A DNA stretch of 62,725 nt, counting the filler, from Chrysochromulina tobinii (Eukaryota): NCBI GenBank assembly GCA_001275005.1. It is 5 parts of 5 records of this genome, joined end to end, with 100 filler letters (N's around TTAATTAATTAA, not from the genome) between each part and the next. Parts side by side here need not be neighbours in the genome. Positions count along the whole stretch, not along the records: positions 1 to 16,216 come from JWZX01001313.1; 4 more parts are not named here. One strand, given 5' to 3'. The notes beneath the pieces are model-generated. The model did no database searches and was not told the DNA's origin. It worked only from the letters and a program-made list of their open reading frames with translations. Below are positions 1 to 62,725 of the stretch, piece after piece (positions within the stretch are counted from its first letter, which is position 1; every line of letters begins with the position of its first letter). Both the position numbers and the translations under genes were made by a program.

Positions 1-175
1 GAGATACATGTATCTTGATGTATCTGATGTGTATCCCAAAATGTATCTTGGACTCGTTTGGGATACGTGTGAAATACATGCAAAATGTCAAGATACATGT
101 ATTCTCTTGGAATGTAACAGAGCATGTAACATACATTTGAGATACATCAGGATACATTCGGGATATTACATGTAT
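1..175. repeat. AT-rich degenerate repeat tract built on GATACAT/ATGTATC motifs
   Basis: Palindrome GATACATGTATC at 3-14 and many GATACAT/ATACAT and ATGTATC copies up to ~175; much lower GC than downstream. Confidence 0.5.
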
Positions 176-870
176 GGTGTTGCGGTTGGTCCATTCGATG
201 TGGAGATACGTCCCCTGATTTAGGTTGGTCTCTGCTGATTGCGGCTTGGACGATGGCTGGTGTTATTTCGGCTTTGATGGCTGGCCATGTGCTCATGAGG
301 GCGTCGGAGAAGGTTCGGGCGGCTGCTCCTTTAAGGTAGCGCGGGGCGTGGGTGTAGCTGTAGGTGTATTCGTTCATTTCGTCGTCGGTCGCTCATCGGC
401 TATGTACTCTCTGTGTCTTTTGCTTGCGGTTCGCCGCGGTCCCGTCCTGTGGCCGGTCTCGTCGTATGTGGCTACCCAGTACCCTGTTCCGCCGTCGCGC
501 TCCGGCCAGTCGCATGGGCCAGTACCGGCTACCGCGGCTACGCGACCTCTACGGGCCCGCTTGCCTCACTTTTAAAAGTCGGACTTTTCGGCGCCGTTGG
601 CGTTGCGCTCGCGCCGCTCGGGCTGGCGACTGCTCGGAACACCGTACTTCACCGTACAGCTGCACACCGTACACGCTTCGTATGCCTGGGTACCCCCCTC
701 GCCACGTGTTCGTGTACGCTGCCTGTTGGCATGTTTCTTACCTCCGGGACGCCCGCCCCGCCGCTCCCCCCCGCGCTGATGAGAAGGCGATGGCCGATGA
801 AAAGAGAGAAGACGCAGCGAAATGGAGGCGCGGTGCACCAAGGATGTGGTGAAGCGTATAGCACCACGCA

Positions 871-3353
871 TCATACATTGAGGGCATCTTTCTCACCGAG
901 ACCCGAAGCAGGTGCACGCAGGTCACATACTTCGATGGCCAGCTCCTCCTGCGCAGCCACCAAAAGATCGCGCTTGGTTCGCGCGTGGTGGTCTCGGTGG
1001 TACTCCGCATGGAGGTACGAGTACGCTTTGTGCCTGAAGGTCCGCTTGCGACCCACCGTGAAGCCGCGCGGAAAGAGGGCGTTCACGGTGTTGGAAAAAA
1101 AGAATTGCAGGAAGTCCGGCGCACGGTTCTTAATCTTGACCGCAGCAGAGAGCGCCAAGCGACCGCGCATGCCCACGTGGTTGAAACCAACCAGGAACAA
1201 GGTTCCGACTTTGCACTCGTCGCTCGCCAGCCGCAGCCGCACCGCGTCTGCAAGGGCGACGGCGCCGGCATCGCCAATGTCGTTGCTGCCCAGGTCGACC
1301 AACTGCAGCTCGCGCGCCTTGCCCATGGCGATGAAGGCCGCGAAGGATTGCAGGCCAGCGTCGCCTAAGTCGTTGCCGACGAAGAAAATCACCTTGAGGC
1401 CGGGCGCGACGCCACTGATCAGCGCGCTGCCGAGGGCCTCGACACCGCGTGGGCCCAGGCGGTTGAATCCAAGGAAGAGCTGCTCGAGCTGGGGCAGCGC
1501 GCCGGAGGAGAGGACGCCGCTGATGGAGGCGAGATGCTCGTCGGTGAGGCCGGTAAAGTTGAGATCGAGCCTCTTCAGGTTGACGCAAAAGTTGAGCGCC
1601 TGGCCGAGCCGTTCCGGCGAGCGCCACGGGTCCTTAGGGTCGAAGGGGATGCCGAAGAAAGAGAGCTCCTTGACGCAACCGAGGACGGCACGTGCCGTCT
1701 TCTCGTAGAGTGCGAGCACCTGCGCCCGGTCGGCGCCGTTGGTGAAACTGCGCTCCTTGAAGAGTTCCTCCATCCGCTCGGGCGTTGTCGGCAGCCTGCG
1801 AAGTGCTGCACGCTGCTTGCCGAGGTCGATGACGAGAGGCCAACCCGCCTGATGAGGGAGGCAATCAGGCTGATGAGGGAGGCAATCAGGGCTCATCAGG
1901 TTGATGACGAGGGGCCAACCCGCCTGCTGAAGGGTGAACGTCTTGCCGAGCTCCGCAGAGCACCGTTCGAACGTCGTCCAGCCGCGGCTTTCGTACGTGC
2001 GAATTGCATCGAACGATTTCGGCAGCTTCTTGGGCAGCTCGGTGAGCAGAACGACCGTCGTCTTGGAGTGCGCGTACCACAAGTCCATCGTGTGATCGAG
2101 TGCGAATTTCGTCGCCTGGGCCTGCGCCTCCGTTCGGCTGTCGCGGTAGCGCTCGGCCGCGCGCCGCTGGTCCTCGGTACGCTTCTCTTCGGCTATGAGC
2201 TCGGCCGGAGTCCACATCCTCGGATCCTTCTGAAAGAGGGAGGCCCAGTCGAAGAAGACGCCCATGTCGCAGAAGCCGTAGGCCTGGCACACGCCGAGCA
2301 GCCCAGAGCGGCGCAGCACGCCGAAGCTTGGGAAGAGGGTCTCCAGCCGTGTGCACAGCAGCCGCAGCTGCTCGCCATCGCAGTCTGGGTGCCTCGGTTC
2401 CAGCCAGCAACTGCGAGTGCACGCGGGGACATGCGGACCGTGTGAGAGGTGGGCGCCGGACACAATGAGGGGGATTGCAACTCAACGAGGGGGCGTTCGG
2501 CGCGACGTGACGCGTACTATGAGATGGCGACGATAGGGAGCAGGTCATCGACGTTGCGCTTGACAAACTTGCACGAGAAGATCTTGAAGAGCACGCGCAA
2601 CGCGCGCTTGAGCAGATTACCCTCACCAAGCTGCACCTCGAGCGTAAACGTCTCGTAAATCGAATAAAAGTCCACGCCGCGCTTCGCCTGCCGTGAGATC
2701 TTCTGCAGCTCGTCGACGCCGATGAAGGCGGCCTCAGGCAGCTCCTGCCGCCGCGGCAGGACGCCGCCGTATTCCCTGTGCACGCTGCTACCTGGCTGGC
2801 CGAGCGCGAGCAGCCACGACAGGCGCACCAGGCGCACCGGCCGCTCGCTCTCCTTGACGCCGTCGCCTTTGAGCGCTTCCCAGACCTCATCGTGGCCGAG
2901 GTAGCGCCGCGCAGCCGCCTGCGCCTCTTCGGAGGAGACGGCAGGGCTCGTACCTCTCGGGTGTGAGAGTGCCACCTCGCGAAGCGATTGGGATGGCTTG
3001 AGACGCTCCGAAGAGGGAATGCCACTGCAGGAGCACAGCCTGATGCCGACGGTCAGGCACAAGAGCGAGAGTGGCAGATAGATAAACTCCACACTCAAGA
3101 CGATTGCACTCACGATGCCCATGATCAGGGTCACGGGCAGGATGCACAAGTGGACCGCGAGGGGCATCGCGAGCAAGTCATGCAAGTAGAGGTGCGCCGC
3201 GAACACATGGACCGGAAAAAGAACGATGAGCAGAATGGGCGTGGCGATGGTCCCAATGAGCAGCATGGCCTGGATTACGTAACAGAGGGCGATTTGAATG
3301 GATGGCTTCCATGGCAGCGCGGTGCCCGACGGCAAAGTGCGGGCGGAGTTCAT
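871..3353 (-). CDS. Membrane-anchored HET-like domain + RI-type LRR protein (3 exons)
   Basis: ORFs 2517-3353 and 871-2463 join through GT-AG intron 2411-2517 (IVAISY|CWLEPRHPD). In-frame GC-AG intron 1849-1923. Hydrophobic N-terminal helices; HET-like motifs AISYCW, FFDWASLFQ, MDLWYAHS, YESRGWTTFER; C-terminal RI-type LRRs (LFLGFNRLGPRG, VDLGSNDIGDAG). Confidence 0.75.
1849..1923 (-). other. 75-nt GC-AG intron flanked by exon duplication
   Basis: Intron start copies the downstream exon (AGWPLVI encoded twice, 2 mismatches over ~28 nt); ends in two copies of CTGATTGCCTCCCTCATCAG. Confidence 0.7.
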
Positions 3354-3687
3354 CCACCAGGTGGATCCTGACCAACAAACATCGTTTTCCCACAGCCCGG
3401 AAGCGACCCATGGTACAATGTTCTCCCATGGTATATGTCCTGTGGGCGCTTCCGCGTCCGTGTGGTGGTTACAAATTGTGTGGACACTTGGGCCACGTGG
3501 CTAGAGGTCAGCACCCAGCCCCTGTACGCGATATCGCGATTCCTCTTCCGTGGTGTGGTTACAAATTTCGTTGGGACAGGTGGTTACAAGTGTCGTGAAA
3601 CGCAGCTGGTTACACTTCGTAGCGAGTACCTAGGAAGTTCCTAGTGCCAAGGAGCGCCGTATCGTGCACTTGGGACCACGATAGCAT

Positions 3688-3966
3688 GGGCTGTGTCGGC
3701 CACACCTCCGTCCATAGTGACCGTGGTCCTCGTGCTTGGGGGTCCGGAGTGTGTGCGCGCGTTGTGTTGAACAGCAGCAGCACCATCGGTACTATTGGGT
3801 TACGATAGGGGGGAGGGTCTCACCTTCCCCCGCCCGCCGCCGATTAACGGCCTGTGTAATAGCAGGCTGTGTCGGCCACGCCTCCGTCCATTGCGATAGC
3901 GGCCCCCGTGCTTGGGGGTCCGGACGGGAGAGCGCGCGCGTTGTGTGTGTTTCACAGCAGCAGCAC
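3688..3966. repeat. Two imperfect ~100-bp direct repeats
   Basis: GGCTGTGTCGGCCAC...GTGCTTGGGGGTCCGGA...ACAGCAGCAGCAC at ~3688-3783 and ~3866-3966. Confidence 0.7.
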
Positions 3967-4297
3967 AGAAATACGACACAGCATGGCCTGTACTGCCGTT
4001 CCGGTTGAAGACCCTGGGGATGCAGGAGACACGTTCACAGATATACTACGGTACGACCTATGCAGACACTCTGCGTCAAGCCCGACACGTCACGTTGCAC
4101 ATTGTCGTGCCCACGGTCCCAGACACCGCGCAGCGGCGTCGCGCGGTCGGGAGCCTTCTCGTTGTCCCCTGCGCACTGCACGCCCTTCTCAGTGTCCCCG
4201 CCCAACCTGCATTACGAGCACAAAGAGGGTGCTCGCCTCGGCGCCACACCCGCCGTCAACTCGCGCCGAGCAGCATGGTGCCCGGCCGGGCAGATCG

Positions 4298-4462
4298 ACT
4301 AGTACCATATAGCCCAAAAAGGGGGTGCCTGGCAGAACTAGCCCGAAAAGGAGGTGATCAAACTAGCCCAAAAAGGGGGTGATTGCACTAGCCCAAAAAG
4401 GTGGTGATCAAACTAGCCCAAAAAGGGGGTGATCGCACTATCCCAAAAAGGGGGTGATCGCC
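4298..4462. repeat. ~25-bp tandem repeat overlapping the PKS-NRPS stop codon
   Basis: About six copies of ACTAGCCCAAAAAGGGGGTGATC(GC/AA); the last encodes the C-terminal ITPFLG*. Confidence 0.85.
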
Positions 4463-7400
4463 TCGGCCACTCCCGCCGTCAACTCGCCGAACATCATCGT
4501 CCAGTGCGTGCCCGGCAGCTCGATCTTGTGCACCGTTGCCCGCGTCAGGTGCTGCAGCGAGCTCAGGAAGACGCATTCGCTCTGGTATGGGCGAGCGTCC
4601 ACGAGTGGGCAGCGCACGAGGGGGGTAGGCGTGGGCACGTGCGTGTCGAGCAGCCGATTGCATGCGACAAAGTGGCGCGCGGCGTTGGCACTGAGGCTCT
4701 CGAGCATCGCTTCGTCGTCGATCAGGGGAGCCAGCTGGGCGCGGAGCACCTGCCATTAGGTGCAATCAGGTTCAATCAGGTGCAATCAGGTGCAATCAGG
4801 TGCAATCGGGTGCAATCGGGTGCAATCATGTGCACTCGGATGCAACCATGTACATCAGGTGCAATAAGTTGCAATCAGGTTCAATCAGCATGGAGGGAAG
4901 CCAGCTGAGCACCTGCATGACCGCATCGCTGCGCGGGCTACCGTTGGCATCAAGACGCGGGCGGCCGTCCACATCGCTCGCTGTAGACGGATCGTGGAAC
5001 CCTCGGCCCTGCGTCTGCCCGAGTGGTGCATCGAACATGAGCACGGAGTGCACTGCTGGCAGAGGAGTGGGAAAGGTGTGTAGAGCTGGAGGCGCTGCGG
5101 AGGTGGGAGAGGGGTCGTCTTCACGCGCCATCTCGAGCGATCTCGCCTCGAGCTGACGCGCCATCTCGAGCGCCACTACACCACCGTACGACCAGCCGCC
5201 AAGCACGACGGCGGGCGACGCGCCCGCCATGGCGCCGCCCGCCACGGCGCCGCCCGCCACGCCGCCGCCCCCCAAGCCAAGTGCGTCGCTCATCAAGACG
5301 AGGCACTCCGCCGCAACCTCGGCGATCGACCCAAGCTGGAAGTCGCCGCCGTCGGTCAGGCAGCTGTCGTCGAAGGCGTACACGGGCCGTTGGTGGCCGA
5401 GGCGCCGGACCAGCGGCAGGTAGCACAGGCTACTTGCGCCTGCCGGATGGACCAAGAAGAGCGGCAGGTGCGTTGACGAATCCCCCGGCTGCAGGCACAC
5501 CATGCGCAGCTGGCGGGCGGGTGTGCCGGCGCTCGGGACGGCGCTCGACGCGCTGCCGCCGCCGTCCGCGGCGGTGGCGGCGGTGGCGGCGGTGGCGGCG
5601 GCGGCGGCGGCGCTGGCAGCGCTGGCATGCATTTGCGAGCAGATGCCGCGCACGGTGGGCTGTGCGAACAGTTGCTGGACCGTCAGCCGGGTGCCGAGCG
5701 CCGTCCTGAGCGCGAGCAGCAGCCGCAGGGCTGAGACGGAGTCGCCGCCTAGCCTGAAGAAGTGTGAACGTTCACAGCAGAGGGTCGCTACCGGTAGACG
5801 GAGGATGCTTGCCATCGCTTCACGCACCGCCGCCTCGACTGCGTCTGCTGGCTCCTCCACGGCGGGGGAGGTGCCCGACTCGGCGCCCTGCTGTGCGGAG
5901 CTTCGCCTGGTGGGCGGGGGGAGCCGTTTCCGATCCACCTTGCCGTTGGGGCTGAGCGGCACCTGCTCGAGCATCGTCCAGTGATGAGGGACCATGTAGT
6001 CGGGTAGCTTCTCGGCGCACAGGACACGGAGCCTGGCCTGCACGGCGTCGGCGTCGGCGGCGTCGGCTGTCCCGCCAACGGCTGTCCCGCCAACGGCTGT
6101 CCCGCCAACGGCTGACCCGCTAACGGCTGACCCGCTAACGGCTGACCCGCCAACGGCTGACCCGCTAACGGCTGACCCGCTAACGGCAGGCACCACGTAC
6201 GCGGCCAGCTTCCCTTCAAACACGGTAGCGGCCGCGCTCGCCACCGCAGCATCCTTGGTCAAGATCTCCTCAATCTCGCCGAGCTCGACGCGGAAGCCGT
6301 TCACCTTGACCTGCAATTTGAGGCAATCAGAGGTCATCAGAGGTCATCAGAGGCCATCCAATGCAATCAGAGGCCATCAGAGGCCATCGGAGGTCATCAG
6401 AGGCCATCAGAGGCCATCATCAGAGGCCATCCGATGCAATGAGAGGCCATCCGAGGCCATCGGAGGTCATCCGATGCAGTGAGAGGCAATGACCTGCGAG
6501 TCCTCCCGTCCCAAGATTTCTAGTAGCCCATCAGGGCGCAGACGACCAAGGTCGCCGGTTCGGAAGAGCATCGGTCCATTTGGGGTCGAAGGCGTCGTGT
6601 CGGGCGCGCCCGTGCGCAGGAATTGGCGCGCGCTCTTCTCGGGCTCCTGATGAGGGAGGCAATCAGAGGTCATCCGAGGCAATCAGAGGTCATCCGAGGC
6701 AATCAGAGGTCATCCGAGGCAATCAGAGGTCATCTGAGGCAATCGGAGGTCATCGGAGGTACCTCGTAGTAGCCCAACGCGACGCCTGCGCCGCCGATGT
6801 GGATCACGCCAGTAACCCATGGCTCGCAGTGATGGAGGTTGTCATCAAGGATGAGCATCGTCTGGTTGCGTAACGGCCGCCCGTACGGGATGGACGTCCA
6901 GTTGGGATCGGTGCTCAGCACGGCGCCCGGTGTGCCCTCGGGATGCAGCTCGTGCATATTCGACCAGATCGCGGCCTCGGTGGCGCCGCCCATGCTGATG
7001 ATGCGCAGCGCGGCACACTCGGACACGGCACGGATGCGCCCTGGGGAGAGCGCGCGCAATCCAACGAGCGATCAGAAGGCAATCGAGGTCAATCAAGAGA
7101 GATCAAGGGAGATCGCACCTGGGGAGAGCGCGCGAAACCAACGAGCGCTCAGAAGGCAATCAAGGGCAATCAAGGGCAATCAAGGGAGATCGAAGGAGAT
7201 CGATGGAGATCGCACCTGGGAGAGCGCGCGCAATCCAGTCTCCGCTCAAGAAGATGAGACGCAGGCAAGCGGGCAGCGTCCGGCCGGAATGCTCCGCATG
7301 CGCAACGAGCAACTCCATGAAGGCGGGCACGGTGTTCCAGATCGTGATCTGGTGCGAGCTCACGATCTCGAGCCAGATCTCGGGGTCGGGAGGGCTGATG

Positions 7401-10400
7401 AGGTCGTGAGGGGGCACGACCAACGAGGCGCCCGCGCCGAGCAGCCCGAAGACGTCATAGACGGATAGGTCGAAGCTGATGGACGAGAGCGCAAGCACGC
7501 GATCGGACGCACCGACGTCGAAGCGCTCGTTTAGGTCGAGGCACGTGTTCACGGCGCCCTGGTGGTGGCAACACACCCCTTTTGGAACGCCCGTCGAGCC
7601 CGAAGTATAGATGAGATATGCGAGCTCGCGGGGGCGCACGCGCCGTACTGGGCGCGGGTGAGCACGACGAGTGGCGTGCATGGCGTTCACGCCGACCGCC
7701 TCGTTCACACCGACCGCCTCGTTCACGTCAACGAGTGGCAATCCAACGGCTCGAAGCCATGCACACGCGCCGAGCGTGCTGGCGTCGCTCACGACGGCGC
7801 TCGCGTGGCTCAGCTCGAGGATCTGCTCGATGCGCTGCTGAGGCAGCTGGTCGGCGTTGATCGGCAGGTACGCGCAGCCCGCGCGCAGCACGCCCATCAC
7901 GGCGGCCACCTGCTCCCAGCCTTTGGTCGTCACGACGGCGACCACCGTGATCGAGCCGGGCGCTGTGCCGGGCGCTGTGTCGAGCGCCGAGCCAGGCGCC
8001 GAGCTGGGCGCCGCCGCCGTCTCGGGCGCCGTGCCGGCCTCTTCGGTGGCCGCCACTCCAACGTCCGCAAGCCGCGCCCAGACTGCCTCGGATGCGTGGT
8101 CGAGGGCGCGGTACGTGAGCGACGAGGACCGCCCACCCGAGGCATCGAGCCCGAGGACCGCCAACGCGTCGTGCCGAGCGCCCGTTGCATGCTCGGCGAA
8201 GAGCTCATGCAGCAGGCGTGTGTCGAGCTCGGAGGGAGGTGCGACCGGCAGCGCCGCCGTGGGCTCGGGGCGCAGCTCATAGACGAGTTTCGTCCACGCG
8301 CTCTCGTCGGTGCAGAGGGAGTGCAGCAGCCCCTCGTACATGGAGACCATCCCCGTCACCACCTCTGTGGGGAAGAGATCCTGCATGGACGCGAGCGAAG
8401 CCGGCGCCATCAGATGCCATTTGGTGCCATTGCCATCGGGTGCAATCAGGTGCCATCCGGTGCCATCCGGTGCCATCCGGTGCCATCAGGTGCCATCAGG
8501 TGCAATCAGGTGCAATCAGGTGCCACGCACCCGCATGATCTCGAGCAGCCACATGAGGCGCCCGTCGGGGTATTCCTTGACCGCATTCACCACGTACGAA
8601 CCGGGCGTCGCCTCTTGCACATGCACCTCGGTGAATTGAAGCTCGCGCCAATCGGACAATGCATGCTCGAGGCCCATCGCACTGACGAAGACGAAGGGTG
8701 CGACAGCGGCACCCGCTTGGTGGTGTACCTGCGTGGTCCGAGGCAATCCGTTGCCCTCAGAGGTCATCAGGTGCCATCAGGTGCCATCAGGCGTTCTCAG
8801 GAGCACACTCGGGCACACGGGCGCACTCATGTTGCAGTCCGGCGCAGTCAGGCGCCATCGGATGCAATCAGGTGCGATCCGGCGATGCCCACCTTGTTGT
8901 ACTGCTCCATGACCTCGACACCCGAGATCGACGCGTGCTCGAGATCTCGCATGAGCTCGTGCGTGAGTGCCTGGACGTGCTCCAGCACCGTCCTAGGTCG
9001 CTCAAGGTCAGCCTCGAGGAGGAAGGACGAGGAGAAGTTGCCGAGGATCTGGGAGGCGTCAGCATGCAATCACAGTGGTAATCAGTGGTAATCGGTGGTA
9101 CTCGGTGGTAATCAGTGGTAATCGAGGATCTGGGAGGCGTCAGCATGCACCGGGTGGCGATAGGGTGAGGAAGGCAATACGCGAGGCTATACGTGTGACG
9201 ATGAGCGGTACTCAGCAGTACTCGGTGGCAATCAGTGGTCATCAGTGGTCATCAGTGGCGCTCAGAGGAGGCGTGACCTTGGAAACGTCCTCGTGCACCG
9301 GGTGGCGCAGGCAGTGCAGGATGTTCAAAAGGAAGCGCGGGTGGCGAGCGAAGCGCGCCAGCACCAGGCAATAGATCGTCAGCATGACCGAGGTGGGCGT
9401 CACCCCGCGTGCGGCACAGCAAGCCTTGAGGCGCGAGAACATCTCGGCGCTCAGCACGGCGCCAATGTGACTAAACTCGCCCGTGGGGCGCCGTTGGCCC
9501 GGGGCCACAAGCATCGGCAGCTCCGGCGGCGGCGGCAGTTGCGGCACGCGATCCCACCAAAACGCCTTGGCAGCTTGGTACTCGGCGGAGGCCGCGAGCC
9601 CCGACGAGCCCTTGGCGCCGTCCTGAGCGCCGGTGAGGGAGAGGCAGTAGTCTTTGTACAGCAGCGAGCAAGCCGGCAGTTGGGCGTTCGGATCCTCGTA
9701 CAGGATCGAGAGCTGCCGGCGCATGGTCAGGTCGGACACCCCATCCATAATGAAGAGCGAGATGCAGAAGTGCATCGTCGACTGAGTGGGCGAGGTATGC
9801 GACACACGGCACTCGAAGAGTGGCCACGTCTCGGGGCGCGGACCTGTGGGGAGAGGGCGCGCCATGGTGAGCACTTGCATGCATGTGTGTATGGAAGAGT
9901 GGCCACGTCTCGGGGCGCGGACCGTCCCGAACCATCTGCGCCCTTGTGGCGAGCATCTGCTCGGGAGTCGCATGCCCATGCGGCGTCTCCACCGTGATCA
10001 CGTACTCGGGCACTCGCTCCAGCACGCGCATCATGCCGTCCGGCGTAACCACAGCGCGCCATGCCGGGTGGTGAGCACATAGCCGGTTCAGAGCCGCCTG
10101 CAGGCGTGCGATTAGAGGTCGTCAGAGGTCGTCAGAGGTCGTTAGAGGTCATTAGCGGTCATCAGAGGTCATTAGCGGTCATCAGAGGTCATCAGAGGTC
10201 ATTCATTAGCGGTCATCAGAGGTCATCAGAGGTCATCAAAGGTCATCAGAGGTCATCAGAGGTCACCTGCAGGCGCGAGATGTCGATCCGTCCCTTCCAT
10301 TGCCATTCAAAGTAGATCTGCGGGTTGAGCCCCTTCTCGGAGAATTCGGAGATGTGCAAGCCCACATAGTACGCCCGCGTGATGCCGATGAGTGGGAAGG

Positions 10401-13400
10401 GCTCGTGCGCCCTCTCGTGTGCATGCACCACCTGAAACAAGGGTGCCTCCTCCCCTGCCCTTCCTTGTATGGCAAGCCCGTGCTTCGCGTACGCGTCAGG
10501 CTGATCGAGCCGTTGGAGCGCCGTCTTGAGCGCCACCTGATCGTCCACGTGCCTGGCCAGCTGGCGTACGGTCGGCTTCTGGAAGACGGTGCGGATCGTG
10601 AGCTTGTACCCGCCGCGACGTCCTATCTCCTGTGAGGCAGAGAGGCCACGACAGAGGGGATCAGAGGGGCGATCAAAGAGGCCATCAGAGAGGCCATCAG
10701 AGAGGCCTTCAGAGAGGCCATCAGAGGCCATCAGAGGCCATCAGAGAGGCCATCAGAGGCCATCTGAGGCCATCTGAGAGGCCATCAGAGTCCATCAGAG
10801 GCCATCAGCTGAGAGGCCAACCGAGAGGGGATCAGGTCCTACCTGCACCAGCCGCAGGCAAAGCAACGAGTCGCCGCCTAATTGGAAAAAGTGAGCATCG
10901 AGGTCGATGGCTGTGGGGCCATCGAGCTTGAACACGGCCGCAAAGGCCGCTGCAAGCTGCAGCTCGGTCTCGGTGGTGGGCGGCGACACGACTGTATGGA
11001 CCGCCGCCGACGTAATTGACGTAATTGACGTAATTGACGTAATTGACGTAATTGACGTAACTGTATGGACCGCCGCCGACGCCACCGCCGCCGACGACGA
11101 CGACGACGCTGCCGCCGCCGGCGCCGCCAGGGGGCGCGCGGGCTGCTGCACGCTCGCACTTGGGGCCGATGGAGGGGGCGTCGTGCTGGGCACGGCGGCG
11201 GGTAGCCCGCGCTTGAGGGTGGCGGCGATGGTGGTTGCGAGATCGGTGACGCTCAAGACAGCGCTCGACGGCGTGCCCGGGCCCGCGGCAGTTGCGGCGG
11301 TCGTGCTCACCACGGCGCCTGCCATCCGCGGCGGCGGCAGGGTGTGCGCAATCTCGCCCACGGAGATGAGGGGCGAAGCAGCGAGATGCGTGAGCGTGAG
11401 CACGATCGCCTCGAGCATGCCCTCGAGAAAGGCGCCGTCGTGGGCGTCGCTCTCGGACGTGGCCACGACGCTCAGCAGGCTGTGGGGAGCGGCCGCCGAG
11501 CCGCGCTCCATTGCGAAGCGGACGGTGAGCGGCATGCCGATGCGATCGTAGATCGTAGGGGGGGCGGCGCTCACGCCGCCGTCGAGCTCGAGGCCCCATG
11601 CGGCCGATTGGTAGTCGACGATCACGAAGAAGAGGTCGCCATCTCGCACCTGTGGGGAAGGGAGGGCACCGCGCCGTGGTGAGCACTTGCATGCGAGCCG
11701 GGCCGGATTCAGATCGCGATCTCGGACCGAGCTCAGCTGCTTGATCTTCGTGAGCGGGTAGCTCTCATGTAGCTGACACAAACCGAGCTGCCGGTGAATC
11801 GCACGCGCCGTCGCGGCGGCGCCCGCCGCGCCCACGAGTGGCACACGAAGAGGCACCGTGTTCATCACAGGCCCAATGACCTGATGAAGAATTCAATCAA
11901 TAGGTCATTAGATGCCAATCAGAGGTCATCAGAGGCCAATCAGAGGTCATCAGAGGCCCAATGACCTGCGCGAGCTGCGGCACGGGCGCCGTGCGTCCCG
12001 ACAGGGCACACCCAAAGACGACCTCGTCGGCATCGGCCCCCTCGTACACCCACTGGACGATGGCCCACGCGGTGTGGCAGAGCGCAGCGATCGTCACCCG
12101 CTCCTGCACAGCAAGCGTCCTCAGCCGCTGCAGCACGGCGCTGTCGAGGACACACCGACGGCGCGTGGCGACGCCGGTCGCGGTTTCAGAGCAGCACATC
12201 TTTAAGGCGCCCAAGCCCGCCGGGATCGGGCGCGCCGTGCTGGGCAGGCTGTGCACCGCCTGCTGCCAGAACGCCTCGGAAGCGGAGCCCGGCTCGGCGC
12301 TTAGGGCGGCTTCATGACGCAGCTTTACCTCGTACGAGGGCGGCGGCGGCAGCGGCACGCCCGGCGTGTTGTACCCATGCGCGACGGCGTCGACGAGGAG
12401 GCGGAGGGACCATCCATCTTCGATGATGTGGTGGATGGACAGCAGCATCAAGTGCTCCTCTGCGCCAAACTGAAGCACGCGGACGCGAAGCAGCGGCGCG
12501 CACTCGAGATTTGAAAGCTCCGCGCGCTCCGTGGCCATCACCTGCTGCGCGAGCCCCTCGCGCGCGCGCACGCTCGTGCAATCGGGATGCACGCTCACGC
12601 CGAAAGGCAACTCGGCAGTCGGTTCGACGACCTGCTGCGGCTGCGGGAGCGCCTGGAGGTCGAAGCGCGTGCGCAGCATCGGCGTGGTGGCGACCAGCTG
12701 ACGCCACGCCGCGTGCAGTCGCGCCGTGTCGAGCGCCCCGTGGAGCTGCCACATGATGGAGAGGACAAAGGGGTGCTGCTCGGGGGAGCGGGCGGGGGAG
12801 GACAGTCAGCATGCAAATGGGGAGGGCAATCAACGGGTGCTGCTCGGGGGAGCGTGGGAGAACAGTCAGCATGCAAATTGGGAGGGCAATCAGCATGCAT
12901 GCACGCGCACCTGCTCGGGGGAGCGCAGGTGCTCGAAGATCATCGCGCGCTGGAGGGCGGAGGTCTCCATCACGAGCCCATCTCGGCGCGCGGAGGTCTC
13001 CATCACGAGCCCATCTCGGCGCGCGACACTTCGTTGATTGCCCTCCCCATTTGCATGCTGACTACCCTCCATTGCGATCCAACCTCGGTGCGCAGGGGGC
13101 GGCAAATCGCTCTCGACGACGGTGAGCCATCCATTCACATTCACAGAGTCGGACGAGCTCAGCGAGTGTGAATCGGCCGATCCGGCAAAGTCGACGGTCT
13201 CGGTCTCGTCAACCACGTCATCCTCGGATCCTAATTTGGACGAGATCTCGATCTCCGACTTTGTCTCCGGTTCGAGCGCCGTCCCGAGCGCCTCGAGGTG
13301 TGACATTGCCTCCTCGACCAGCCGTTGTACGCTCAGGTTCAGAAGCTCGTCCGGCTGGAGGTACATCTGCACGCGCGCCCGGCGCGGCGCGTCGTGGGGA

Positions 13401-16216
13401 AAGAGCCCGTCCAGGATCTGGTCACGGAGCTCGACGGACGAAAGGGAGTCGAGACCCCTCTCCACCAGAGGTGCCCATTGCAGCGCCTCCATCGCCGCCT
13501 CTGACGTGCCCTCGGCCAGCGGCAGCACCGTATTCACAGCCTGCTTCACGAGGCTCAGCACCGACGCACGGCTATGGCGCTCAACACGGCGCTCGGCGCT
13601 GCCGCGGCCACTTCCGTTGGCTTCGAGCACGCCCTCGGAATGGTGATCAACACGGCGCCCAATCTCCGGCGCCGAGCTCGCGAGCGCAGCGCCCGCGCCC
13701 GCGGCAGCGCTCGCGCTCTCGGCAGCGCTCGCTCGCGTCGTCGTCGGGCGCCAGCGCCACGGGTAGACTTGCGTGCGGTAGGCGGCAGCGCCGAGATGGG
13801 CACCGAGCATCGCTCGGAGGGGTGCGCACTCTGCAGGCGCGGCGGGGCGTCCGCGGCGACCTGATGGACAACGTGGGCGGCATGGGCGGCGCCGCTTGCA
13901 GCAGTGCGTGCGCGTTGCTGCCCCCAAACCCAAACGAGCTCACGCCCGCGACGGCGCTCGGTTCGGCGGCGGAGTCTGGGGGGGAGGCGCGCCGGAGGGG
14001 GGTGCCCGCGACGGCGCTCGGTTCGGCGGCGGACTCCTGGGGGGAGGCGCGCCGGAGGGGGGTGCTCTGTACCGGTAAGGCGAGCCCGTACGCCCGTAAA
14101 AAGGGGGCCACCTGGGGGTTGAGGGCGCTCAGGTGGCCATTGGTGAACGTGCTCGCCAGCCGGAGCGCAAGCGCCGTCTTGAGCATGCCCGCCATCCCGG
14201 CGGCGCCCTCGAGGTGGCCCACACAGGCCTTGATGGCGCCGATCATCACGGGCCGTTGGCGGTGTGGGGAGCGCTCGACGAGTGCGGCATGCAACGCAGC
14301 TGCTTCGATTGGGTCGCCGAGTGCGGTGCCCGTACCTGCGGGGATAATGCGCTGTGGTGAGCGCTTGCATGCAAGGCAGGTCATCAGTGGCAATCAGCGT
14401 ACCTCCTCACTTGCATGCAAAGCAGGTCATCAGGTGGCAATCAGCGTACCTCCTCACATACATGCAAGGCAGGTCATCAGGTGGCCATCAGCGTACCTCC
14501 TCACATACATGCAAGGCAGGTCATCAGGTGGCCATCAGCGTACCTCCTCACATACATGCAAGGCAGGTCATCAGGTGGCCATCAGCGTACCGTGTGCTTC
14601 GAGCAGCGTGACCTCGGCCGCCGTAACGCCGCCGTCAGCCAACGCTTGAGCGAGCAACGCCTGCTGTGCCCGCGCACTCGGCGCCGTGAGCCGCGCGGTG
14701 CGTCCGTCGCTGTTGACGGCCGTGCCGCGGATGAGGCACAGGGGCGGCAGCAGCCTTCTGCGCGAGCTCATCGGGCGTCGAGCTCCACCCTCGGGAGATG
14801 TGAGCTCCGCCTCGGGAAATGTGAGCTCCGCTTCCGGAGATGTGAGCTCCGCCTCGGGTGATTGGAGCTCGACAAGCAGCGCGCCGCCGCCCTCGGAGCG
14901 CACGTAACCGTCGGCGCGAAGGGCAAAGGCCTTGCATCGCCCCTCCACCGAGAGCATGCCCGCATGCTTGCGCACCTGATGAGGGAGGCAATCATCGGGT
15001 CATCAGTGGTCACCAGTGGTCATCGGTCGTCATCAGTCGTCATCAGTCGTCATCAGTCGTCATCAGTCGTCATCAGCATGCTTGCGCACCGCGAGGGCGC
15101 GAGGCGAGAGTAGCAAGTCGAACGCGCCCACGACGACGCGGTCCACGCCGCGGCTCGGCTCTCGCAGCAGACGCGCCGCCAGGTGCAACGCGGTGCCTGC
15201 CGACGAGCACGCGGTGTCGACGACGAGGCTCGCGCCGCCCAGCCCGAGCACATACGAGAGACGGTTCGCAGCGATTGAAGGGGCGACGGAGGTGCCCAAG
15301 AAGGCGCCGCCCCGGGCGCCGTGTGCACTCGAGGCGAGCTCGAACTGCCAGTCGTGATTTGAGAGCCCGACGCACACGGCCGTGCGGGTTTGGCTCGCCA
15401 TGTGCGACGGGGAGCGCAGCAGCTCGCCCAGTGTCTTCGGACGACTTTTGGCGGGGGCGGACGAGTCGCCCAAGACGGCGCCCACGAGAATCTCCGTGCC
15501 GAGCTCGAGAAGGAGCCGTTGATGAGGATCCATTGAGATTGCCTCCGCCTCCGCGATCCCAAAAAAGGAAGCTCCAAACCGCTCGGCGCCCTGCGGCGCG
15601 CTCAAGAAGCCGCCGAACGCCTCGCCGCCGCCGCAGGCATCGCCGCTCCAGCCCGGCGGGCCGGTGTGAATGGCATCGCCGTGTGAACGTAGCAGGCTTG
15701 TGAGAGCGTCGGAGCGGTTGCAGCCGCCCGGTAGGCGGCTGGACGTGAGCACGAGCGCGATGGGTGCCTCGACGAGCGGGCGAGCGAGCGAGGCGCGAGA
15801 CGCGCCGGCAGCGGAGCCCGCGTCAGCGGCAGCAGCAGCAGCAGCAGCAAGGGAGGGAGCGGGAGGGAGGCCGTCGCCACCGCCGCCGCTTTGGCTGGCG
15901 GCACGAGCGTCAAGGTAGGCCAGTACGGCGCGCGGCGTCGGGTGGTCGAATAGCAGCGTGCTCGGCAGCGGCGCCAGCTGCGGCGCCACCTCGCGCTCGA
16001 GTAGCGTGAGCAGCTCCGAGAGCGCGAACGAGTCAAACTCCATGTCCATCAGGGAGCTGTCGAGGCAGCTGGCGAGATCGATCGAGATTGAGAGGCTCGC
16101 ACCCACGCGCTGAAGCGCCGCCCCGAGCGCGCCGTCGAACTTAGGCGCCGATGCCGCCGGTGTCGCGGACGCCGCCGGCTTCACAGACAACGCCGTCGGC
16201 GCCGCCGCCGCCGCTG
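4438..16216 (-). CDS. Hybrid PKS-NRPS megasynthase, 5'-truncated at contig end: ACP-KS-ACP-C-PCP-Cy-A-PCP-TE
   Basis: ACP EFDSFALSEL; KS MDPHQRLLLE, DTACSS, EAHGTGTALGDPIE, GHLEGAAG, VSSFGFGGSNAH; ACP GLDSLS; C HHIIEDGWS; PCP FFQLGGDSL; Cy-like EPFPLIGITRAYYVG, WPLFECRV, GVTPTSVML, LGNFSS; A YTSGSTGVPKG, GGATE, FRTGDLGR, QVKVNGFRVELGEIE, NGKVDR; PCP FFRLGGDSV; TE HPAGA, GWSYGG, PGTHW. Fourteen GT-AG introns checked by hand join successive ORFs in phase; one junction (~13730-13900) is unresolved. Confidence 0.93.
4750..4912 (-). other. GT-AG intron with (TGATTGCACC)n repeats and 10-nt junction duplication
   Basis: GCAG|GTGCTC at both ends; phase 0 join of TE exons. Confidence 0.85.
6070..6190 (-). 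repeat. In-frame 15-bp coding tandem repeat (GSAVS/GTAVG)
   Basis: About eight copies of AACGGCTG(A/T)CCCGC(C/T) inside the A-domain C-terminal subdomain. Confidence 0.85.
6311..6493 (-). other. GT-AG intron with (TGATGRCCTC)n repeats
   Basis: GCAG|GTCA at both ends; restores GREDSQ|VKVNG. Confidence 0.9.
6647..6762 (-). other. GT-AG intron, 10/20-nt repeats, ends CTGATTGCCTCCCTCATCAG
   Basis: Restores ALGYYE|EPEKS in phase 0. Confidence 0.9.
7041..7215 (-). other. GT-AG intron whose 3' end copies the upstream exon end, with internal tandem duplication
   Basis: TGGATTGCGCGCGCTCTCC(C)CAG at exon end and intron end, plus a diverged internal copy; phase 1 join. Confidence 0.85.
8381..8530 (-). 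other. GT-AG intron with (TGATKGCACC)n repeats
   Basis: Phase 0 join EIMR|DLFP. Confidence 0.85.
8729..8892 (-). other. GT-AG intron with 10-nt repeats
   Basis: Phase 0 join YNK|VHHQ. Confidence 0.85.
9049..9277 (-). other. GT-AG intron with (TGATKACCAC)n repeats and duplicated acceptor
   Basis: Restores EDVSK|ILGNFSS; TGCATGCTGACGCCTCCCAG-ATCCTCG present twice. Confidence 0.88.
9844..9922 (-). other. 79-nt GT-AG intron whose first 29 nt exactly duplicate the downstream exon
   Basis: GTCCGCGCCCCGAGACGTGGCCACTCTTC after both donor and acceptor; phase 1 join. Confidence 0.9.
10098..10266 (-). other. GT-AG intron with (TGATGACCTC)n repeats, 10-nt junction duplication
   Basis: CGCCTGCAG|G at both ends; phase 0. 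Confidence 0.88.
10630..10842 (-). other. GT-AG intron with TGATGGCCTC(TC) repeats
   Basis: Splits the PCP: LRLVQ|EIGRRG. Confidence 0.88.
11650..11727 (-). other. In-frame 78-nt GT-AG intron with diverged exon duplication
   Basis: GTCCGAGATCGCGATCT vs exon GTGCGAGATGGCGACCT; shares GCATGCAAGTGCTCACCA...CCCCACAG cassette with 9844-9922. Confidence 0.75.
11881..11965 (-). other. 85-nt GT-AG intron with 15-nt junction duplication
   Basis: CAG|GTCATTGGGCCT at both ends; phase 0. Confidence 0.9.
12776..12910 (-). other. GT-AG intron with two copies of the upstream exon end
   Basis: CGCTCCCCCGAGCAG at exon end, mid-intron and intron end; two TGATTGCCCTCCC..TTTGCATGCTGACT cassettes. Confidence 0.88.
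12982..13083 (-). other. Probable in-frame intron carrying the shared cassette in antisense orientation
   Basis: CGAG|GTTGG...CGAG|AT; 33-nt tandem duplication gives an alternative acceptor at 13015. Confidence 0.5.
14336..14590 (-). other. GT-AG intron made of ~47-nt tandem repeats
   Basis: Restores EAHG|TGT (phase 1); GGTACG at both ends; ends in GCATGCAAGCGCTCACCACAGCGC...CCCCGCAG. Confidence 0.9.
14976..15089 (-). other. GT-AG intron with 15-nt junction duplication and (TGATGACGAC)n
   Basis: G|GTGCGCAAGCATGC at both ends; ends TGATTGCCTCCCTCATCAG. Confidence 0.9.
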
Positions 16217-16316
16217 NNNNNNNNNNNNNNNNNNNNNNNNNNNNNNNNNNNNNNNNNNNNTTAATTAATTAANNNNNNNNNNNNNNNNNNNNNNNNNNNN
16301 NNNNNNNNNNNNNNNN
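16217..16316. other. Artificial contig linker
   Basis: N-run + TTAATTAATTAA + N-run, 100 nt, stops in all six frames. Confidence 0.97.
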
Positions 16317-17415
16317 GGCGGCGGCCGCAAAGGCGGCGGCGGCGAGGGCGGAGGCGAGGGCGGCGGCGTGGGCGCGGGCGGGGGCGGCGGCGGCGAGGGC
16401 GGCGGCGAGGGCGCAGGCACCGGTGGGGGCTTCGCCCACGCGCACGACTCCGTGAAGGCGGGGCTGTACGTGGCCGCCGTGGGGTCCGTGCAGCCGCGCT
16501 TTGCGTACGTGCAGATGCCATTGTTGAACGTCGCCTACACGCGCATGAGTGGGGATTATTGCAGGGAACGTGGGCGGATTCGAGCCTTCCGACGGTTGAA
16601 ACTGGGATGGTGGCAAGGCGACGGCGGGAACCGGATGGGAGGAAAGGGGGGCAACGGCGGAAGGGGGGGCGAGGCAGGCGAGGCGGGAGAAGAAGCATGG
16701 CAGCAGACGGGAACGGATGGCACAGGCGCGCAGCGCACCCGCGAATTGTAGTTGGTGGCCGCCGTGTCGTTGCAGCCACCGTACTGGCACATGCCCGCGA
16801 GTACGGTGGCAGGGGGCATGGGAGAAGCGATAACGCCGTTGCCGTTCAGGTGGAGGTTTGCCGCGAGAGTGTTAAAGGCAGAGACATAATTGTCGGCGGT
16901 GGGATCATTGCACGCATACAGGAAGTACTGGCAGGACCACGGCGCGTTCACTGGGTTGGGTTTAGCCGGGGAGGGCGCTGCGCAAGACGGTGTTGGGCGG
17001 TGGGAGGGTCGTTTCCGTGAGCAGCAGACGGGCGGGGCTGCACCCAGGAGTCACAGGTGCATGGCATGGGCGGCACGCGCAGAGGCGCCCTCCGTGGAGG
17101 CGCCCTCCGCATAATCTGTGGGCAAGCATTCGGGTCTGGGAGGTGGAACGGAACCATCTCGGCAGGTCCCTTCGCGCGAGATGCTGCACGCCCCCCAATA
17201 CATGCGCGGGACTGGCACTTACTCATCGGCGCGTAGTTGGCAGCCTCCGGATCCGTGCAGACCAAGTTGGGCAAAGGAACGCAAGCTCCCGTGACGCGGC
17301 CACCGTACAAGGGGTAGTAGTTGTCATTCCCCGGTTCGTAGCACACGTCGCCGCGCACAGTGGTGATGCCGGCGAACAGCACGAAGGGTGCCAAGGCGCG
17401 CCACGCCGCCGGCAT
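16317..17415 (-). CDS. Secreted Cys/Pro-rich protein with CxDPxAxNY repeats (multi-exon, 3'-truncated)
   Basis: Signal-peptide-like N-terminus; CTDPEAANY, CNDPTADNY, CNDTAATNY repeats across ORFs; poly-Pro/Ser codons at contig end. Exon limits approximate. Confidence 0.6.
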
Positions 17416-17667
17416 TGTGTCGGCAATGTGCCTCGCAACTGTCGGCGCGTGAGCTCTATCGGTGCGTACTTGTACCGGTTCCTCGGGAAGCTCCGCACGT
17501 TGGCTGTCCGTGGGTAAGTCCGCGACGCGTCGGAAAAGTCAGCGATCCGCAAAACTGCGGATGGGCGAACTGAGCTGGTGTGCCATTGTGAAAGATTCAC
17601 ACCGACGCCGACACGTTCACACTCTCGATGTAAATTGCGAGCGCGCAATTTACATGTGGTCGGCGTG

Positions 17668-19077
17668 ATGCTGGCGCCCTTGGATGGTCGCGCTCTCCTG
17701 TGGGACTACGTGCCCTGGGAGCAGATGAGCAAGCAGCGGCGCGGCGTCATGTGGTCGTTGCAGCTCGCTCGTACACTCAATCGCCAGCTGGTACTTCCGC
17801 CGCTGCGCTTCTTGACTTCGAGCGACGCGAGGCGTCAGGTGGACGATCCTGACCTCGCCTATGACTATCGAGCGTACTCGCACGTCTTTGACATCGAGCC
17901 ACTGCGCAAGCTGCACCCAGTCGTAGATCTCCACGATTTTCTCCATCGCAACGACTCCAGCGGCAGCCGCATCCAGCCTCGCATTGACCTCATATTCTCC
18001 ATCCTGCGGGGAGTGTCGCCGAGACTCAAGGGCGTCCGCAAGCAGCTGCCACTTTGGGACGAGGGGGATTGCGCTTCATCGTTAACCATGGCAAATCCGG
18101 GCCAGGCCGATTGCGCCATTGAGGGTAGCGGCGAGGAGATCTGCGTCACGCCGGTTGCGTTCGCTGGCACGACCCTGAGGGCCCTGAATCATTCGTGCGG
18201 ATGGGCACCGGAGATGCGGTTCGATCGGCTACTGCAGGCGCGCGAGGCGCGCGAGCTGCCTGCCGTCGCCCTGCAGGGCATCATCTACCAGCTGCCACCT
18301 CCGAGCTCGATGCGCCCGTTGGCGGAGGCGCGCGCTCAGCTGGCGGCGGACGGCGAGGGGTGCGGCTGGCACTGCCCATACAACGCCATGCGGCTGGCCA
18401 TGCTCTACCAGCCGCGGTACACGGCCGCGGCTCGGCGTTTCCTCGAGGCTGTGCGCGCACAGCACGCGCCCGAACGCGGCGCCGTCGACGACGACGACCA
18501 CGACGACGACCACGACGACGCCAAAAACGACGACGACCCTGCGGCCTCCGACCGCGCCGCGAACGAGCTGCCTCGAGTACTACCTCGCGTTCTGGGCGTG
18601 CACTGGCGGCGTGGCGACTTCGCCATCCAGCGCGCCGGGCAGCACGAGACAGAGTGCTCGGACGTGGCAAGTGGCTCCGAGCTCAAGCCATGCGCAAAGC
18701 GCCAGATCATCCTCTCACCGGCCGAGCTCGCAGCCTCTATCCAACGGCACCTTGCCCTCCACAGCTGCCAGGTCGTCTTCCTCGCCACGGACGCGAGCTT
18801 CGACGAGATCCGCGAGCTCAACAGCTCGCTCAAGGGCACGCCACTCTTGCGCTTCGATCCGGCGCCGCTCCTCCCCCGCGCTGGCGCGGGCGAGGCCGAA
18901 GACGCGCGCGAGACACTACTCGACTTCTCTGGCAAGCCGGAGCGCGCTATCATGGACACCCTCATCTGTGCCTTCGCGGATGCTTTCCTCGCCACGCGTC
19001 TCTCGATCTTCTCGTGGAACATTCTCGAGGAGCGCATCGTGCAGGGCATGGCGGCCGAGACTGGACGCTACATGTGA
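17668..19077 (+). CDS. GDP-fucose protein O-fucosyltransferase family protein
   Basis: LNRQLVLPP, GVHWRRGDF, VFLATDA, MDTLICAFADAFLATRLSIFS. Confidence 0.8.
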   Translation: MLAPLDGRALLWDYVPWEQMSKQRRGVMWSLQLARTLNRQLVLPPLRFLTSSDARRQVDDPDLAYDYRAYSHVFDIEPLRKLHPVVDLHDFLHRNDSSGSRIQPRIDLIFSILRGVSPRLKGVRKQLPLWDEGDCASSLTMANPGQADCAIEGSGEEICVTPVAFAGTTLRALNHSCGWAPEMRFDRLLQAREARELPAVALQGIIYQLPPPSSMRPLAEARAQLAADGEGCGWHCPYNAMRLAMLYQPRYTAAARRFLEAVRAQHAPERGAVDDDDHDDDHDDAKNDDDPAASDRAANELPRVLPRVLGVHWRRGDFAIQRAGQHETECSDVASGSELKPCAKRQIILSPAELAASIQRHLALHSCQVVFLATDASFDEIRELNSSLKGTPLLRFDPAPLLPRAGAGEAEDARETLLDFSGKPERAIMDTLICAFADAFLATRLSIFSWNILEERIVQGMAAETGRYM

Positions 19078-19452
19078 CGGTGTGACGCCGCCGAGTCGGA
19101 GGGTGTGGGGAACGATGGAGTGCGTCATATTCTACCGGGGGTAGAGGATGGTTAGAGGCGTCGGTAGGTCATCAACCGCTTCGCATTCCGAGGCGAGGGG
19201 GGATGGGGGAGGGCACACCGGATCCCCAGGAAGTGTAATATAGCCGAGCACAACATCACCACGGTTCGCCACCGAAGCCGGCACACGCCAGGAGCAGGAG
19301 GGAGGAGGCGTGAATCACCCTCGCGTCGGTGTCTCGCACGGTCGTCCCTTAGTATACCTTAGATGCGTATCAGCAGCCATGATACAGTTCGAGTCAGAAA
19401 ATGTCTCAGGAATTGCAACATTCACACCCGCGTAGTGTGAAACCGCGGACTC

Positions 19453-19941
19453 ATGGCCAGCGGACCTGTGAATCCCGCCATGCTCGAGCGGCTGCTCGCG
19501 GCGAGCGCCAACTTTTCGGCGGCTAACCTTACGCAGAGCTTCATGACGGACATGCTCGGCTTCTACCACGCCGTCGACTGGAGCGAGCCGTGGTTGCGCG
19601 GGCTCGCCGTCTTCCACATCCTCGTGTGGACCATCGCGATTGCCTTTCGCCGCTGGGATAATGTGCAGATGCTGCTCCTAGTGAGCATCCTCGGCGTGGT
19701 GTACAGCGCCGAGACTCTCAATCGGCTCGGTGGCGAGCATTGGCAGCAGTTCGCCGGTCAAAACTACTTTGACAAGCAAGGCGTCTTCATCTCGGTGCTC
19801 TTCTCAGCGCCGCTACTCGCGTGTACCCTGTTCATGCTGCTGAACGCGCTGCGCTCGGCCAGCAGCCTGCTGATAAAGGTCAAACGCAAGGAGTTGCGCG
19901 CAGTGGCGCGTACGCGGCGAGAGGAGAAGAAGCAGGAATGA
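19453..19941 (+). CDS. TMEM18: Transmembrane protein 18
   Basis: AVDWSEPWL, LNRLGGEHWQQFAGQNYFDKQGVFISVLFSAPLL, basic C-terminus. Confidence 0.88.
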   Translation: MASGPVNPAMLERLLAASANFSAANLTQSFMTDMLGFYHAVDWSEPWLRGLAVFHILVWTIAIAFRRWDNVQMLLLVSILGVVYSAETLNRLGGEHWQQFAGQNYFDKQGVFISVLFSAPLLACTLFMLLNALRSASSLLIKVKRKELRAVARTRREEKKQE

Positions 19942-20306
19942 GGTACTGGAGACCTTGTGTGGTGTGGTGAGGGTGAGCGCGGCGACCCGCGGTACGGGCT
20001 GGTGTGGACCGATTCCGGGGGTCTTGGTTGCGATTCAGAGCGCACATGCAGGCCCTCGCCTTAGCCAGAGAATCCAGAAATCAGATCTCCCCGCGCCTCC
20101 CCCGATCCCCTCTTGGCTCGAACGTGGAATCGAATGTATCAGTGTAACACCCTGCACTCCCGCTCCGCGTCCTGACGTAGTCGTAGTACGTAGACGTGTT
20201 CGTCACGTGTTAAACAGGTGTTAGTATCGTGTTTGACAGGGCGCATGTGAGTCGAACGCACCACGAGAGCCCATTCGAAAGCCCATGCCAATTCCCATCT
20301 GCGCTT

Positions 20307-21647
20307 TCAATAGGGCTTCACGCGCCACTTCTCCTTGTCCTTTGGGCGCTTGATCTTCTTTGCCGCCAGGCCATCGTCCACCGCCGGCTCGTCGTCGTCA
20401 GGCGCACCCGTGGCTTCCTCGGCCAACGGCGACTCTTCCGTCGGCTTGGGCCCCATCGCCATCGCCAGCCGCGCCTCCGCTTTGCCCATAGCTGCGGCGC
20501 TACTCTTGGCCGACCGAGCACCAGCAGGCGACGGCGCGCCACGAGTCTCCCCAGGCCAAAGGCACACGACCCCATCCTCCGCGCCCGTCACGAACGTGGC
20601 ATCCGCTTGCACATAGTGGAAGGCGCGTATCCGATCGATGTGACCACGTGGACGCGATGCTGCCGGCATCGTGCCCACGTGGCGAATGCCGTCGGGGCGT
20701 ACCTCGAAGGTGCGCCCCGTGCCGTCTGCGTCACCTCCGAGCATGAGGAGACGCCCCGCCTTCACGTCCCAGGCACAGCCGACGACGTAAGCGAGGGAGA
20801 GGCTGCCCATCGCCGCGGTCGCCGCAGACAAGGAAGCCGCCGCCGAGGACGCCGCCACCGAGGACGCCGCCCTCGACGTGCTCGCTTTCGCCCCGGTGGG
20901 CCCATCAGTGAGGTGGTCGCTGGTCAAGTGTGGCACGAGGTTGTCGAACGACCCGAGCCGCTCAGCGAGTACCAGATTCCACAGCGAGATGGCGTCGGTC
21001 GAGGAGAGCGCCCAGGCGCATTCGCAAGGTGCATCCGAAGGCGCGCCGGCGCCGCAGAAGAAGCCCAGCGCCGTCACAGGGCTCTCCGTATTGTGGGTAC
21101 CCACGACTGCATCGTCCTCGTCGGTCACTCGACAGTCGATCTCGCACAGCAGCCCATCCATCGAACCTGTAAGGAGGCTGGGCGCCGCTGCGCTCCCTGG
21201 ACGGAATCGCACTTGTGTCACGGCCTCAGTGTGCACCTCGTATCGCGCGAGAGGCGTGGTCAGGCGGCGTACGTCCCACAGCACGACCGCCGTCTCCGTG
21301 CCCGTGGCAACTAGGTGCGCTTCCGGTTCAACGCTCACGCTCCAGACCTCACTGCCATCGTCGGCCGCCGGAATCTCCCTCACCGGAGCCAAGCATGCTG
21401 CCGACGGGTCCCACAAGCGCACACGCCCATCGGAAGAGGCAGAGTAGAGCGTGTGAGGCCCTGAGAAGCAGAGCTCGTTAATGCGGGCGTCGTGCGCATT
21501 GGCGAGCTGGTTGACTGCAGTGAGTGTGACGCGGTCGCGCAAGCCGAGAACTCGCTCACTCGTGGCCAGAGCGAGCAGCGCTGAATCTGCACAGCCCTCT
21601 ACGCAGAGCGCGAAGCCGGGGCCGACGTCAACGGAGCGCGTGGCCAT
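20307..21647 (-). CDS. WD40-repeat protein (WDR89-like)
   Basis: SASSDGRVRLWD, VVLWDVR, HTEAVTQVRF, TGSMDG, GHIDRIR, VTGAEDGVVCLW. Confidence 0.8.
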   Translation of the reverse strand: MATRSVDVGPGFALCVEGCADSALLALATSERVLGLRDRVTLTAVNQLANAHDARINELCFSGPHTLYSASSDGRVRLWDPSAACLAPVREIPAADDGSEVWSVSVEPEAHLVATGTETAVVLWDVRRLTTPLARYEVHTEAVTQVRFRPGSAAAPSLLTGSMDGLLCEIDCRVTDEDDAVVGTHNTESPVTALGFFCGAGAPSDAPCECAWALSSTDAISLWNLVLAERLGSFDNLVPHLTSDHLTDGPTGAKASTSRAASSVAASSAAASLSAATAAMGSLSLAYVVGCAWDVKAGRLLMLGGDADGTGRTFEVRPDGIRHVGTMPAASRPRGHIDRIRAFHYVQADATFVTGAEDGVVCLWPGETRGAPSPAGARSAKSSAAAMGKAEARLAMAMGPKPTEESPLAEEATGAPDDDEPAVDDGLAAKKIKRPKDKEKWRVKPY

Positions 21648-21899
21648 GATACCCGCAACACGGTCGGGACCTTGCAACAGGACCTCTCGCCGGCGCCGCG
21701 GCGCCGCGGCAGAGAAGGCGTGAAGGCGGCAGATGTTCACAGCCGGACAGGCTGCTCTCTCGTCTCTCCTCTTCTCCACAACCACTCTCAACCTTTTGAC
21801 GCGTCGAGACATCTTTGACAAAACAAAGTTTGAGGACTTAGTACTCGATAACGTTGCTCGCAGGCACCGCCGTGTTGCGCTTACCTCGTCTGAGAACTA

Positions 21900-23057
21900 T
21901 TATTCAGGGGCTTGCACAGGTCCAGCAGGATCATACACTGCTGCTGGCCGGGGCAGCCTCGTGCGCATGGCCTCGGGCGGGCTGCTTCCATAATCAAGAG
22001 TCGCGGCGCTGATCGCCGCGGCGCCCGCGGCGCTAATCCTCCCGCTGCGCGGCGGCGAGAGGAGGCGTGCGTGGCGTACGGCGAGCGATGAGTACTCGGT
22101 GCAAGCGCGCCCGAGCGCATTCTCCATCTGCTCAAAGTGATCGAGATCGGCCGAATGGGCGGCGCGGGTCGCCTCGAGCTCCGAGGCGAGCGCGGCCTTG
22201 TGCGTACGCACGCTCTGCAGCCGCTCCTCGAGTTTGTGCGCGCGCTCGGCGGCCTCCTCGCGCGCCTGCCGCTCACTTTCGAGGACCATCTGCACCTTCT
22301 CCTCGCGCTCCTTCGCCTCGTCCGCTCTGCGGAGCAGCACCCGACGCTCCGCCTCGTCACGCTGACGGTGGCTCCTCACCTCATTCGCGTGCACGCGTTT
22401 GCCGTGCTCGAAGGCCTCCTCAGCCTTCTGCTTCGCGCGCTCCTGGGCGCGGCGTAGCCGCGCGCGCGCCTCCGTCTCCAGCTGTGCCTTTCCCTCCTCG
22501 TAGCCCGCCTCCCAGTGCGCCGCCAGCAGCGCCTCTGCCTCGAGGTTGCGCTGCTTGGTGGCCGCGAGTTCTGCCTCGCTCGCGAGCAGCCGCTGCGCGT
22601 ACTTCTGGAGTACATTGTGCAGGTCCGATATCTCCGCCCTCATGGCCTCATGCTTCGCAGCATGCAGCTCGTTCGCCGCCTGCAGCGACGCGCATGTGCT
22701 CTGCGCGTTGTCGAGCGCTGCCCGCGCTTCGGTGAGCTGCTCCTCTACCTCGGCTAACGCGGGCCGCAACCGGCCGAGCTCCTCCCGTGCTGACTCAAGC
22801 TCACGTCGCTGCTCCTCGCTAATGTGCAAGAGCTCGTGGTACCGCTCGTTCACCGTGAGCAGCTCTTGCATGCACGCCTGCAGCCTCCGTGGCAGCGCCT
22901 CGCTTGGCCGGACGCCGGATGACGAGGGCCGCGACGCTGCGACGCACTCGCGAGCTAACAGCACGGCACGAGCGTTGGCCGAGTGCGACGACGACGTGGG
23001 CTGCCCAGCAGAACGAGCATGGCTGGCGGCGAGCAGGCGACAATGGGCTGGATGCAT
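21900..23057 (-). CDS. Coiled-coil protein, unknown function
   Basis: E/A/R/Q-rich heptad pattern over ~300 aa; start uncertain. Confidence 0.6.
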   Translation of the reverse strand: MHPAHCRLLAASHARSAGQPTSSSHSANARAVLLARECVAASRPSSSGVRPSEALPRRLQACMQELLTVNERYHELLHISEEQRRELESAREELGRLRPALAEVEEQLTEARAALDNAQSTCASLQAANELHAAKHEAMRAEISDLHNVLQKYAQRLLASEAELAATKQRNLEAEALLAAHWEAGYEEGKAQLETEARARLRRAQERAKQKAEEAFEHGKRVHANEVRSHRQRDEAERRVLLRRADEAKEREEKVQMVLESERQAREEAAERAHKLEERLQSVRTHKAALASELEATRAAHSADLDHFEQMENALGRACTEYSSLAVRHARLLSPPRSGRISAAGAAAISAATLDYGSSPPEAMRTRLPRPAAVYDPAGPVQAPE

Positions 23058-23655
23058 TGAAATGCCTCAATTTGTGAATGGAAACGTATGGAAGTGTGAA
23101 CTGACGGCCGTCTGTGGGGTCTCAGAGTCGACCTTCGCAACCAAACGCCACGGTAACGAGTCAGTAGGTTACTGTACCACGGAAGATGTTTCAACCTGCA
23201 CCGTGAACTAACGTGCTCGTGTGAAAGACAATCAGCGGAGCCATTTAAGGTCCAGCCGTTCAACCGGGGAGCGGGGGTGGCTTTCGTGGAACTCAAATGC
23301 GCTGTGTCTCCGTGCCTGACTCCGTGTCTCTGAATTGGGATTGTTTCGGAATATTAGCAGAGCCGTGAACGTGTGATTGCCAAACTGGCACCCCAGTCGA
23401 GTCAAGTCGAGTCACTGCGGGACGGGATCTAGCGACTGGATCTGGAGATCCGATGTACACCTATGTCCTATCTACTCACTACTTCGCTTTGGTGTGGCGG
23501 ACGTCCGCCGGTGTTCGGTTACTAAGACTCTACTAAAATGAAAATTTCGAACGCTCGCTCGTTATGTTGTTGTCTTTGGTTGTTGTAGATGTCCAGCGCA
23601 AGGCAGACATAAGCGTTCGTTGTCCTTCGTTGTCCTGCTAGTGCTACCCTACATC

Positions 23656-24912
23656 TCACTTGCAACACTGACGCGCCAAGAAGCCGTGCATGCGTGCTGC
23701 AGGAGCCACTTTACGGAAGGGATCAACGTGGCAACGGTACTGTTCAAGCAGAGTGCGGCAAGTCGATCGATCATAATGCCGATCGATGAGAGTCCAGAGA
23801 AACTTCTTCGATTCGAACTCGTTACCGTGGATCACATGGCACGGAGCGTCGCAATGGTGGAGTGCTCGGAATTGCGACGCTGCGTGCATGAGTGCAATAC
23901 CATTCGTTGATGTCTGCAAGTTCCAGCCACATGGCAGTGTATCTGCAACCGAGTGAGACGATAGTTTGGCGTCAATGACTTTACTCGCGAGTGGCGAGCG
24001 ATCCAGAAGGGGCGTGGATGCGAGCTGCTCACAGAATAGAGATTTACCGCCAGAGGCATTCTTGCTCATGTCGGAGAACAACGATTGGTCGGCCGTCCAT
24101 CCCAATTTTTCGCTCGTAGGGTCTGAGTGTCGTGTGAGCAATCGAGAATAGAGCTCAGAATGACGCAAGCCGTCCAAATCTAGCAGCAGTACGCCACTAT
24201 TGAAGCTGATGCCACCCTTGGAGTACACGTCGTGGCGCGACTTACTCTCCTCGACGGACATGCCGATGTGCTGGCCAGGGGAAAAGTGGTCGAAGTGTTG
24301 CCACAGCAGTGCAGGGTCGCTCAGGAAGAAGAGATCTGCATCCAGAAAGAGCACTCGCGGTATCCATTTCGGTAGGAGTAGGTGCAGGACATTCTTCCAC
24401 AGGTAGAATCGACCATTGCCCGAGGCCAGGGATGAAAGCTTTTGATGCATTTCAAGTGCGTCAGCGGGAGCAGCCAGCAGGGAATGCACATGCAGTCGGC
24501 CGGTAGTGTGCAGCGCTGATGTCTGTCCATTATAGCAAACTCGTCTCCGCATGTCTTCCGCGTCCTCGCTAGTCACCATGTGGTATACTGCTTGCATGGT
24601 GGTGGACCTCCGCTCAACGTGTGATATGGCTGCAAAATTGAACTGCGTTCGCTTGGTAATGTATTGCCCCTTGCCTATGGAAAGGTACGCGATGTGCATT
24701 AGCGACCGAGCGTCGAGGGGAAACTTACTTTCACCGCATGCAGCCTTTCCCAACGGCTGAACGAGGAACCTGGTTGGTGGCGGGCGGGACACGTTGCGGC
24801 AGTCAACGTGGATGAAATCGGTTTGCACTTTCTTGGCACGGCTCGCATTCGCAGAGTACAGCTGGAGCAGCACGAGCATGAGAGTGTGCCTGGTTGAGAC
24901 CACCATGATCAC
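23656..24912 (-). CDS. Glycosyltransferase family 8 (xylosyltransferase-like)
   Basis: N-terminal anchor; VLFLDADL (DxD), FNSGVLLLDL, ADQS, LPCGWNLQ, VIHGN; probable in-frame intron ~23944-24030. Confidence 0.82.
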   Translation of the reverse strand: MIMVVSTRHTLMLVLLQLYSANASRAKKVQTDFIHVDCRNVSRPPPTRFLVQPLGKAACGESKFPLDARSLMHIAYLSIGKGQYITKRTQFNFAAISHVERRSTTMQAVYHMVTSEDAEDMRRRVCYNGQTSALHTTGRLHVHSLLAAPADALEMHQKLSSLASGNGRFYLWKNVLHLLLPKWIPRVLFLDADLFFLSDPALLWQHFDHFSPGQHIGMSVEESKSRHDVYSKGGISFNSGVLLLDLDGLRHSELYSRLLTRHSDPTSEKLGWTADQSLFSDMSKNASGGKSLFCEQLASTPLLDRSPLASKVIDAKLSSHSVADTLPCGWNLQTSTNGIALMHAASQFRALHHCDAPCHVIHGNEFESKKFLWTLIDRHYDRSTCRTLLEQYRCHVDPFRKVAPAARMHGFLARQCCK

Positions 24913-25309
24913 TGATCACGTCGGCCTGGGAACCGTGAATTCCTCTTGTCTCGGCGCGCAGTCGGCCATAACAAGTTGACAACCCGACGAACCAAATTTG
25001 GGACTTGTCCCGGAGAGACTACAATGTACATTGTAATGTCGTGCGGGTGTGCTGGAGGGTTTGGATGGTTGTGAGGTTCGTCTGAGTGTGATCTGTGATC
25101 CGTGTGCCCGTGTGCGCCCGGGTGTGTCTCGTGTGTGTCCCGGCTCCCCCCCGGTGTCTCACCGTAAAAAGACAGTGTGGGGCCGTGGGGAGCCGGGACA
25201 CGAAGAAGACACAGGAGGCCGGTTCAAAAACACCGTGGCTTTGAACAAGTTTTACAATTCGACACCCGTTCACAGCGGGATTCCGCAGATCGAGAGTCGA
25301 TGAGCTGAG

Positions 25310-26797
25310 ATGCGCCCCACGCACATGTCCGCGGTCGCACCGCAACGCTCTGCGGCCGTCATTGGCGCGGGCCCCGCCGGTCTCCTCACGGCCATTATGC
25401 TCTCGCAGCGCGGGTGGGGTGTCAAGGTATATGACGCTCTGCCGCCACCACCATCGGCGGAAGACAACGATCTATGGTCTTCGGGCGAGCGCAGCTACCA
25501 GCTCGGCCTCAACGGTCGAGGTCAGCGCTCGTTGCGCGAGTTTGGCGTCATGGAGCGGGTGTCGCGCTACGCGGCCTCGGTCAACGGGCGGCTGAGCTTT
25601 GATACCAAGACGGGCGCGCCTTCTGAATCGCGTTTGATTCCACCGGGCCAACCGGGCGCGGAGAAGACGTATGTAACACGCGTGCTGCAGCGCGATCGGC
25701 TTCAGGCGTGCCTGCTCGAGGAGGTGCGAGAGCGCTATCCCAACGTGGCGGTGAGCTTCCAGGTGACATGCGACGGCGTCGACCTCTCCGGCGAGCGGCC
25801 GGCGGTCACCTTATGCCCTTCGGCCGAGACTGTTTCCAGTCAAGAGGAGCTGGAAGGGTGTGCCGTGCCGCCTGTCGGGTTGACGGCCTTTGACCTCGTC
25901 GTGGGCGCCGACGGCGTGCGCTCGGCCGTGCGCGAGGCGCTGGCCGCGTCGCCGGCCACGAGCACGCGCCCGGTGCGTTTTGAGGACAGGAACGCTCGGC
26001 GGTACAAGACGCTTGCGCTGCACCCGAGCGCCGTACCCGGCACCTCGTCGGACCTCAACTGGGGCTGCCGCAACCGCACGCTCGACCTCGGCATGGATGC
26101 CCTCCCGACAGTCGATGGCGAGATGGTGGCTGTCCTCCTCTTCAAGCCAGGCTCGGCCGCGTACAAGGCGATTGAAGGGCTCCAGACGGCGTCCGAGGCG
26201 CGCGACTGGCTGGCGGAGGCGCTGCCGCCTTTGCTCCCGTACGTGCGTGAGGCTGATCTCGAGGCCTTCGTGGGGCGCCCGATCTCACGGCTGCCCTCCT
26301 TTCAGCTCGTCGAGGGTGACATCCACGCTAGGCTAGCGGCGGGCGGCGTCGTCCTCCTCGGGGACTCTATCAAAGCAGTCAAGCCCTATTTTGGACAAGG
26401 TGCCAACTCGGCGCTCGAGGATGTGTCAGTTCTCGCGCGCTGCCTTGCCGCGTGCTCTGATGAGCCCGCCGCCGCCGCCGCCGCCTTCACCGAGGCACGC
26501 GCCGAGGACGCGCGCGCGCTCGTGCGCACCTCGCGTGGCTTTGACGGGCGCGGCCCTCTTGGCACGGCCCGATTCCTGATGCCACTTCTTCTCGACCTGC
26601 GGCTGCACGCGCTGCTGCCGGCCGTCTTCACGCCGCCTATGCTGCGCGGCCTGCAGGACGAGCGCAACACCTTCACGGGCTTGCGGCGGCGCAAACGGCT
26701 CGAGCGGGCGCTGCTGATGGTGCTCGTCGGCTGGGCGCTCCTCGGCGCGCGGTTCGGCGTCAAGCTGTGCGCGAAAGCCCTTTTGGGAGCGGGATGA
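25310..26797 (+). CDS. FAD-dependent monooxygenase, kynurenine 3-monooxygenase-like
   Basis: VIGAGPAG, RSYQLGLNGRG, VGADGVRSAVR, LLGDSIKAVKPYFGQGANSALED. Confidence 0.85.
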   Translation: MRPTHMSAVAPQRSAAVIGAGPAGLLTAIMLSQRGWGVKVYDALPPPPSAEDNDLWSSGERSYQLGLNGRGQRSLREFGVMERVSRYAASVNGRLSFDTKTGAPSESRLIPPGQPGAEKTYVTRVLQRDRLQACLLEEVRERYPNVAVSFQVTCDGVDLSGERPAVTLCPSAETVSSQEELEGCAVPPVGLTAFDLVVGADGVRSAVREALAASPATSTRPVRFEDRNARRYKTLALHPSAVPGTSSDLNWGCRNRTLDLGMDALPTVDGEMVAVLLFKPGSAAYKAIEGLQTASEARDWLAEALPPLLPYVREADLEAFVGRPISRLPSFQLVEGDIHARLAAGGVVLLGDSIKAVKPYFGQGANSALEDVSVLARCLAACSDEPAAAAAAFTEARAEDARALVRTSRGFDGRGPLGTARFLMPLLLDLRLHALLPAVFTPPMLRGLQDERNTFTGLRRRKRLERALLMVLVGWALLGARFGVKLCAKALLGAG

Positions 26798-26943
26798 GAT
26801 AGTGTTTGCATGCATTCTTTTTTTCATGGGACCTATCCGGAAACCGAAATGCGAAAAAAGGGACTCAAATTTTTTCGGTCCGGCTAGGCGCTAGCGCTAG
26901 GTAACGCGCTCGGCTCCACAGCCTGGCGAGGCTGTAGGCGGCT

Positions 26944-29382
26944 ATGCCGTCTCCGTTCTCGCTGCTGAGCGAGTCTCCTGCTCGGCGGCGCGCACGGCGC
27001 GCGCAAAAGGCGGGCCAGCAGCCTCCGACGCCGGTCTCGGAGTCGCCGTATGGCACTCCTCGCGACACCGACGTAAAGTACACCGACGGCTCTGATACCC
27101 TGCAATTTCCAGCATCTTTTGCCGACGTCGCCACCTCACCTGCGGTCTCGCCAGCCGCCTCGCCCGATGGCAGAGCCCAGGCGCGGCGGCGGCTGCAAGA
27201 CAAGTCGAGGCATCACTGGGCGGGTGTATCGTCACCCTCTGCCGAGCAAGTACCGCCGCAGGCGCCGCCAAACCACCTGCTTGCAGGCCTGAGCAGCATC
27301 TTTGGTGCGGCCGAGTCGACGACGACGGCGCTCCAGCGCACGCTCGCGGCGGGCCCGTCGGAGGCAATGGTGCTCCAGGCGCTGCGCGAGCTGCCGATGC
27401 ACCGCGCGCTCAACACGTGGCGGAACGGCATCGAGGAGCGGCGCGAGCGTGCGCGCCGCTTCAAGCTCGCCTCCGCCGATGGCGTGCGGCAGTGGATAAG
27501 GCAGTGGCGGCTCGCGCCGAGCTTGATCCTCTGGCAGGCGAACATCAAGGCCGATCAGCAACGCGACGTCGTGCTCCTGCGCATGAGGAAGATCACGGTG
27601 AGGGTAGAGCAGCGCGTGGCGCTCCAGCTCCTCAAGGAGCATGCACTGGACGCCGTCGAGCTGCGCGACCGCGCGCGCCGTGGCCACGCGAGCATGGCAC
27701 CCAAGCGGCGTGCTTTGCGCAAGGGGCTTCGAAAGTGGAGTGAATACATCGCGATGGCCTTCGAGTTCCACAGCCGTGGGCGAGCGAGCGTGATCGCGAT
27801 GCACGTGGACTTCAAGGAGCTCAAGGAGGCAGTGGCAAAGTGGGTCGCCATGGTCGGCGCGCGCCAGGCGCGTGAGGCCAAGGTGAGCCTCTGCTTGCAA
27901 CGGACGTCGCCGGAGAAGCGGGAGATGCTCATGGGGTTTGAGGCGCTCCGAACGCGCGCGCCGGCGTGGGAGCGTGGCGCGGCGCACACGCGCATCTGCC
28001 GCGGCGGCTTCGGGCTGCTGCACGTGGAGCGCGATCGCACGCGCGATGCCGCCATTGGCTCGCCTGCGCTCCATAAGGGCGATCTGTACCATTTCTCGTT
28101 CGCCGTCTTCGGCGGCGGCAGCGGCGTCGTCGTCGGGGTGGCGGACGCGAGCTACCCTATGGCGAGCACCGTCGAGGAGCGCGGCGGTGCATGGGGTCTC
28201 AACCTCTCGCACGGCGCTCTCTATGTCAAGAGGCCAGGCCACGAGAAGGGCGAGCTACATGCACAGCAGCTCATTGCCCTCCCAGCGATCGACCGCTCGC
28301 CGGAGCATAATCTCCAAAATCTCATCGAGATCGAGGTCGAGGTCGACCTCACGTGTGAGCCGTACAGGCTGGGCTTTGGCCTCCCCGATGGACCGATGGT
28401 GCATGCAACGGGCGCCCATTTCGGCTCGTGCACGTCGCTCCGCCCGTGGGCCTATCTGTGGGGAGCCTCCGATGCGATCGTGCTCAAGCCCCGACGGCGG
28501 CCTAGGGCGCCACGGATGGAGCCATGGCAGCCTAGCATCCGGATGCCACTCTCCTTCCGCGTAGGCCAGTCGATCTCAGGTCTCACGTCCACGACGGCAC
28601 TACGGCTGACCATGGCGGCTACCTATGGGGTCGTAAACGGCCCGCCTGTGCGCCCGCCCAGCCGCCGACATCCCCGCGCTGTCACACGGGAGGTGGAGCG
28701 TGCCGTGTCGCGCGAGAAAGCGGCTACGGTCCGCGAGCGCTCAGCGAGGCTGACGCTCGCGGCTGCCAAGGCGGCCGACGACAGAGCGGAGGCGCTGCGG
28801 CTGCAGGCGACGCTTGGGCTCGTGCCGTCGACGGACGACAGCCCACCTCTGCTAACACCGCCGCCGCTCGCCGAGGTCGAGGGCGACGCCTCTGCTATCA
28901 AGCCTACTCCGAGCGTGACGCCGTCGACGACGCTTACCAGCGTCGATGGCGAAGTCGAAGGGGGCAGCAGTGCTGGTCCCGTTCACAGCAGTGGCCCCGT
29001 TCGACCTGTACCGGGCGCTGCCAGCACGGGCGCGTCTACTGCTCGCTCGCCGGTGTCGCGTCGCTCCACGGAGATCTCGAGCACGGGGATCAGCAGCACC
29101 TCGACTGCCACGGAGGCCGCGGGAGACGCGAGCGCCGTCACGAGCGCCGCAGGGCTGTCCATGCTCGCTCTAAGCGGCGAGGATGCAAAGGAGTACACCT
29201 ACTACGACGACCCGCGCCTGAAGCGGCCGCCCGAGCACTCACCTCTGGAAGCCTTCAGCCTGCATGCCATGGAAAAGCGACGGCGGGCGCTCGCGAACAC
29301 CAAACACAAGATCAAGAGCTATCCGTGGGACGTGGTCAGGCGCGTCACCTCTATCTATTCGGACGTGACGCAGCAGCTGTAG
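26944..29382 (+). CDS. Hypothetical protein (W-spaced helical repeats + SPRY-like beta domain)
   Basis: 812-aa ORF; central YHFSFAV..VVVGVAD..WGLNL..IEVEVDL..LRPWAYL resembles SPRY. Confidence 0.6.
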   Translation: MPSPFSLLSESPARRRARRAQKAGQQPPTPVSESPYGTPRDTDVKYTDGSDTLQFPASFADVATSPAVSPAASPDGRAQARRRLQDKSRHHWAGVSSPSAEQVPPQAPPNHLLAGLSSIFGAAESTTTALQRTLAAGPSEAMVLQALRELPMHRALNTWRNGIEERRERARRFKLASADGVRQWIRQWRLAPSLILWQANIKADQQRDVVLLRMRKITVRVEQRVALQLLKEHALDAVELRDRARRGHASMAPKRRALRKGLRKWSEYIAMAFEFHSRGRASVIAMHVDFKELKEAVAKWVAMVGARQAREAKVSLCLQRTSPEKREMLMGFEALRTRAPAWERGAAHTRICRGGFGLLHVERDRTRDAAIGSPALHKGDLYHFSFAVFGGGSGVVVGVADASYPMASTVEERGGAWGLNLSHGALYVKRPGHEKGELHAQQLIALPAIDRSPEHNLQNLIEIEVEVDLTCEPYRLGFGLPDGPMVHATGAHFGSCTSLRPWAYLWGASDAIVLKPRRRPRAPRMEPWQPSIRMPLSFRVGQSISGLTSTTALRLTMAATYGVVNGPPVRPPSRRHPRAVTREVERAVSREKAATVRERSARLTLAAAKAADDRAEALRLQATLGLVPSTDDSPPLLTPPPLAEVEGDASAIKPTPSVTPSTTLTSVDGEVEGGSSAGPVHSSGPVRPVPGAASTGASTARSPVSRRSTEISSTGISSTSTATEAAGDASAVTSAAGLSMLALSGEDAKEYTYYDDPRLKRPPEHSPLEAFSLHAMEKRRRALANTKHKIKSYPWDVVRRVTSIYSDVTQQL

Positions 29383-30259
29383 CGAGCTGCTTAATGTAGC
29401 GAGCTGCTTAAACCAGCGCCTCTCCCGCCACCACAGCGGTCTCCGTATGTTTCGGTCTCCGCGATCTCCGTAATGCGTACAGACCGTCTATTCGGCTGCC
29501 TTCACCGATATTCACCGAGACGGCTCTACCTGTCGCTCTACCTCTACAGCTGTGCCCGTAGGCTACTCGTAGGCCGGTAGCCACTCAATCCGCCCGTGGC
29601 GTGTCCCACGCATTCCTTTGCGTCTCTTCACGCTATTCGTTACTCGAGACCCTGCGAGAGCTGCGTCGTGCGTGGTGTTCGCTCTAGACTGAGATCGGTA
29701 ACTTATAGTAATGTTCCCATATAGCGGGAGTCGAGCAGAGTCGCACGGAGGCTACCGCTCGGACGGGCAGCCCGGATTAGATGTGGTCCTTATTATACGT
29801 TCCTATAGCGTAGCCGGCATGATAAAAATATGCTCACCTCAACTAGATAGACCGCCCGGTCCGCGAAAGCGCGCGCTTACTCTAACGTCGAGTCAGTCAA
29901 CATTGAAGGTGTAGACGCCGGACGCCGCGTCCTCCAGCACTTGAGCCACAGCTGACCTTCGTCCGGTCAGTAGCTTGGGCCTCCCCGCCCTCCTCGGCCT
30001 CCCCAATCATCTCCTCACTGCTCGCCTCGAGCTCGGTGCCGAGCGTGCCCGGCACAGACGTCGCACTCAAGTGCTCACTGGGGGCGGCGGCGGCGCTGAT
30101 CGGCGTCGTGAAGGGCGCATCGCCCTCGCGTGCGCGGCAGAGGCCCCACTGGTGCCGTGACATCTCGGAGAGCAGATCGCATCGTGGACCAGATCGCACA
30201 GCCTTGGACCACAGCCGCCCGCACAGCACCCTCCCGCTGCAGCCGCTTGAGCCGCTTGA

Positions 30260-30293
<34 letters not shown>

Positions 30294-31057
30294 ATGTCAG
30301 CACCGCGTACAATCGCTTAATACAATCGCAATGGCCACGGCGAGCTCTGCTGCGATCAACGGGCAAAGTTGCCTCTGCGCCGCCGCCGCCACCTGCGCGG
30401 CCGCCACCAGCAAGCTTGTGCTAGCGTTGTCAGCGCCGCCGGGCGAAGTGCTATAGGGCGGCTGAAGCGGCTGCAGCGGCACGCGTAGCACGTCGCCGCG
30501 CACTGGCAGGCTCTCGGCGTCGCATATCTCGAGGAGGCATATAGCGGCTGCACCTGGTGGCATGGGCCGCCAAGCAGGAGCGACGGAGGCGGCGCGCCCG
30601 CACCGAGCGCCAGGTTGCAGTGCGTGGGACTGGGCGACCACGTCGCGGTCGGCGTGCGCCGATAGGCGCATGGGACGCGACAAGTTTACGGCCACGAGAC
30701 TGTCAGAGCCGTCGGAGGCATCAGCGCGGCCTCGGCTCAGGATGAGGTAAGGATGAGGTATAGATGAGGTAGGCAATAGGTATACAATAGGTAGGCAACA
30801 CGGTGCCAATGCTGCGCTCGCTGGAGCGTAAGCATCGATGCGAACAGCGAGAGCGCGTGATCGCGCTCGAGAGGGTCCGCGCTCGCGTGCGCCCGCGCGA
30901 TCGCGGCGCGTGAGTCTGACTCGTTGGCACGCTCTTTGCTTTTCAAAATGAGGGTGCCTGGCTGCATCAGCTCGAGAAGCCGGGCACGTGCGGCATCGTC
31001 GAGCACAGCGCAGTAGATCTCGGGATAGCGAGGATTGGTGCGTACCGAGCGGGTAAT

Positions 31058-31585
31058 TCACTCGCGGTCCAGCACGTCCAGCTGCACGAGCCATGGAGCC
31101 AAAGAGCCACATCTCTTCCTTTTGCAGATCTCACAGGTGCGGCTCGAATGACTCTTCCGCTTCTGCCACCTCGCAAGGCACTCGCGGTGTACGAGGCGTG
31201 CCGAGCCGATGCACTCGCACGGAGCGATGAGCCCATCGTCCGTGTCGAGGCAGGACGCAGGAGCGGCACTGGCCGTGGAAAGTTGGCATTGGGGACGGAC
31301 AGGAGCGAGATACTTTTCATTTGCAAACCCGCATGCAAATGTGCTGAAAATGTTGCAGCTTGGGAAAGGAGAACATCTCGCACGCTGAGTGAGTACGCGC
31401 ACACGTGACGCGAGTTGTGTGTTCACAGCGTCGAAACGCTCTCTGTGCTCTTCTCCGAAGCTCGCGAGCAACGCAATGTCTGACGACGAGGTCGTTGACC
31501 CCAAGCTTTCCGCGAGTGCCAAGTGCTTGGCGACCGAGTCGTGCGCAAAGCTGCTGGTGGGCGGCGGCGCGCGCATCGATATCAC
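31058..31585 (-). CDS. RING-CH (MARCH-type) zinc finger protein, part of a multi-exon gene
   Basis: LIAPCECIGSARLVHRECLARW...TCEICK; exon structure not resolved. Confidence 0.7.
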   Translation of the reverse strand: MISMRAPPPTSSFAHDSVAKHLALAESLGSTTSSSDIALLASFGEEHRERFDAVNTQLASRVRVLTQRARCSPFPSCNIFSTFACGFANEKYLAPVRPQCQLSTASAAPASCLDTDDGLIAPCECIGSARLVHRECLARWQKRKSHSSRTCEICKRKRCGSLAPWLVQLDVLDRE

Positions 31586-32390
31586 CGTGATTCAAGCCTT
31601 GCAATCTCACACGCACTTCCCTCCCTCAGGTTGAGTATGAGCGCTGCTCGGCTCGGATAGAGGCCAAGGGCACGGGCCAGTGCGCCGGCCAGTACATGGA
31701 TTACATCCAATGCGTGGTGCGTTCTCGCGCCTCGCCTGCCTTTGTCTCGCAGGCGGCGTCCCCAGCTGATGTGTTGCGCATGCGTTTGTGGCCACAGGAC
31801 AAGTGTGCATCCGCAGCTATCTTCAAGCAGCTGAAGTGAGCGCATGGTCGCGCAACCGATATTCAGAGCACGTGTCAAGCAGGACGCCGTCGTCCCTGCG
31901 CCCTCTCCTCGCGAGTAGCGTGGCCTCGGTGGGCCCGGTGCGACTCGCGCAAGAGAGATGAGGTGGTCTGACCTTTTGAGCTCTGAAGTGAATGTGTTTT
32001 TAAGAAGTCGTAGACAGTACGAGTACACATGTGCACTCAATGTTAGTAACGCCCACTATTGTAAGCGGCGGCAACGACTCATGAGACGGCCTCTGATGCT
32101 CTCGTCTGGATTTTATTCTTCTCTCGACACTCGAGTATAGATTACACATATAACAGTTATGAGTTAACGCCAGCCGCCTGATCCGGTTTAAAGTCTTTTA
32201 GCGAACAGGCGTCCCCGTCTCGGCACTCGCGCTCTATCACCCGCGCGCGCACTCGGGTCTCGTCTTCGCATACTTTAACTCCACACCGTGTACGACGCCA
32301 TCGGCCGCGGTCCCGACACCCATCCATATCTCACGCTTGGGTCATCATGCTGAGGAGCCTAACGGACTGACTGAGACTCTCGTAAAATCC

Positions 32391-32994
32391 TCATGACCTG
32401 GGGCTGCACCGGCTGCACCACGACGCCGCCTGGCAGCGCAGCGCGCCGCGCGCGATCGCCTCCTCGTCGCCGCGCGAGCAGTGGCCGCTGTGCGCGCTGC
32501 TCTGCAGCAGCCGGGTCACCGGGTGGATCTCGCAGCCGATGGTGCCGTCCGCCCCCTGCTCCCCGGTGCTGAAGATGACGCGCTGCACGCCGAAGGCTTC
32601 GAGCGTGCGCAGGCAGCGCATGCACGGTTGGGAGAGGCCAAACCGGCCGGCGGGATCGCGTTGCGCCGTGCCCTGGAGCTGGCGCCCCTCGGGGAGCACA
32701 CGCACCACGTACAGGTCGCAGTGGCGTAGGCTATTCTTGCGCCGCTTCGGGTGATCATAATTGTAAGCTTGAGCCTTGTAAAACCCACGGAACGGCGACC
32801 ACAGCCGCCACCTCCGAGTGAAGCGAGGTCGCGTTCGCCGCGCCGGGGACCGAGGTGTTGCGCGAGCGCGCCGAGTTGTGGCCGACGCCGAGCACCTTGC
32901 CGCCGCGCACGAGCAGGGCGCCGTGCTTCGTTGTCTCAGATGATTGCTCTGCCTCGACGGCAGCAAGCGCCAAAAAGCGCTGATGGCGGCACAT
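32391..32994 (-). CDS. Zinc-dependent cytidine/dCMP deaminase-fold protein split over two frames
   Basis: KHGALLVRGGKVLGVGHN and SLHSEVAAV in one frame; DLYVVR and SQPCMRCL..GVQRVIFS in the +1 frame. Confidence 0.8.
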
Positions 32995-33291
32995 CTGCCG
33001 CGCGGTGGCCGGGGATGGGTGAGGGTGGATGAGGGGCTCAGTGGCACGAGCAGCGATCACGGGCGGGCTGTTGCGTGGGCGCGCATCGTCGGCGTACGAT
33101 TGCTGCTCGGTCTCCGGTTGATGGATCAATGCAGATGCGACACTGTGTGATGCGACACGATGCGACCGCAACCGATGGATCGAGCTTCCCTAATAACCTA
33201 GTGGCCTACGGCGTCCTCCGACTAGCAGGGAAGTTTTGCAGGTCGTGGAAATTTGGATTACGCAATGTGGTCGGAAGAGTAGCGACCGTCC

Positions 33292-36132
33292 ATGCAGCGG
33301 GGTGCTTCGAGCGGGAGCTTGAGCGCCCGCGGACCGCCTCGCAACGGTGCTGCAACGCCGCCGCAGCTCGGCAAGCCGTCTTCGTCCGCGTCGCAGCAGC
33401 AGTGTCACTCGGCTCGCGCCAACGTGGGCTCCACTCCGACGCGTCGGTCGGACTTGCTGCTGCTGCCGTCCGAAGTCGCACGCAGCAACGAGCGCGATCT
33501 CAGCACGTCCCCAAACGCGCGGGCCAAGCAGTCGAAGCGGACGGCTCCTGAGCTCACCGCCAAGCGGCAGTCGTACACGCCGCCGCCTGCGGGCGTGCCA
33601 GTGGCCACGCGCAGGTGCAACCAGACGTGTCGCGTGATGGTGATGACGGCCGTCGGCGTGGGTGCCGGCTACTGGGCGCGGCTGCTGCAGGAGACGCCCG
33701 CGTGCGCGACGTCGTCAGGCACGGTGGCCCAGATGCTGAGCAGCGCCCAGAGCTTGAGTGCGTCGCTCATCGCGTGGGGCATGGACGATCACGGCGCAGA
33801 CGCGTGCAAGGACGGGCTACTCCTCGCCGGCCCGACGCCCTCGCCACTGAACGTCGCCATCTTCATGCTCGCCCTGCTCTGGGCGTTTCTGGGCGTCATG
33901 ATCGCCGCGGACGCGTTCATGGTCGCGATCGAGCGCATCACCTCGCAGGAAACCAAGGTGATGCGCAAGGTCAATGGGCAGCCAAAGGAGTTCACGGTGC
34001 TCGTGTGGAACGCGACGGTCGCCAACCTGACGTTGATGGCGCTCGGCTCCTCCGCGCCCGAGATACTGCTCTCCACCATCGAGATCGTGAGCTCGGGCTT
34101 TTACGCGGGTGAGCTTGGGCCGTCGACGATCGTGGGCTCCGCCGCATACAACCTCATGATCATCTCGGCCGTGTGCGTGACTTCGCTGCCGCCGGGCGAG
34201 CGCAAGAAGATCAACGACCTCGGCGTCTTCGCGCTCACCGCCGTCTTCTCGCTCTTTGCGTATGTGTGGCTCCTCATCATTCTCCAGGTCTCCTCACCGA
34301 ACATCATCGAGCTGTGGGAAGGTGGGGTGACCTTCTTCTTCTTCCCCCTGCTCGTGGGGCTCGCGTATCTCGCCGACGTGGGCGTCTTCAAGTGCATCGG
34401 CATCTGCGCTGGCGCCGGTGGCGCGGGCGCCTCGTCGGGCGAGGTGGTGGCGCTCAGCCACGAAGGTAAGGAGATCCTGCTCGACAAGGCGATGGATATC
34501 ATCATCAGGGCCGGCGATGCGGACGCTGCCGCCGAGGATCTCGCCGCGATGCTCGCGAAGAAGAAGACGCGCGCCCTCTATCGCGTGAGCGCGAGCCGCT
34601 CGGCCACGATGGGGCGCCTACCCGTCGGGCAGGGGAAAGCCTTGATCTCGCAATTCGAGGACGGCCGGCCGGCGACCTTTCAGTTCCGCCACAGCCTCCT
34701 CACGTTGCCGCCCGGCCAGAAATGGGTAGATGTTCACGTCGATCGGAGCGGCAGCCTCGAACTGCCGTGCTCCGTGCGCTTTCGCTCTGTCGGCCAATCG
34801 GGCGGCGGCGAGGCGCGCTCCGAGGGCGCGATCGAGTTCGCGCCGGGGCAGGCGGAGAGCTATGTGCGCATGACGGTACTCGACTCCGAGTCCGCCTTTT
34901 ATGTCGTCCTGGTCGAGCCGAGCCCCGGCGCCGTCGTGGGCGCGCAGTGGAACTGCGCGGTGCTCGTCGAGCACGCGCACTCGGCGGGCGTGCTCAAGTT
35001 TGAGCACGAGCGCATGTCGATTAAGGAGAGCGAAGGCGTGCTCTGGGTGACAGTCAAGCGTGTGGGCGGCAGCACGGGCAAGATCAAGTTCACGCTGCGC
35101 ACGAAGGACTTGAGCGCCGTGGCGGGCGCCGACTACGTCGCGGTCGACCACGAGGTGTTCATGGCGTCCGGGCAGACGGAGCACACCTTCCCCGTGCACG
35201 TCTTCGATGACGACGTGTTTGAGCAAGAGGAGACGTTTCAGATCATCCTGTCGGACCCGCAGGGCGGCGCCACGTTCGACCCGACCACCGACGGCGGGGG
35301 CGAGCAGGCGATCGCGACCGTTACGATCATCTCGGACGAGGTGGTGCGCCGCAGGGTGGACGAGATCGCGTCCCTCGTACACCTGAACGCGCACGACCTC
35401 GGCGCCTCGAGGATGTCCTGGGCGAAGCAGTTCCGGGAGGCCTTCGAGTACGAGGGATCGCCCACGTGCGCCGGCGTGTCGGTGTACCTCCTCGCCCTGC
35501 CATGGAAGGTGCTCCTCGCATTCACGCCGCCCGTGCGCCTATGGAACGGCTGGCTGGCCTTCTCGGCGGCGCTCGGCTTCATTGGCATCCTGACCGCCGT
35601 CATCGGCGACCTCGCCACCCACCTGGGCTGCACCATGGGTTTGCTCCCCTCCATCACCGCCATCACCTTCATCGCGATGGGCACCTCTCTGCCCGACACC
35701 TTCGCGTCTCGGACGGCCGCCATGCAAGAGCCGTGCGCCGACTCGTCGATTGGCAATATCACCGGCTCGAATAGCGTCAACGTCTTCTTCGGCCTCGGGC
35801 TCCCTTGGGCGCTCGCCGCCTTCTATTGGCGATGGGCGTACTCGGCCGACGCAGAAGCGACGTGGCGCGCGCGGTTCGCGGATGCACCGTGGTACTCGGC
35901 CGACATGCCCGTCGCCTTCGTCGTCGAGGCTGCCGAACTCGGCTTCTCAGTGCTCGTCTTCTCTCTGACCGCTCTCCCCTGCCTTGGCGTCCTCGTGCTG
36001 CGCCGCGCCGTCAGCGGCTACGAGCTGGGCGGCGACTCCAGATGGGCGTGGCTCACAGCCATCTTCTTCGTCCTGCTCTGGATGATCTACATTGGCATGT
36101 CGGTCGCATTCACGTATGGCTACTTTGAGTGA
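33292..36132 (+). CDS. NCX: Na+/Ca2+ exchanger (NCX/SLC8 family) with Calx-beta domains
   Basis: WNATVANLTLMALGSSAPE, GPSTIVGSAAYNL, Calx-beta (AVAGADY, DDDVFEQEETF), GTSLPDTFAS, GNITGSNSVNVF. True start may be downstream. Confidence 0.93.
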   Translation: MQRGASSGSLSARGPPRNGAATPPQLGKPSSSASQQQCHSARANVGSTPTRRSDLLLLPSEVARSNERDLSTSPNARAKQSKRTAPELTAKRQSYTPPPAGVPVATRRCNQTCRVMVMTAVGVGAGYWARLLQETPACATSSGTVAQMLSSAQSLSASLIAWGMDDHGADACKDGLLLAGPTPSPLNVAIFMLALLWAFLGVMIAADAFMVAIERITSQETKVMRKVNGQPKEFTVLVWNATVANLTLMALGSSAPEILLSTIEIVSSGFYAGELGPSTIVGSAAYNLMIISAVCVTSLPPGERKKINDLGVFALTAVFSLFAYVWLLIILQVSSPNIIELWEGGVTFFFFPLLVGLAYLADVGVFKCIGICAGAGGAGASSGEVVALSHEGKEILLDKAMDIIIRAGDADAAAEDLAAMLAKKKTRALYRVSASRSATMGRLPVGQGKALISQFEDGRPATFQFRHSLLTLPPGQKWVDVHVDRSGSLELPCSVRFRSVGQSGGGEARSEGAIEFAPGQAESYVRMTVLDSESAFYVVLVEPSPGAVVGAQWNCAVLVEHAHSAGVLKFEHERMSIKESEGVLWVTVKRVGGSTGKIKFTLRTKDLSAVAGADYVAVDHEVFMASGQTEHTFPVHVFDDDVFEQEETFQIILSDPQGGATFDPTTDGGGEQAIATVTIISDEVVRRRVDEIASLVHLNAHDLGASRMSWAKQFREAFEYEGSPTCAGVSVYLLALPWKVLLAFTPPVRLWNGWLAFSAALGFIGILTAVIGDLATHLGCTMGLLPSITAITFIAMGTSLPDTFASRTAAMQEPCADSSIGNITGSNSVNVFFGLGLPWALAAFYWRWAYSADAEATWRARFADAPWYSADMPVAFVVEAAELGFSVLVFSLTALPCLGVLVLRRAVSGYELGGDSRWAWLTAIFFVLLWMIYIGMSVAFTYGYFE

Positions 36133-36446
36133 GCCCTCCTCGCACGCATCCCTTCAAAGTCCACCCGCGGCAGATGTGGACTCGGTGGCGGCGCACGATC
36201 GGATTGGCTGTGCGAAATGATCGCGCGGGCGATTTTTGAAGGAATCGTTCCGATGCGGCCACGCGCCGCCCTTGGGCGCCGATGATGAAGCTTTCAGTAG
36301 CTTTGGGTACCCAATACAAGAACCGGGTCGAGTTCAGTAGAGCAGAAGTACGGTAGGCCAAATCTTTTCGACAAATCTTCTACCGCTGGGCCGGCGCTCG
36401 AGCGCGTCGTGGACGTGGTCCGCGAGCGGAGGCCGGAGCGCTGTCT

Positions 36447-39400
36447 ATGCGTCCTAACAAAGGCGAGGAGACGCACCAAGAAGTCGAGTGCGCGGCCGCG
36501 CGCCTCCTCCGGTCCTGGCGCCGCGGTCCTAGCGGTGGGCTCAAAAAACCAAAGGAACCACATTCACAGACGGAGGACCGTGAACGCGACGGCGCGGCGG
36601 CGGGCGCGGCGCCTGGCGTCGAGACGAGTCGGGGCATGGAAGCCAAGCAACCCGCAGCCGGTGGCTCAGCCGGAGGCCTTTTGGGGGGGATGGGAGACAC
36701 CCCCTCAGCGAGCGTGAGTCTCCCAGAGCTCATTCGCGCCATCCGCGGCCAAATCCCGAACGAGAAGTGTGACCTGCTCGAAGACCTCGTCCAGAAGCTG
36801 CAGAAACGTGAGCTCCGGCTCAACAGGCAGGAATTTTTGCACCGCGTCAAGGACATTGCTGGCGACGATGCCCCAGCATTGCGCATGGCTCTGAAGCAGC
36901 TTGCCGTCGATCGCCGCGCGCCCGATCCGCAGCCGTCATCGCTCGGCAGCGGATCCGCAGGTGTCCTGCCCTCGGCCACCGGTGCACCGCCCGCGCCCGC
37001 GCCCGCAGCAGCCGTGCCTGATGCCACCGATGCGCCGGATGGTCCTCTGGATGGTGCGCAGCAGACGGGGCCATTAGGGGGGCAAGGCGAGATGGCCCGC
37101 GCGCCGGCGGCGTCCGCTTCGCAGCCGACGAATGTCGGAGCTCATCTCGGGATGGGGGGTGGGGATGCTCGCGCCGGGGATGCACCTCGAGGTGCGGACG
37201 CGACGAACGCAGCCTGTGCTGGGTTGCCGAGCGCGCCGAGTTCGGCCTCGGCCTTGGCGCCAGCCGCGCAGCAGCAGCAGCAGCAGCAGCGCCTCGAGGT
37301 GGCGGCAGCCGCCGTGCTCGTGCACGCTGCCGGTTGCATGGACCAAACTTGCAAGGTGCCGCACTGCAACAAGATGAGGAAGATCCACACACACTTCCTC
37401 GAGTGCAACACTGCCGACTGCGCGATTTGCAAGAAGCTGAAGCCACTCACGTACATTCACGCCAAGCATTGCGTGTCCGCACCCGGCGAGCAGTGCGTCA
37501 TCCCGTACTGTGCGCGTGCGAAGAAGGAGCTGCACTTGCTGGTGCAGCGGCGAGGTGGCGTCAGCGGGGCGGATGAGCTACGGCTGGCGGGCTCGTCCAG
37601 CGGCGTTGTTGGTGGTGGACGGCCGGCAATGGGCGACGGCTTCTCGGCACCCGCATCTTTGACCCATTCGACCGGGATGCCGAGCGGGATCGTCTCCTCG
37701 GGCATGGCTCTCGAGTCGATGAACACGCACTCGCAAGCGCACTACCTGCTGGTTCTGGCGCATGTGATGAAATGTCCGTCCGCCAACTGCACTGTACCCG
37801 AGTGCGCACCGACCAAGGCGCTCGTGACGAACCACACGCGCTCGTGCCGGGCTGGGGACGCGTGCGCCTACCCGCGCTGCGCCCTCTCCAAACGTCTGAT
37901 GCGCCATCACCGCGAGTGCCCGGACCAGATGTGCTCCATCTGCTTGCCGTTGCGCCGACGCCTCGCCGCAGCAAAGATTGGGGTCGCGGCCGCAGCGCAG
38001 CCCGATCCGAACCAGCAGCCGAAGCGCAAGCCCACGAAGCGGAAGAAGGAGGACAGGGACGACGATGACATGGCGAGCGGCGATCCGAAGCGCAAGCGCA
38101 AGGAGGGGGAAGCGGGCGGGCAGCTGGATGCACGGGTAGTTTCGAGGAAGAGAGCGGCCGCCCCGGCGGCGGCGCAAGAGGCGCAGGAGGCTCAGATGGC
38201 GGGCGGCGGAGACGACCTGCTCGAGTCGGGCTTCTGCGTCTCGGTCCTCTTTGCCTCGGGTAAACGGGCTCTCCCCGGCGTCCTCGGCGAGGAGTCACGT
38301 GGTGACTGGCGCTCTGGCATCGTCATGCGGGCCCACAAGTCCGCGAATGATGACGAGATGGTGTACGACATCATGATGGCAGAGGGCAAGGAGGAGAAGT
38401 CGGTCCCCCATTCTCGATGCCGGATGGTGTGCCACATCTGCTTGACCGACAAGCGCACCTTCCGCCCCCCCTCCATGTATTGCGAAAAGTGCTTCACCGC
38501 CATCCATCAGCGTTGGAGCTACTGGGAAGAGGGCGGCGACGAAGGCGGGCTCAAGCTGTGCAAACGGTGCTACGCGGACATCAAGGCCTCCGCGAAGCCC
38601 AACCGCGTCCTCGCTGACCTGGCACATCGCAACAACCTGCAAATCGACAACTTCATCGAGAAGAAAGAGAAGGACCGCCCGGAGTACGTGGACAATTGGG
38701 TACAGTGCGACGAGTGCCATGCTTGGATGCATTGGACGTGCGGCCTGTACAAAGGCGAGGACACGCCGGACGACTGCTTGTTTTTCTGCGACACCTGCCG
38801 GCTCACCCGAGGCAAGGCGCTCGCCCCGGAGCTCACGGTGCCCTCCTCCGCGGAGCTGGCCGAGAATGCGCTCTCGCAAGCCCTGCAGGCGAAGCTGCAC
38901 AAGGAGTTGAGCGGACTTGGGGTGACGTGCAACCCCGTCACCGTCCGCGTCGTGTCTAACGTCGAGACGGTGACCAAGTTTGACAAGGAGCAGGCGCCAG
39001 GCGGCGCGATCAAAGGCGCCGGCGAACAGGTTGTCATCGGCAAGACCTTCCCGTACCGCTCCAAGTGCATCCTCGCGTTCCAGCACGTCGAGGGGCACGA
39101 GGTGTGTTTCTTCTCGATGTACGTGCAGGAGTACGGCTCGGACTGCCCTGAGCCCAACGCCAACCGCGTGTACATCTCTTACCTCGACTCGGTGCGATAC
39201 TTCAAGTCACAGCCAGAGGGCCATCGCACAACGGTCTACCACTCCATTCTGGTCAACTACCTGGCGTACGTGCGCGAGCTGGGGTTCACGCACGCGCACA
39301 TCTGGGTCTCGCCCCCCAAGCAAGGCGATGACTTCATCTTCTACGCTCACCCGGAGACCATGGTGCAAAAGCGCATGGGCCTGCTGAAGCTCAAGGAGTG

Positions 39401-40394
39401 GTACGAGAAGATGCTCGAGGTCGCAAAGTCGCGCGGCATCGTGGTGGAATACCAAGACATGCAGGAGGTCTACAAGGATATTGAGTCGATTGAGGACATC
39501 CCAATGTTCTCTGGGGACCACTGGGCAGCGTCCATCGTGAATAAGATGCAGGAGCTCAGGAACAAGCGAGAGGATGCGAAGGATCCCAAGTCGAAGCCAA
39601 AAGGGAGCTCCTCGGCTGCACACGGTGACACCCTTGGCGAAGAGACCAAGGACGACCTGCTGCTCAACCAGATCACGGAGGAGATGCGCTCCATGCGGAA
39701 TCATTTCATCGTGGTCACGCTTCTCGAGCTCAAAAAGGGTCAACAGCGCGCCGTCATTCACGACCCTGTCCCTCTGATCTCCAACGAGTTTGTGGACACA
39801 CGCTCGGCATTCCTCGAGCGGTGCCAGATGTACCACTGGCAGTTCGACGAGCTTCGCAATGCACAGCACTCGACACTGATGCTCCTGTATCATCTGCATG
39901 GCATGCACAGGGCCGCAAAGGCGAAGCTGGCTCTGCAGGCCGTCGAGAAGGTGCAGCCAAAGGAGGGAGTCGGGGGCGTTCCGGCGGGCGCCAGCCGTAG
40001 TCCCGGCGGGATTGCCACGTCGCGCTCGTCCAAGATTGAGACGGCCATGCACGATTGGTCCACGTTGCTGGCGCATGCCAACCAGGCGGCCACTAGCGTC
40101 GGGGGGCTGCCCCCCACCTGGGCGTTGCCCCCCGACGACCTGTTCCAGCGCATACTCGCGCAGATCAATCGCTCGAAGCGCGACATTTTGCAGGAGAAGT
40201 ACAATGCTTGCCTGAGTCCAGCATGCTCCGCTCAGGCGCGCTCGGTTTTCATTCGCGTCTTGAAGCGCATTGCGGAATCGTTCATGACGTGTCTACTGCA
40301 GATGCAGATGCAGGTTGGAGCCGGCGACCCCAATGCTCAGCCGCGCCCGAGCGTCCCCCAACCGGCGCAAGCTAATGGTTGGGGGAGGGCCTAG
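36447..40394 (+). CDS. CBP/p300-family histone acetyltransferase (2x TAZ, PHD, KAT11 HAT)
   Basis: Two TAZ fingers (LVHAAGC, LAHVMKC); PHD WVQCDECHAWMHWTC; HAT FPYRSK, MYVQEYG, RVYISYLDSV, HIWVSPPKQGDDFIF, LKEWY; WQFDELRNAQHSTLMLLYHLH. Confidence 0.93.
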   Translation: MRPNKGEETHQEVECAAARLLRSWRRGPSGGLKKPKEPHSQTEDRERDGAAAGAAPGVETSRGMEAKQPAAGGSAGGLLGGMGDTPSASVSLPELIRAIRGQIPNEKCDLLEDLVQKLQKRELRLNRQEFLHRVKDIAGDDAPALRMALKQLAVDRRAPDPQPSSLGSGSAGVLPSATGAPPAPAPAAAVPDATDAPDGPLDGAQQTGPLGGQGEMARAPAASASQPTNVGAHLGMGGGDARAGDAPRGADATNAACAGLPSAPSSASALAPAAQQQQQQQRLEVAAAAVLVHAAGCMDQTCKVPHCNKMRKIHTHFLECNTADCAICKKLKPLTYIHAKHCVSAPGEQCVIPYCARAKKELHLLVQRRGGVSGADELRLAGSSSGVVGGGRPAMGDGFSAPASLTHSTGMPSGIVSSGMALESMNTHSQAHYLLVLAHVMKCPSANCTVPECAPTKALVTNHTRSCRAGDACAYPRCALSKRLMRHHRECPDQMCSICLPLRRRLAAAKIGVAAAAQPDPNQQPKRKPTKRKKEDRDDDDMASGDPKRKRKEGEAGGQLDARVVSRKRAAAPAAAQEAQEAQMAGGGDDLLESGFCVSVLFASGKRALPGVLGEESRGDWRSGIVMRAHKSANDDEMVYDIMMAEGKEEKSVPHSRCRMVCHICLTDKRTFRPPSMYCEKCFTAIHQRWSYWEEGGDEGGLKLCKRCYADIKASAKPNRVLADLAHRNNLQIDNFIEKKEKDRPEYVDNWVQCDECHAWMHWTCGLYKGEDTPDDCLFFCDTCRLTRGKALAPELTVPSSAELAENALSQALQAKLHKELSGLGVTCNPVTVRVVSNVETVTKFDKEQAPGGAIKGAGEQVVIGKTFPYRSKCILAFQHVEGHEVCFFSMYVQEYGSDCPEPNANRVYISYLDSVRYFKSQPEGHRTTVYHSILVNYLAYVRELGFTHAHIWVSPPKQGDDFIFYAHPETMVQKRMGLLKLKEWYEKMLEVAKSRGIVVEYQDMQEVYKDIESIEDIPMFSGDHWAASIVNKMQELRNKREDAKDPKSKPKGSSSAAHGDTLGEETKDDLLLNQITEEMRSMRNHFIVVTLLELKKGQQRAVIHDPVPLISNEFVDTRSAFLERCQMYHWQFDELRNAQHSTLMLLYHLHGMHRAAKAKLALQAVEKVQPKEGVGGVPAGASRSPGGIATSRSSKIETAMHDWSTLLAHANQAATSVGGLPPTWALPPDDLFQRILAQINRSKRDILQEKYNACLSPACSAQARSVFIRVLKRIAESFMTCLLQMQMQVGAGDPNAQPRPSVPQPAQANGWGRA

Positions 40395-41070
40395 TCGGAC
40401 CCGCGGCCAGCTTAGCGTCGACCTGAGGGCTGAGGCTGCCTTCTTGGGTCCTCGTGGGACTCGACTGTGCGGGTGCGTGCGGCGCTGCGGCGCCTTGGCA
40501 GGGGAAGGTTCGAGCCTCTCGAGATTTGGGGCAGCACAGAGGAGAGGGAGATGGATTGAAAGATAAGAAACTCTTGGTCGCATGCCCAAGCAGCTCCAAG
40601 GCCGCCGGCGCGGCGGCAAAAGGCTCACGCGGTGTGAGTATGCGTGCGTGCGCGGTGTGTGCCCGTTGCGAGCATTCGTCGGGTGAAAGCTCGCGCGGGG
40701 AGCGTGAGAGCGGGGAGCGGGCGGCTACAACGCGCAACGAAGGCGCCGCAAGCCCCGAACGCCCCGAACGCTCGAGCGAAAATAATAGGTGAGCTTCGAT
40801 AATACGTGAACGCGGGCGCAGGGCCGGAGCGACGGCCAGCAGGCACGCGGGCTTTGCATACGCCCGGGCCGGCGGCCAGGCGGGCAACCGGCCCCTATGC
40901 CCCTCGCCCCTGTGGTGCCTGGGCTCGGCTGGAGGCCTGGGGCGCGGCGCGCGCGGTAAACCGGGGCCGTATCCAGTTGGGAAAATTTACAACTCCTGGG
41001 GGACCCCCCCCTATTCCTGGGGGGGGGCGGAGCCCCCCCCCAGGAGCATTACTCATACACTGGTGCAGCC

Positions 41071-41170
41071 NNNNNNNNNNNNNNNNNNNNNNNNNNNNNN
41101 NNNNNNNNNNNNNNTTAATTAATTAANNNNNNNNNNNNNNNNNNNNNNNNNNNNNNNNNNNNNNNNNNNN
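41071..41170. other. Artificial contig linker
   Basis: Same N/TTAATTAATTAA/N linker. Confidence 0.97.
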
Positions 41171-41390
41171 CGGCGGCGATGGCGGCGGTGGTAGCAGTGG
41201 CACCTCGAGCGCTCGAAGCGACGCGAATGGCGCGGTCACGCGAGAGGTACCGCCCGACACGGCGCCGAGCCTGAAAAAGCGCGAGGCACCGTCCGAGACG
41301 ACGCGGGGGAAGGAGGAGGCGGCCGAGGATGGCGAGACTGAGGAAGGTGAGCTCGCGCCACCGAGCAAGAAGCCGCGTGAGGAGGAATGA
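41171..41390 (+). repeat. Diverged duplicate of the cyclin gene 3' end (46511-46740)
   Basis: Near-identical sequence with substitutions, fewer EEGEI units and a different stop. Confidence 0.85.
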
Positions 41391-41932
41391 GGGCGAGCGG
41401 ATCCTACGTGCCCACCTATGTGCGCGTCCTCCCGCCCTGCCTGGGCGCGCCACTGCTCTCATGTGCTCCCTTGAGCTTGGCAAGCCTGTTAGATGCCAAT
41501 CTTTACCCGCCGCCATGGCCGCTGCAAACGAAGCGCAAAGGGCATGAACCGCTTTGCTGCTCGGCAGATGTGGATAACCCCGGACCTTCCGCACGGACTC
41601 GGCGAAACTATTCAAAGCTGAAGCTGGAACCCGCGACGGCAGCGCTGTGGTTCCTGCGAGGCTTCTGAAAGCGGTTTCAGAGCGGTTCTCGATACCCTAC
41701 GAAAATTTAGCGTGTTAGGCTTGAGACTGAGTTTCATAATTCCCGCACCGGCAGAGGCCATGGCAGAGGCTAAGCGGAAAGAAACGTAAAAATAGCGCGC
41801 GAACCGGAAGCCGCTAACAACAAGTAGTCCAAACGCGCTACCTATCCGTCTGTTGCTTCTCCGCCCCGCCGGTCTACGATCGCGCCGGACGCGGCTCCAT
41901 TGTCGTGCGTCCGGTATACTCTAACACAGGCG

Positions 41933-43180
41933 TCAACCCTCGGCAATGTCCCACACGAGCGTGATCACCTGATTATACGCCTGGCGCTTCGATGGATTTA
42001 TCAGCACCTTGTACGCGCGGTTCGCCTGCTTGAACCGGTCGGCCGCGAGGGCCGCTCCCTCGGGCCCGTCACTCTTCTGTTTGTCCGGGTGGTACTTTTT
42101 CGCGAGCCGTTGGTACGCTCTTCGAATCTCCAAATCGGTCGCCCCGTATCCCACCCCGAGGATCTCATAGTAGTGATGCTCGGGCGAGAGCATCGGCGAC
42201 GGCGGCGCCTCGGTGCCATCCTGACCCCTCGGCGGCGGCGGCGGCGGCGGCGGCGCAGACACGTTCGGCCCCCCAGCGCCGCCAGGCGGCGTCTGCTGCG
42301 GCGTCTGCTGCGGCGTCGGCGGTGGCGTCTGCGTCTGTGGCGTCTGTGGCGTCTGCGTCTGCGTCCGCGTCTGCGTCTGCGTCTGCGGCAGCGGCTGCGG
42401 CTGCGGCGCGTTAGCGGCGCCGCCCTTGGAGCCGCCAGCCGCAGCGGAGGCCGCGGGCGGCGGCGGCGGCGGCGGTGGCGAGCATAGAGACCCCTTCGGC
42501 GCCTCCGCTCGTGCTTGCAGCGGCGGTACCTGCCAATGCGGCGGCAGTGGCGGCAGCGGCGGCAGCGGCGGCAGCGGCGGCAACGGCGGCAACGGCGGCG
42601 GTATGCCGGCGGGGTTCAGTTGCGGCCCCGGCTGTTGGTGGAATGTTGGCGGCGGCGACGGCGGCGGTGGTGGCTTCCCGGCGTAGGTCGACGGCGGCGC
42701 TGGCTGCATCCTGCCCGGCCCCGGCGGCATGCTCAGCGCCGCGACGGGCGGCGGCGGCAGCGGTGCCCGCGCTGCAAAGCTCCCGGCATGCGCGGTAGAT
42801 GGTGGCGGCGGCAGCGGGTACGGAGTTGCCGCTAGCTTGCTGACGAAGGCGGCGGTGTCAACCGGCGCCGAAGGGAGCACTGGGTAGGAGCCAATACCGC
42901 TCAGCTCGCTATTGACGACCCCTGGTGGTGGTGCAGCTCGCGGGCGCGGCGGCGGCGGCGGCGGCGGCAGTAGCTCGGGCTTGACCCATGCGCTTTCGCC
43001 AGTCTGGCGATTGTAGTAGTAGATCCGTTGGGTGATTAGGTCGAGCTTCTCATCCCAAACTTCCACCTCGGCCGGCGCCGCCGCCGCCGCCGGCAGCACC
43101 GAAGCACCGATGGGCATGCCGAATTGCGTGACAGGCGGAGGTGGTGGGCCACCTTCGCTGCCGGACATCGGCGGCGGCAT
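41933..43180 (-). CDS. WW domain + Pro-rich + C-terminal DnaJ (J) domain protein
   Basis: WDEKLD..YYYNRQTGESAWVKP; YYEILGV..IRRAYQRLAKKYHPDK..F.QANRAYKVL. Confidence 0.88.
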   Translation of the reverse strand: MPPPMSGSEGGPPPPPVTQFGMPIGASVLPAAAAAPAEVEVWDEKLDLITQRIYYYNRQTGESAWVKPELLPPPPPPPRPRAAPPPGVVNSELSGIGSYPVLPSAPVDTAAFVSKLAATPYPLPPPPSTAHAGSFAARAPLPPPPVAALSMPPGPGRMQPAPPSTYAGKPPPPPSPPPTFHQQPGPQLNPAGIPPPLPPLPPLPPLPPLPPLPPHWQVPPLQARAEAPKGSLCSPPPPPPPPAASAAAGGSKGGAANAPQPQPLPQTQTQTRTQTQTPQTPQTQTPPPTPQQTPQQTPPGGAGGPNVSAPPPPPPPPRGQDGTEAPPSPMLSPEHHYYEILGVGYGATDLEIRRAYQRLAKKYHPDKQKSDGPEGAALAADRFKQANRAYKVLINPSKRQAYNQVITLVWDIAEG

Positions 43181-43257
43181 GTCTGATTTCGCGAACACGG
43201 TTTTAGTGCTTGTTTTTTGCGCCCGACGCGCCTCCGAAAACTTTTCTCAACTTGGAT

Positions 43258-44823
43258 TTAAACTAGGTCTGTACCCGCGGCCCATGATGCGCCATGGCCC
43301 ATGCCCGCCTCCCAGCCCTGCGCGCGCTGCTCACGCTTCATGTGCATCTCCATCGGCTCTCGCGTCGCCAGCGCAGCGAGCTCAGCGTCGCTCATCGGCG
43401 CCGTCGCAAACGCGAGCGCGTGCGAGCGCTGGAGCGTCACGTGGCGCAGGAAGACGAAGCCTGCGCTCTCGATGGCCGCGGCCCACTCACGCAGCCGGGT
43501 CTGGTCGCGCCACGAGCGCGCGCGTCTGTCGACGGAGTACGTATCCACGATGAGGAGCAGTCCCCGACGCCAGCGCACCCCACTGATCTCGCCCCTGCTC
43601 ACACCGCTGCTAGTGGCCGGATCGGCATCGTGCATGGCGGCCTGGGCGGCGGCCTGGGCGGCGGCAGTCAGCTGCGTTGAGCACGCGTCCGGCGTGGGGA
43701 GCAGCTGGCGAGCCTTGAGGATCATCGCATGTCGCTGGCGCGGGATGGGCAAGTACGAGAGCACCAGGGAGAGCACGACGACGTCAAAGGAGGCCGCGGG
43801 CAGGGAGGTCAGTCGACCCGCCGGGAAGCGCTCGTGTGGCTCGATGGCCGGAGCGCCATCCGATGGCCCTATCCCAAGCTGCAGGAAGTCGCATTGGAGC
43901 ACGTGGCCGTTGCCTTCTTGGGGGCATAGGTCAAGCGCCGTGCATGCAAGAGCGTCGTACCGAGCGTCGAATAGCGTTCCACACGAGCCGACATCGAGGA
44001 GCCGAAGAGGCTCGGTGGGGGCGCGCCCGCCCTCCGACGCGGCGGTGCACATCAGCCACTCGACCGTCGGCCCGTCCGGAGGGCCGCCGCTCGTCGCGTA
44101 CGAATAGCCGAGCACCTCGCGCTTCGTCAGGCGCGCACTGCCGCCCTCACGGAAGAAACCGTTGGCTTGCGCCACCGACCAATCGATACCCGCGCGCACC
44201 CACGCGCGCGTGCCGATCTGCGTCGCCGCAGCCGCATACTCGCGTAGAGATGACTCGTCGGCGGTCGCGTGGCGCCACGCCTCGGCGTCGTCGGCGGCGG
44301 TAGGCGCCGCGGAGGCTGCACCCGAAGCTGGTGCGATGCCGCCGTCGCTGCTGCCGCTGCTGCTGCCGCCGTCGTCACGAACGCCGGCGGCAGAGGACCC
44401 AGGCCCCTCGATTGCGGTCTTGGCCACCTTGCGCATCTCACGGTGGTGCCCGTTGATCACGTTGTACATCTGCACGGCGGCACGACGCCTTTGCGACTGT
44501 GCCTCCGCCAACTGGAGGAGACCCACCTCGCCATTTGCGCAAGCGACGCGCAGCGCCGGGTCGTTCTCGATGGCGAGGGCAGCTTGCACCGCCACCTTGT
44601 GCACCCGCGCGCTACGCTTCTTCAAATCGGCCGGGTTCAGCGCGTCGGCGGCCGCAGAGCTGCGACCATCCAGATCCGCCGCAAGGCCGTCCACAAGTGC
44701 TGGCACCCGCTCGTGGATCGCGACGTTGTCGATTCGCCCGCTGGCCACGCCCGTGAGCGCCGCACTCACGCGCCGCTCGAGGAATAAGCGAAGCTTTGGC
44801 TCCAGGGCGTCTGCTGTTGCCAT
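43258..44823 (-). CDS. SAM-binding methyltransferase-fold protein, BMT2/SAMTOR-like
   Basis: LLDVGSC, ALDLCP, QCDFL, FDVVVLSLVLSYLP..QRHAMILKARQLL. Confidence 0.78.
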   Translation of the reverse strand: MATADALEPKLRLFLERRVSAALTGVASGRIDNVAIHERVPALVDGLAADLDGRSSAAADALNPADLKKRSARVHKVAVQAALAIENDPALRVACANGEVGLLQLAEAQSQRRRAAVQMYNVINGHHREMRKVAKTAIEGPGSSAAGVRDDGGSSSGSSDGGIAPASGAASAAPTAADDAEAWRHATADESSLREYAAAATQIGTRAWVRAGIDWSVAQANGFFREGGSARLTKREVLGYSYATSGGPPDGPTVEWLMCTAASEGGRAPTEPLRLLDVGSCGTLFDARYDALACTALDLCPQEGNGHVLQCDFLQLGIGPSDGAPAIEPHERFPAGRLTSLPAASFDVVVLSLVLSYLPIPRQRHAMILKARQLLPTPDACSTQLTAAAQAAAQAAMHDADPATSSGVSRGEISGVRWRRGLLLIVDTYSVDRRARSWRDQTRLREWAAAIESAGFVFLRHVTLQRSHALAFATAPMSDAELAALATREPMEMHMKREQRAQGWEAGMGHGASWAAGTDLV

Positions 44824-45034
44824 GATGACGAGGACGGCGATCCACGGTGCCGCTCCACGCATACGCCGCACGGGCGACGTCGAGACCCGCTTTCCTCATT
44901 GTGAATGGCACATTGAGACGTTTTGAGAACCCCGACAACCCACATTAACGAATGACTCACTTCGGTCCTTTCGAAACCCATGCCTGTCGGCGCCTAGGTC
45001 GAGTTACCATTCTCGGCAAGTTCTGACCTCGCGG

Positions 45035-46466
45035 ATGGCAGACCACTCGCGCGATCGGGGCGCTGCCCGCTCGGCTTCCAACGGCGCTTCTTCATCATCG
45101 AGGGCGCCCAGCCAGGAAGTTCCGACCGAGCGTGCAGCGCCCTGGTGCATGTCGCTCGAGGAGATCGACAACTCGCCCTCGCGCGCCTACTTCGCAAAGA
45201 AGTACGGCGCCGAAAAGGCGAAGAGCCGTGAGCAGGAGTGCCGCCTGGCGACGTGCGCCTTCCTGCAAGAGTCTGGCCATAGGCTGCGTCTGTGAGCTTG
45301 GCATGCCCTCTCTCGAACGCCCTGCGCGCGCCGCCGTCGAACAGAACGCGACGGTTGCTTCTCCTGCCTCTGTACACCTCGCAGGCCACAGCTGAGCATC
45401 GCAACAGCCATCGTCTTCTACCACCGCTTTTATGCGACGGAGTCGCACGAGCACTATGAACGCTTTCAGGCAAACTGCCGCCCGCGCGCCAGTCTGCAGC
45501 GCGGTGGGATGCGGCGGCACTGCCACGTCGTGTCTCCGTATCAGCGGACACCACTGCTCCTGCACGCCCACAGGTGGCCACGACGTGCCTCTTCCTGGCC
45601 TCGAAGGTGGAGGAGACGCCCAAGAAGCTGCGCGACGTTATTGTCGAGACGTACAAGGTGCAGCACACGACCCACCAGGGCCCCGAGAGTGACCAGGACC
45701 TCTCGAAGCTCAGGGAACAGGTGCTCATCTGTGAGCGCGAGCTGCTCCGTGTGCTCGGCTTCGACCTCTCCGTCGAGCATGCATACCGGTGCGTGCCCTT
45801 GCCGCCGCTCGTGCCGCACGTGCCGCACGTGCCGCACGTGCCGCCGCTGCTGCCGCTGCTGCCACGCATCCCGTTTGCAGCCATGCTCCGGCTGTCATCT
45901 CCTCGCTCACTCGTGCCCACTCGTTCTTTCGTCCCGCGCCGCGTCCGTGCGTGCGTCCGTGCGCACGTGCGTGGGCGTGCGTGGCGTGCCTCTATCCTCG
46001 ATGCGGCGGCAGGCCCCTTTTCGTATATCTGAAAAGTATCAACGGGGGGCACGCGCTGTGGCAGGTTGCGCGTATCATCATCAACGACTCACTACGCACG
46101 ACCGTGTGCCTGCAGTACGCGCCGCGCTGCCTCGCCGCGGCGGCCGCATGGATGGCTGCCTCCTACCTGGAGGCCAAGGCTGCCCGAGGCGAAGGCGAGG
46201 CCTTCACACTGCCGTCCTACCCGCCGGGCTCGGACGGCAAGTGGTATCACGCCTTCCAGGTGCACTGGGCGACCATCGAAGCCATCGTCCAACAGATTCA
46301 GCATATGTACGAGGCGAACAAGGGTCCCGGCGGCGAGCATGGGCTTCACGCAGCCCTCGCTAACCAGGGAGCTGCGGAGCGCATGCGATTGCCGCAAGCG
46401 CCCACGCCGAATGCCGCGCCAAGCGCCGCGCCCGTTCATGAGAGGACGGGCTCGAATGGCGGCGGA

Positions 46467-46519
<53 letters not shown>

Positions 46520-46751
46520 TGGCGGCGGTGGTAGCAGTGGCACCTCGAGCTCCCGAAGCGACGCGAACGGCGCGGTCACGCGAGAGGCGCCGCCCGGCAT
46601 GGCGCCGAGCCTGAAAAAGCGAGAGGCACCGTCCGAGACGACGCGGGGGAAGGAGGAGGAGGCCGAGGAGGGCGAGATTGAGGAGGGCGAGATTGAGGAA
46701 GGTGAGCTCGCGCCACCGAGCAAGAAGCCGCGTGAGGCGATGCGGACATGA
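45035..46751 (+). CDS. Cyclin T/K-family transcriptional cyclin (4 exons)
   Basis: FLQESGHRLRL|..ATAIVFYHRFY|VATTCLFLASKVEETPKKL..ERELLRVLGFDLSVEHAY|RPL..IINDSLRT; introns ~45292-45385, ~45470-45573 (GC donor), 45789-46012. Confidence 0.88.
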
Positions 46752-47189
46752 CAAAATGGGCGATGACGCAACGGCTTGAGGTTTCTCAGGTGTTTAACCA
46801 CGTCGTCAAACCAGCGGGCAGGTTCTCGAGGTGTTTAAGTCTTTAAGAGCGGACATGCCTAACGTAACGTGCTCTGGCGGGCACACGCCCCCCCCGCGAA
46901 CCAGCGTTATAGGCTAAGGCTTCAAACACGCTCGGACGCGGCGCGCGCCCCGGCGGCCTGTTCGGCCTAATACCGCCATCCGGCATGCCTACCGCCTACG
47001 ACGAACCCGCTACGAATCCCTAATTGCCATCCCTAATGGCCACAACCTTGGTGACGGCGAGAGACTGGACGGCACCGGACCGTCCATCTACGGGCGCGTG
47101 GGCCCGGCCGTATGTGGGCGATCGCGTGTTCTGGTTCTTGCATCTTGGAACTTGGATCATGCGCGGCGATGCGGGCACCGACTTCAATC

Positions 47190-47870
47190 TCAATCCGCAT
47201 CCGGATAGTTGTTGGCCACCCAACGCACCGCACTCGCGCTCACTCGATAGAAGAGCGCCGCATGGCCCGCTGGATTCGGGCCCAGCACGGAGAAGCGGCA
47301 GTAGTAGAGCAAGGAGTCCGAATAGGCTGCGGCCTCGCCCACCGGTCTCCAAAATCGGGAGTCGAGCTGCGGGAAAGGGCTTTCCTGTTGCGGGCTCTCG
47401 TCCAGGCAGGTGCTCTTCGGAGCCAGCCGCAGGTCCCACACCATCTGATGGTTGCCCGGGCTCCACTCAAAGCCATTCGGGTCGCTCGGATCATCTCGCA
47501 GCTGAAGCTGGATCGCCATCCTCTCGGTGGCTTGGTGCCCCGACGCTGTCCGAAACGAGACTCGCCCGCGCGGCACATTGGCATCCCCTAGTATTTTGAG
47601 CGCCTCGATACGCCCGTCGTCGTTCTCCATAATCTGAACGATCTCCGTCCATGACGGCCGGCCGTAGAAGCCGTCGCTGTTTCCAAAGTACCCCAGCATT
47701 CCTGATGCATTCAGCCGCGACTCGCCCACCTCGACGGTGGGGCCGAACTCGGTGGAACCATCGGCGGCCACACGCACCTGTGACCAGTCGATGATGGCGG
47801 TCTGAGCCGATGCGTACTGCACCAATGGGAAGAGCAGGAAGCATGTGGTTGAGGGCAAAAGTCGGTACAT
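47190..47870 (-). CDS. Secreted protein with Cyclin_D1_bind/DUF3506-like domain
   Basis: Signal peptide MYRLLP..ASA; GFYG..WTEIVQI..IEALKILGDANVPRGRVSF. Confidence 0.65.
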   Translation of the reverse strand: MYRLLPSTTCFLLFPLVQYASAQTAIIDWSQVRVAADGSTEFGPTVEVGESRLNASGMLGYFGNSDGFYGRPSWTEIVQIMENDDGRIEALKILGDANVPRGRVSFRTASGHQATERMAIQLQLRDDPSDPNGFEWSPGNHQMVWDLRLAPKSTCLDESPQQESPFPQLDSRFWRPVGEAAAYSDSLLYYCRFSVLGPNPAGHAALFYRVSASAVRWVANNYPDAD

Positions 47871-48019
47871 TACAGAAACATCGCTCCCGTCAGTGCCGCC
47901 CGAGAGGTAGAGTCGATCGGTGAGTCCGTCGGGCGTCAACACATGTTCGTCACCCGCCGACAATACTTGTTTGAACTTCGCGTTGCAAGGTCGGACACTT
48001 CGCTGCCTCGGAAATCTCG

Positions 48020-49565
48020 ATGTTCCTCTCGCTGCTCTGGACACCCATGGCCTTCGGGCCTGTGCACATGGCGTCTCAATTGCGCCCGGCCATTCACGCC
48101 CGCGCGGCGTCCTCACCGTCGATGCTCCTCGATGGCAGCACCTTCCAGCTGCTCGCCGATGCCATCCTGCTGCCAGATGCTCAGGCAACCGCGGCAGCGC
48201 AGGCGGCAGCTGCTGCGGCCGAACCAGGCTGGTTCGACATGTGCGCTCCGCGCACTGCCGCAGGCCCTACGTCTCTGCCAGTGCCCTTGCAGCTGCCTCA
48301 GGAATCGCTCTGACGTCGGCTGCACAACCCTCTCCTCGCTTCTGCGTGCAGTATCCTGGTCAAGCCCTTTGAGACTGCCATCACTACGCTGCATGATGCG
48401 CTCAAGGGCGCCGGCGTGGTCGAGGCGTTTGGGCCAGCCATCATCCTGTTCACCATCTGTGCGTGCCTTGCGCGTGGCCATGCGCTTGTCGCCCGCGCCG
48501 CGCTGCTTCGTGCATCTATTCACTCCGTGCTTTGCCACATTGCTCATCACTCGCCCTCTGACGCTGCTTCTTCGTCTGCCTGCCCGGCTGGCAGCGCTCA
48601 AGCTGCTCACGCTGCCGCTGAACAAGCAGCAGATCGAGTCGACGGCCAAGATGCAGGCCATCCAGCCCGCGGCCAAGCGGCTGCAGGAGAAGTACCGCAA
48701 TGCGGACCCGGCGCGTTTGAATCTGGAGCTGCAGAAGCTCTACCAGGAGAACCAGGTCAACCCGCTCGCTGGCTGCCTGCCCTCGCTCGCGCAGATCCCG
48801 ATCTTCATCGCGCTCTACCGGTCGGTGCTCAACCTAGCCAAAGCCGACCGTCTCGAGGAATCGTTCCTGTGGCTGCCGTCGCTCGAGGGCCCCGTGGATG
48901 ACTACACGAAAGGGACCAGTTGGCTCTTTGGGAACGCAGCCCTTGGGTACGAGTGGCACGGCCTGTCGCCGCCGCTCGGCTGGCACGACACGCTCGCGTA
49001 CCTCGTGCTGCCTGTGTTGCTCGTGCTCTCTCAGTACGTCTCCATGTCCATCCTGACACCCAAGAACGATGATCCGGCGCAGGCGCAGACGCAGGCGATC
49101 CTCAAGTTCCTGCCGCTCATGATCGGCTGGTTCTCGTTGAGCGTGCCCTCTGGTCTCGGGTTGTACTGGATGACCAACAACATCCTCACCACGCTCACGA
49201 CGGTCCTCATTAAGAAGGGCGTCGCAACGACCGCGATGGCGGGCGGGCCCGACGTGAGCAGCGCGCCCGCCGACGTGCCGCCGCCACCGCAGGGCTTCGG
49301 ACGCAAGTTCGGGGAGATCGTCGAGACCACCGCTTCGGACGGCACGCGAGTACGGATCTCACCGCCGGGCTCGAAGCGCGCTGCGCGTCGCCAGGCAGCT
49401 GCAGCCGACGCGGCGGCCACCGTGTTGGATGCGGATGTCACGTCGATGGATGACGAGGCGGATGAGGTACCAGACGCGCCGGACATGGGGATGGGCGCCT
49501 CGGCGGCCAAGCCGCGGCCGACGAAGAAAAAGGGCGGCAAGAAGAAGGAGAAGCCCAGCTGGTAA
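48020..49565 (+). CDS. ALB3: Plastid YidC/Oxa1/ALB3 membrane insertase (multi-exon)
   Basis: Signal/transit-like N-terminus; KLLTLPL..MQAIQP, LYQENQVNPLAGCLP, QIPIFIALY, FLWLPSLEGP, PLGWHDT, FSLSVPSGLGLYW; introns ~48241-48351, ~48459-48594. Confidence 0.9.
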
Positions 49566-49822
49566 AGAGTGGAAAGTTGGAAACACTTGAGGAGCTCAAC
49601 TGCGCGGCGGGCATCAGCGCGCGCCGCCGACGGGGCGCGGCCGGTGTGGGTGTGCGTGAGAGCGTACTGAGCGCAGCATGTGAGCATGTCCATGTGTAGA
49701 AGCGGCTGGAACGAATTGCACGGTGGGCCTGCGACTTTGGGCGGCGGCGGGCGCGCGCGCGCTATTTGCCGGCGCCTCGGAAGTGCTATAGGGCAACGTC
49801 AATTTCTTAAGTGTTACCTAAC

Positions 49823-49892
49823 TTTGACACCTTGACTTGACTTGACTAGGGTGGGGGGGGTTACTTGACTTGACTTGACTTGACTTGACTTC
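49823..49892. repeat. (TTGAC)n pentanucleotide microsatellite
   Basis: Two runs of CTTGA separated by a G tract. Confidence 0.85.
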
Positions 49893-49935
49893 CTGAACTT
49901 CTTCCGCGAGCGCTCCGAGCACGCTCTCCTAGAAC

Positions 49936-51021
49936 ATGGTCGCCCACACGCGTGCGGCGGCGGCGCGGGCGGGCGGTGGGCGGCGGGCGCGAATTCCTTT
50001 ACCCGTCGTGATGTCCGTCCTCGAAACGCCGGAGCTCCTGAACCTCATCATGGTGCAGCTCATCCGCAGCTACCGAGCGTGGCACATTGACTGCATGCTG
50101 CCCGCCTCGGTGGCGAAGGAGTGGCGCAAAGCACTGGCACGTGCGCGCGGCGACACGGACACCTGGGGCGAGGCATCATGGGATATAGGCAAGCTGAGCG
50201 AGGCCAAAGTAACGAAGCACCTCACCATCGGGCCCTTCAGCTGGGTCGCCGAGCTGTGGTCCGAGAAAGAGCCCCATGTCCCACATCCCATGCCAGCCCC
50301 CTGGGTCAAGATGGTTCTCACCGTGCCCAGCCCCGAGCTGCTGCCGCCGGGATGGTCTCGCCGGACGGAGGCCGAGGTTGAGCTGCGTTCTCTCAAGGAT
50401 CCAGAGCGCGTCAAATTCATGTTCACGCGCCACCTCTTCTGTGAAGGCGTGCCAGCGGATCGTGAGGTGGAGGTCGCCGGTGGCGCGCTGGCGGTCAGCC
50501 TGGACGAGCATGAGGGCGATGAGACGTCGACGACGAGCGCAGGCGAGCGCCTTACCCTGGAGGACTACGGTTACATGTTCCGAAAGCACCACGAGTGCCC
50601 CAATCTCGACGACGACGACGACGACGACGACGACCTCCTTGACGACTATGGGCACCGCGTAGAAGCAAACCCTGAGCTCATAGAGGCGGGGTTGCGGCTG
50701 ACGATTCGGCTGCGCGTGCACCCGGGCACGCGCGCGCGAATCTGCTCTGCAGGCTGCGTGCCCCACCCCCTCGAGCTCCACAACAGGCTGCTGGAGCGAT
50801 GGAGCCACGGGTATCGCGTCTATTGCGACTTGTGCAAGACCGAGGTCGAGGGCGAAGGGATGCTCAGCGACTTCACCCGCTCGATGCGGCGCTGTGCGCG
50901 CGGCTGCAACTTTGACGTGTGCGAGGCGTGCATGGTGGCCCATCGCGAGCTGCTGTCCCTGCGCGAAGTCGCCTTACCAGCCGCCGAGCCTCGCTCGCAG
51001 CGTCTCGACAGTGTACTGTGA
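49936..51021 (+). CDS. Hypothetical protein with C-terminal Cys/His zinc finger (ZZ/C1-like)
   Basis: HPL..YCDLC..RCARGCNFDVCEAC; possible MATH-like segment upstream. Confidence 0.6.
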   Translation: MVAHTRAAAARAGGGRRARIPLPVVMSVLETPELLNLIMVQLIRSYRAWHIDCMLPASVAKEWRKALARARGDTDTWGEASWDIGKLSEAKVTKHLTIGPFSWVAELWSEKEPHVPHPMPAPWVKMVLTVPSPELLPPGWSRRTEAEVELRSLKDPERVKFMFTRHLFCEGVPADREVEVAGGALAVSLDEHEGDETSTTSAGERLTLEDYGYMFRKHHECPNLDDDDDDDDDLLDDYGHRVEANPELIEAGLRLTIRLRVHPGTRARICSAGCVPHPLELHNRLLERWSHGYRVYCDLCKTEVEGEGMLSDFTRSMRRCARGCNFDVCEACMVAHRELLSLREVALPAAEPRSQRLDSVL

Positions 51022-51263
51022 TACAGGAGGGTGAACGTGTGTACCAGTTTGAGGAGGTACGCGTTACTGCTTGCTTAAGAGGTTGCATGCTACGCTCCTG
51101 TACTCATGCTTCACAGTCAACAAGACTGGTCACATGCAGGTGCTGCCGCACTTGAAGCGGATTCCAAAAATGGAAGTGAACCATGGTGAACGACGCACAC
51201 GCAGACGGCGCAGCCCTTCCGGCCTTCCGCAGCGCCTTCCGCCTACCATAAAATCAAACTCGA

Positions 51264-52981
51264 ATGATACTTGCGGTTTCGCTACTCATCGGCCTCCCGC
51301 TTGAGGCGATTGGCAATAGTGAAGTGAGCAGGCAGCCCAGCCGCGCACAGGTGCTCGTCATCGTCTCTGACTCGGGAAGCGGCACAACAGACTTCGGCGA
51401 AGCGCTCAATAAACACCCATGCATGTTCAACTTGGGAGAGCCCTTCATGCAAAGCGCAATGATGTGGTCTAAGAGCGAGATCGCCGGATGCGTGTATCCT
51501 GACGCACTCTTCGATGCGGACTCTGGCCTTCTCAAGCACAACAACAACACGCAGCTGACTCGCAAGATCGGTGAGCTCAGATCCAGCAAAGCTCGGCAAG
51601 CTTGGCAAGAGACAGGCAAGCGACCGGACGAGAATCTCGCCGGTGACTCTCCCTTGCTGTACGAGGGCCTGGACTACAACCTCGCGGACTACTTCGTCCG
51701 CATCCGCGATCACATCTGCGCGAGTGTCCCCGATGAGATCTGCCCACTCTCAGATTGCACAATCTCCCTGAAGATGTTCCCGCAGTTCGTGAACGCCCAC
51801 ACGGGCCCAACACCGCCCACACCAGGCAGGTGCACGGACGCGCGTAACGAGAAGGCGATGACGGCGTGGAAGCAGGCGCTCGAATCCATGAAGAGCAACC
51901 CGAAGGTCGCGACGTTTGCGCTCCTCCGGAACGAGCTCGATAGGCAGTTTTCCGTCTTCCGCAGATTCAGTCTCCCTGGTACTCAGTTTGACTGCAGCAC
52001 GCCGCGCGCGCCCAGCGCGTTCGCCAACGTGTCGACCAACTACACCGACACCCAGATGCAGATCGAGAGCTGTTGGAAAGATGCGGCGGGTGCCGACGAG
52101 TGCGTTGGCCACGCTCTTGGGCTCGTAGGCCTGTCATCCATGCCGGTTCTAGGGGACGCGGGGAAGGCCGTCAACATCATGCAGGCGGGCGAGGTCTCGT
52201 TCTTGTACCACGCGGCGCAGGCGAGTTTCTCCACGGAGCACGGACCCCTGATTGCCACGATCAATTGCCACCATCAACTAACCATCAACTGCTCACCAAT
52301 TGCCACACCAATCGCCACTATAATTGCGCGCAGGCGAGTTGCGCCACGGACCCCGACGCCATCTTCAAGCGGGTGGGGCAGGACAAGTGCGTTGGACAAG
52401 TCGATGCGTTGGACAAGTGCGTCATAATAGAGGGCCGCTCTCAACCTCTGCACTCCCAACCCCTAGCCAACGCGGCGTTCGCGGCACCAAAGGGCGTCTC
52501 GGACCTAATCTCGGACCTACCGGACGTATCGAGCGATGCGGTGGTGAAGAGCGACGGCGCGTTGGTGTTCGCCAACTACGTCACCAACCTTGTGCGCCCT
52601 CAGCAGGGCCACCCTAGTACGCCGGGCGAGAGCTATCCTCGTTCATGGCCCGATAGCTTCCCGGCCCCTCATCCGAGCCGAGCCCTGCAGCCCGAGGACC
52701 AAACTACGCAGAAGCACGCCGTAGGTGCCGCCGACTGCCGGTGCCTCGCCCCTAGCGAGTGCGACCAGCTTCTGGACCTGGTGCTGCCCGGCACCCCGAT
52801 GGTTCAGCAGGCCAAGTGTGGCTGCTCGCCCAACTGCATGCTGGTGCACTGGCAGCCAGTGCACAAGATCACGGAGCCTGTCGACATGGGCCATGACGCC
52901 CTCCCTCCCCTAACACCTTCTCCCGCCCCCGAACCAGATGGCGTTGCGCATGCTCTCAGTCTGATGCCATCGATGTTGTAG
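51264..52981 (+). CDS. Secreted sulfotransferase-like protein (2 exons)
   Basis: Signal peptide; SDSGSGTTDFGEALNKHP..LGEPF resembles a PAPS-binding loop; GC-AG intron 52221-52333 joins ORFs 51264 and 52073 in phase 0. Confidence 0.55.
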
Positions 52982-53389
52982 CTACTTACGGTACTGTGTG
53001 CAGAACGTCGACGACAAATACATCGACCCCCGCGATCCCAGTGTACTATGATGCGACGTGCGGGGGATGTGCGTGCTCCAGACCACCGAGGGGCGGATCG
53101 AAACCAGTCCGTCTGGTGCGTTGCCAGACTGCCATGTCGGTCACGTGTTGGTCCCGGCGCCCCGCGGCATGGGCGGGGCGGCGAGGCCGGCCGCGTGCGT
53201 GGAGCTGCGTGTGTACCCGGACCACTGTCAGTCACGCAGATCCAGGAGATGCGTGATCCATGATGGATCGCAGATTCGTCGCAGTGTGTCTGACGTACAT
53301 CGTTGGCGTGGAGAAACGAAAACGTCTTTAAGTAAATATCGAGCTCCCACCTCCAGACTGTAAATACTAGTGCGGGCTCGTCCAACGCT

Positions 53390-54139
53390 CTATCGAGACT
53401 TGACACGGTCGTCGCTCTCTTGGACCCACCATCGGAAGAGTCCGCTACTGGGCGCCTTCCACTCAGCCGACAATGGGTCAGTGTCGCTCGCGTAGAGCTT
53501 CTCGCTTGCGGTCATCGCATAGCCTCGCATTTCTTGGTCCGAGGTGGCGGGCCCAAAGGAGTCAAACGGCGACTCGGCGACTACCAGCGCACGCCTGCGG
53601 TTGCGCAGTACTGGCACCTTCTCCCAACCGAGTGCGATGCGAGCCTTCTCCAGTCGATTCCGATTGGCGCCAAAATCGGGTGCGCCGCCGCGCCTCGAGG
53701 AGCGAAACTGGACCAGCGTATCGTTGGGCGTGAAAAAGAATTCGGCCTCATCCACCGCGGCCATGCCGAGCGGGCCCTTGTCTTCAAACTCCACACGCAG
53801 AAATCGCTCTTCGTCGGCAGCAGTGACTCGTCCCCCCAGACGTTCAACGACAGTGCGCCTCAGTGCCTTATAGTCGTCGTTCAGCGTGCCCTCCGCTATC
53901 CACGGGTTGTCCCACACGGGCGGCCGATCGTCCTGCGACGAGACACAAGAGCTTTCGCCTGGGCAGTCGGCAAAAAGACCGTCGACCGGCCACAGCGATG
54001 CATCAGCATGTGCAGCAGCTCTGCGAGAGACTGCCGCAGCAAGCGCAGCCGCGACGGCGCCACGGCGTGAGACGACGGAAGCCGACGCGGAAGCCGACGC
54101 GGAAAGCGACAGGATCGCTGCGCAGACGGCGCTGGGCAT
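53390..54139 (-). CDS. DUF1499 family protein
   Basis: CPGESSCVSSQD, VDEAEFFF, VQFRSSR..DFGANRNRLEKAR; SRRG..A motif resembles a twin-arginine lumen signal. Confidence 0.82.
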   Translation of the reverse strand: MPSAVCAAILSLSASASASASVVSRRGAVAAALAAAVSRRAAAHADASLWPVDGLFADCPGESSCVSSQDDRPPVWDNPWIAEGTLNDDYKALRRTVVERLGGRVTAADEERFLRVEFEDKGPLGMAAVDEAEFFFTPNDTLVQFRSSRRGGAPDFGANRNRLEKARIALGWEKVPVLRNRRRALVVAESPFDSFGPATSDQEMRGYAMTASEKLYASDTDPLSAEWKAPSSGLFRWWVQESDDRVKSR

Positions 54140-54321
54140 TTTGTGCTGTGCACAAGAAGGTGCTTTCTCCTGAGAAAATTCCTCAGAACGAATGAAACGT
54201 CGATCGCGCTGCCCAGGGTTGACGCAGACAAACGTTAAAAATTTCCCCACACGAGTGACGTGAAACTTGGCGTTCCGAAAATAGCTCGACAGCACCTGCT
54301 CGCTGCTCGCTCTCACACGCG

Positions 54322-55386
54322 ATGATGCCCGTCTTGACCCTGGACGACCTGCTGAGTCTTGCGGACGAAATCGAGCAGAACGAGCAGACATCCATTCAGA
54401 ACGAAGCCCCAGGATCTGAGGATGCCGAGGAGCGAGGATTTGACGACGAGGAGGTTGTACTACTGTCACGGATCGGGCAGGCATTGAGCGAGGCCATGAG
54501 CAACGAGTTAAGTGAGATGGATCTGAATGACGAGCTCTCTGATGAGGAGCACCAAGAGATCATGTTCACTATCTTCGACAAAGTTCTCAAGGCGGTGAAG
54601 AAAAAGGGCAACAAGGACCTCGACGAGGCGGACCTTGCGTTCGTAAAGGCTCGCATCGAGAAGGAAGCGATCAAGCGCAATTTGCAGCAGCCGCACGCGA
54701 CGAAACGCCGCTTCGCGCCACTGGATCGCGTGGTCTGCCGCGTTCGCGGCGATCGTGAATGGGCCGCCGGCACCGTACAGGCCTTGGACCAGGAGAATGA
54801 CGACGTCGACCCATATAGGACGTTCCCATATCTCGTCAAGGTGGACCCGCCGGGTAGCTCGGGCGTGTTGGTTCCCGAGGACACCAACAACGAGGTGCGC
54901 GCCGAGATGTGCTTCGGCCAACGCACCGATGGACTCTTGTGGACGTTGCGCTGCTTGCCGCGTACCAAGGCGAGAGGTTCACATCACAAGCGGCGGTTCG
55001 TCGTCGGCGAACGGGTGGCCTGCGCTGTCGAGTCAGATGACGGAAACCTTTTCGCGCCAGACAATGGTTACACCGACTGGGCCGCCGGCACCGTGATCGC
55101 CGTCGACCATCCGGTGGAAGGCATGGGCGCAATGCCGGGGGGCATCGTGCCGTACCGTGTGGCGATGGACAGCGGCGCGACGGTGCTTGTTCATCAAGAT
55201 GAGCATTGGCTCATTCGTGACTTGACACTGCAGCCAACGGGGCCTCGCGTCTCGGCGGACGGCACGCGAGAGCTGACGCGGATGGGCACGTGCAAGCTGC
55301 GAGATGGCTTGTGGCACGTAGTCGATCACGTGACACGCAACGTGCGCAAACTCGAGCAGGAGGTAGAGCAATGTGACGTCGACTAA
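54322..55386 (+). CDS. Hypothetical protein with two SH3/Tudor-like repeats
   Basis: RFAPLDRVVC..WAAGTV..PYLVK and RFVVGERVAC..WAAGTV..PYRV. Confidence 0.65.
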   Translation: MMPVLTLDDLLSLADEIEQNEQTSIQNEAPGSEDAEERGFDDEEVVLLSRIGQALSEAMSNELSEMDLNDELSDEEHQEIMFTIFDKVLKAVKKKGNKDLDEADLAFVKARIEKEAIKRNLQQPHATKRRFAPLDRVVCRVRGDREWAAGTVQALDQENDDVDPYRTFPYLVKVDPPGSSGVLVPEDTNNEVRAEMCFGQRTDGLLWTLRCLPRTKARGSHHKRRFVVGERVACAVESDDGNLFAPDNGYTDWAAGTVIAVDHPVEGMGAMPGGIVPYRVAMDSGATVLVHQDEHWLIRDLTLQPTGPRVSADGTRELTRMGTCKLRDGLWHVVDHVTRNVRKLEQEVEQCDVD

Positions 55387-56103
55387 GCGAAGAAACAAGT
55401 GGCGACCCTCTCGTGCAGCTGTGGAGTGTCTCCCCGCGGGCACAACAGACACACCCACAAGCACACCGCTCAAGGGAGCGCTGCGCTGACGGAGTTGAGC
55501 ATGGCCACCTGCACTCGAGTGCGGTGTTCCATTTGCATCATTTACTCGCTCTGCGCGGGTCGATCACGTCGCGTCGTATTTCTGGACGATTGACCACAAT
55601 TGCTTCAGAGGGCGCTATCGGACGGGTCCCACAGCGAGGTGAAGGCGACGTTATAAATAACACCGAAAAGTCTCCATAAACTATATGTAGGTCCTCGCGA
55701 GCCCTATCCAAGAGGCTCGAGGTGTGATTAGCCCGCCCCCGTGGTTTCCTCTACCGCGGCGGCCGGGCCGCCTTTTCAGTTTGAGTTTCACGGTTTCACC
55801 ATTCCCGGCTCCCTTTGCCTTTCCGCCCCTCCCCCTGCACCGCGCGCACGCACCGCCGTCAACCGGTCGGCCGCGGTCGGCGTCGCCGTCGGGCCCCACC
55901 GATCGCCGGCGTCGCTGTCTCCTCCAACCTACCCACCAACGCCCCGACCCCGGGCCACGCCACCTCCATGATGGTCCATGCACCCGTGCGAGCGATGCGC
56001 ATGGCGATGCATCTGACACGAAAAAGGGTGCTCTCTCCAAGCCCCCGTTAATACCGTTAACAGACGAGACGCAGCACGCGCACACACACATCACAGATGC
56101 AGC

Positions 56104-56931
56104 TCACAGATGCAGATTAAACCCAGCCTTTCCTTGCGCTACGAAACGAATCGAGGCCTTCCCTTCCTCGCCCATGGCATTGTTCGAGACGTCGCACTCC
56201 ATCAATGTGCCTGTGACGGCCACCATGGCGGCCACAGACTTTGCTCCCACAGGACCGATGCTGTTGGCGCCCATGTTGAGTGACGCAAGCTTGGTCTCCT
56301 TGTTGCTCTGGATGGCCTCGCAGACTGCGCTTACGCTATCATCATTGAGGTTGTTGAAGGACAAATCCAGGGCCGTCAGCCCGCCGTTGACACCAAGAGC
56401 GGCGGCAAGCTCCTTGATGCCTGTCATGTCTCCGCCGAAGTTGGTGAGACGATTTTTGGACAGGTTGATGCTCGTCAGCGCGCCTGTGACGCTCGTGCGG
56501 AGCGACTCGGCGATCAGCTTGACACCAATAGGGCCGATGTTCTCGTCGGACGCGTCCATAGACATGATCTTGCTGTCCTTGTTGCCGCAGATGGCGGCAA
56601 AGATGGCACCCCAGCCCTCGTCCCCGAGCGTGTTGCCCCTGAGCTTGACGGACGTCAATGAGCCGTTGACGCCAAGCATGTTGGCCACGTGCTTGGCACC
56701 TGCTGACCCTCCGATGCCTGTGTGATTGCCAGCCCCGCTGATGTCAATCTCCTTGAGCGACTTGTTCTGTTCCAGTGCCTCGCAGATGGCTTTGGTGCCC
56801 TCCTCCCCCAACCTGTTTCTGGCGAGGGACAGCATCGTCAGCACGCCTGTGACAGCTACCATAGCCGCCAAAGCGTTTGCTCCGCCTGGACTGATGCTAT
56901 TGTTCTTGAAGTTGAGCGACGCGAGCTTGGT
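56104..56931 (-). CDS. RI-type LRR protein (NLRC3-like), 5'-truncated
   Basis: Repeated L.L..N.LG.EG/IGPVGAK units; ORF runs into contig end. Confidence 0.88.
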   Translation of the reverse strand, partial: TKLASLNFKNNSISPGGANALAAMVAVTGVLTMLSLARNRLGEEGTKAICEALEQNKSLKEIDISGAGNHTGIGGSAGAKHVANMLGVNGSLTSVKLRGNTLGDEGWGAIFAAICGNKDSKIMSMDASDENIGPIGVKLIAESLRTSVTGALTSINLSKNRLTNFGGDMTGIKELAAALGVNGGLTALDLSFNNLNDDSVSAVCEAIQSNKETKLASLNMGANSIGPVGAKSVAAMVAVTGTLMECDVSNNAMGEEGKASIRFVAQGKAGFNLHL

Positions 56932-57031
56932 NNNNNNNNNNNNNNNNNNNNNNNNNNNNNNNNNNNNNNNNNNNNTTAATTAATTAANNNNNNNNNNNNN
57001 NNNNNNNNNNNNNNNNNNNNNNNNNNNNNNN
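56932..57031. other. Artificial contig linker
   Basis: Same linker. Confidence 0.97.
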
Positions 57032-57049
57032 TTTGCTGGAGTTGCACGT

Positions 57050-59271
57050 GTGCGAGGCGGTGACAGCCCGTTGATGCTGGCGTGCACGCCCATTGTATTC
57101 CGCAAGGACGGCCAAAGCAGCAGAACAAGACAACAATCGACTCCAGACCTCCCCGGTGGTCTAGTCAACATCAACGTGCTTTCGATGTCCGCCGACAGGA
57201 TGGCGCATGCGATGCGGGCGAGCGTGAGTCAAAGCGCCTTCGAGTCGGTGACGTTGAAATCGGTGGGGACGCATCCTTACGTGGTGGTCGCATTCGTCCA
57301 GCTCTTCACCCACCAGACGACATTCAAAAATGACGAGGAATGGCTAGAGGCACAGTACCCGAAACTCGTGCAACTACTTTACGGGCCCGTAGCAATCGTG
57401 ATGGCATACAAGGAGCCGAGACAACTGCTTTTGGTGTCCGTTGACGACTTGCGTCCAGGTTTAGACGGCATGAAGATCCCGCCACCGACGATCTTCAAAG
57501 CAGGGACAACAGCTATTCGCGCCATGATCGCCAAGATGATCACTGAAGAGAAGGGCAAACTTCGCGCTGACGCCAACGATAAGATGCTCTTTGCAGCTGA
57601 GTGGCCAAACGGCCGGGAAAGCGGGCTCAGTCCGAGATCGAAGCTGGATCAGCTAGTATCCATGCAGTGGGCGATCGGCGCATTCCGTGCCTCGAGCATG
57701 CTGACGGGTAATGGGAACGCGCAGCAAGAGCATCAGAAGGCCGCGCCCGCCTTAACCGCGCCCAAGCCAAAGAAGCAGAAGCTCGATGCGCATTCAAACA
57801 ATGATTCTCCGAATTCTTCGGCCGGGTCGAGCATGTCGACTGTACGCCCGAGTGCCCATCAAACGAAGCCGCCTAGCTCGTTGGTGCCGAAACGAGGCGC
57901 CTCCCAATCTTTGGTACCATCGACCATGAATTCAGACCCTGCCGTCATGGTGTTTGATGAGGACGACATTGCATCCCTTTCCGAATCGCTGCGGGAAGCG
58001 ACTTCACCGTCGAAGTCAGGACCCGAGAATGAGCTCATGAGTTCAGTCAATACCATGATGGCAAGGGCAAGAGACAGGTTAACCTTTGATGCCGAACCAC
58101 GGGAAGTGGTATTCAAATATCTTTCGACAGCAGCGAGCAAGTTGGTGACTGAAAAGATCCTCCCAACACTGGAGCGGATGAAGATCTACGTCGCACTCGC
58201 AAAGAACCCGTGCAAGGTGGCTGAACTTGAAGCTATCAAAGTGGAAGCAGATCAGTATGAGCGAACCGCACTCTCCGCTATTGAGCTCTTGCACTGTGAG
58301 TGCAAGAGATACAAACACGACTACACTCCTCAAACGGGGACAAAGATGAAGATCGAGCAGGCAAAGAGCCACGTTCATACTGCAGTAGATGAAGCTCGGG
58401 AGAAGCTGAACAAGGCGGCCGCTAGCAAGGCGAAGAAAGCAAAACTGTCGGTGGATCCCTTTCCCCCCCTTGCCGCCCAGCAGGTGGCGGGCCACGCCGC
58501 GTCCGCCGCCCAGGGACAAGCCGCGCTCGCCGCCCAGCAGCGAGAGATCGCCGCCCAGCAGGCGGCGGGTCAAGCCGCGCTCGCCGCCCAGCAGCGAGAG
58601 ATCGCCGCCAAGCTAGCGACAATTGAGGCAAACTCAAAGAGAACTGCAGAACGGGAGAGGGAATCCCAACGACAGGCAGCGGAGCTGAACAGAGTTGAAA
58701 ACTTGGCGCTGGACGCCAGCAACAGAGCAGCGCTCGCATTGCAGTCGCAAGTCGCTGTTGTGCAATCGGCTCTTGAGTCGAAGGAAAAGGCAGAGCAGGA
58801 GGCACATAAGCTCAAGATCGAGAGGGAGGAGATGAATAAGAAACTTATTAAACTTCAAACGGAACAAGCAGTACGCAATGCCCAATCTGACGAGGAGGCG
58901 AAGGGAAGGGTAGCACTTGAGGCGATGCGGCAAAAGATGGAGGAGCGGATGGAAGCGAACGATAAGCAGTTGAACCAGTTGAAGGTCGAGAATGCCAAGA
59001 CTGTAGCAACCATGGAAACGAAGGATGCGGTGCATCTAACGGTCGAACAGCTTCAGAACCAACTGACGCAAGCATTGGTGGGCCAGGCTCTCGCGAAAGG
59101 CGCTTTCACCGGTCTTTTCGCCTCCGGCGGCGGCGGTGGTCCAAGTGGGTCGAACAATGCGCAATGGTTTCAGGCGAACCTTAAGCCTCTCTTGATGGGA
59201 GGATCAAGCTCGGGAGACGGCTTATCGGCGCCGCCACGTCCTCCAGAGCTGATGCCACCTCCGCCGCCCAG
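57050..59271 (+). CDS. Hypothetical coiled-coil protein, 3'-truncated
   Basis: >700 uninterrupted codons; long E/K/Q/A heptad region; duplicated AALAAQQREIAA. Confidence 0.65.
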
Positions 59272-59371
59272 NNNNNNNNNNNNNNNNNNNNNNNNNNNNN
59301 NNNNNNNNNNNNNNNTTAATTAATTAANNNNNNNNNNNNNNNNNNNNNNNNNNNNNNNNNNNNNNNNNNNN
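59272..59371. other. Artificial contig linker
   Basis: Same linker. Confidence 0.97.
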
Positions 59372-59373
59372 AT

Positions 59374-62300
59374 GCGCTCGGCAAACCTATCGTCGGCAAG
59401 CTCAAGGAGAAACTCGCCAAGTGCCGCACGGAGAAAGGCAAGACGGTCTCTTCGGTCGAAGTCTGCAACGAGTGCGACGAACCAATCGAGCTCGAGTGCT
59501 CGGTGCTCGAGGCGCACGACCTCAACATCATGATCGACCTCAGCTCCAAGCCGCCGAGCACACCGACGACAATCGACGATATGCCCACGGCAATCCTGAC
59601 ACGCTTCGTCGGCCTCGCCGAGAGCACGAACCCGTTTGTGCTGACCGCTGTGTCGCACGGCTTCATGAGCGCCGTCAACGAATACGTCGAGAGCATCTAC
59701 GAGGCCGAGGAGCGCATGCACGCGATCGAAATCGCTGACTGCAAGTTGCGAGCAGACACGCAGCGCAAGGCGCTTGCCGCGTCCCCATCGCTGCGCGCCG
59801 TATGCGCCACGCAAATTCAGGAGGCATTCAAGCGCTTCCTCGACCGACGGCGCCACAACATCAGCGGCATCGAGCTCGAGATCAACTCGGCGATGCATGA
59901 GAACACTGGTGAGTCGACGGTGCGAGTGCAGATCGACGGCGGCGCCAACACGAACCTCTTCGTCTCCCAAGCTATCAGAGCGCGGGCGACAAAGACGGGC
60001 AGCACGACGCCGCTTGGACTCGCTGGCAAAGGCCAACACCTGCCGACGCAGGGCGATGCCAAGCTCACCATCGAGCTCATCGACGAGCTCTCAGAGGTGT
60101 TCGCGACGGGCACAATCAACGGCGTACTTGCACCAACGGGCCGGCGCGACCTCCTCGGCGTAACACCAGTATGGGATGTCGTGCAGCTCACCTTCCTGCC
60201 TGAGCCGTGGCTGCTCGCAGTCCATCCGGCAAGCGGCCGAGCGGGGACCATGACCCGCTGGAACGGGCTCTTCATCATGGACGCGACCATGACGACCACG
60301 GGCATCTCGTTCAAGCTGGACAAGACGCTCAAGCCGCACGACCTGTCGGCACTCATCTCATGCAAGGCTCACGAGGCCTCGGTCGTGGATGTGTCATCGC
60401 ACCACAAGTACGTGCTCCTGGCAGCGCAAATGCATGTCGACGCGTCTGGGCTCCGGCGCCTCGCCGGCACCGCCCCGACCTTCGACTTCAAGACGGTACC
60501 GACGACAGCGGCGCGCCTCATCGACACGGACATGATCAGAATTGCGGCCAACCTGCGCAAAGCACCTGCGGTGCAACGGGCGCCCGCTCTCCATCGGCCG
60601 ACCGAAGTCGGTCACACGTTCCAAGTCGACGGATTCGGGCACGTCGGCGTCAAGGCAGCCGGCTGCTCGGACACGTACCAGTGGCTGATCATCGACGCGG
60701 TCTCCGACTACATGTACGATCACCTGACGTGCACGTCGAACCAGGCCACGCTCTTCGAGTTCCTCGACACCTGGCACGCGAACGAGACGGCCCTCGGCCA
60801 CAGCCCCAAGGTCCTCATCTTTGACGCGTGCCCAACGTGGGCATTCGACTCCGCCTTCACCCCGCTGATCGCAGCTCGCTACAAGTGCAAGGCGATCGTC
60901 GCAGCGGGGGGCGACCACAACCGCATCCCGAAGATGGAGGCTGCGCAGGACCCACTAACGCGCATGGCAGAAGCGATGCTCAAGCGTCGTGTGTGGGGCA
61001 AAGGCTTCTTTTTGCATGCGCGCTCATACGCCGTGCAGATCAGGAACCACAAGGTGGCTCACCATCAGACGCACACGAGAGTCCATCGGCACACGGGCAA
61101 GCCTGCTGATGTCACATTCATCCTCTTCGGCACGACGTGCGCGATCCTCAAGGACGGGCTGAACTCACAGCGCACAGAGGTCGGCACGGAGCGCACGGAC
61201 AACGCCGACATCATCGGGTACGAGCCTAACGCCCGCAAGTACAAGCTGTGGAAGAGCGACACGCAGCGCATCATCCACCGCACGAACCCGCGCCCGCTTA
61301 ACGAGATGCAGCTCGCGCTGACGGGCATCCCGGCCAGTGGCACCGTGGTCGAGGCGGAAGTGCAGACGGACGACGATGCGACCTACGCGCCGCTCGTGCT
61401 CGCTGCCCCGCCGAAGCCACCGCCCGCACCGATCGTCATCCAGGCGGGCTACGAGCCGCTGCCTGATGGCACGCGACTTGAGATGTGCTTCGACACGGAT
61501 AAGCAGAAGCCCACATGGTTCCCGGCCACGGTCACCAAGTCCCACAAGCAAGAGTCGGGCAAGGTGTTCACCGAGCTGAGCTGGGACGACAAGAGCTGGG
61601 CCGACGATCCGAAGTGGAAGGGCAAACTCTTTGACCTCACATCGCAGCACCAGCCGTGGCGGCTGCTCAACGCGCCCTCGCCTGCCGCTACCGCACCCGT
61701 GCCCGCCGCGCCTATCGCCCCAGTGATCGCGCCGCAGCAGGGGGCGCCACGTCGAGTCCTGCGATCGACTAGGCTGGCAATGCCGGTCTCGGCTGCGCTC
61801 GAGCGCGTCCTCCCCGGGCTCTCGGAGACCGCGGCCATCGACACCTTCAACGCAATCGCACACCAATGGCTCGGCCACGTCGTGCCGATCGAGGTGCAGT
61901 CGATTGAGGAGCTCGACAAGGCACGCGAGCACATCCACCAGCTGGAATGCGCCCTCGACAAGATCGACCCGTTCCAGGCCGAGGTGAGCGCCACCGAGCT
62001 GGCCGATGGCCTCGAAGTCTCCAAGGCGCTCAAAAACATCGTCGACGTCAAGTCGGCGAGCGGTGAGTGGTACACCATCACCATCCCCAAGAACGAGCGC
62101 GCGCTCAAGGCCGACCCGAACGAGGCCGCATGGCGCCTCTCGCATCAAGCAGCTCACGAATCCGTCCTCTCGAACCCGCTGAACACGATGGAGAAGCGCA
62201 AGGTAGCCAAGGCACTCGGCGCGATCATCTCCCCGGTCGTGATGCAGGACTCCGTGAAGAAGGATCTCGTGACGCACGAACTGCTCAAGTTCAAATCCAG

Positions 62301-62725
62301 GCTCTGCTCCGCCGGTGACCAGGTCAAGCGCATCCAGATCGCGAGGGGCGTTGAGGACTATGCGGCCACGCACGCGACGATCTCGGACAACCTGCAATTC
62401 AAGCTCATGCTCTCGACGGCAACCCTCGGCGATGTTCAAGACGAGCAGGGACGCCGCGTCCTCCCTTGGCGAGATGGCCAAGACGAGCAAGCGCAAGCGG
62501 CCACACTGCGGGAGCTGATGGCCAAGGACCCAAAGCTCCGCCGCGTCCCGAACGACGTCACGTCCACGGACTTCAAGAACGCGTATCCGAAGGCCGCACG
62601 CCTCCGTGATGTTGGCTTCATGGAAACCTACGAACCAATGTACGACGATGAGGGCGACCAGCTCTGCTACAAGCTCGGCGCCCCGATCTGGGGAGAAGCT
62701 GCTGCGGGCAACGAGTGGGAGCAGG
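59374..62725 (+). mobile_element. Ty1/copia LTR-retrotransposon pol polyprotein (protease-integrase-RT), open at both ends
   Basis: Hand translation from 59374: protease VQIDGGANTNLF (~59926) and RRDLLG; integrase HTFQVDGFG..WLIIDAVSDY, KVLIFDACP, HNRIPKME; RT KFKSRLCSAGDQ, STDFKNAY, CYKLGAPIWGEAAAGNEW. INT-before-RT order defines copia. No LTR visible. Confidence 0.88.

Follow-up and report, generated by a model that had tools for sequence, protein, structure and literature searches.

Spliced introns in Chrysochromulina tobinii genes combine a copy of neighbouring exon with a piece of common intron sequence

The closest described relatives of the introns reported here are the introners of marine Chrysochromulina sp. 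metagenome-assembled genomes (MAGs) (Gozashti et al. 2022, PMC9860276), which share with them a haptophyte host, a concentration in genes, the lack of terminal inverted repeats and a splice site supplied by the target duplication. The example set out in that paper has a fixed 4-bp duplication and carries its donor, whereas the duplications here run from 6 to 61 nt, either splice site can be co-opted and copies are not alike over their whole length (a comparison by description only). In its supplement, ‘tobin’ occurs once, in the genome list, and the 32 of 214 Chrysochromulina mentions examined concern marine MAGs; a second paper (PMC12130899), which leaves about 72% of introner families without an assigned mechanism, names no haptophyte in its main text. 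Introner-like elements of Symbiodinium and Polarella (bioRxiv 10.1101/2020.10.14.339549) also draw the donor from the start of the duplication, carry the acceptor, favour phase 0 and recruit splice sites in several modes; each class there has a characteristic duplication of 3–8 nt, and those of Symbiodinium have inverted repeats, unlike the introns here. Gains at staggered double-strand breaks in Daphnia pulex (PMC4202315) left similar direct-repeat footprints, repeated same-site events and later internal duplications in young introns. Models of intron transposition, reverse-transcriptase template switching and tandem genomic duplication (PMC3443670) likewise let an existing intron give the splice signals, or a duplicated AG|GT give both sites; the 14 intron transposition cases counted there come with no in vivo proof, and the available sections of that paper describe no truncated intron to which an exon duplication of variable length is joined. 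Finally, Replitron-1 of Chlamydomonas (PMC10288648) has, like the introns here, one precise end, one fuzzy end and a variable target duplication; it differs in being a kilobase element with an HUH transposase and terminal direct repeats, no long copy having been seen in our family, and the RG target included in its duplication would fit only our type B introns (defined below), in which the copied segment ends in AG.

Here we report that genes on one C. tobinii contig carry spliced introns made of a 6–60-base copy of the neighbouring exon and a piece of common intron sequence. The family acts like an introner, yet its duplications vary in length, terminal inverted repeats are lacking and its members are not alike from end to end, in contrast to DNA-transposon introners. 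The available portions of the introner and intron-gain literature (including PMC4580454 and PMC11282704) hold no description of it; introner sequence datasets could list either of its two modules, termed M1 and M2 below.

The window, that is, the whole stretch of 62,725 nt analysed, joins five contigs, and the finding lies in two minus-strand genes of contig 1 (positions 1–16216), a PKS–NRPS hybrid and a leucine-rich-repeat (LRR) gene (Table 1). With 13 introns taken out, the PKS–NRPS frame yields 2,520 amino acids from 13939, and with the two further introns out it is stop-free for 732 amino acids from 16214; the frameshift between the KS and C regions, at 13844, where a DNA-run contig is one base shorter than the window, is probably an assembly error. 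Retention of any of 14 of the 15 introns brings an early stop, the exception being intron G, which is stop-free and in frame and is nevertheless spliced; 12 of the 15 are in phase 0. Long ORFs, including P0009, are colinear across introns H–P, in line with this gene model; ORFs of this type were left out of the empty-site counts below because they are possibly transcripts. The adenylation exon has its nearest named homolog in Prymnesium polylepis (76%), with bacterial pyochelin/yersiniabactin-type synthetases coming next, and the hybrid as a whole has pyochelin/yersiniabactin-like modules with many bacterial homologs. At its stop codon lies a tandem array (4240–4500) with a diverged repeat of 30 nt from the last exon on both sides.

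Table 1. Features of contig 1 (RNA joints refer to four RNA runs).
Feature	Position	Strand	Description
LRR gene	874..2481	-	open frame, multi-copy family; host of intron L1; paralog L099 91% alike
PKS–NRPS hybrid gene	4441..16214	-	KS, condensation, adenylation, carrier and thioesterase domains (Pfam); 15 introns; 5' end beyond contig
Intron L1 (predicted)	1849..1923	-	GC donor; 29-nt exon copy, 2 mismatches; two acceptor modules
Intron Q (predicted)	4750..4912	-	10-nt repeat over both junctions; frame broken if retained
Intron P (predicted)	6311..6493	-	8-nt repeat; homologs colinear over site; splicing inferred from RNA record lengths only
Intron O (predicted)	6647..6762	-	same acceptor module; 3-nt repeat only; common to sister lineage
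Intron N, type B	7041..7215	-	copy of exon-1 end, about 22–23 nt (one extra base), gives acceptor; sister lineage without intron
Intron M	8381..8530	-	short diverged repeat; 150-nt RNA joint, 4/4 runs
Intron L	8729..8892	-	4-nt repeat only; 164-nt RNA joint, 4/4 runs
Intron K	9049..9277	-	exon-1 end copied in diverged form; filler-bearing nested duplication of 26 nt (read by eye); 229-nt RNA joint, 3/4 runs
Intron J, type A	9844..9922	-	30-nt exact exon copy; acceptor part of second family (M2); also in sister lineage; 79-nt RNA joint, 3/4 runs (30 letters fit either side)
Intron I, type B	10098..10266	-	10-nt repeat; 169-nt RNA joint, 4/4 runs
Intron H	10630..10842	-	4-nt repeat; 213-nt RNA joint, 3/4 runs
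Intron G, type A	11650..11727	-	18-nt diverged copy (3 mismatches); M2 family; 78-nt RNA joint, 2/4 runs
Intron F	11881..11965	-	15-nt exact repeat extending into filler-like microhomology; 85-nt RNA joint, 1/4 runs
Intron E, type B	12776..12910	-	15-nt exact copy of exon-1 end; nested duplication; 135-nt RNA joint, 1/4 runs
Inverted copy of intron E filler	13033..13071	+	37/39 alike; within exon, in frame, unspliced
Intron B (predicted)	14336..14590	-	tandem full M2 core copies with own donor; 6-nt repeat; common to sister lineage
Intron A, type A	14976..15089	-	15-nt exact exon copy, filler and acceptor module M1; sister lineage without intron; 114-nt RNA joint, 2/4 runs

The original prediction listed 11 introns on this contig as bracketed by exon duplications of variable length. 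All 11 were recovered in place on the minus strand, ten with GT..AG borders and one (intron L1) with GC..AG, and their repeat lengths bore remeasurement, those of introns N and G in a gapped comparison. The list itself was incomplete: five further family introns (M, L, K, H and O), in which the exact junction-anchored repeat is just 2–4 nt, bring the number to 16. As a set, the repeats exceed chance, with a summed junction score of 171 over the 16 introns against a maximum of 88 when introns were swapped among junctions 20,000 times, and a score of at least 8 in 9 of 16 introns against at most 4 in the swaps. The 6- and 8-nt cases, taken singly, are not significant because such lengths recur in swapped pairs (at least 6 nt in 46 of 240, at least 8 nt in 5 of 240). 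Seven ordinary introns on contigs 2 and 3, predicted by eye, have repeats of at most 4 nt. Contig 3 also holds a single family-like intron (52221–52333, plus strand), read by eye, with a GC donor and a diverged repeat over both junctions. At 59372–62725 of the window, a long frame resembles, by eye, an LTR-retrotransposon polyprotein, with no family filler found nearby.

Splicing was examined in RNA, as the prediction had proposed. RNA contigs show exact splicing of 11 of the 16 introns, including seven of the 11 first listed, so that the coding sequence is preserved; L1, Q, P, O and B remain predicted. Of 20 listed sequencing runs, 16 contained the stretch, six of them as RNA. Eleven introns were predicted over 8300–15300, and four RNA runs gave base-exact joints for ten of them (M, L, K, J, I, H, G, F, E and A), while the joint of intron B was absent among the 15 RNA joints shown, one more being hidden. 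A single RNA record (record 19) skips the 175 nt of intron N; its match ends at 6762, at the edge of intron O, and the record continues beyond.

The sequence enclosed by the duplications had been described as repeat filler; it is no arbitrary repair filler but belongs to dispersed intron families. A scan with the exact 20-nt acceptor module M1 returned at least 136 stretches from at least 129 metagenome loci (797 kb), with 243 raw sites among the loci listed, 174 of them unique with sufficient flank and 123 terminal. At 63 of these 123 sites among the loci listed, the start of the next exon is copied upstream (score of at least 10), against 5 of 1,211 in the null. The 63 copies measure 11–61 nt, 29 are free of mismatches, 46 begin with GT, 10 with GC and 7 otherwise, and at 14 sites two or three copies are stacked; the share of duplicated sites is similar in a one-organism subset (25 of 53) and in the remaining loci (38 of 70). 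Among the same loci, the copied segment starts with the base that directly follows the acceptor module at 60 of 123 sites and off register at 3 (null 28 of 1,217); the copy is preceded by G in 45 of 55 cases and by AG in 25 of 55. The second module, M2, has an anchored duplication at 26 of 41 sites against 5 of 820 in the null, with copies of 10–40 nt. Neither module therefore shows the fixed short duplication of miniature transposon (MITE) introners, and the two have only CAG in common. Over the 20 nt upstream of M1, mean identity is 35%, reaching 90% or more in 39 of 1,035 pairs; one end is target-derived, and whole-length likeness is lacking. Family arrays are clumped, with 16 on contig 1 and 0 on the other 46 kb. 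Motif scans gave no sign of the family in viral contigs (0 and 1 match in two scans) or in prokaryotes (15 matches; by chance, an 18-mer would occur about 17 times in 596 Gb).

One junction of these units is fixed at a splice site and the other is free, in two mirror forms. In type A, the start of exon 2 is copied at the donor and the acceptor is carried by the insert; in type B, the donor is carried and the end of exon 1 is copied at the acceptor. Both geometries occur in one family because the same 54-nt M2 core is found with either type of copy: the full core with its donor, as in intron B, has 14 matches elsewhere (85–98% alike), several of them with a copy of the end of exon 1 behind (as at L057, L127 and L038), and a 5'-truncated core occurs with copies of the exon-2 start. 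The proposal that the duplicated exon provides a splice site is supported. Flanking repeats that lie off register also occur more often than in the null (64 of 350 arrays against 41 of 1,031), and the type B count of 31 of 350 against 20 of 1,031 includes stacked-module matches. The original view that these introns lack terminal inverted repeats is mostly right: the longest inverted match averages 5.6 nt (maximum 10) against 4.1 (maximum 12) after shuffling, although filler and acceptor module are complementary over a short stretch. Together with the variable duplication length, this upholds the poor fit to a DNA transposon. A conserved RNA structure was considered and rejected, as six of seven introns fold no better than shuffles; an Rfam match to sR3 was likewise dismissed as chance (22 bits against a cut-off of 41).

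Duplication and insert lengths are anticorrelated (M1, rho −0.48, n = 61; M2, rho −0.70, n = 24 of 26) and add up to about 80 nt, more tightly than independent pairing would give; for M2, the total has a median of 79 and a standard deviation of 7.4, against 14.2 under permutation and 12.6 once a floor at 63 is set. Microhomology between the free joint and family filler is weak (mean 1.1 versus 0.4 nt, n = 41 of 61, P = 0.004). An 8-mer of the intron's own flank recurs in 9 of 61 fillers (null mean 3.2, maximum 7), and introns of the same locus share a filler subtype (6.4 versus 2.4; 25 pairs, 1/10,000 permutations) with no distance trend. To judge from these sequences, the donors of family sequence look local. 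The filler of intron E has as its sole other match the inverted copy 120 nt away, which RNA contigs pass through without differences; this copy is unspliced and in frame, and therefore copying is not confined to spliceable products. In-frame exonic duplications with a similar footprint lie at 10996–11083, 6070–6185, 14790–14870 and 12963–13028, where they are translated and not spliced, one being a 21-nt repeat around a 9-nt tandem filler.

Empty sites, which the original prediction had named as a check, were found for two introns. A sister lineage has predicted proteins 89–92% identical to those of the window, and these have read-through intron sequence at their start or end and therefore derive from unspliced DNA. 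At site A, all 16 listed sister-lineage ORFs (15 of a 29-member cluster and one other) read through, yet end in intron B; at site N, the nine covering ORFs of ten read through, yet end in intron O. At these orthologous sites the predicted proteins point to a recent presence/absence difference between the lineages, by gain here or loss there, and both introns have long duplications. Introns J, K, B, M and O are common to the two lineages, and B, M and O have short duplications. In the sister lineage, an additional M1 insert, accompanied by a short duplication, is present at intron J in seven of nine listed ORFs of a 68-member cluster (absent in one, one uninformative); as this polymorphic insert carries its duplication, insert and duplication can arrive in one step. 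Paralogous domains without the intron, at sites A, H, L025 and L103, are all distant (33–55% identity). More distant homologs P0147–P0149 (62–63%) depart from the frame some three codons ahead of site K, which suggests that they carry a different intron close to it. At locus L019 (about 4600–4655), an M1 intron lies in the EAHGTGT motif of a paralogous KS domain, displaced by two codons from the position of intron B in the same motif, likely a parallel gain. Intron L1 is also present in the LRR paralog L099, with identical copies; after it, L099 has a 57-nt in-frame insertion from local sequence with a 5-nt duplication, which the window paralog lacks.

We favour, with a probability of roughly one half, the interpretation that template-switch copying from existing, mostly nearby introns makes new introns. 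At a G|GT-like site in an exon, the DNA being synthesised would switch template to an existing, usually nearby intron and copy that intron as far as one of its splice-site ends; it would then rejoin the gene some tens of bases further back, with duplication of the exon as the result. Microhomology would assist at both joints, and selection would presumably retain products only if they have a usable GT/GC or AG and measure about 60 nt or more. Every new intron could become the parent of further copies; therefore, no encoded enzyme or conserved terminus would be required. As template, we lean towards the excised intron RNA rather than the neighbouring DNA, because the unrelated modules have only splice-site ends in common. 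A more tentative version, which we hold to be possible but less likely than not, would make excised spliceosomal introns the mobile template, their RNA being copied into breaks of the same or a neighbouring transcribed gene with one end precise and the other truncated. Several observations weigh against template switching: there is no duplication of at least 10 nt at 60 of the 123 M1 sites among the loci listed, nor in five window introns, and the tight total length is not explained by the model, and introns of 114–255 nt are tolerated. The enrichment of off-register flanking repeats counts against it too. Moreover, the stacked, nested and in-frame exonic duplications speak for a general local duplication process, which could add copies later, and the likeness of filler between neighbours could stem from later gene conversion. 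Parent–daughter pairs would be candidates only, with no intermediate among the loci examined. The original interpretation, staggered-break repair or target-primed insertion, stands in its spliced introns and variable duplications; it would have to accommodate in addition two mirror geometries, an end anchored at a splice site and local donors.

A mobile element that is non-autonomous and makes variable target duplications, either by SINE-like target-primed retrotransposition or as a Replitron-like HUH element, with selection retaining spliceable copies, would account for the near-identical dispersed core (about 54 nt, 85–98% alike, 14 matches) and for one fixed and one ragged end, as well as for the variable duplication, a feature also of SINEs and other non-LTR elements. 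Precedents exist in the variable duplications of Replitron-1 at RG targets (PMC10288648) and in known non-LTR introners (PMC12130899). We nevertheless regard this origin as unlikely. Either end may be the fixed one and the same core is anchored both ways, unlike the fixed polarity of a SINE; M1 and M2 are alike in CAG only; and donors tend to be local. Sites are also tied to coding sequence, 85 of 110 classified sites preceding sense coding DNA and 5 non-coding DNA, against 314 and 198 of 824 random ones (13 of the 123 sites were too short to class, and 6 of 13 training ORFs were out of frame and dropped). No reverse transcriptase or transposase family was found in the 67 of 210 long ORFs scanned, and Rfam gave no match at the gathering level over 1–16216. 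We attach a similarly low likelihood to the idea that the repeats are later scars on older introns gained with little or no duplication, added by repair on the spliced transcript that passes the junction and is then aborted, a partial intron loss, or by local duplication over a junction with later deletion of the older part. Repair of breaks can use spliced RNA as template (PMC12065846), and such a history would account for the exact anchoring, both mirror forms, the confinement to genes and the roughly constant length; stacked units on older introns (L077, L087 and L061) and nested junction duplications in K, E and the sister lineage's B are in keeping with it. However, long duplications are already present in both lineage-specific introns and short ones in three of the five common introns, the full core copies at B and L088 precede exons that start with the core's own first five bases, and the polymorphic J insert supplies a module absent from J.

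Simpler routes fare far worse. Ordinary end joining at a staggered break, with filler of any origin, and simple tandem duplication of an exon segment that contains AGGT are both published routes of intron gain (PMC4202315, PMC3443670), and the insertion in L099 was patched locally; we consider them very improbable. Break-repair gains of the Daphnia type are not known to carry inserts related to other introns. Here the junction direct repeats are of that kind, but the insert is a recognisable intron-family sequence terminating exactly at the splice site, with a 20-nt module identical in at least 129 loci. Nor are the introns complete exon copies, as tandem genomic duplication would have it: each of 61 units includes 20–163 nt of family insert. 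That the repeats are an assembly artefact or due to chance is scarcely credible. The assembly is short-read and repeat-rich and differs from a DNA run by one base at 13844, but contigs of a DNA run (possibly the window's own sample) cover introns J, F and L without differences, exactly one copy is removed in RNA, and diverged versions occur in the paralog and in the sister lineage.

The origin of new spliceosomal introns is an open question, and the present family gives a readable footprint at about half its sites. Screens that demand end-to-end similarity would tend to miss it. For the haptophyte host, the annotation of PKS–NRPS genes is affected, in that in-frame introns such as G and L1 may be read as protein. 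Polymorphism between close strains, together with mixed-culture sequencing and matching RNA, makes parent–daughter tracing and de novo detection feasible. If excised introns are indeed the template, this would be intron transposition without a transposon, active in wild populations, in which each daughter is a parent.

Follow-up and report, generated by a model that had tools for sequence, protein, structure and literature searches.

Two genes with a shared intron end

The window is the whole 62,725-nt stretch of Chrysochromulina tobinii DNA that we analyzed. It consists of five joined contigs, separated by four N-gaps (16217-16316, 41071-41170, 56932-57031, and 59272-59371) that carry the same 12-nt AT spacer at mid-gap and are artefacts of scaffolding. 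The introns described here lie in two minus-strand genes on the first contig. The first gene (874-2481) had initially been annotated as HET-LRR. Pfam supported the LRR assignment but not the other half of the name, returning LRR_6 only and no HET domain at E ≤ 1e-4. It is a member of a large and apparently mosaic family represented by 40 database clusters at 71-95% identity and by many Emiliania relatives. The named relatives of its protein are from Chrysochromulina, with Emiliania at ~44% identity. The second gene was correctly recognized as a PKS-NRPS, with ketosynthase, PP-binding, condensation, AMP-binding, and thioesterase domains detected by Pfam.

Both genes contain a 20-mer that we call acceptor cassette 1. 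Exact minus-strand copies lie at 1849-1868, 1870-1889, and 6647-6666, where the initial annotation had placed them. The copy at the third site, which carries one mismatch, had also been located correctly, but it spans 14976-14995 and thus ends one base beyond the reported 14994. Shuffled sequences gave a chance expectation of 0.02 copies versus the four minus-strand copies observed, and no further copies with up to three mismatches were found in the 62.7 kb window. All three cassette sites form the 3' ends of predicted introns, as had been proposed.

In the LRR gene, the cassette ends a 75-nt GC-AG intron (1849-1923, minus strand, as are all features in this section) that is in frame and free of stops, and family members occur with and without it. 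The distal cassette copy at 1849-1868 contains a predicted branch motif, a pyrimidine tract, and CAG. The second copy at 1870-1889 repeats it with a 21-nt period and is a possible in-frame alternative acceptor. The intron begins with a 26-nt copy (1898-1923, two mismatches) of the start of the following exon (1823-1848), and this copy gives the GC donor. The 114-nt GT-AG intron at 14976-15089 consists of an exon copy, decamer filler, and the cassette. Its GT donor is given by a 14-nt exact copy (15076-15089) of the exon start at 14962-14975. This intron lies within the ketosynthase domain, with positions 3-213 of the Pfam profile before it and 213-248 after it. The remaining cassette, at 6647-6666 within the adenylation domain, ends a 116-nt GT-AG intron (6647-6762) made of decamer filler plus cassette, in which a long exon copy is not detectable.

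Other introns in the window have a like architecture. The intron at 9844-9922 ends in a second type of acceptor (family 2) and starts with a 29-nt exact copy (9894-9922) of the exon start at 9815-9843. A diverged cassette ends the intron at 11881-11965, which contains a 19-nt exon copy with one mismatch. The intron at 7041-7215 represents a mirror class, in that its 3' end (7041-7066) copies the end of the upstream exon (7216-7240).

Decamer-array introns are dense in the LRR and PKS-NRPS genes (1849-15089) and nearly absent from the long ORFs of 17000-62725. The exceptions in the latter region are one clear decamer array near 52251-52327 and a weak one at 30741-30798. This uneven density may reflect low expression or local copying. 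Overlapping the 3' end of the PKS-NRPS gene at 4310-4459 is a 25-nt tandem repeat with decamer-like cores on the opposite strand. Just past the ketosynthase domain (13861-13935), the PKS reading frame shifts with no obvious frame-restoring intron, possibly through a frameshift, an assembly error, or an unusual short intron. Elsewhere in the window, 59372-62725 is a long ORF-rich stretch that looks like a retrotransposon polyprotein by eye. Near-duplicate sequences from a cyclin-like gene's 3' end lie at 41171-41390, next to an N-gap, and at 46520-46740, and the pair represents either alleles or an assembly duplicate.

Cassette 1 in metagenome contigs

An exact scan of metagenome contigs for the 20-mer identified at least 136 loci. 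These contain at least 238 raw copies, at least 173 of them distinct, and 167 with usable flanks. The same 20-mer gave 0 matches in viral contigs and 0 in prokaryote genome contigs. Of 162 sites on 120 contigs, 144 were seen once and 18 twice; capture-recapture from these counts puts the number of sites at roughly 500-700, assuming uniform sampling of a single species.

We examined the sequence that follows each cassette. Among the copies listed, G directly follows the cassette in 139 of 167, with GT in 101 and GC in 29. A codon model trained on 13 long ORFs from the window was used to score 145 cassette sites; among the sites listed, the downstream sequence was called confidently sense in 98, confidently antisense in 6, and weak in 41. 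Pfam matches were present in 22 of 217 sense ORFs versus 0 of 129 antisense ORFs, a comparison of unmatched sets (sense ORFs up to 300 aa, antisense ORFs up to 150 aa), and the families matched downstream of cassettes are many and unrelated. A family-A DNA polymerase gene (loci L045-L047) holds several cassette-1 and cassette-2 introns. These results uphold the initial view of the 20-mer as a portable 3'-splice-site module, given its strong tie to acceptors in sense-strand coding sequence and its movement between unrelated genes. Arrays outside the cassette-selected set mostly end otherwise (86 of 127 in the loci and 9 of 12 in the window), and 40 of the 127 end in a cassette-1-like acceptor. 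On these counts, the cassette may have seeded the decamer arrays, as initially suggested, or may derive from them.

The 5' half of the 20-mer matches a decamer of the arrays, as had been noted, and this decamer is the commonest one upstream of cassettes (61 of 440, tandem cassette copies included). The complementarity of the terminal CTGAT and ATCAG is real but weak (-1.3 kcal/mol, z -0.83), and we found no sign that it plays a role: compensatory changes between the two ends amount to 1 among 169 variant copies. We rejected a hairpin or TIR reading of the 20-mer based on this weak fold and the lack of covariation. An snRNA source was not borne out, as an Rfam search of 1500-16000 gave three weak matches that all fell far under the family thresholds. 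No A-rich tail was present in either orientation. Branch points follow a CTRAY-type consensus, and the 20-mer has the form of a minimal acceptor. The A at position 4 of the cassette is near-invariant (changed in 1 of 81). We do not take this as a specific sign of a branch point because T14, A16, and T17 are equally constant and A4 is equally fixed in non-acceptor copies.

Exon copies within cassette introns

We looked for duplicated exon starts upstream of terminal cassettes, defined as the 103 cassettes, among the copies listed, that have no decamer in the next 100 nt. An exon copy was called when an upstream match was anchored at base +1 after the AG and scored at least 10. Exon copies of 10-55 nt were found for 52 of the 103. 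Calls were made for 0.4% of 2032 swapped flanks and for 0 of 100 shifted anchors in the control sets. Another cassette precedes 14 of the 52 copies, giving stacked units, and the other 38 follow non-cassette sequence. These 38 unstacked copies are 13-55 nt long (median 23) with 43 mismatches in 968 positions, and 13 are exact. Their first bases are GT in 31 cases and GC in 4. Between exon copy and cassette lie 2-126 nt of filler, mostly decamer, and the lengths of copy and filler are inversely related (rho -0.55, n = 57). Excising the copy, filler, and cassette together leaves the same frame across the flanks in 38 of 41 cases (34 of 34 when confidently called), against a chance level of one in three. 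In these introns, the GT or GC donor comes from the exon copy and the acceptor from the cassette, with decamer filler in the middle.

No long exon copy was detectable for the other 51 terminal copies, which include the one at 6647 in the window. The exons that follow these cassette introns are equally donor-like in their starts (frequency of G 0.88, of T at +2 0.71), as expected if the target supplied the donor. Filler length differs within the allele pairs L002/L004 and L037/L089, and neither pair gave a clean presence/absence difference.

The same type of duplication extends beyond cassette 1. A flanking direct repeat was present in 164 of 356 decamer or cassette-2 arrays from the loci and the window versus 25 of 315 in a shifted control. 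Automatic sorting placed 56 of the 164 in a duplicated-donor group and 14 in a duplicated-acceptor group (the mirror class). In 31 more, AG/GT falls within the repeat, and 63 received no assignment; on visual inspection, many of these 31 and 63 are stacked or internal repeats. The second acceptor family has 30 copies, three in the window (9844-9880, 11650-11691, and 14336-14369) and 27 in the loci. It has a conserved 5' motif, a variable pyrimidine tract, and usually CCCACAG, and it occurs in a like exon-copy architecture. Nine of the 56 duplicated-donor arrays end in a family-2-like acceptor. Together, the mirror class and the second acceptor family point to a symmetric and general process, of which cassette 1 is the commonest cargo.

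Traces of copying between introns

In two pairs of introns, one member carries bases from the exon of the other gene. L074, in a gene for a gamma-tubulin complex component, and L134, in a gene with a Piwi domain, have 41 exact bases in common before the cassette. Nine of the 41 belong to the L074 exon and are not found in the L134 exon, and the join falls inside a 7-nt shared word. At each of the two loci, units are stacked at a single splice point and their copies differ in length. In the other pair, L110 and L051 contain the same 73-nt intron with two mismatches and have no long similarity elsewhere. The L051 intron holds eight bases of the L110 exon past a 12-nt shared word, along with the GC-to-GT change of the donor. 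The transfers run from L074 to L134 and from L110 to L051, and these are the only two between genes that we traced. Assembly chimerism at L134 and L051 was rejected since the recipient's own sequence lies on both sides of the foreign piece with a 7-12 nt overlap; the L051 site is, in addition, identical in a second assembly (L107).

Copying within a locus left similar traces. Two introns of a MORN-repeat gene (L094), apparently at different repeat positions, have an odd 22-nt filler in common. Filler identity of at least 12 nt was found in 4 of 95 same-locus pairs versus 0.48% of 11381 other pairs. At L108, two cassette introns on opposite strands have in common a filler unit that is otherwise rare and the 7 nt that follow the AG, which suggests local copying across strands.

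The junctions were then scored for homology. At the entry junction, where the end of the exon copy meets known filler, microhomology averaged 3.2 nt versus 1.6 nt under a constructed null, with 49 of 63 units scorable and one circular 16-nt value (L074 scored against its own recipient). Exit homology of at least 6 nt past the AG was weakly enriched among loosely related pairs (3 of 57 versus 155 of 11418, p 0.04). It reaches 12 nt in L110/L051 and 6 nt in L094.

Empty sites in the LRR gene family

Contigs of sequencing runs and homologues both gave evidence of LRR genes without the intron. DNA run X7 contains a 75-nt skip within 1500-2420, the exact length of the intron, with 36 letters on its shorter side. 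RNA run X11 contains the same skip; it was not seen in X15, nor in X17, where coverage was patchy (9 of 30 bins). The joint in X11 could come from an empty paralog rather than from splicing. No unambiguous RNA joint uses a cassette-1 AG, and none of the 15 joints listed (84 more were recorded) falls at these introns. The sole clean spliced joint we saw belongs to a decamer intron without cassette 1 (8729-8892, minus strand), which is skipped in contigs of all four RNA runs.

We compared 40 LRR homologues at 71-95% identity. The insert is read through in 6 database proteins, absent from 33, and one has no anchor motif; the count is blind to introns with stops, and some records may derive from RNA. 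Several homologues without the insert lie on contigs of 9-65 kb. We built a tree from 39 close rows and 3 outgroups, leaving out P0028, which has no anchor motif. The six inserts are near-identical yet scattered on the tree. This pattern fits a young gain spread by recombination or conversion between paralogs and, equally, repeated precise loss. The tree itself does not fix the polarity.

Discussion

We compared the cassette introns to known sources of new introns. The pattern is real and probably represents an unusual intron-creating process that acts like an introner yet lacks similarity at both ends, a fixed TSD, and TIRs. Sequence-similar introns occur in non-paralogous genes (at least 173 distinct exact copies), as they do for introners, but the 5' end is a locus-specific exon copy, with L110/L051 as the exception. 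As in the type drawn in Fig. 2B of PMC9860276, the donor is co-opted from a target duplication, the acceptor is carried, and the mRNA is predicted to be unchanged. The introners described there have TSDs of 3-9 bp, whereas the duplications here vary from 13 to 55 nt, only the 3' end is common, and the interior is a minisatellite (PMC9860276). The screen in that account requires similarity at both intron ends and filters out low-complexity families. It reports up to 827 introners in marine Chrysochromulina MAGs, and the one figured has a 4-bp TSD and carries its 5' site (PMC9860276). C. tobinii is listed elsewhere with 0 introner families (PMC12130899). The same source gives a family from another haptophyte, Emiliania huxleyi fam24, that resembles ours in length (~70 nt) and in its class, "co-opt 5' carry 3'", with the mechanism given as unknown. 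Compared by description alone, fam24 differs in having 5 copies, 10-bp terminal direct repeats, and a 2-nt automated TSD (PMC12130899).

Introns ascribed to staggered breaks are also flanked by direct repeats, but these are short and enclose one-off fillers; the filler here is traceably copied from other introns, and the family numbers hundreds. Theta-mediated end joining is known to make templated insertions. A polymerase-theta-type insertion would show microhomology at both junctions and a preference for nearby templates; here, entry microhomology and local sharing are enriched, and exit homology is enriched weakly. E. huxleyi introns reportedly carry 10-11 bp tandem repeats, according to its genome paper. 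GC and GA donors are described as common in that species (PMC4028052). In tandem genomic duplication, a duplicated exon segment likewise gives the splice sites, but classically with no foreign insert (PMC3443670). Intron transfer, as described in the same source, uses homology to move an intron to an empty site between paralogs, whereas the genes here are unrelated and share 7-12 nt; few intron gains with a known donor are listed there (PMC3443670). Small tandem duplications at breaks with 3' overhangs combine a duplication with a microhomology-joined insert and are described as mutational scars (PMC8355091). We found no report of such scars as a self-propagating source of introns in the literature searched. 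Further intron literature was compared (PMC3296678, PMC11282704, PMC8469720, and PMC4580454), and the portion of PMC2784329 covered held nothing relevant. The literature searched, which included few subscription papers, contained no earlier description of this architecture, and the consensus sequences of Gozashti et al. could bear on its novelty. The process is best classed as break-repair gain combined with intron transfer between unrelated genes.

We consider it probable that template switching, primed by microhomology at DNA breaks, carries copies of intron ends to new sites, with selection keeping those that can be spliced. A broken or stalled 3' end, whose position within the exon varies, would anneal to the filler or exon copy of a donor intron, consistent with the statistical excess of entry microhomology; the enzyme may be polymerase-theta-like. 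Copying would then run through filler and cassette to the AG, as in the two traced pairs. The end would next return to its own gene 10-55 nt upstream, producing the exon duplication that we observe, probably by way of a few shared bases starting with GT or GC, as is weakly suggested. The duplicate would act as donor and the cassette as branch point and acceptor, so that splicing would restore the mRNA exactly; the frame is indeed restored. Antisense or unspliceable products would be purged, and such selection may be the source of the sense bias. Every new intron would serve as a template, with nearby donors favored, consistent with the stacking and local sharing seen. The flanking direct repeats permit the observed stacking and may also permit precise loss. 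A transposase would be unnecessary, and the template may be DNA or unspliced pre-mRNA.

Several other explanations have some of the evidence on their side. Non-LTR elements truncated at the 5' end leave insertions with a fixed 3' end, variable 5' extent, variable duplication, and 5' microhomology. Our introns resemble SINE and other non-LTR insertions in their variable TSD, fixed 3' end, and truncated 5' end with microhomology. A LINE-type enzyme might therefore nick DNA and prime reverse transcription on excised intron RNA, copying to a variable extent from the 3' AG and leaving a variable TSD, and the listings of PMC12130899 include a non-LTR-type introner from a haptophyte of the Pavlovales. 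We regard this as unlikely. It leaves unexplained the mirror class, whose donor is carried and whose acceptor comes from the duplication, and the common sequence that runs past the AG by 12 nt in L110/L051 and 6 nt in L094. The lack of an A-rich tail and the sharing within loci, which includes the opposite-strand pair at L108, also speak against it. Also short of a full account is the idea that new sequence has merely replaced old at long-established intron positions: ectopic copying would stack units at an existing 3' splice site, and the original 5' part would then be deleted. Such turnover certainly occurs in stacked units, as seen in the 14 of 52 exon copies preceded by another cassette and in L074 and L134, whose stacked units differ in copy length at one splice point; the scatter of insert-bearing LRR homologues is compatible with it too. 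As a general explanation it is quite improbable, because sites in the LRR family are mostly empty and exon starts resemble donors also in the introns without a detectable copy.

Two further readings fare worse. The 5-bp complementary ends of the 20-mer could be the TIRs of a non-autonomous, MITE-like introner, and marine Chrysochromulina genomes do contain introners (PMC9860276). We consider this very unlikely, since a variable duplication of 13-55 nt, against the 3-9 bp of PMC9860276, largely refutes it; the insert lacks a fixed 5' end, the complementary 5-mers delimit the 20-mer and not the insert, and compensatory change was limited to 1 in 169 variants. Scarcely credible is an origin with no mobility at all, in which selection for an optimal acceptor consensus and minisatellite slippage in old introns produced the 20-mer. 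Its minimal-acceptor form and the variation in filler length between alleles (L002/L004) are in keeping with such an origin, but neither selection nor slippage can yield exon copies anchored at +1, foreign exon bases in introns, or empty sites.

Beyond the template-switching steps proposed above, we regard a broader formulation as evenly balanced: that there is a transposase-free, self-propagating intron factory, in which break repair copies intron ends into exons genome-wide through microhomology of a few bases, the products become the next templates, and decamer minisatellites and cassettes are the selected cargo. The captured exon bases would make chains from donor to recipient traceable.

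Where new intron sequence comes from is an old question. Introns gained with a common 3' end, filler made of repeats, and a long, variable duplication would be invisible to introner pipelines because their screens need both ends to match, and other repeat-rich algae could commonly gain introns in this way. Annotation is affected too, as introns of this type often resemble in-frame tandem repeats, and one of them is read through in the six database proteins noted above. Since the introns capture bases from donor exons, one small genome can serve both to map how copying proceeded and to test a DNA against an RNA template.

Follow-up and report, generated by a model that had tools for sequence, protein, structure and literature searches.

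A Cy-derived domain without its catalytic aspartate points to an acetoacetyl-capped Cys-Cys as the possible product of a transcribed algal PKS-NRPS gene

What does an alga make with a hybrid PKS-NRPS gene whose last module resembles those that form thiazolines in bacterial siderophores? Hardly any algal NRPS has been linked to a product, and the gene of Chrysochromulina tobinii described here is short enough for product prediction (a C4 cap and two cysteines). In the window, the whole stretch of 62,725 nucleotides that was analysed, it lies on the minus strand from 16214 to a stop codon at 4440-4438 (4438..16214; 16 exons and 3155 aa within the window, based on RNA contigs and relatives). Pfam detects a KS, two condensation-family domains, AMP-binding, PP-binding and TE domains, confirming the preliminary description of a PKS-NRPS ending in Cy-A-PCP-TE at 4438..16216, and an NCBIfam search of the window exons returned zero families above cut-off. 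With the start supplied by a second assembly (L002), the domain order of the whole gene is GNAT-ACP-KS-ACP-C-PCP-Cy*-A-PCP-TE, where Cy* denotes the second condensation-family domain. A partial gene of the same layout with a cysteine prediction is already known from Chrysochromulina (PMC7073580).

The contig breaks at position 16217 and the gene continues in L002, so that contig extension, as had been proposed, yielded the missing 251 aa upstream of the N gap (first ATG at L002:5810), comprising an MT-lid remnant and a GNAT loading decarboxylase; upstream of the gene, L002 has no stretch matching the window beyond the spacer. The full protein has about 3,406 aa, with the frame open throughout and all motifs intact. 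An extra base at 13844 (13844..13844), which puts KS and ACP2 out of frame with each other, is an assembly error: both DNA run X1 (at a depth of 70.3 of 70.3) and RNA run X12 lack it, and L002 differs there by one gap. An intron was rejected as the cause of this frame jump. Ten of the 15 introns were seen spliced in RNA contigs, and spliced transcripts were present in four RNA runs (runs X17-X20, holding next to none of the query words, were left out), bearing out the earlier view of an intron-bearing gene and showing that it is transcribed. Compared with two near relatives, pN/pS is ~0.3 for the gene and 0.29 across C-PCP1. The neighbours are LRR-type genes; no clustered oxidoreductase or tailoring genes adjoin the locus, and partner genes in eukaryotes need not lie nearby.

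The gene begins in L002 with a GNAT domain that matches SxtA, GphF and CurA (E 8e-22 to 9e-18), and GNAT-ACP precedes the first KS. The Thr/Ser and His motifs of GNAT loading modules, MTRC and FH, are both present, and we take their Thr/Ser and His residues to be catalytic. The starter unit is thus GNAT-ACP-KS, with no aryl carrier or salicylate-type starter. Behind the loading ACP (15885..16124, Ser at 16031; PP-binding E 2.5e-5) comes the KS (13866..15764), whose Cys-His-His triad is intact as first reported (Cys 15209, His 14594, His 14216) and which is followed by no AT. The next carrier, ACP2 (13325..13564, Ser at 13447), went undetected by Pfam and was recognized by direct reading of a GLDSL motif common to the relatives; its module has no KR, DH or ER. 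The claim that the gene is AT-less also held: tblastn with the AT domains of three relatives found none in the window, L001 or L002, Pfam found none in the polypeptide, and the upstream end, where a cis AT could have lain, starts with GNAT. PKSs without an AT are the rule in algae (PMC4661987), and for lynB an MT-lid-GNAT-ACP-KS arrangement has been proposed to give acetoacetyl-ACP (PMC10127204). Because the gene has a GNAT, one KS and no KR, DH or ER, the polyketide portion is likely to be only acetoacetyl.

Between ACP2 and Cy* lies a C-PCP module without an A domain. The C domain (11347..12949; Pfam E 3.8e-33) has an intact HHxxxDG motif (His at 12430) and is joined by a low-complexity linker to PCP1 (10534..10989, Ser at 10869; identified by Pfam and from relatives); no A-domain remnant was found between the two, and the junction is the same in near relative L003. 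The single A domain (5909..8185, catalytic Lys at 5941) is followed by PCP2 (5624..5848, Ser at 5740; Pfam E 4.6e-12) and a terminal TE (4441..5473; GWSYG Ser at 5191, His at 4506; Pfam E 4.3e-9) whose motifs are retained in relatives. The five motifs from which a Cys-type pocket had first been read are all present, but position 299 is Phe and not Leu, correcting the code from DLYNLSMIWK to DLYNFSMIWK. This code agrees with that of BmdB at 8/10 positions, and among 175 A domains from ordinary Cy proteins five, whose substrates are likewise a matter of prediction, carry it too; in the PDB, the A exon is best matched by FmoA3, which is an alpha-methylserine module. The pocket code predicts a Cys-activating domain and, with the AT-less layout, supports the earlier proposal of a structurally uncharacterised, sulfur-containing polyketide-peptide.

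In full-length relatives there are two A domains, both of Cys type and nearly identical. In seven two-A relatives the A1 and A2 cores are identical at 289-334 of 342 positions, and the two pocket codes are the same in all six that could be read (P0142 gave no code; P0023 and P0088 duplicate two of the six). A1 is retained in the close relatives P0004 and P0006 and is missing in our gene and in P0128, a single-A member of a distant subclade, whereas P0176/P0125 have lost A2. That either domain can be missing suggests that one A domain may load both PCP1 and PCP2. In HMWP2 a shared A domain serves several downstream carriers with Cys; for loading of an upstream carrier, which our gene must accomplish, no precedent was found. 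Because lineages differ in which A domain they have lost, upstream-carrier loading is open to experiment.

We then asked what Cy* (8288..10416) does. All eight of its PDB matches are Cy domains (EpoB, E 2.7e-21; BmdB, HMWP2, FmoA3 and PchE among them), and RNA joints confirm its exon borders. Searched alone, the 66-aa exon that carries the dyad motifs yielded no informative PDB match. A predicted model of relative P0078 (pLDDT 88.9; TM 0.79 to 5T3E; 16 Cy chains ranked first) has the Cy fold, and speaks to fold only. With the residue register set by relative P0001 against BmdB and a 335-row alignment, the active site proved to be extensively replaced. The DxxxxD motif reads SLFIMD, keeping its second Asp; Ser stands for the first (9760), as Ser or Asn does in 17/17 Cy* rows, and the salt-bridge Arg of this Asp is Leu in 15/15. 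The dyad Asp (BmdB D1226, PchE D480), Val in our gene (8590), is Val in 13, Ile in two and Ser in one of the 16 Cy* rows with a residue there, whereas 307 of the 315 other Cy rows have Asp (294) or Glu (13). The helper Gln is Ala in 14/16 (Ala2037 here), and the gating Phe is also replaced. The likeness to thiazoline-forming siderophore modules drawn in the preliminary description is therefore unsupported.

The dyad Thr, Val at 8686 in our gene, is kept in half of the Cy* members (8/16), a point against a linear product.

Cy* is a conserved clade and not the outcome of decay, as Val or Ile occupies the Asp site in 15/16 and the domain shows near-invariant Cys, His, Glu, Lys and Asp residues peculiar to it; the clade-specific residues are D1785, C1925, H1928, E2009, E2027 (8614) and K2039 (8578). 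Clade placement comes from a quick tree. Named members include Prymnesium polylepis, Cymbomonas and Chlorochromonas danica, and relatives span three algal lineages. Weak motif scans with two exact patterns each found no Cy* in prokaryote genomes (alignment A4; 94 pattern matches, one 33-residue match with E 9e-5) or in viral contigs (0/88), and tblastn against plasmids gave 354 records, all <60% identity, with 29-37% in the best rows. The suggested bacterial origin of the module stands insofar as Cy and A are nested among bacterial-type Cy-module domains, but no bacterial donor was identified. We found no description of the Cy* clade in the literature. Condensation-only tandem Cy domains are reportedly treated in a preprint's supplemental discussion (10.1101/2022.03.18.483834), which may bear on the novelty of the dyad loss.

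Mutating the dyad has severe effects on cyclodehydration, and the mechanism by which condensation is separated from ring closure in Cy domains was still termed unknown in 2022 (PMC9547227). In PchE, Q482A and T474A increase linear product threefold (PMC8807600). The missing Asp in Cy* and its relatives thus suggests that the domain likely joins two cysteines without closing a thiazoline, and we give about even chances to N-acetoacetyl-Cys-Cys as the product. A relocated base could nevertheless close the ring to give an acetoacetyl-Cys-thiazoline carboxylate, an outcome that we regard as unlikely. Glu2027 is invariant (16/16) at the position of PchE S472, which H-bonds to D480, and could replace the catalytic base, with Thr2029 and Lys2039; the latch Thr2029 and the equivalents of PchE T474, Y114 and N368 are retained in our gene, Glu takes the place of the dyad Asp in the 13 ordinary Cy rows, the fold is kept in the relative's model, and Cy active sites vary, as PchE shows. 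Against this, the Asp, the helper Gln, the gating Phe and, in our gene's subclade, the dyad Thr are all replaced together. No better odds attach to a different chemistry, in which Cys1925, His1928, Asp1785, Glu2027 and Lys2039 would form, for instance, a ring through the beta-keto group or via a thiol, or else a Cys-Cys thioester: the new near-invariant polar residues exceed what simple loss needs, and the atypical Cy of caerulomycin biosynthesis forms a C-C bond from a beta-ketoacyl donor and Cys (PMC8149447), but the locus has no partner flavoprotein domain or gene, the Cy* donor would be peptidyl and not the ketoacyl itself, and the new invariant residues may do no more than shape how substrate binds. 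A bolder form, equally doubtful, would make Cy* a new condensation-superfamily subtype with catalytic residues of its own (Cys, His, Asp, Glu, Lys) for cyclizing acetoacetyl-Cys-Cys to a sulfur heterocycle without precedent; the gene family would provide bacteria-eating algae in three supergroups with a common metabolite.

A Cy domain that has lost the Asp may no longer be able to condense, since PchE D480A also nearly abolishes peptide formation (PMC8807600). It is accordingly conceivable, if quite improbable, that this gene copy is non-productive or skips a module after losing A1, with PCP1 empty or filled by a separate A protein, or with Cy* as a mere scaffold; the clean C/PCP1 junction would fit, as would the roughly six stand-alone A-carrier-TE genes of haptophytes (PMC7073580). 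The open frame with intact motifs, the spliced transcripts, the pN/pS across C-PCP1 and the single-A layout of distant P0128 all argue otherwise.

The linear product is the one we favor. Given the domain order, the intact GNAT, KS, C, A, four carrier and TE motifs, the splicing and the missing dyad, a trans-acting AT would load malonyl onto both ACPs, GNAT would decarboxylate one malonyl to acetyl, and KS would make acetoacetyl-ACP2 in the manner proposed for LynB1. Both PCP1 and PCP2 would receive Cys from the single A domain, the C domain would form acetoacetyl-Cys, Cy* would add the second Cys and the TE would release the product, whose two free thiols would, speculatively, suit metal binding or redox chemistry. 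A predictable product, transcription and named relatives in cultured algae mean that the compound can be sought directly. Cy* also offers a natural experiment on separating condensation from ring closure in Cy domains, and automatic annotation would label Cy* genes, probably wrongly, as thiazoline siderophore synthetases (JGI names).

Among known systems, the Chrysochromulina PKS-NRPS of O'Neill 2020 (Fig. 4c) has an N-acetyltransferase, KS, C and Cys-specific A in one gene and, likened by description, is probably our gene or its orthologue; in the part of the paper available it is reported as a fragment with no product, and the Cy, the missing A domain and the family go unmentioned (PMC7073580). 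LynB1, CurA, GphF and SxtA have in common with the algal gene the GNAT-ACP-KS start with MTRC and FH motifs, but the algal gene has no cis AT and no O-methyltransferase, only the MT-lid stub. BmdB (bacillamide), PchE (pyochelin), HMWP2 (yersiniabactin) and EpoB belong with Cy* in fold and sequence family and have the Cys-type A pocket in common with the gene, and HMWP2 likewise has more carriers than A domains; the algal gene differs in that it lacks an aryl starter, places an A-less carrier upstream of its A domain, and has replacements in Cy* at both dyad residues (Asp/Thr), the helper Gln, the first Asp of DxxxxD and the gating Phe. Caerulomycin CaeA2 is an atypical Cy that handles a beta-ketoacyl chain and Cys and makes no thiazoline (PMC8149447), but it depends on a Ct domain together with a trans flavoprotein, and neither is seen for the algal gene. 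In the dithiolopyrrolone NRPSs HlmE and DtpB (holomycin, thiolutin), the ring is completed by oxidases and by an acyltransferase that acts late, whereas the algal gene has two PCPs, installs its N-acyl cap first and has no adjoining tailoring genes; in HlmE and DtpB one A-PCP pair suffices, with the PCP reloaded, and Cy-A(Cys)-PCP yields Cys-Cys with the Cy proposed as the condenser (PMC10134970).

Reading the minus strand of the synthetase gene (16214 to 4438) in three frames reveals coding blocks interrupted by repeat-filled introns, and removal of 15 GT-AG introns and of one base at 13844, which is missing in both a DNA read run (X1) and an RNA read run (X12), gives a single frame of 3,155 aa with its stop at 4440-4438. 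The preliminary description presupposed a transcribed gene, and spliced contigs in four RNA runs bear this out, such contigs indicating the presence of transcript and not its level. In the stretch compared with RNA, 10 of 11 introns were seen as GT..AG joints whose lengths agree with prediction, confirming both borders of the exon that carries the Cy (cyclization) catalytic motifs; no joint for the 255-nt KS intron was found among the contigs of the four runs. The last four introns lie outside this stretch, with RNA pieces ending at three of their borders, and DNA contigs pass through introns unspliced. We conclude that the gene is real, expressed and intact. Introns such as 14976-15089, 11881-11965 and 9844-9922 start with a copy of the first 15-30 bases of the next exon and are otherwise filled by 10-bp tandem repeats, features that hint at intron gain through duplication and repeat expansion. 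Introns rich in repeats are typical of haptophytes; together with the closest named relative of the Cy domain, which is from Prymnesium polylepis, they make a Chrysochromulina-type haptophyte the likely source.

Scanning metagenome contigs yielded 12 loci; two of them, L001 and L002, represent this same DNA assembled separately (99.7-99.99%). Contig extension had been proposed as a check, and L002 carries the gene past the N gap, adding 251 residues with matches to the GNAT domains of SxtA, GphF and CurA. An RNA contig covers 5816-6131 of L002, and the start read from L002 coincides with that of relatives. The complete layout is GNAT-ACP-KS-ACP-C-PCP-Cy*-A-PCP-TE, about 3,406 aa. The claim that the enzyme lacks an AT holds: tblastn found none in the window, L001 or L002, and the upstream extension is of GNAT type. 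AT-less PKSs are usual in algae according to a section of Shelest 2015 (PMC4661987). The synthetase has a leucine-rich-repeat gene on either side, at 874-2481 (minus strand) in the window and, upstream, at 3163-5499 (minus strand, opposite to the synthetase) in L002. The N runs around TTAATTAATTAA (16217-16316, 41071-41170, 56932-57031 and 59272-59371) are contig spacers, so the DNA past 16316 is not the true neighbour of the synthetase. The next contigs hold ordinary eukaryotic genes (O-fucosyltransferase, WD40, GT8, Na/Ca exchanger, p300-type acetyltransferase, DnaJ and YidC-type; 17518-55000) and an FAD monooxygenase (25304-26794); long A-rich open frames on the plus strand (56984-59323 and 59320-62724) have no Pfam match.

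Sequence matches assign the Cy domain to the Cy family, and a fold model of the relative P0078 showed the Cy fold on structure comparison. Ring closure in Cy domains is attributed, in parts of PMC9547227 and PMC8807600, to an Asp-Thr dyad and a nearby Gln. The related protein P0001 aligns with BmdB without gaps at the dyad motifs and has Val at both dyad sites. In a 335-row alignment, the dyad Asp column of the 20 rows of this clade, termed Cy*, reads V13, I2, S1 (a fragment end) and 4 gaps, against D294, E13, I1, N1 and 6 gaps in the other 315; the clade's dyad Thr column reads V8, T8. With P0002, P0017 and P0040 (fragments or mis-spliced) excluded, the first DxxxxD Asp is S/N in 17/17 Cy* rows, its partner Arg is Leu in 15/15, the helper Gln is Ala in 14/16 and the gating Phe is Cys in 15/16, while D1785, R1789 (18/18), H1928, E2009, E2027 (16/16) and K2039 (15/15) are gained, near-copies making the independent cases fewer than these row counts. 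By our own mapping, counted from D480, E2027 and K2039 occupy the positions of PchE S472 and Y484. With the Asp/Thr dyad, the helper Gln and the first DxxxxD Asp replaced, the likeness to siderophore-type thiazoline synthetases drawn in the preliminary description is not supported; thiazoline formation via a relocated Glu, for which E2027 would be the candidate, seems unlikely. A simple dyad-loss reading is weakened because PchE D480A also almost lost peptide formation (PMC8807600, in part) and the equivalents of PchE T474, Y114 and N368 are kept in our gene. That a module is skipped or idle is distinctly improbable. Cy domains that do not cyclise have a precedent, since a passage of 10.1101/2022.03.18.483834 already mentions condensation-only partners in tandem Cy pairs.

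Among 150 best representatives and 15 earlier matches, ~22 rows separate from a mass at ~30% identity. A quick tree was built from 65 rows out of the 335, of which 18 belong to the clade, 30 had the top scores, 14 were drawn at random and 3 were chosen variants. It placed Cy* as a single clade (SH-aLRT 97) within ordinary Cy domains, with P0112/P0094 as sister; this pair was also placed among algal A domains. P0112 and P0094 read KS-AT-ACP-Cy'-A-PCP-Cy-PCP-TE, with a single A and two carriers, and in their Cy' both the first Asp and also the dyad Thr are replaced by S, the dyad Asp being retained. Named Cy* members are Cymbomonas tetramitiformis, Chlorochromonas danica and the closest, Prymnesium polylepis, all mixotrophs. 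Two further named rows, recorded under Ectocarpus fasciculatus, a brown alga (P0078, CAN0430466.1), and under an archaeon (P0107, RYH00244.1), come from short contigs of 2-2.5 kb; they group with the chrysophyte-type subclade and are possibly misassigned, perhaps contaminants. The complete form in C. danica is GNAT-ACP-KS-AT-ACP-C-A-PCP-Cy*-A-PCP-TE. AT varies within the family, some members having it and P0176, P0178 and our gene lacking it. In P0166 (Cymbomonas) a second thioesterase lies between C and the first A (residues 1116-1350), and its C domain showed no HHxxxDG motif.

The A-domain pocket is DLYNFSMIWK; the Cys-type assignment of the preliminary description is retained, with its fifth residue corrected from L to F (the comparison made there was with the cysteine code of HMWP2/PchE-type modules). 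Read from the alignment, 8/10 residues equal those of BmdB. The other Cy proteins retrieved contributed 175 A domains, of which 83 have the most frequent code, DLYNLSLIWK, and 5 have DLYNFSMIWK. From its pocket, the domain likely activates Cys. P0005 and P0128 belong to a divergent subclade with Ser at pocket position 239, and its substrate may differ. In seven two-A proteins the A cores are identical at 289-334 of 342 positions. The first A is missing in our gene and P0128, which belong to different subclades, and the second in P0176/P0125; P0004 and P0006, both close to our gene, retain the first. No A remnant was found between C and PCP1 of our gene. The near relative L003 has the same C-PCP1 junction with pN/pS 0.29 over 462 codons; for L006 the ratio is 0.32, taken over 932 codons, both being crude counts.

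Beside the observed layout, motifs, splicing, selection and residue changes, we infer the product-forming steps as follows. A trans AT would supply malonyl, and GNAT decarboxylation with KS condensation would give acetoacetyl, as proposed for LynB1 in a part of PMC10127204. The single A would charge both PCPs with Cys; PchE forms head-to-tail dimers through Cy-A (PMC8807600, in part), and by analogy such dimerisation could bring the upstream carrier within its reach. Condensation by C and then by Cy* would precede release by TE of N-acetoacetyl-Cys-Cys, a predicted product to which we give even chances; other, caerulomycin-like chemistry (sections of PMC8149447) is a doubtful alternative. We found no description of the Cy* clade or its product in the open-access literature searched. 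Passages of O'Neill 2020 (PMC7073580) describe an incomplete C. parva hybrid that carries N-acetyltransferase, KS, C and a Cys A domain, for which no product is given; the hybrid described in the relevant part of Hovde 2015 (PMC4580454) is a different one. We regard our gene as a novel form of Cy-containing PKS-NRPS and not as a thiazoline synthetase of the siderophore type. In HMWP2 a single A loads several carriers with Cys, those downstream of it, and in the dithiolopyrrolones, as a section of PMC10134970 describes, Cys-Cys is made by a Cy-A-PCP enzyme.

Follow-up and report, generated by a model that had tools for sequence, protein, structure and literature searches.

How does a single gene come to hold fifteen introns, many of them filled with short tandem repeats, and where would such introns come from? 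The question is raised by a PKS-NRPS hybrid gene in the window, the whole 62,725-nt stretch of Chrysochromulina tobinii DNA analysed here (GC content about 63%; eukaryotic). How spliceosomal introns are gained has long been an open question, and for most gained introns no source can be traced. Our main reading, to which we assign a probability of roughly 55%, is that these introns are recent gains, made when intron pieces served as templates and were copied into variable duplications, with slippage and selection afterwards.

The host gene and its introns

Pfam domains of the hybrid gene follow the order ACP-KS...C-PCP-C-A-PCP-TE, and an assembly gap cuts off its 5′ end. The spliced parts are stop-free over 648 aa and 2410 aa, on either side of a frameshift near 13844, which may be a consensus error, since DNA run X1 has one base fewer at this place. 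Fifteen introns were delimited by hand, 12 of them in phase 0. RNA contigs from four runs skip all 11 introns in 6200-12100 at the predicted lengths and with GT-AG ends; thus, removal from RNA, as expected of spliceosomal (U2-type) introns, was seen at 11 of 11 joints (I4-I14), while I1-I3 and I15 are supported by the open spliced frame and by alignment to homologues. A contig of run X14 enters I13 by 39 nt and could be DNA or a retained intron.

For comparison, we used the 7 ordinary introns of three housekeeping-type genes in the window, which were deduced from open frames and not from RNA; we take the three genes to be QCR6, a cyclin and Alb3. The conserved Alb3/YidC exon has its closest named relative in Prymnesium parvum (72%), with diatoms at about 57%, which identifies the organism as a haptophyte. 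Most neighbouring genes at 17650-44830 are long single frames without filler introns, and the filler introns therefore cluster in few genes.

Several other features were observed in the window. A diverged second copy of the 3′ end of the cyclin-like gene (41172-41390 and 46510-46750) adjoins an assembly gap. By eye, an apparent frame shift lies at 32760-32820 in a deaminase-like minus-strand frame, and a long frame at 59372-62725 resembles a copia-type retrotransposon (integrase/reverse-transcriptase-like words), of which 57030-59270 may be a gag-like part. A dispersed repeat at 3600-3970 shows very high summed depth in run X1 and has a match in L009, one of the metagenomic loci described below.

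The introns are listed below by the elements that recur in them, namely decamers (10-nt units with a TGAT core), module A (TGATTGCCTCCCTCATCAG, the 19-nt acceptor end of I1, I13 and I0), module B (a second acceptor module, without decamers, in I2, I5 and I8), a donor module starting with GTACG, and cassette C.

4438..16214, minus strand: PKS-NRPS hybrid gene, host of the 15 introns (Pfam domains)
14976..15089, minus strand: I1, 114 nt (open spliced frame and homologue alignment); GT from a 14-nt copy of the downstream exon, decamers, acceptor module A at 14976-14994
14336..14590, minus strand: I2, 255 nt (open spliced frame and homologue alignment); five 47-nt units, each with the GTACG donor module at its start, the last unit (14336-14402) being cassette C with acceptor module B at its end
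12776..12910, minus strand: I3, 135 nt (open spliced frame and homologue alignment); AG from a 15-nt copy of the upstream exon end, a 60-nt duplicate inside
11881..11965, minus strand: I4, 85 nt (RNA joint, one run only); exact 15-nt junction repeat continuing into decamers
11650..11727, minus strand: I5, 78 nt (RNA joint); no decamers, acceptor module B, decayed 17-nt duplication, length a multiple of three
10630..10842, minus strand: I6, 213 nt (RNA joint); units of 10-12 nt, no clear duplication
10098..10266, minus strand: I7, 169 nt (RNA joint); array only, AG and the G of GT from a 10-nt duplication
9844..9922, minus strand: I8, 79 nt (RNA joint); downstream exon copied exactly over 29 nt, acceptor module B, no decamers
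9049..9277, minus strand: I9, 229 nt (RNA joint); decamers, acceptor duplicated internally
8729..8892, minus strand: I10, 164 nt (RNA joint); decamers
8381..8530, minus strand: I11, 150 nt (RNA joint); decamers
7041..7215, minus strand: I12, 175 nt (RNA joint); tandem dimer of a 77-nt unit, AG from the upstream exon end, copied over about 22 nt with one indel
6647..6762, minus strand: I13, 116 nt (RNA joint); array of 20-nt period plus module A (6647-6665)
6311..6493, minus strand: I14, 183 nt (RNA joint); array, 8-nt junction repeat
4750..4912, minus strand: I15, 163 nt (open frame); array, 10-nt junction repeat, a variant copy with another array length in run X12
1849..1923, minus strand: I0, putative 75-nt GC-AG intron of a neighbouring gene; 26-nt exon copy plus doubled module A, the same intron being present in the paralogue L109
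52221..52333, plus strand: filler intron predicted from the open frame of the plus-strand gene at 51242-52990; 13-nt exact junction repeat, one TGAT decamer, decayed 10-11-nt units
13032..13063, plus strand: exact inverted copy, 32 nt, of I3 filler, in an exon and in frame

Decamer arrays and splicing

The sequence-only reading had described the introns as filled with tandem TGAT decamers of common period and orientation, homogenised within each array and different in each intron. With regard to strand and location, the description held: all nine decamers it named lie on the minus (sense) strand and in introns only, with none in 9,466 nt of exon, and TGAT pairs at a spacing of 10 nt number 37 on the minus strand versus 0 on the plus strand, 36 of the 37 falling in filler introns, all in sense orientation. 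Local homogenisation was also confirmed in 155 arrays, the probability of unit identity being 0.33 within an array, 0.08 between neighbouring arrays and 0.04 between loci. The claim of a different repeat in each intron was overstated, as 6 of the 9 decamers are present in two to four introns and a single unit is the most frequent in 26 of 155 arrays, and decamers are not found in every intron: I5 and I8 lack TGAT, and period-10 pairs number one in I2 and zero in I3. Stops in all three frames, which had likewise been predicted, occur in 12 of the 15 introns but not in the remainder, such as the stop-free I5. Arrays are absent from all 7 ordinary introns of the window.

A scan of metagenomes with module A yielded at least 140 stretches, and 135 loci (458 kb) were analysed. 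All 135 were selected on module A, which applies to the genic and strand counts of the arrays, and many derive from mixed-culture assemblies and are not independent; duplicates were removed by flanking sequence. Array spacings in these loci are commonest at 10, 20 and 30 nt, and shoulders lie at 11-12. A codon model for the coding strand, which was correct in 14 of 15 known cases, revealed that the predicted coding strand holds 72 of 78 scored arrays (59 of 61 confident calls) and that 1 of the 78 has non-coding-like flanks, among the matches listed. Coding-like sequence follows 104 of 112 modules versus 22 of 194 intergenic controls, with sense outscoring antisense in only 89 of the 112, again among the matches listed. 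Read depth over arrays in run X1 was hundreds of times that of single-copy pieces; since summed contig depth is no copy number, this value only signals many similar contigs.

In 157 array cores, the observed/expected ratios of AG and GT were 0.18 and 0.17, respectively, and three-frame stops were present in 147 cores on the sense strand versus 3 on the reverse strand. Selection for splicing through AG/GT avoidance accounts for the strand bias at least as well, and the sense strand of the decamer would be a ready-made intron interior. Among the ordinary introns, CTGAT, CTGAC or CTCAC lies 21-39 nt from the AG in 4 of 7, and the use of CTGAT as a branch point is plausible on this likeness of motifs.

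It had been suggested that selection explains the arrays, which would have arisen and persisted for redundant branch points and for all-frame stops that expose retained introns to NMD. CTGAT-like motifs near the AG of ordinary introns agree with this explanation, as do in-frame stops in 13 of 13 TGAT-bearing introns and the frequent intron retention reported for another haptophyte in the accessible part of PMC4028052. Nevertheless, NMD as the cause is not supported by intron lengths, since multiples of three are not depleted (20 of 51 called introns), and by the 78-nt I5, which is stop-free yet spliced. Moreover, the module B introns function without decamers or stops, the 7 ordinary introns are array-free, and selection alone leaves unaccounted for both the exon duplications and the shared stretches of 19-41 nt. 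We give this explanation little credence.

The alternative suggestion, reiterative copying of a short template, was supported in part. Copying from a template agrees with 19-nt and 41-nt stretches shared at unlinked loci, whereas a single master decamer does not emerge: 53 different modal units occur among 155 arrays, and the template apparently was other introns. A search for a master copy or small RNA gave no Rfam match in the window. Slippage is active, as unit identity is higher within arrays and one array differs by 80 nt between L002 and L004, otherwise near-identical alleles.

Exon copies and shared modules

The main feature, absent from the sequence-only reading, is that many of these introns consist of an exon duplication of variable length (8-59 nt) with a filler inside it that recurs in other introns. 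An exact junction repeat of at least 8 nt (8-30 nt) flanks 7 of the 15 PKS-NRPS introns, or 9 of 15 if mismatches are allowed, and 6 of 15 show no clear duplication. None of the 7 ordinary introns carries such a repeat, the maximum in this small set being 4 nt. Across the loci, a copy of the downstream exon stands at the start of 51 of 129 terminal module-A introns (control 1.8%), and 78 of the 129 fall below the duplication threshold, among the matches listed; the 51 include no fewer than one wrong call, L036. These duplications spread broadly over 8-59 nt, shorter ones being indistinguishable from chance, and 16 of the 51 are perfect. Flanks sufficed for the repeat test in 138 of 157 array cores, and 46 of the 90 arrays with an end other than module A lie between exact repeats of at least 10 nt (control 2.4%); the AG often lies inside the duplicate, and a few of these array-only duplications are repeats inside introns. 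Direct repeats thus exceed the ordinary-intron background, as break repair predicts, with shuffled-pair controls at about 2%. The duplication provides the missing splice site.

Duplicate length and insert length are anticorrelated (rho -0.53), the shortest intron being 50 nt, and arrays are no longer where the duplicate has decayed further (rho -0.05). Junction microhomology is weak, with a mean of 1.6 versus 0.7 nt in an estimate that is biased upward.

Module A is the terminal acceptor of introns at no fewer than 129 distinct sites, with GT or GC next in 108 of the 129 among the matches listed. Module B occurs at 14 sites, GT being next in 14 of 14 and a duplication present in 11 of 14 (control 3.8%). 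The GTACG donor start followed by decamers was found in 26 places, some of which are internal duplicates. Cassette C is common to I2, L009, L030 and L056; 41 nt of it are identical between I2 and L056, and the AG of the cassette is provided in L056 and L030 by sequence copied from the end of the upstream exon. The longest exact matches between introns and loci span 16-41 nt. Three geometries exist, in which the acceptor is carried, the donor is carried, or the array stands alone. Another unit lies exactly 10 nt upstream in 69 of 194 module-A copies among the matches listed, which is consistent with a period inherited from copied templates.

A viral source was rejected: module A had 0 matches in viral contigs and module B had 1 (L136), and no viral relative of the I0 gene was found. 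L136 is a contig from a viral collection that may be host DNA; it ends, at 880-1060, in the acceptor of module B, preceded by a 10-nt array built from another unit. A prokaryotic source was rejected, as the 5 module A matches in 596 billion bases compare with about 4 expected by chance. In L135, module A occurs on both strands, in copies inverted relative to each other; this may be an artefact of assembly or amplification.

Ends that are fixed on one side and variable on the other, duplications of variable length, nearly identical copies of cassette C at four sites that are not linked, and the bias to genes and to the sense strand would all be expected if the introns were an Introner in the sense of a non-autonomous mobile element, moved by an enzyme that leaves variable target duplications, with arrays that decay and expand later. 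Candidate routes would be a HUH transposase of the Replitron type or target-primed reverse transcription of intron RNA after its excision; according to the accessible part of PMC10288648, Replitron-1 leaves variable duplications and a Replitron protein is reported in one Chrysochromulina genome. Such an element is at odds with the three geometries, with the finding that exact module A or module B ends only 5 of the 15 introns of the window gene, and with the lack of an end-to-end family beyond cassette C. No stable terminal hairpin was detected in 6 introns (z -2.4 to +1.7). An element of this kind strikes us as unlikely. Folding, which was no better than that of shuffles in 5 of 6 introns, does not support a hairpin or TIR element; a 5-8-bp stem is possible between decamer and module A end, and insert starts vary in phase.

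Gain versus remodelling

The same junctions were considered under the opposite premise, namely that old introns were remodelled in place with no net gain, their ends being homogenised by conversion, and that a splice-site-spanning duplication followed by loss of the first unit left an exon-derived end. Internal splice-site-spanning duplicates in I2, I3, I9 and I12, acceptor-spanning duplicates inside introns at 27 of 307 module ends (among the matches listed), and many further local tandem duplications in the exons and at the 3′ end of the gene fit this premise, and the junction pattern could arise secondarily from such common acceptor-spanning duplications inside existing introns. GT or GC also follows AG in 4 of 7 ordinary introns. 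No close intronless allele was found: 0 of 66 junction queries returned an uninterrupted close DNA homologue outside its own locus, no presence/absence difference appeared in close pairs among the 135 loci, and the shared introns are all kept in L002/L004, L109/window and L050/L108, the alignments of L066/L076, L037/L053, L020/L037 and L011/L048 being uninformative at shared intron sites.

More distant comparisons argue against remodelling. DNA is uninterrupted at the I1 position in the paralogous KS domain of L003 and at the I6 position in the second PCP domain of the gene itself. Two single-ORF homologues, P0135 (3747 aa) and P0003 (1567 aa, on a 27-kb contig), run across all the intron sites with 0 or -1 extra residues at those of I1-I14; they are 47-58% identical and may be transcript contigs. 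In addition, the relatives of the gene are mostly bacterial NRPS with a few from protists, and the nearby ordinary introns are unaffected. Remodelling without gain appears to us improbable.

Local duplication in the gene was observed in several other forms. Exonic tandem duplications lie at 6064-6187 (15 nt), 11009-11060 (9), 12957-13025 (33), 13944-14065 (60) and 14780-14870 (21), the five periods all being multiples of three; the gene is a local duplication hot spot. At 4310-4459 there are six 25-nt tandem copies of its last codons and stop, and an X12 contig is about two units shorter. L109 carries at 380-437, downstream of the I0 intron, a 57-nt in-frame insert of duplicated local sequence that is absent in the window paralogue. 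The inverted copy of I3 filler at 13032..13063, which an X11 RNA contig (12996-13627) covers without a gap, points to DNA-level template switching.

From the observed splicing, strand, duplications, shared modules and length variation we infer the gain, together with the enzyme, the DNA or RNA template and the branch-point use that it would involve. Recent gain by templated copying would begin with a break or template switch in an exon, by which 8-60 nt of the site would be duplicated, and 30-150 nt from another intron would be inserted at the duplicated site. The copied piece would be an acceptor end (modules A and B), a donor start (the GTACG module, cassette C) or a decamer array alone. The insertion would be kept when the duplicate provides the missing GT/GC or AG, so that splicing restores the old mRNA. 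The decamer would suit the role of filler because there is almost no AG or GT on its sense strand, which also holds the branch-point-like word CTGAT and stops. Slippage would then alter the copy number and homogenise each array, and the period would therefore be inherited while the unit drifts.

Plain break repair leaves the near-absence of intergenic copies unexplained, and this scarcity of copies between genes hints at a coupling to transcription or splicing. A broader reading, which we hold tentatively and think possible though doubtful, is ongoing genome-wide intron birth without a dedicated transposon, in which pieces of introns are written into exon breaks. The source might be the gene's own pre-mRNA or excised intron RNA, the breaks would occur in transcribed exons, and the variable duplication would complete the splice sites; the decamer array would act as a self-propagating intron seed that fills single genes and leaves their neighbours intron-free. 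If this were true, the class would be filtered out by current Introner screens.

Comparison with known systems

The intronic repeat itself may already be known from another haptophyte. In 2013 Read et al. reportedly found 10-11-bp tandem repeats enriched in introns of Emiliania huxleyi, a likeness in period and location to those described here, and are said to have drawn no link from these repeats to exon duplications or intron gain.

Introners whose splice sites are supplied by TSDs have been described by Gozashti et al. 2022 (PMC9860276), which we compare on the basis of its accessible portions. As in that system, a short copied sequence brings one splice site and the target duplication the other, both orientations of splice-site supply occur, and the genic bias is strong. 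In contrast, the duplications here are 8-59 nt instead of 3-9 nt (4 nt in their Chrysochromulina example), and the copies are partial and of low complexity, with one end exon-derived. The same portions of PMC9860276 report Introners in E. huxleyi and many Chrysochromulina MAGs, and name C. tobinii and C. parva only in the supplement's list of screened genomes; two motif words had 0 matches in the portion of the supplement examined. According to these portions, the screen compared both intron ends and removed low-complexity families, and it would likely miss introns of the present kind. Judged by the properties of Introners, similar sequence does recur at four or more unrelated sites (module A, module B, cassette C) and the bias to genes and sense strand is present in these loci, which were selected on module A, but end-to-end similarity is absent, one end being a local exon copy in the called cases, and there is no short fixed-length TSD of the DNA-transposon type.

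In break-repair intron gain, direct repeats are made at a staggered break. The introns studied here resemble it in the direct repeats that flank them and in filler from elsewhere, and differ from it in that the filler is drawn repeatedly from a common repertoire that derives from introns and already contains splice signals, the repeats are long, and the pattern is found at dozens of loci in less than 0.5 Mb of selected DNA. As in intron gain by tandem genomic duplication of an AGGT segment (PMC3443670, accessible part), an exon duplicate provides splice sites and leaves the coding sequence unaltered; unlike in that case, the duplicate is too short to serve as an intron, and non-exonic filler, often with a splice site, lies between the copies. 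Replitron-1 of Chlamydomonas, as described in the part of PMC10288648 noted above, shares variable-length target duplications, fuzzy ends and copy-and-paste, whereas the shared 50-nt termini, terminal direct repeat and robust hairpin are absent here. For other introners, those without target duplications, a proposed route is reverse splicing into R-loops (PMC10996645, accessible part). The accessible parts of PMC4580454, PMC4028052, PMC12480563 and PMC13746701 hold no description of this intron class, and the literature within our scope, which excludes subscription papers, gave no account of introns made of a duplication plus filler.

At dozens of sites one can still read both the duplicated target and the motifs of the source, and public DNA and RNA runs exist for this alga, which makes gain, source and mechanism directly testable. 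Gene models in the alga will be misled by nested duplicates of donors and acceptors, which matters for its annotation. If templated gain is true, this route is undercounted by surveys that require similarity from end to end and discard families of low complexity, and it would unite tandem duplication, break repair and intron copying, so far treated apart. Overall, the process seems to work like an Introner but without fixed target duplications or end-to-end identity.

Follow-up and report, generated by a model that had tools for sequence, protein, structure and literature searches.

To our knowledge, the origin of most new spliceosomal introns is unexplained. Screens for intron gain seek introners that are similar to each other from end to end. 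Short tandem repeats are abundant in the introns of haptophytes. Target-primed non-LTR retroelements leave target-site duplications of variable length; their copies are truncated to graded extents at the 5' end and carry poly(A) or simple repeats at the 3' end.

The published systems are described here and compared below as given in the cited parts of each source. Introners of Symbiodinium and of marine Chrysochromulina MAGs bring one splice site with them, and the target-site duplication supplies the second (Gozashti et al. 2022, PMC9860276). According to the same article, 3-9 bp duplications and/or terminal inverted repeats are present in part of the introner families only. C. tobinii is in its genome list, and introners are recorded for marine Chrysochromulina MAGs among the rows listed (32 of 214 places). 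Supplement file 7 of a 2025 introner survey gives 0 families for C. tobinii (PMC12130899). Break-repair introns of Daphnia are ~78 nt long, flanked by direct repeats, and polymorphic in populations (PMC4202315). Tandem genomic duplication of AGGT has been reviewed as a route of intron gain (PMC3443670). Replitrons are 0.9-3.6 kb elements with terminal direct repeats and a Rep gene, and a Replitron protein has been reported in C. tobinii (PMC10288648). Introns receive a single mention in the cited part of the C. tobin genome paper (PMC4580454).

The window, i.e., the whole stretch of C. tobinii DNA that was analyzed (62,725 nt), consists of five contigs joined by N linkers, with contig 1 at positions 1-16216. 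It was found in 13 mixed-culture DNA runs and partly in 6 RNA runs. Of 10 window proteins compared with a protein collection, each encoded outside contig 1, 8 were present there, and two of the clusters include a C. tobinii or C. parva member; contig 1 is presumed, on the basis of the assembly, to belong to the same organism. Contig 1 contains a hybrid PKS-NRPS gene with ~15 repeat-rich introns. Pfam analysis of this gene indicated ACP, KS, condensation, PCP, condensation, adenylation, PCP, and thioesterase domains. Its relatives among ENA proteins (1550-1570 aa, 54-63% identical) are possibly encoded without introns. The following features were read from the sequence, with further evidence given in brackets.

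4450..16216 (-): hybrid PKS-NRPS host gene; ends approximate, 5' end truncated at the contig end (Pfam and relatives)
9844..9922 (-): intron 1, 79 nt, composed of a 29-nt exon copy, 11-nt filler, 24-nt core, and pyrimidine tract with acceptor (colinear protein alignment upon removal)
9894..9922 (-): 29-nt duplicate, without mismatches, of the start of the downstream exon (9815-9843), source of the GT donor
9859..9882 (-): 24-nt core copy 1, with a putative branch-point-like CTCAC at 9871-9867
11650..11727 (-): intron 2, 78 nt, composed of a 17-nt exon copy with 3 mismatches, core, and acceptor (RNA, protein alignment)
11671..11694 (-): 24-nt core copy 2, the commonest haplotype
11881..11965 (-): intron with an exact 12-nt copy of the downstream exon and repeat filler (protein alignment)
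14336..14590 (-): intron 3, 255 nt, interrupting the ketosynthase domain; four tandem units of 47 nt are followed by a complete 67-nt unit at 14336-14402 (donor module, core, and acceptor) (frame)
14349..14372 (-): 24-nt core copy 3, with 2 mismatches to the pattern
14373..14402 (-): 30-nt donor module, common to own-donor copies elsewhere
14976..15089 (-): intron of a second cassette family, ending CTCCCTCATCAG, with a 14-nt downstream-exon copy in the same geometry

The 24-nt core matched the minus strand three times, at 9859-9882 and 11671-11694 with 0 mismatches and at 14349-14372 with 2; it was matched in 0 of 100 dinucleotide shuffles. From the core to the AG, the cassettes were 39, 45, and 37 nt, and their introns (79, 78, and 255 nt) were all GT..AG. 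These results agreed with an earlier note on this DNA, which had claimed that related ~37-45-nt cassettes end introns 9844-9922, 11650-11727, and 14336-14590. The duplications were also as the note had described them: the 29-nt copy at 9844 was exact, and the copy at 11650 was identical to the downstream exon start at 14 of 17 positions (3 mismatches). The third copy ended CCCCGCAG and overlapped the exon by just 5 nt. It was the tail of a complete 67-nt own-donor unit, with four 47-nt tandem units before it. Therefore, the third intron is not an exon duplication plus cassette. The three window copies have the A of CTCAC, the putative branch point, 22-30 nt upstream of the final base of the intron. 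No stable intron fold was found (z = -0.16, +2.04, and +0.52). Contig depth was ~4300 over the core versus 41-46, a value that does not measure copy number.

An RNA contig (run X14) lacked precisely the 78-nt stretch 11650-11727, the ends being canonical, and this stretch was retained in DNA run X1. Thus, the removal of a GT..AG intron from RNA, as for U2-type introns, was observed for 11650-11727 in one RNA contig. After removal of introns 1 and 2, the gene aligned colinearly with NRPS relatives (P0001, P0002, and P0005 in the case of intron 1, and P0002 in that of intron 2); several other intron ends in the colinearity model had been set wrongly by hand and were excluded from use. Among the RNA joints listed (15 of 488), none corresponded to intron 1 or 3. 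Introns 1 and 3 are probably spliced as well, judging from the frame and from the restored EAHGTGT ketosynthase motif. Introns 7041-7215, 10098-10266, and 12776-12910 (-) repeated 9-16 nt of the upstream exon end at their 3' ends and had repeat filler and no core. The 10098-10266 intron was bridged by an RNA contig.

A second shared acceptor cassette, with the CTCCCTCATCAG ending, was observed at 1849-1923, 6647-6760, and 14976-15089 (-). This cassette is unrelated to the core, and a downstream-exon copy was found at 21 of its 63 acceptors in the loci and the window. Contig 1 carried all three cores and four second-family acceptors, and the remaining 46 kb (16318-62725) carried zero. The few apparent introns in the genes of 16318-62725 looked ordinary by eye. 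A long open reading at 59373-62725 (+) resembled, by eye, a retrotransposon integrase/RT fragment. The 3' end of a cyclin-like gene was present twice (41172-41390 and 46500-46745), one copy directly after an N linker; it is possibly an allele or an assembly duplicate.

Metagenomes were then scanned with the exact core. At least 185 exact matches, 167 of them distinct, were obtained at at least 140 loci. The earlier note had proposed a shared acceptor cassette with further copies at acceptors elsewhere. The sharing was borne out, and 87 of 89 YCCCACAG acceptors with exon duplication had the whole core; the conserved unit, however, is not the cassette but the 24-nt core, which also occurs with its own donor or without splice sites. 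After removal of short flanks and near-duplicates, 159 exact-core copies were kept, in which a few orthologous pairs are still double-counted. A fuzzy search with the 3' half of the core gave 393 distinct hits, 230 of them with GCATGC at the expected place (149 from culture-type records, 78 from other records, and 3 from the window). Thus, as with introners, similar intron sequence occurred at many unrelated positions, with ~230 distinct copies in at least 140 loci plus the window. The prokaryote genomes searched for the core gave 0 hits. Viral contigs gave one (L141:601-660), in a contig that ends in core and acceptor; L141 is probably host DNA filed as viral.

Among the matches listed, 107 of the 159 exact-core copies had a pyrimidine tract and a YAG no more than 40 nt downstream (class A). 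A copy of the downstream exon, scoring above the 99th percentile of 1059 shuffled pairings, was located upstream of the core in 78 of the 107, and no duplication was detectable in the other 29. The exon duplication plus cassette, which the note had regarded as a minimal version of the event, is thus typical of acceptor-type copies; it also has one presence/absence case (described below), and the third window intron deviates from it. The exon copy started the intron with GT in 69 and with GC in 6 of the 78. It was 9-50 nt long with no fixed length (median 25.5 nt, as clipped by the scoring) and was exact in 27, with a pooled identity of 94.8%. The median intron was 80 nt, and the median donor-to-core distance was 37 nt. 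The base before the donor was G in 62 of 78, and AG preceded it in 30 of 78. Intron lengths were spread evenly over the three classes of length modulo 3 (36/36/30), and duplication length did not compensate for tract length (rho -0.10). Direct repeats around the insert scored at least 24 in 130 of the 159 exact-core copies versus 41 of 791 controls, tandem units included. A cassette-free census of GT..YAG with duplication gave 121 versus 29-117 in five control dinucleotide sets; tandem repeats swamp this census, and it was not used.

The core was all-or-none. Its 5' end was kept in 87 of 89 copies and its 3' 8-mer in 215 of 216. One haplotype accounted for 97 of 249 hits, a number inflated by the exact-match scan, and the next two for 31 and 26. 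Core, tract, and donor module recombined among copies. Sharp ends on both sides and few dominant haplotypes (97, 31, and 26 of 249) are consistent with the core being the end or minimal form of a non-autonomous mobile element. Such an element would be an introner, mobilized by the reverse transcriptase of a non-LTR element or by an HUH nuclease like that of Replitrons, and would make long, variable target-site duplications. Complete donor-core-acceptor units (e.g., window 14336-14402), the internal GCATGC palindrome, and a possible 5-bp hairpin also point to an element. The hairpin itself is a lead only: among 70 haplotypes, changes were one-sided, 33 of 55 changed cells still paired, and transitions at G-U pairs preserve pairing in any case. 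Further points for an element are the RG target of Replitron-1, which makes duplications of variable length, and a Replitron protein recovered from one C. tobinii locus (PMC10288648, part cited). Another is the G before the donor in 62 of 78 copies. However, the splice consensus is likewise G|GT, and the repeats that flank copies without splice sites did not begin at GT (by inspection). The unfixed duplication length argues against an element, as does the absence of inverted or direct terminal repeats, poly(A) tail, and graded 5' truncation from the core copies. Variable-length duplication was the one non-LTR feature observed; in place of graded truncation and a tail, the copies had a complete 5' edge (87 of 89) and ended in a C-rich tract and CAG. 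Rfam gave no match near the gathering score in 9700-14700, and the L115 insert (below) contains donor-specific filler from a neighboring intron. On this evidence, an element is possible but rather doubtful.

The donor module of 30 nt was carried by 17 of the 230 copies, and all 17 followed AG (class B). Their acceptor often resembled a copy of the upstream exon end; 4 of 17 passed the formal test, whose control was inflated by shared units. After the donor-module and acceptor types were excluded, 27 copies had the core between direct repeats with a period of up to 70 nt (class C), a set that includes some tandem units within introns. The period was 3n in 20 of 27 (p 2e-5) and, with one copy per locus, in 15 of 22, in contrast to the even spread of class A intron lengths. 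Nineteen of the 20 3n copies were in a stop-free best frame. They were mostly sense (16 of 20), as assigned by a strand classifier that was right in 82 of 102 known-sense cases. The pattern suggests that insertion was blind to splicing and that selection followed. In L008, L047, L104, L109, and L125, the core was located in the translated frame, several per gene, between duplicated peptides; the L125 copies were apparently antisense.

An all-against-all locus comparison gave few orthologous pairs. Compared with L013 and L053 (96-98% identical), L115 had an 81-nt extra insert at 262-342. The insert consisted of GT, a 33-nt exact exon copy, core, tract, and CAG, and was in frame, stop-free, and intron-like. 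Among 141 loci plus the window, the one other occurrence of its 49-nt tail was in the intron that follows in the same gene, 524 nt downstream, and that intron differed from the new copy at one base. The junctions overlapped by 2 nt and 4 nt (GC; G|GTG). In a protein cluster of 23, the 15 listed members all lacked the L115 insert and all had the downstream intron, with the proviso that 90% clustering might have separated filled alleles. Thus, presence/absence between close relatives, another introner feature, was observed in one case (L115 versus L013/L053 and 15 protein alleles), with the filled allele known from a single short metagenome contig. This difference is most simply read as a gain. 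The insert may instead be an assembly or library chimera, although such a chimera would need to recreate the architecture of the family. Near-identical cassette flanks were overrepresented among same-record pairs (3 of 52 versus 11 of 4889, p 0.0004), and 49 of these 52 pairs were not sisters. L096 and L100, which are different records, had 92 nt in common.

A local source would also be expected if the template were RNA, i.e., if unspliced pre-mRNA of the same gene were reverse-transcribed in place during repair, so that intron-rich genes seed themselves. All copies were on the same strand in 47 of 50 multi-copy loci, splice-less 3n copies were mostly sense (16 of 20), and the window cores and second-family acceptors were confined to one 16-kb contig, in favor of this explanation. 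However, same-strand DNA template switching predicts equal orientation and locality, the classifier was correct in 82 of 102 cases only, and L125 looks antisense. The data do not separate an RNA from a DNA template, and we consider an RNA template unlikely.

The earlier note had inferred different ages from the mismatches in the duplications. In class A, mismatches affected 8.5% of third codon positions versus ~4.5% of first and second positions (p 0.005, 72 framed introns of 102). This is the pattern expected from mutation in both copies once the duplication has occurred, with constraint on the exon alone. The mismatches were also mildly overdispersed (p 0.017). Exon-copy identity dropped away from the donor, being 0.96 in the first 5 nt. 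The mismatches thus look age-related, but counts of 0 and 3 mismatches do not suffice to date two copies this short. The correlation between cassette divergence and duplication divergence that the note had proposed was absent (rho -0.02, p 0.84, n = 109, low power). A lack of correlation would fit another explanation, in which the introns are old, exon sequence was copied in later by slippage or by conversion with spliced cDNA, the core is a selected or homogenized splicing signal, and no intron was gained. In line with this explanation, GCATGC and GCTCA varied less than the bases between them. Introns are also remodeled, since whole units duplicate in tandem: a 94-nt intron-plus-exon unit at L033:1150-1340 was tandemly doubled in one of L033 and L068 and single in the other (98-99% identical). 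Against old introns, the clean empty allele is the common one, the core also occurs in coding frames without splice sites, and the near-invariant 24-nt signal was absent from the other introns of the window. We regard this explanation as very improbable.

With about even confidence, we propose that the introns arise by template-switch repair, in which synthesis runs over the end of an existing intron and the target becomes duplicated, and that selection keeps spliceable or in-frame products. During DNA synthesis at a break, the nascent strand would copy B', jump at a short microhomology (2-4 nt) onto an existing intron, copy its end through CAG|GT, and jump back to the start of B, giving A-B'-cassette-B. 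The putative CTCAC branch point would come with the imported cassette. Microhomology-mediated or polymerase-theta-like repair is a candidate pathway. Three outcomes would pass the selection filter by being spliceable or keeping the frame. Core and acceptor may be inserted where the duplicate begins with GT or GC (class A). Donor module and core may be inserted after AG, with an acceptor that is imported or is a copy of the upstream exon end (class B). The core alone may be tolerated at a net gain of 3n (class C). General repair is favored over the enzyme of one element because of the variable duplication length, the mirror classes, the local source with donor-specific filler, and the second cassette family. 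The all-or-none core counts against repair, since random repair filler should be ragged; either splicing or copying requires the core in full, or the core is the end of an element. Also against repair are the single filled/empty pair, the 49 of 52 same-record pairs that are not sisters, the 4 of 17 own-donor copies that passed the formal test, and the 29 of 107 acceptor-type copies in which a duplication was not detectable.

Introns of the core type are real and widespread in the Chrysochromulina lineage, and they are probably still being made. More tentatively, and at somewhat less than even confidence, introns may beget introns without a transposase. A 24-50-nt splicing-signal cassette would be copied from a sister intron, often of the same gene and possibly via pre-mRNA, into a 9-50-nt exon tandem duplication. 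This would occur on a population timescale in freshwater Chrysochromulina, would be invisible to introner screens, and would leave in-frame peptides as by-products. For core introns, one can see the source, the target footprint, and an empty allele, and the lineage has relatives in culture as well as metagenomes of its populations. The rate, template, and polarity of intron gain are thus directly testable. Screens based on whole-intron similarity would miss introns of the core type, and other genomes may harbor such introns unnoticed. Predicted proteins also include the core when it is left unspliced (15 of 15 listed cluster members), a practical annotation trap.

No description of this architecture was found in a full-text search of the haptophyte literature outside subscription journals, and the cited parts of PMC11782384 and PMC8469720 contain nothing closer. 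A 17-nt piece of the core was absent from the searched part of the 2022 introner supplement. Like introners (PMC9860276), core introns are multi-copy in unrelated genes, co-opt one splice site from a duplicated exon, and leave the message unchanged after splicing. Unlike them, they share just 24-50 nt and have duplications of 9-50 nt, up to half of the intron, whereas introner duplications are 3-9 bp (4 bp in two figure examples) and introner similarity spans the intron. Similarity near both intron ends was not observed, as the 5' part is a local exon copy; neither were 3-9 bp duplications or terminal inverted repeats, as the 5' ends are locus-specific and have no stable fold.

Like Replitrons (PMC10288648), which have an RG target and fuzzy ends, core introns have variable-length duplications. 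G precedes the donor in 62 of 78 core introns, but this preference is confounded with the splice consensus. Unlike Replitrons, the core unit showed no terminal direct repeats or Rep gene, and the cited part of that source does not report intron creation. Core introns are similar in size to the Daphnia neointrons (PMC4202315), and both have direct repeats at the insert ends. The Daphnia introns, however, are AT-rich and mostly of unknown source, whereas here the shared intron end is GC-rich and the source intron was identified once (L115). As in the AGGT model (PMC3443670), splicing removes one of the two copies of a duplicated exon sequence. That model takes both splice sites from AG|GT, whereas core introns import the acceptor and putative branch point, and AG precedes the donor in 30 of 78. 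Introns that combine an exon copy with a shared core are a novel variety of intron gain, one in which the template can be identified.
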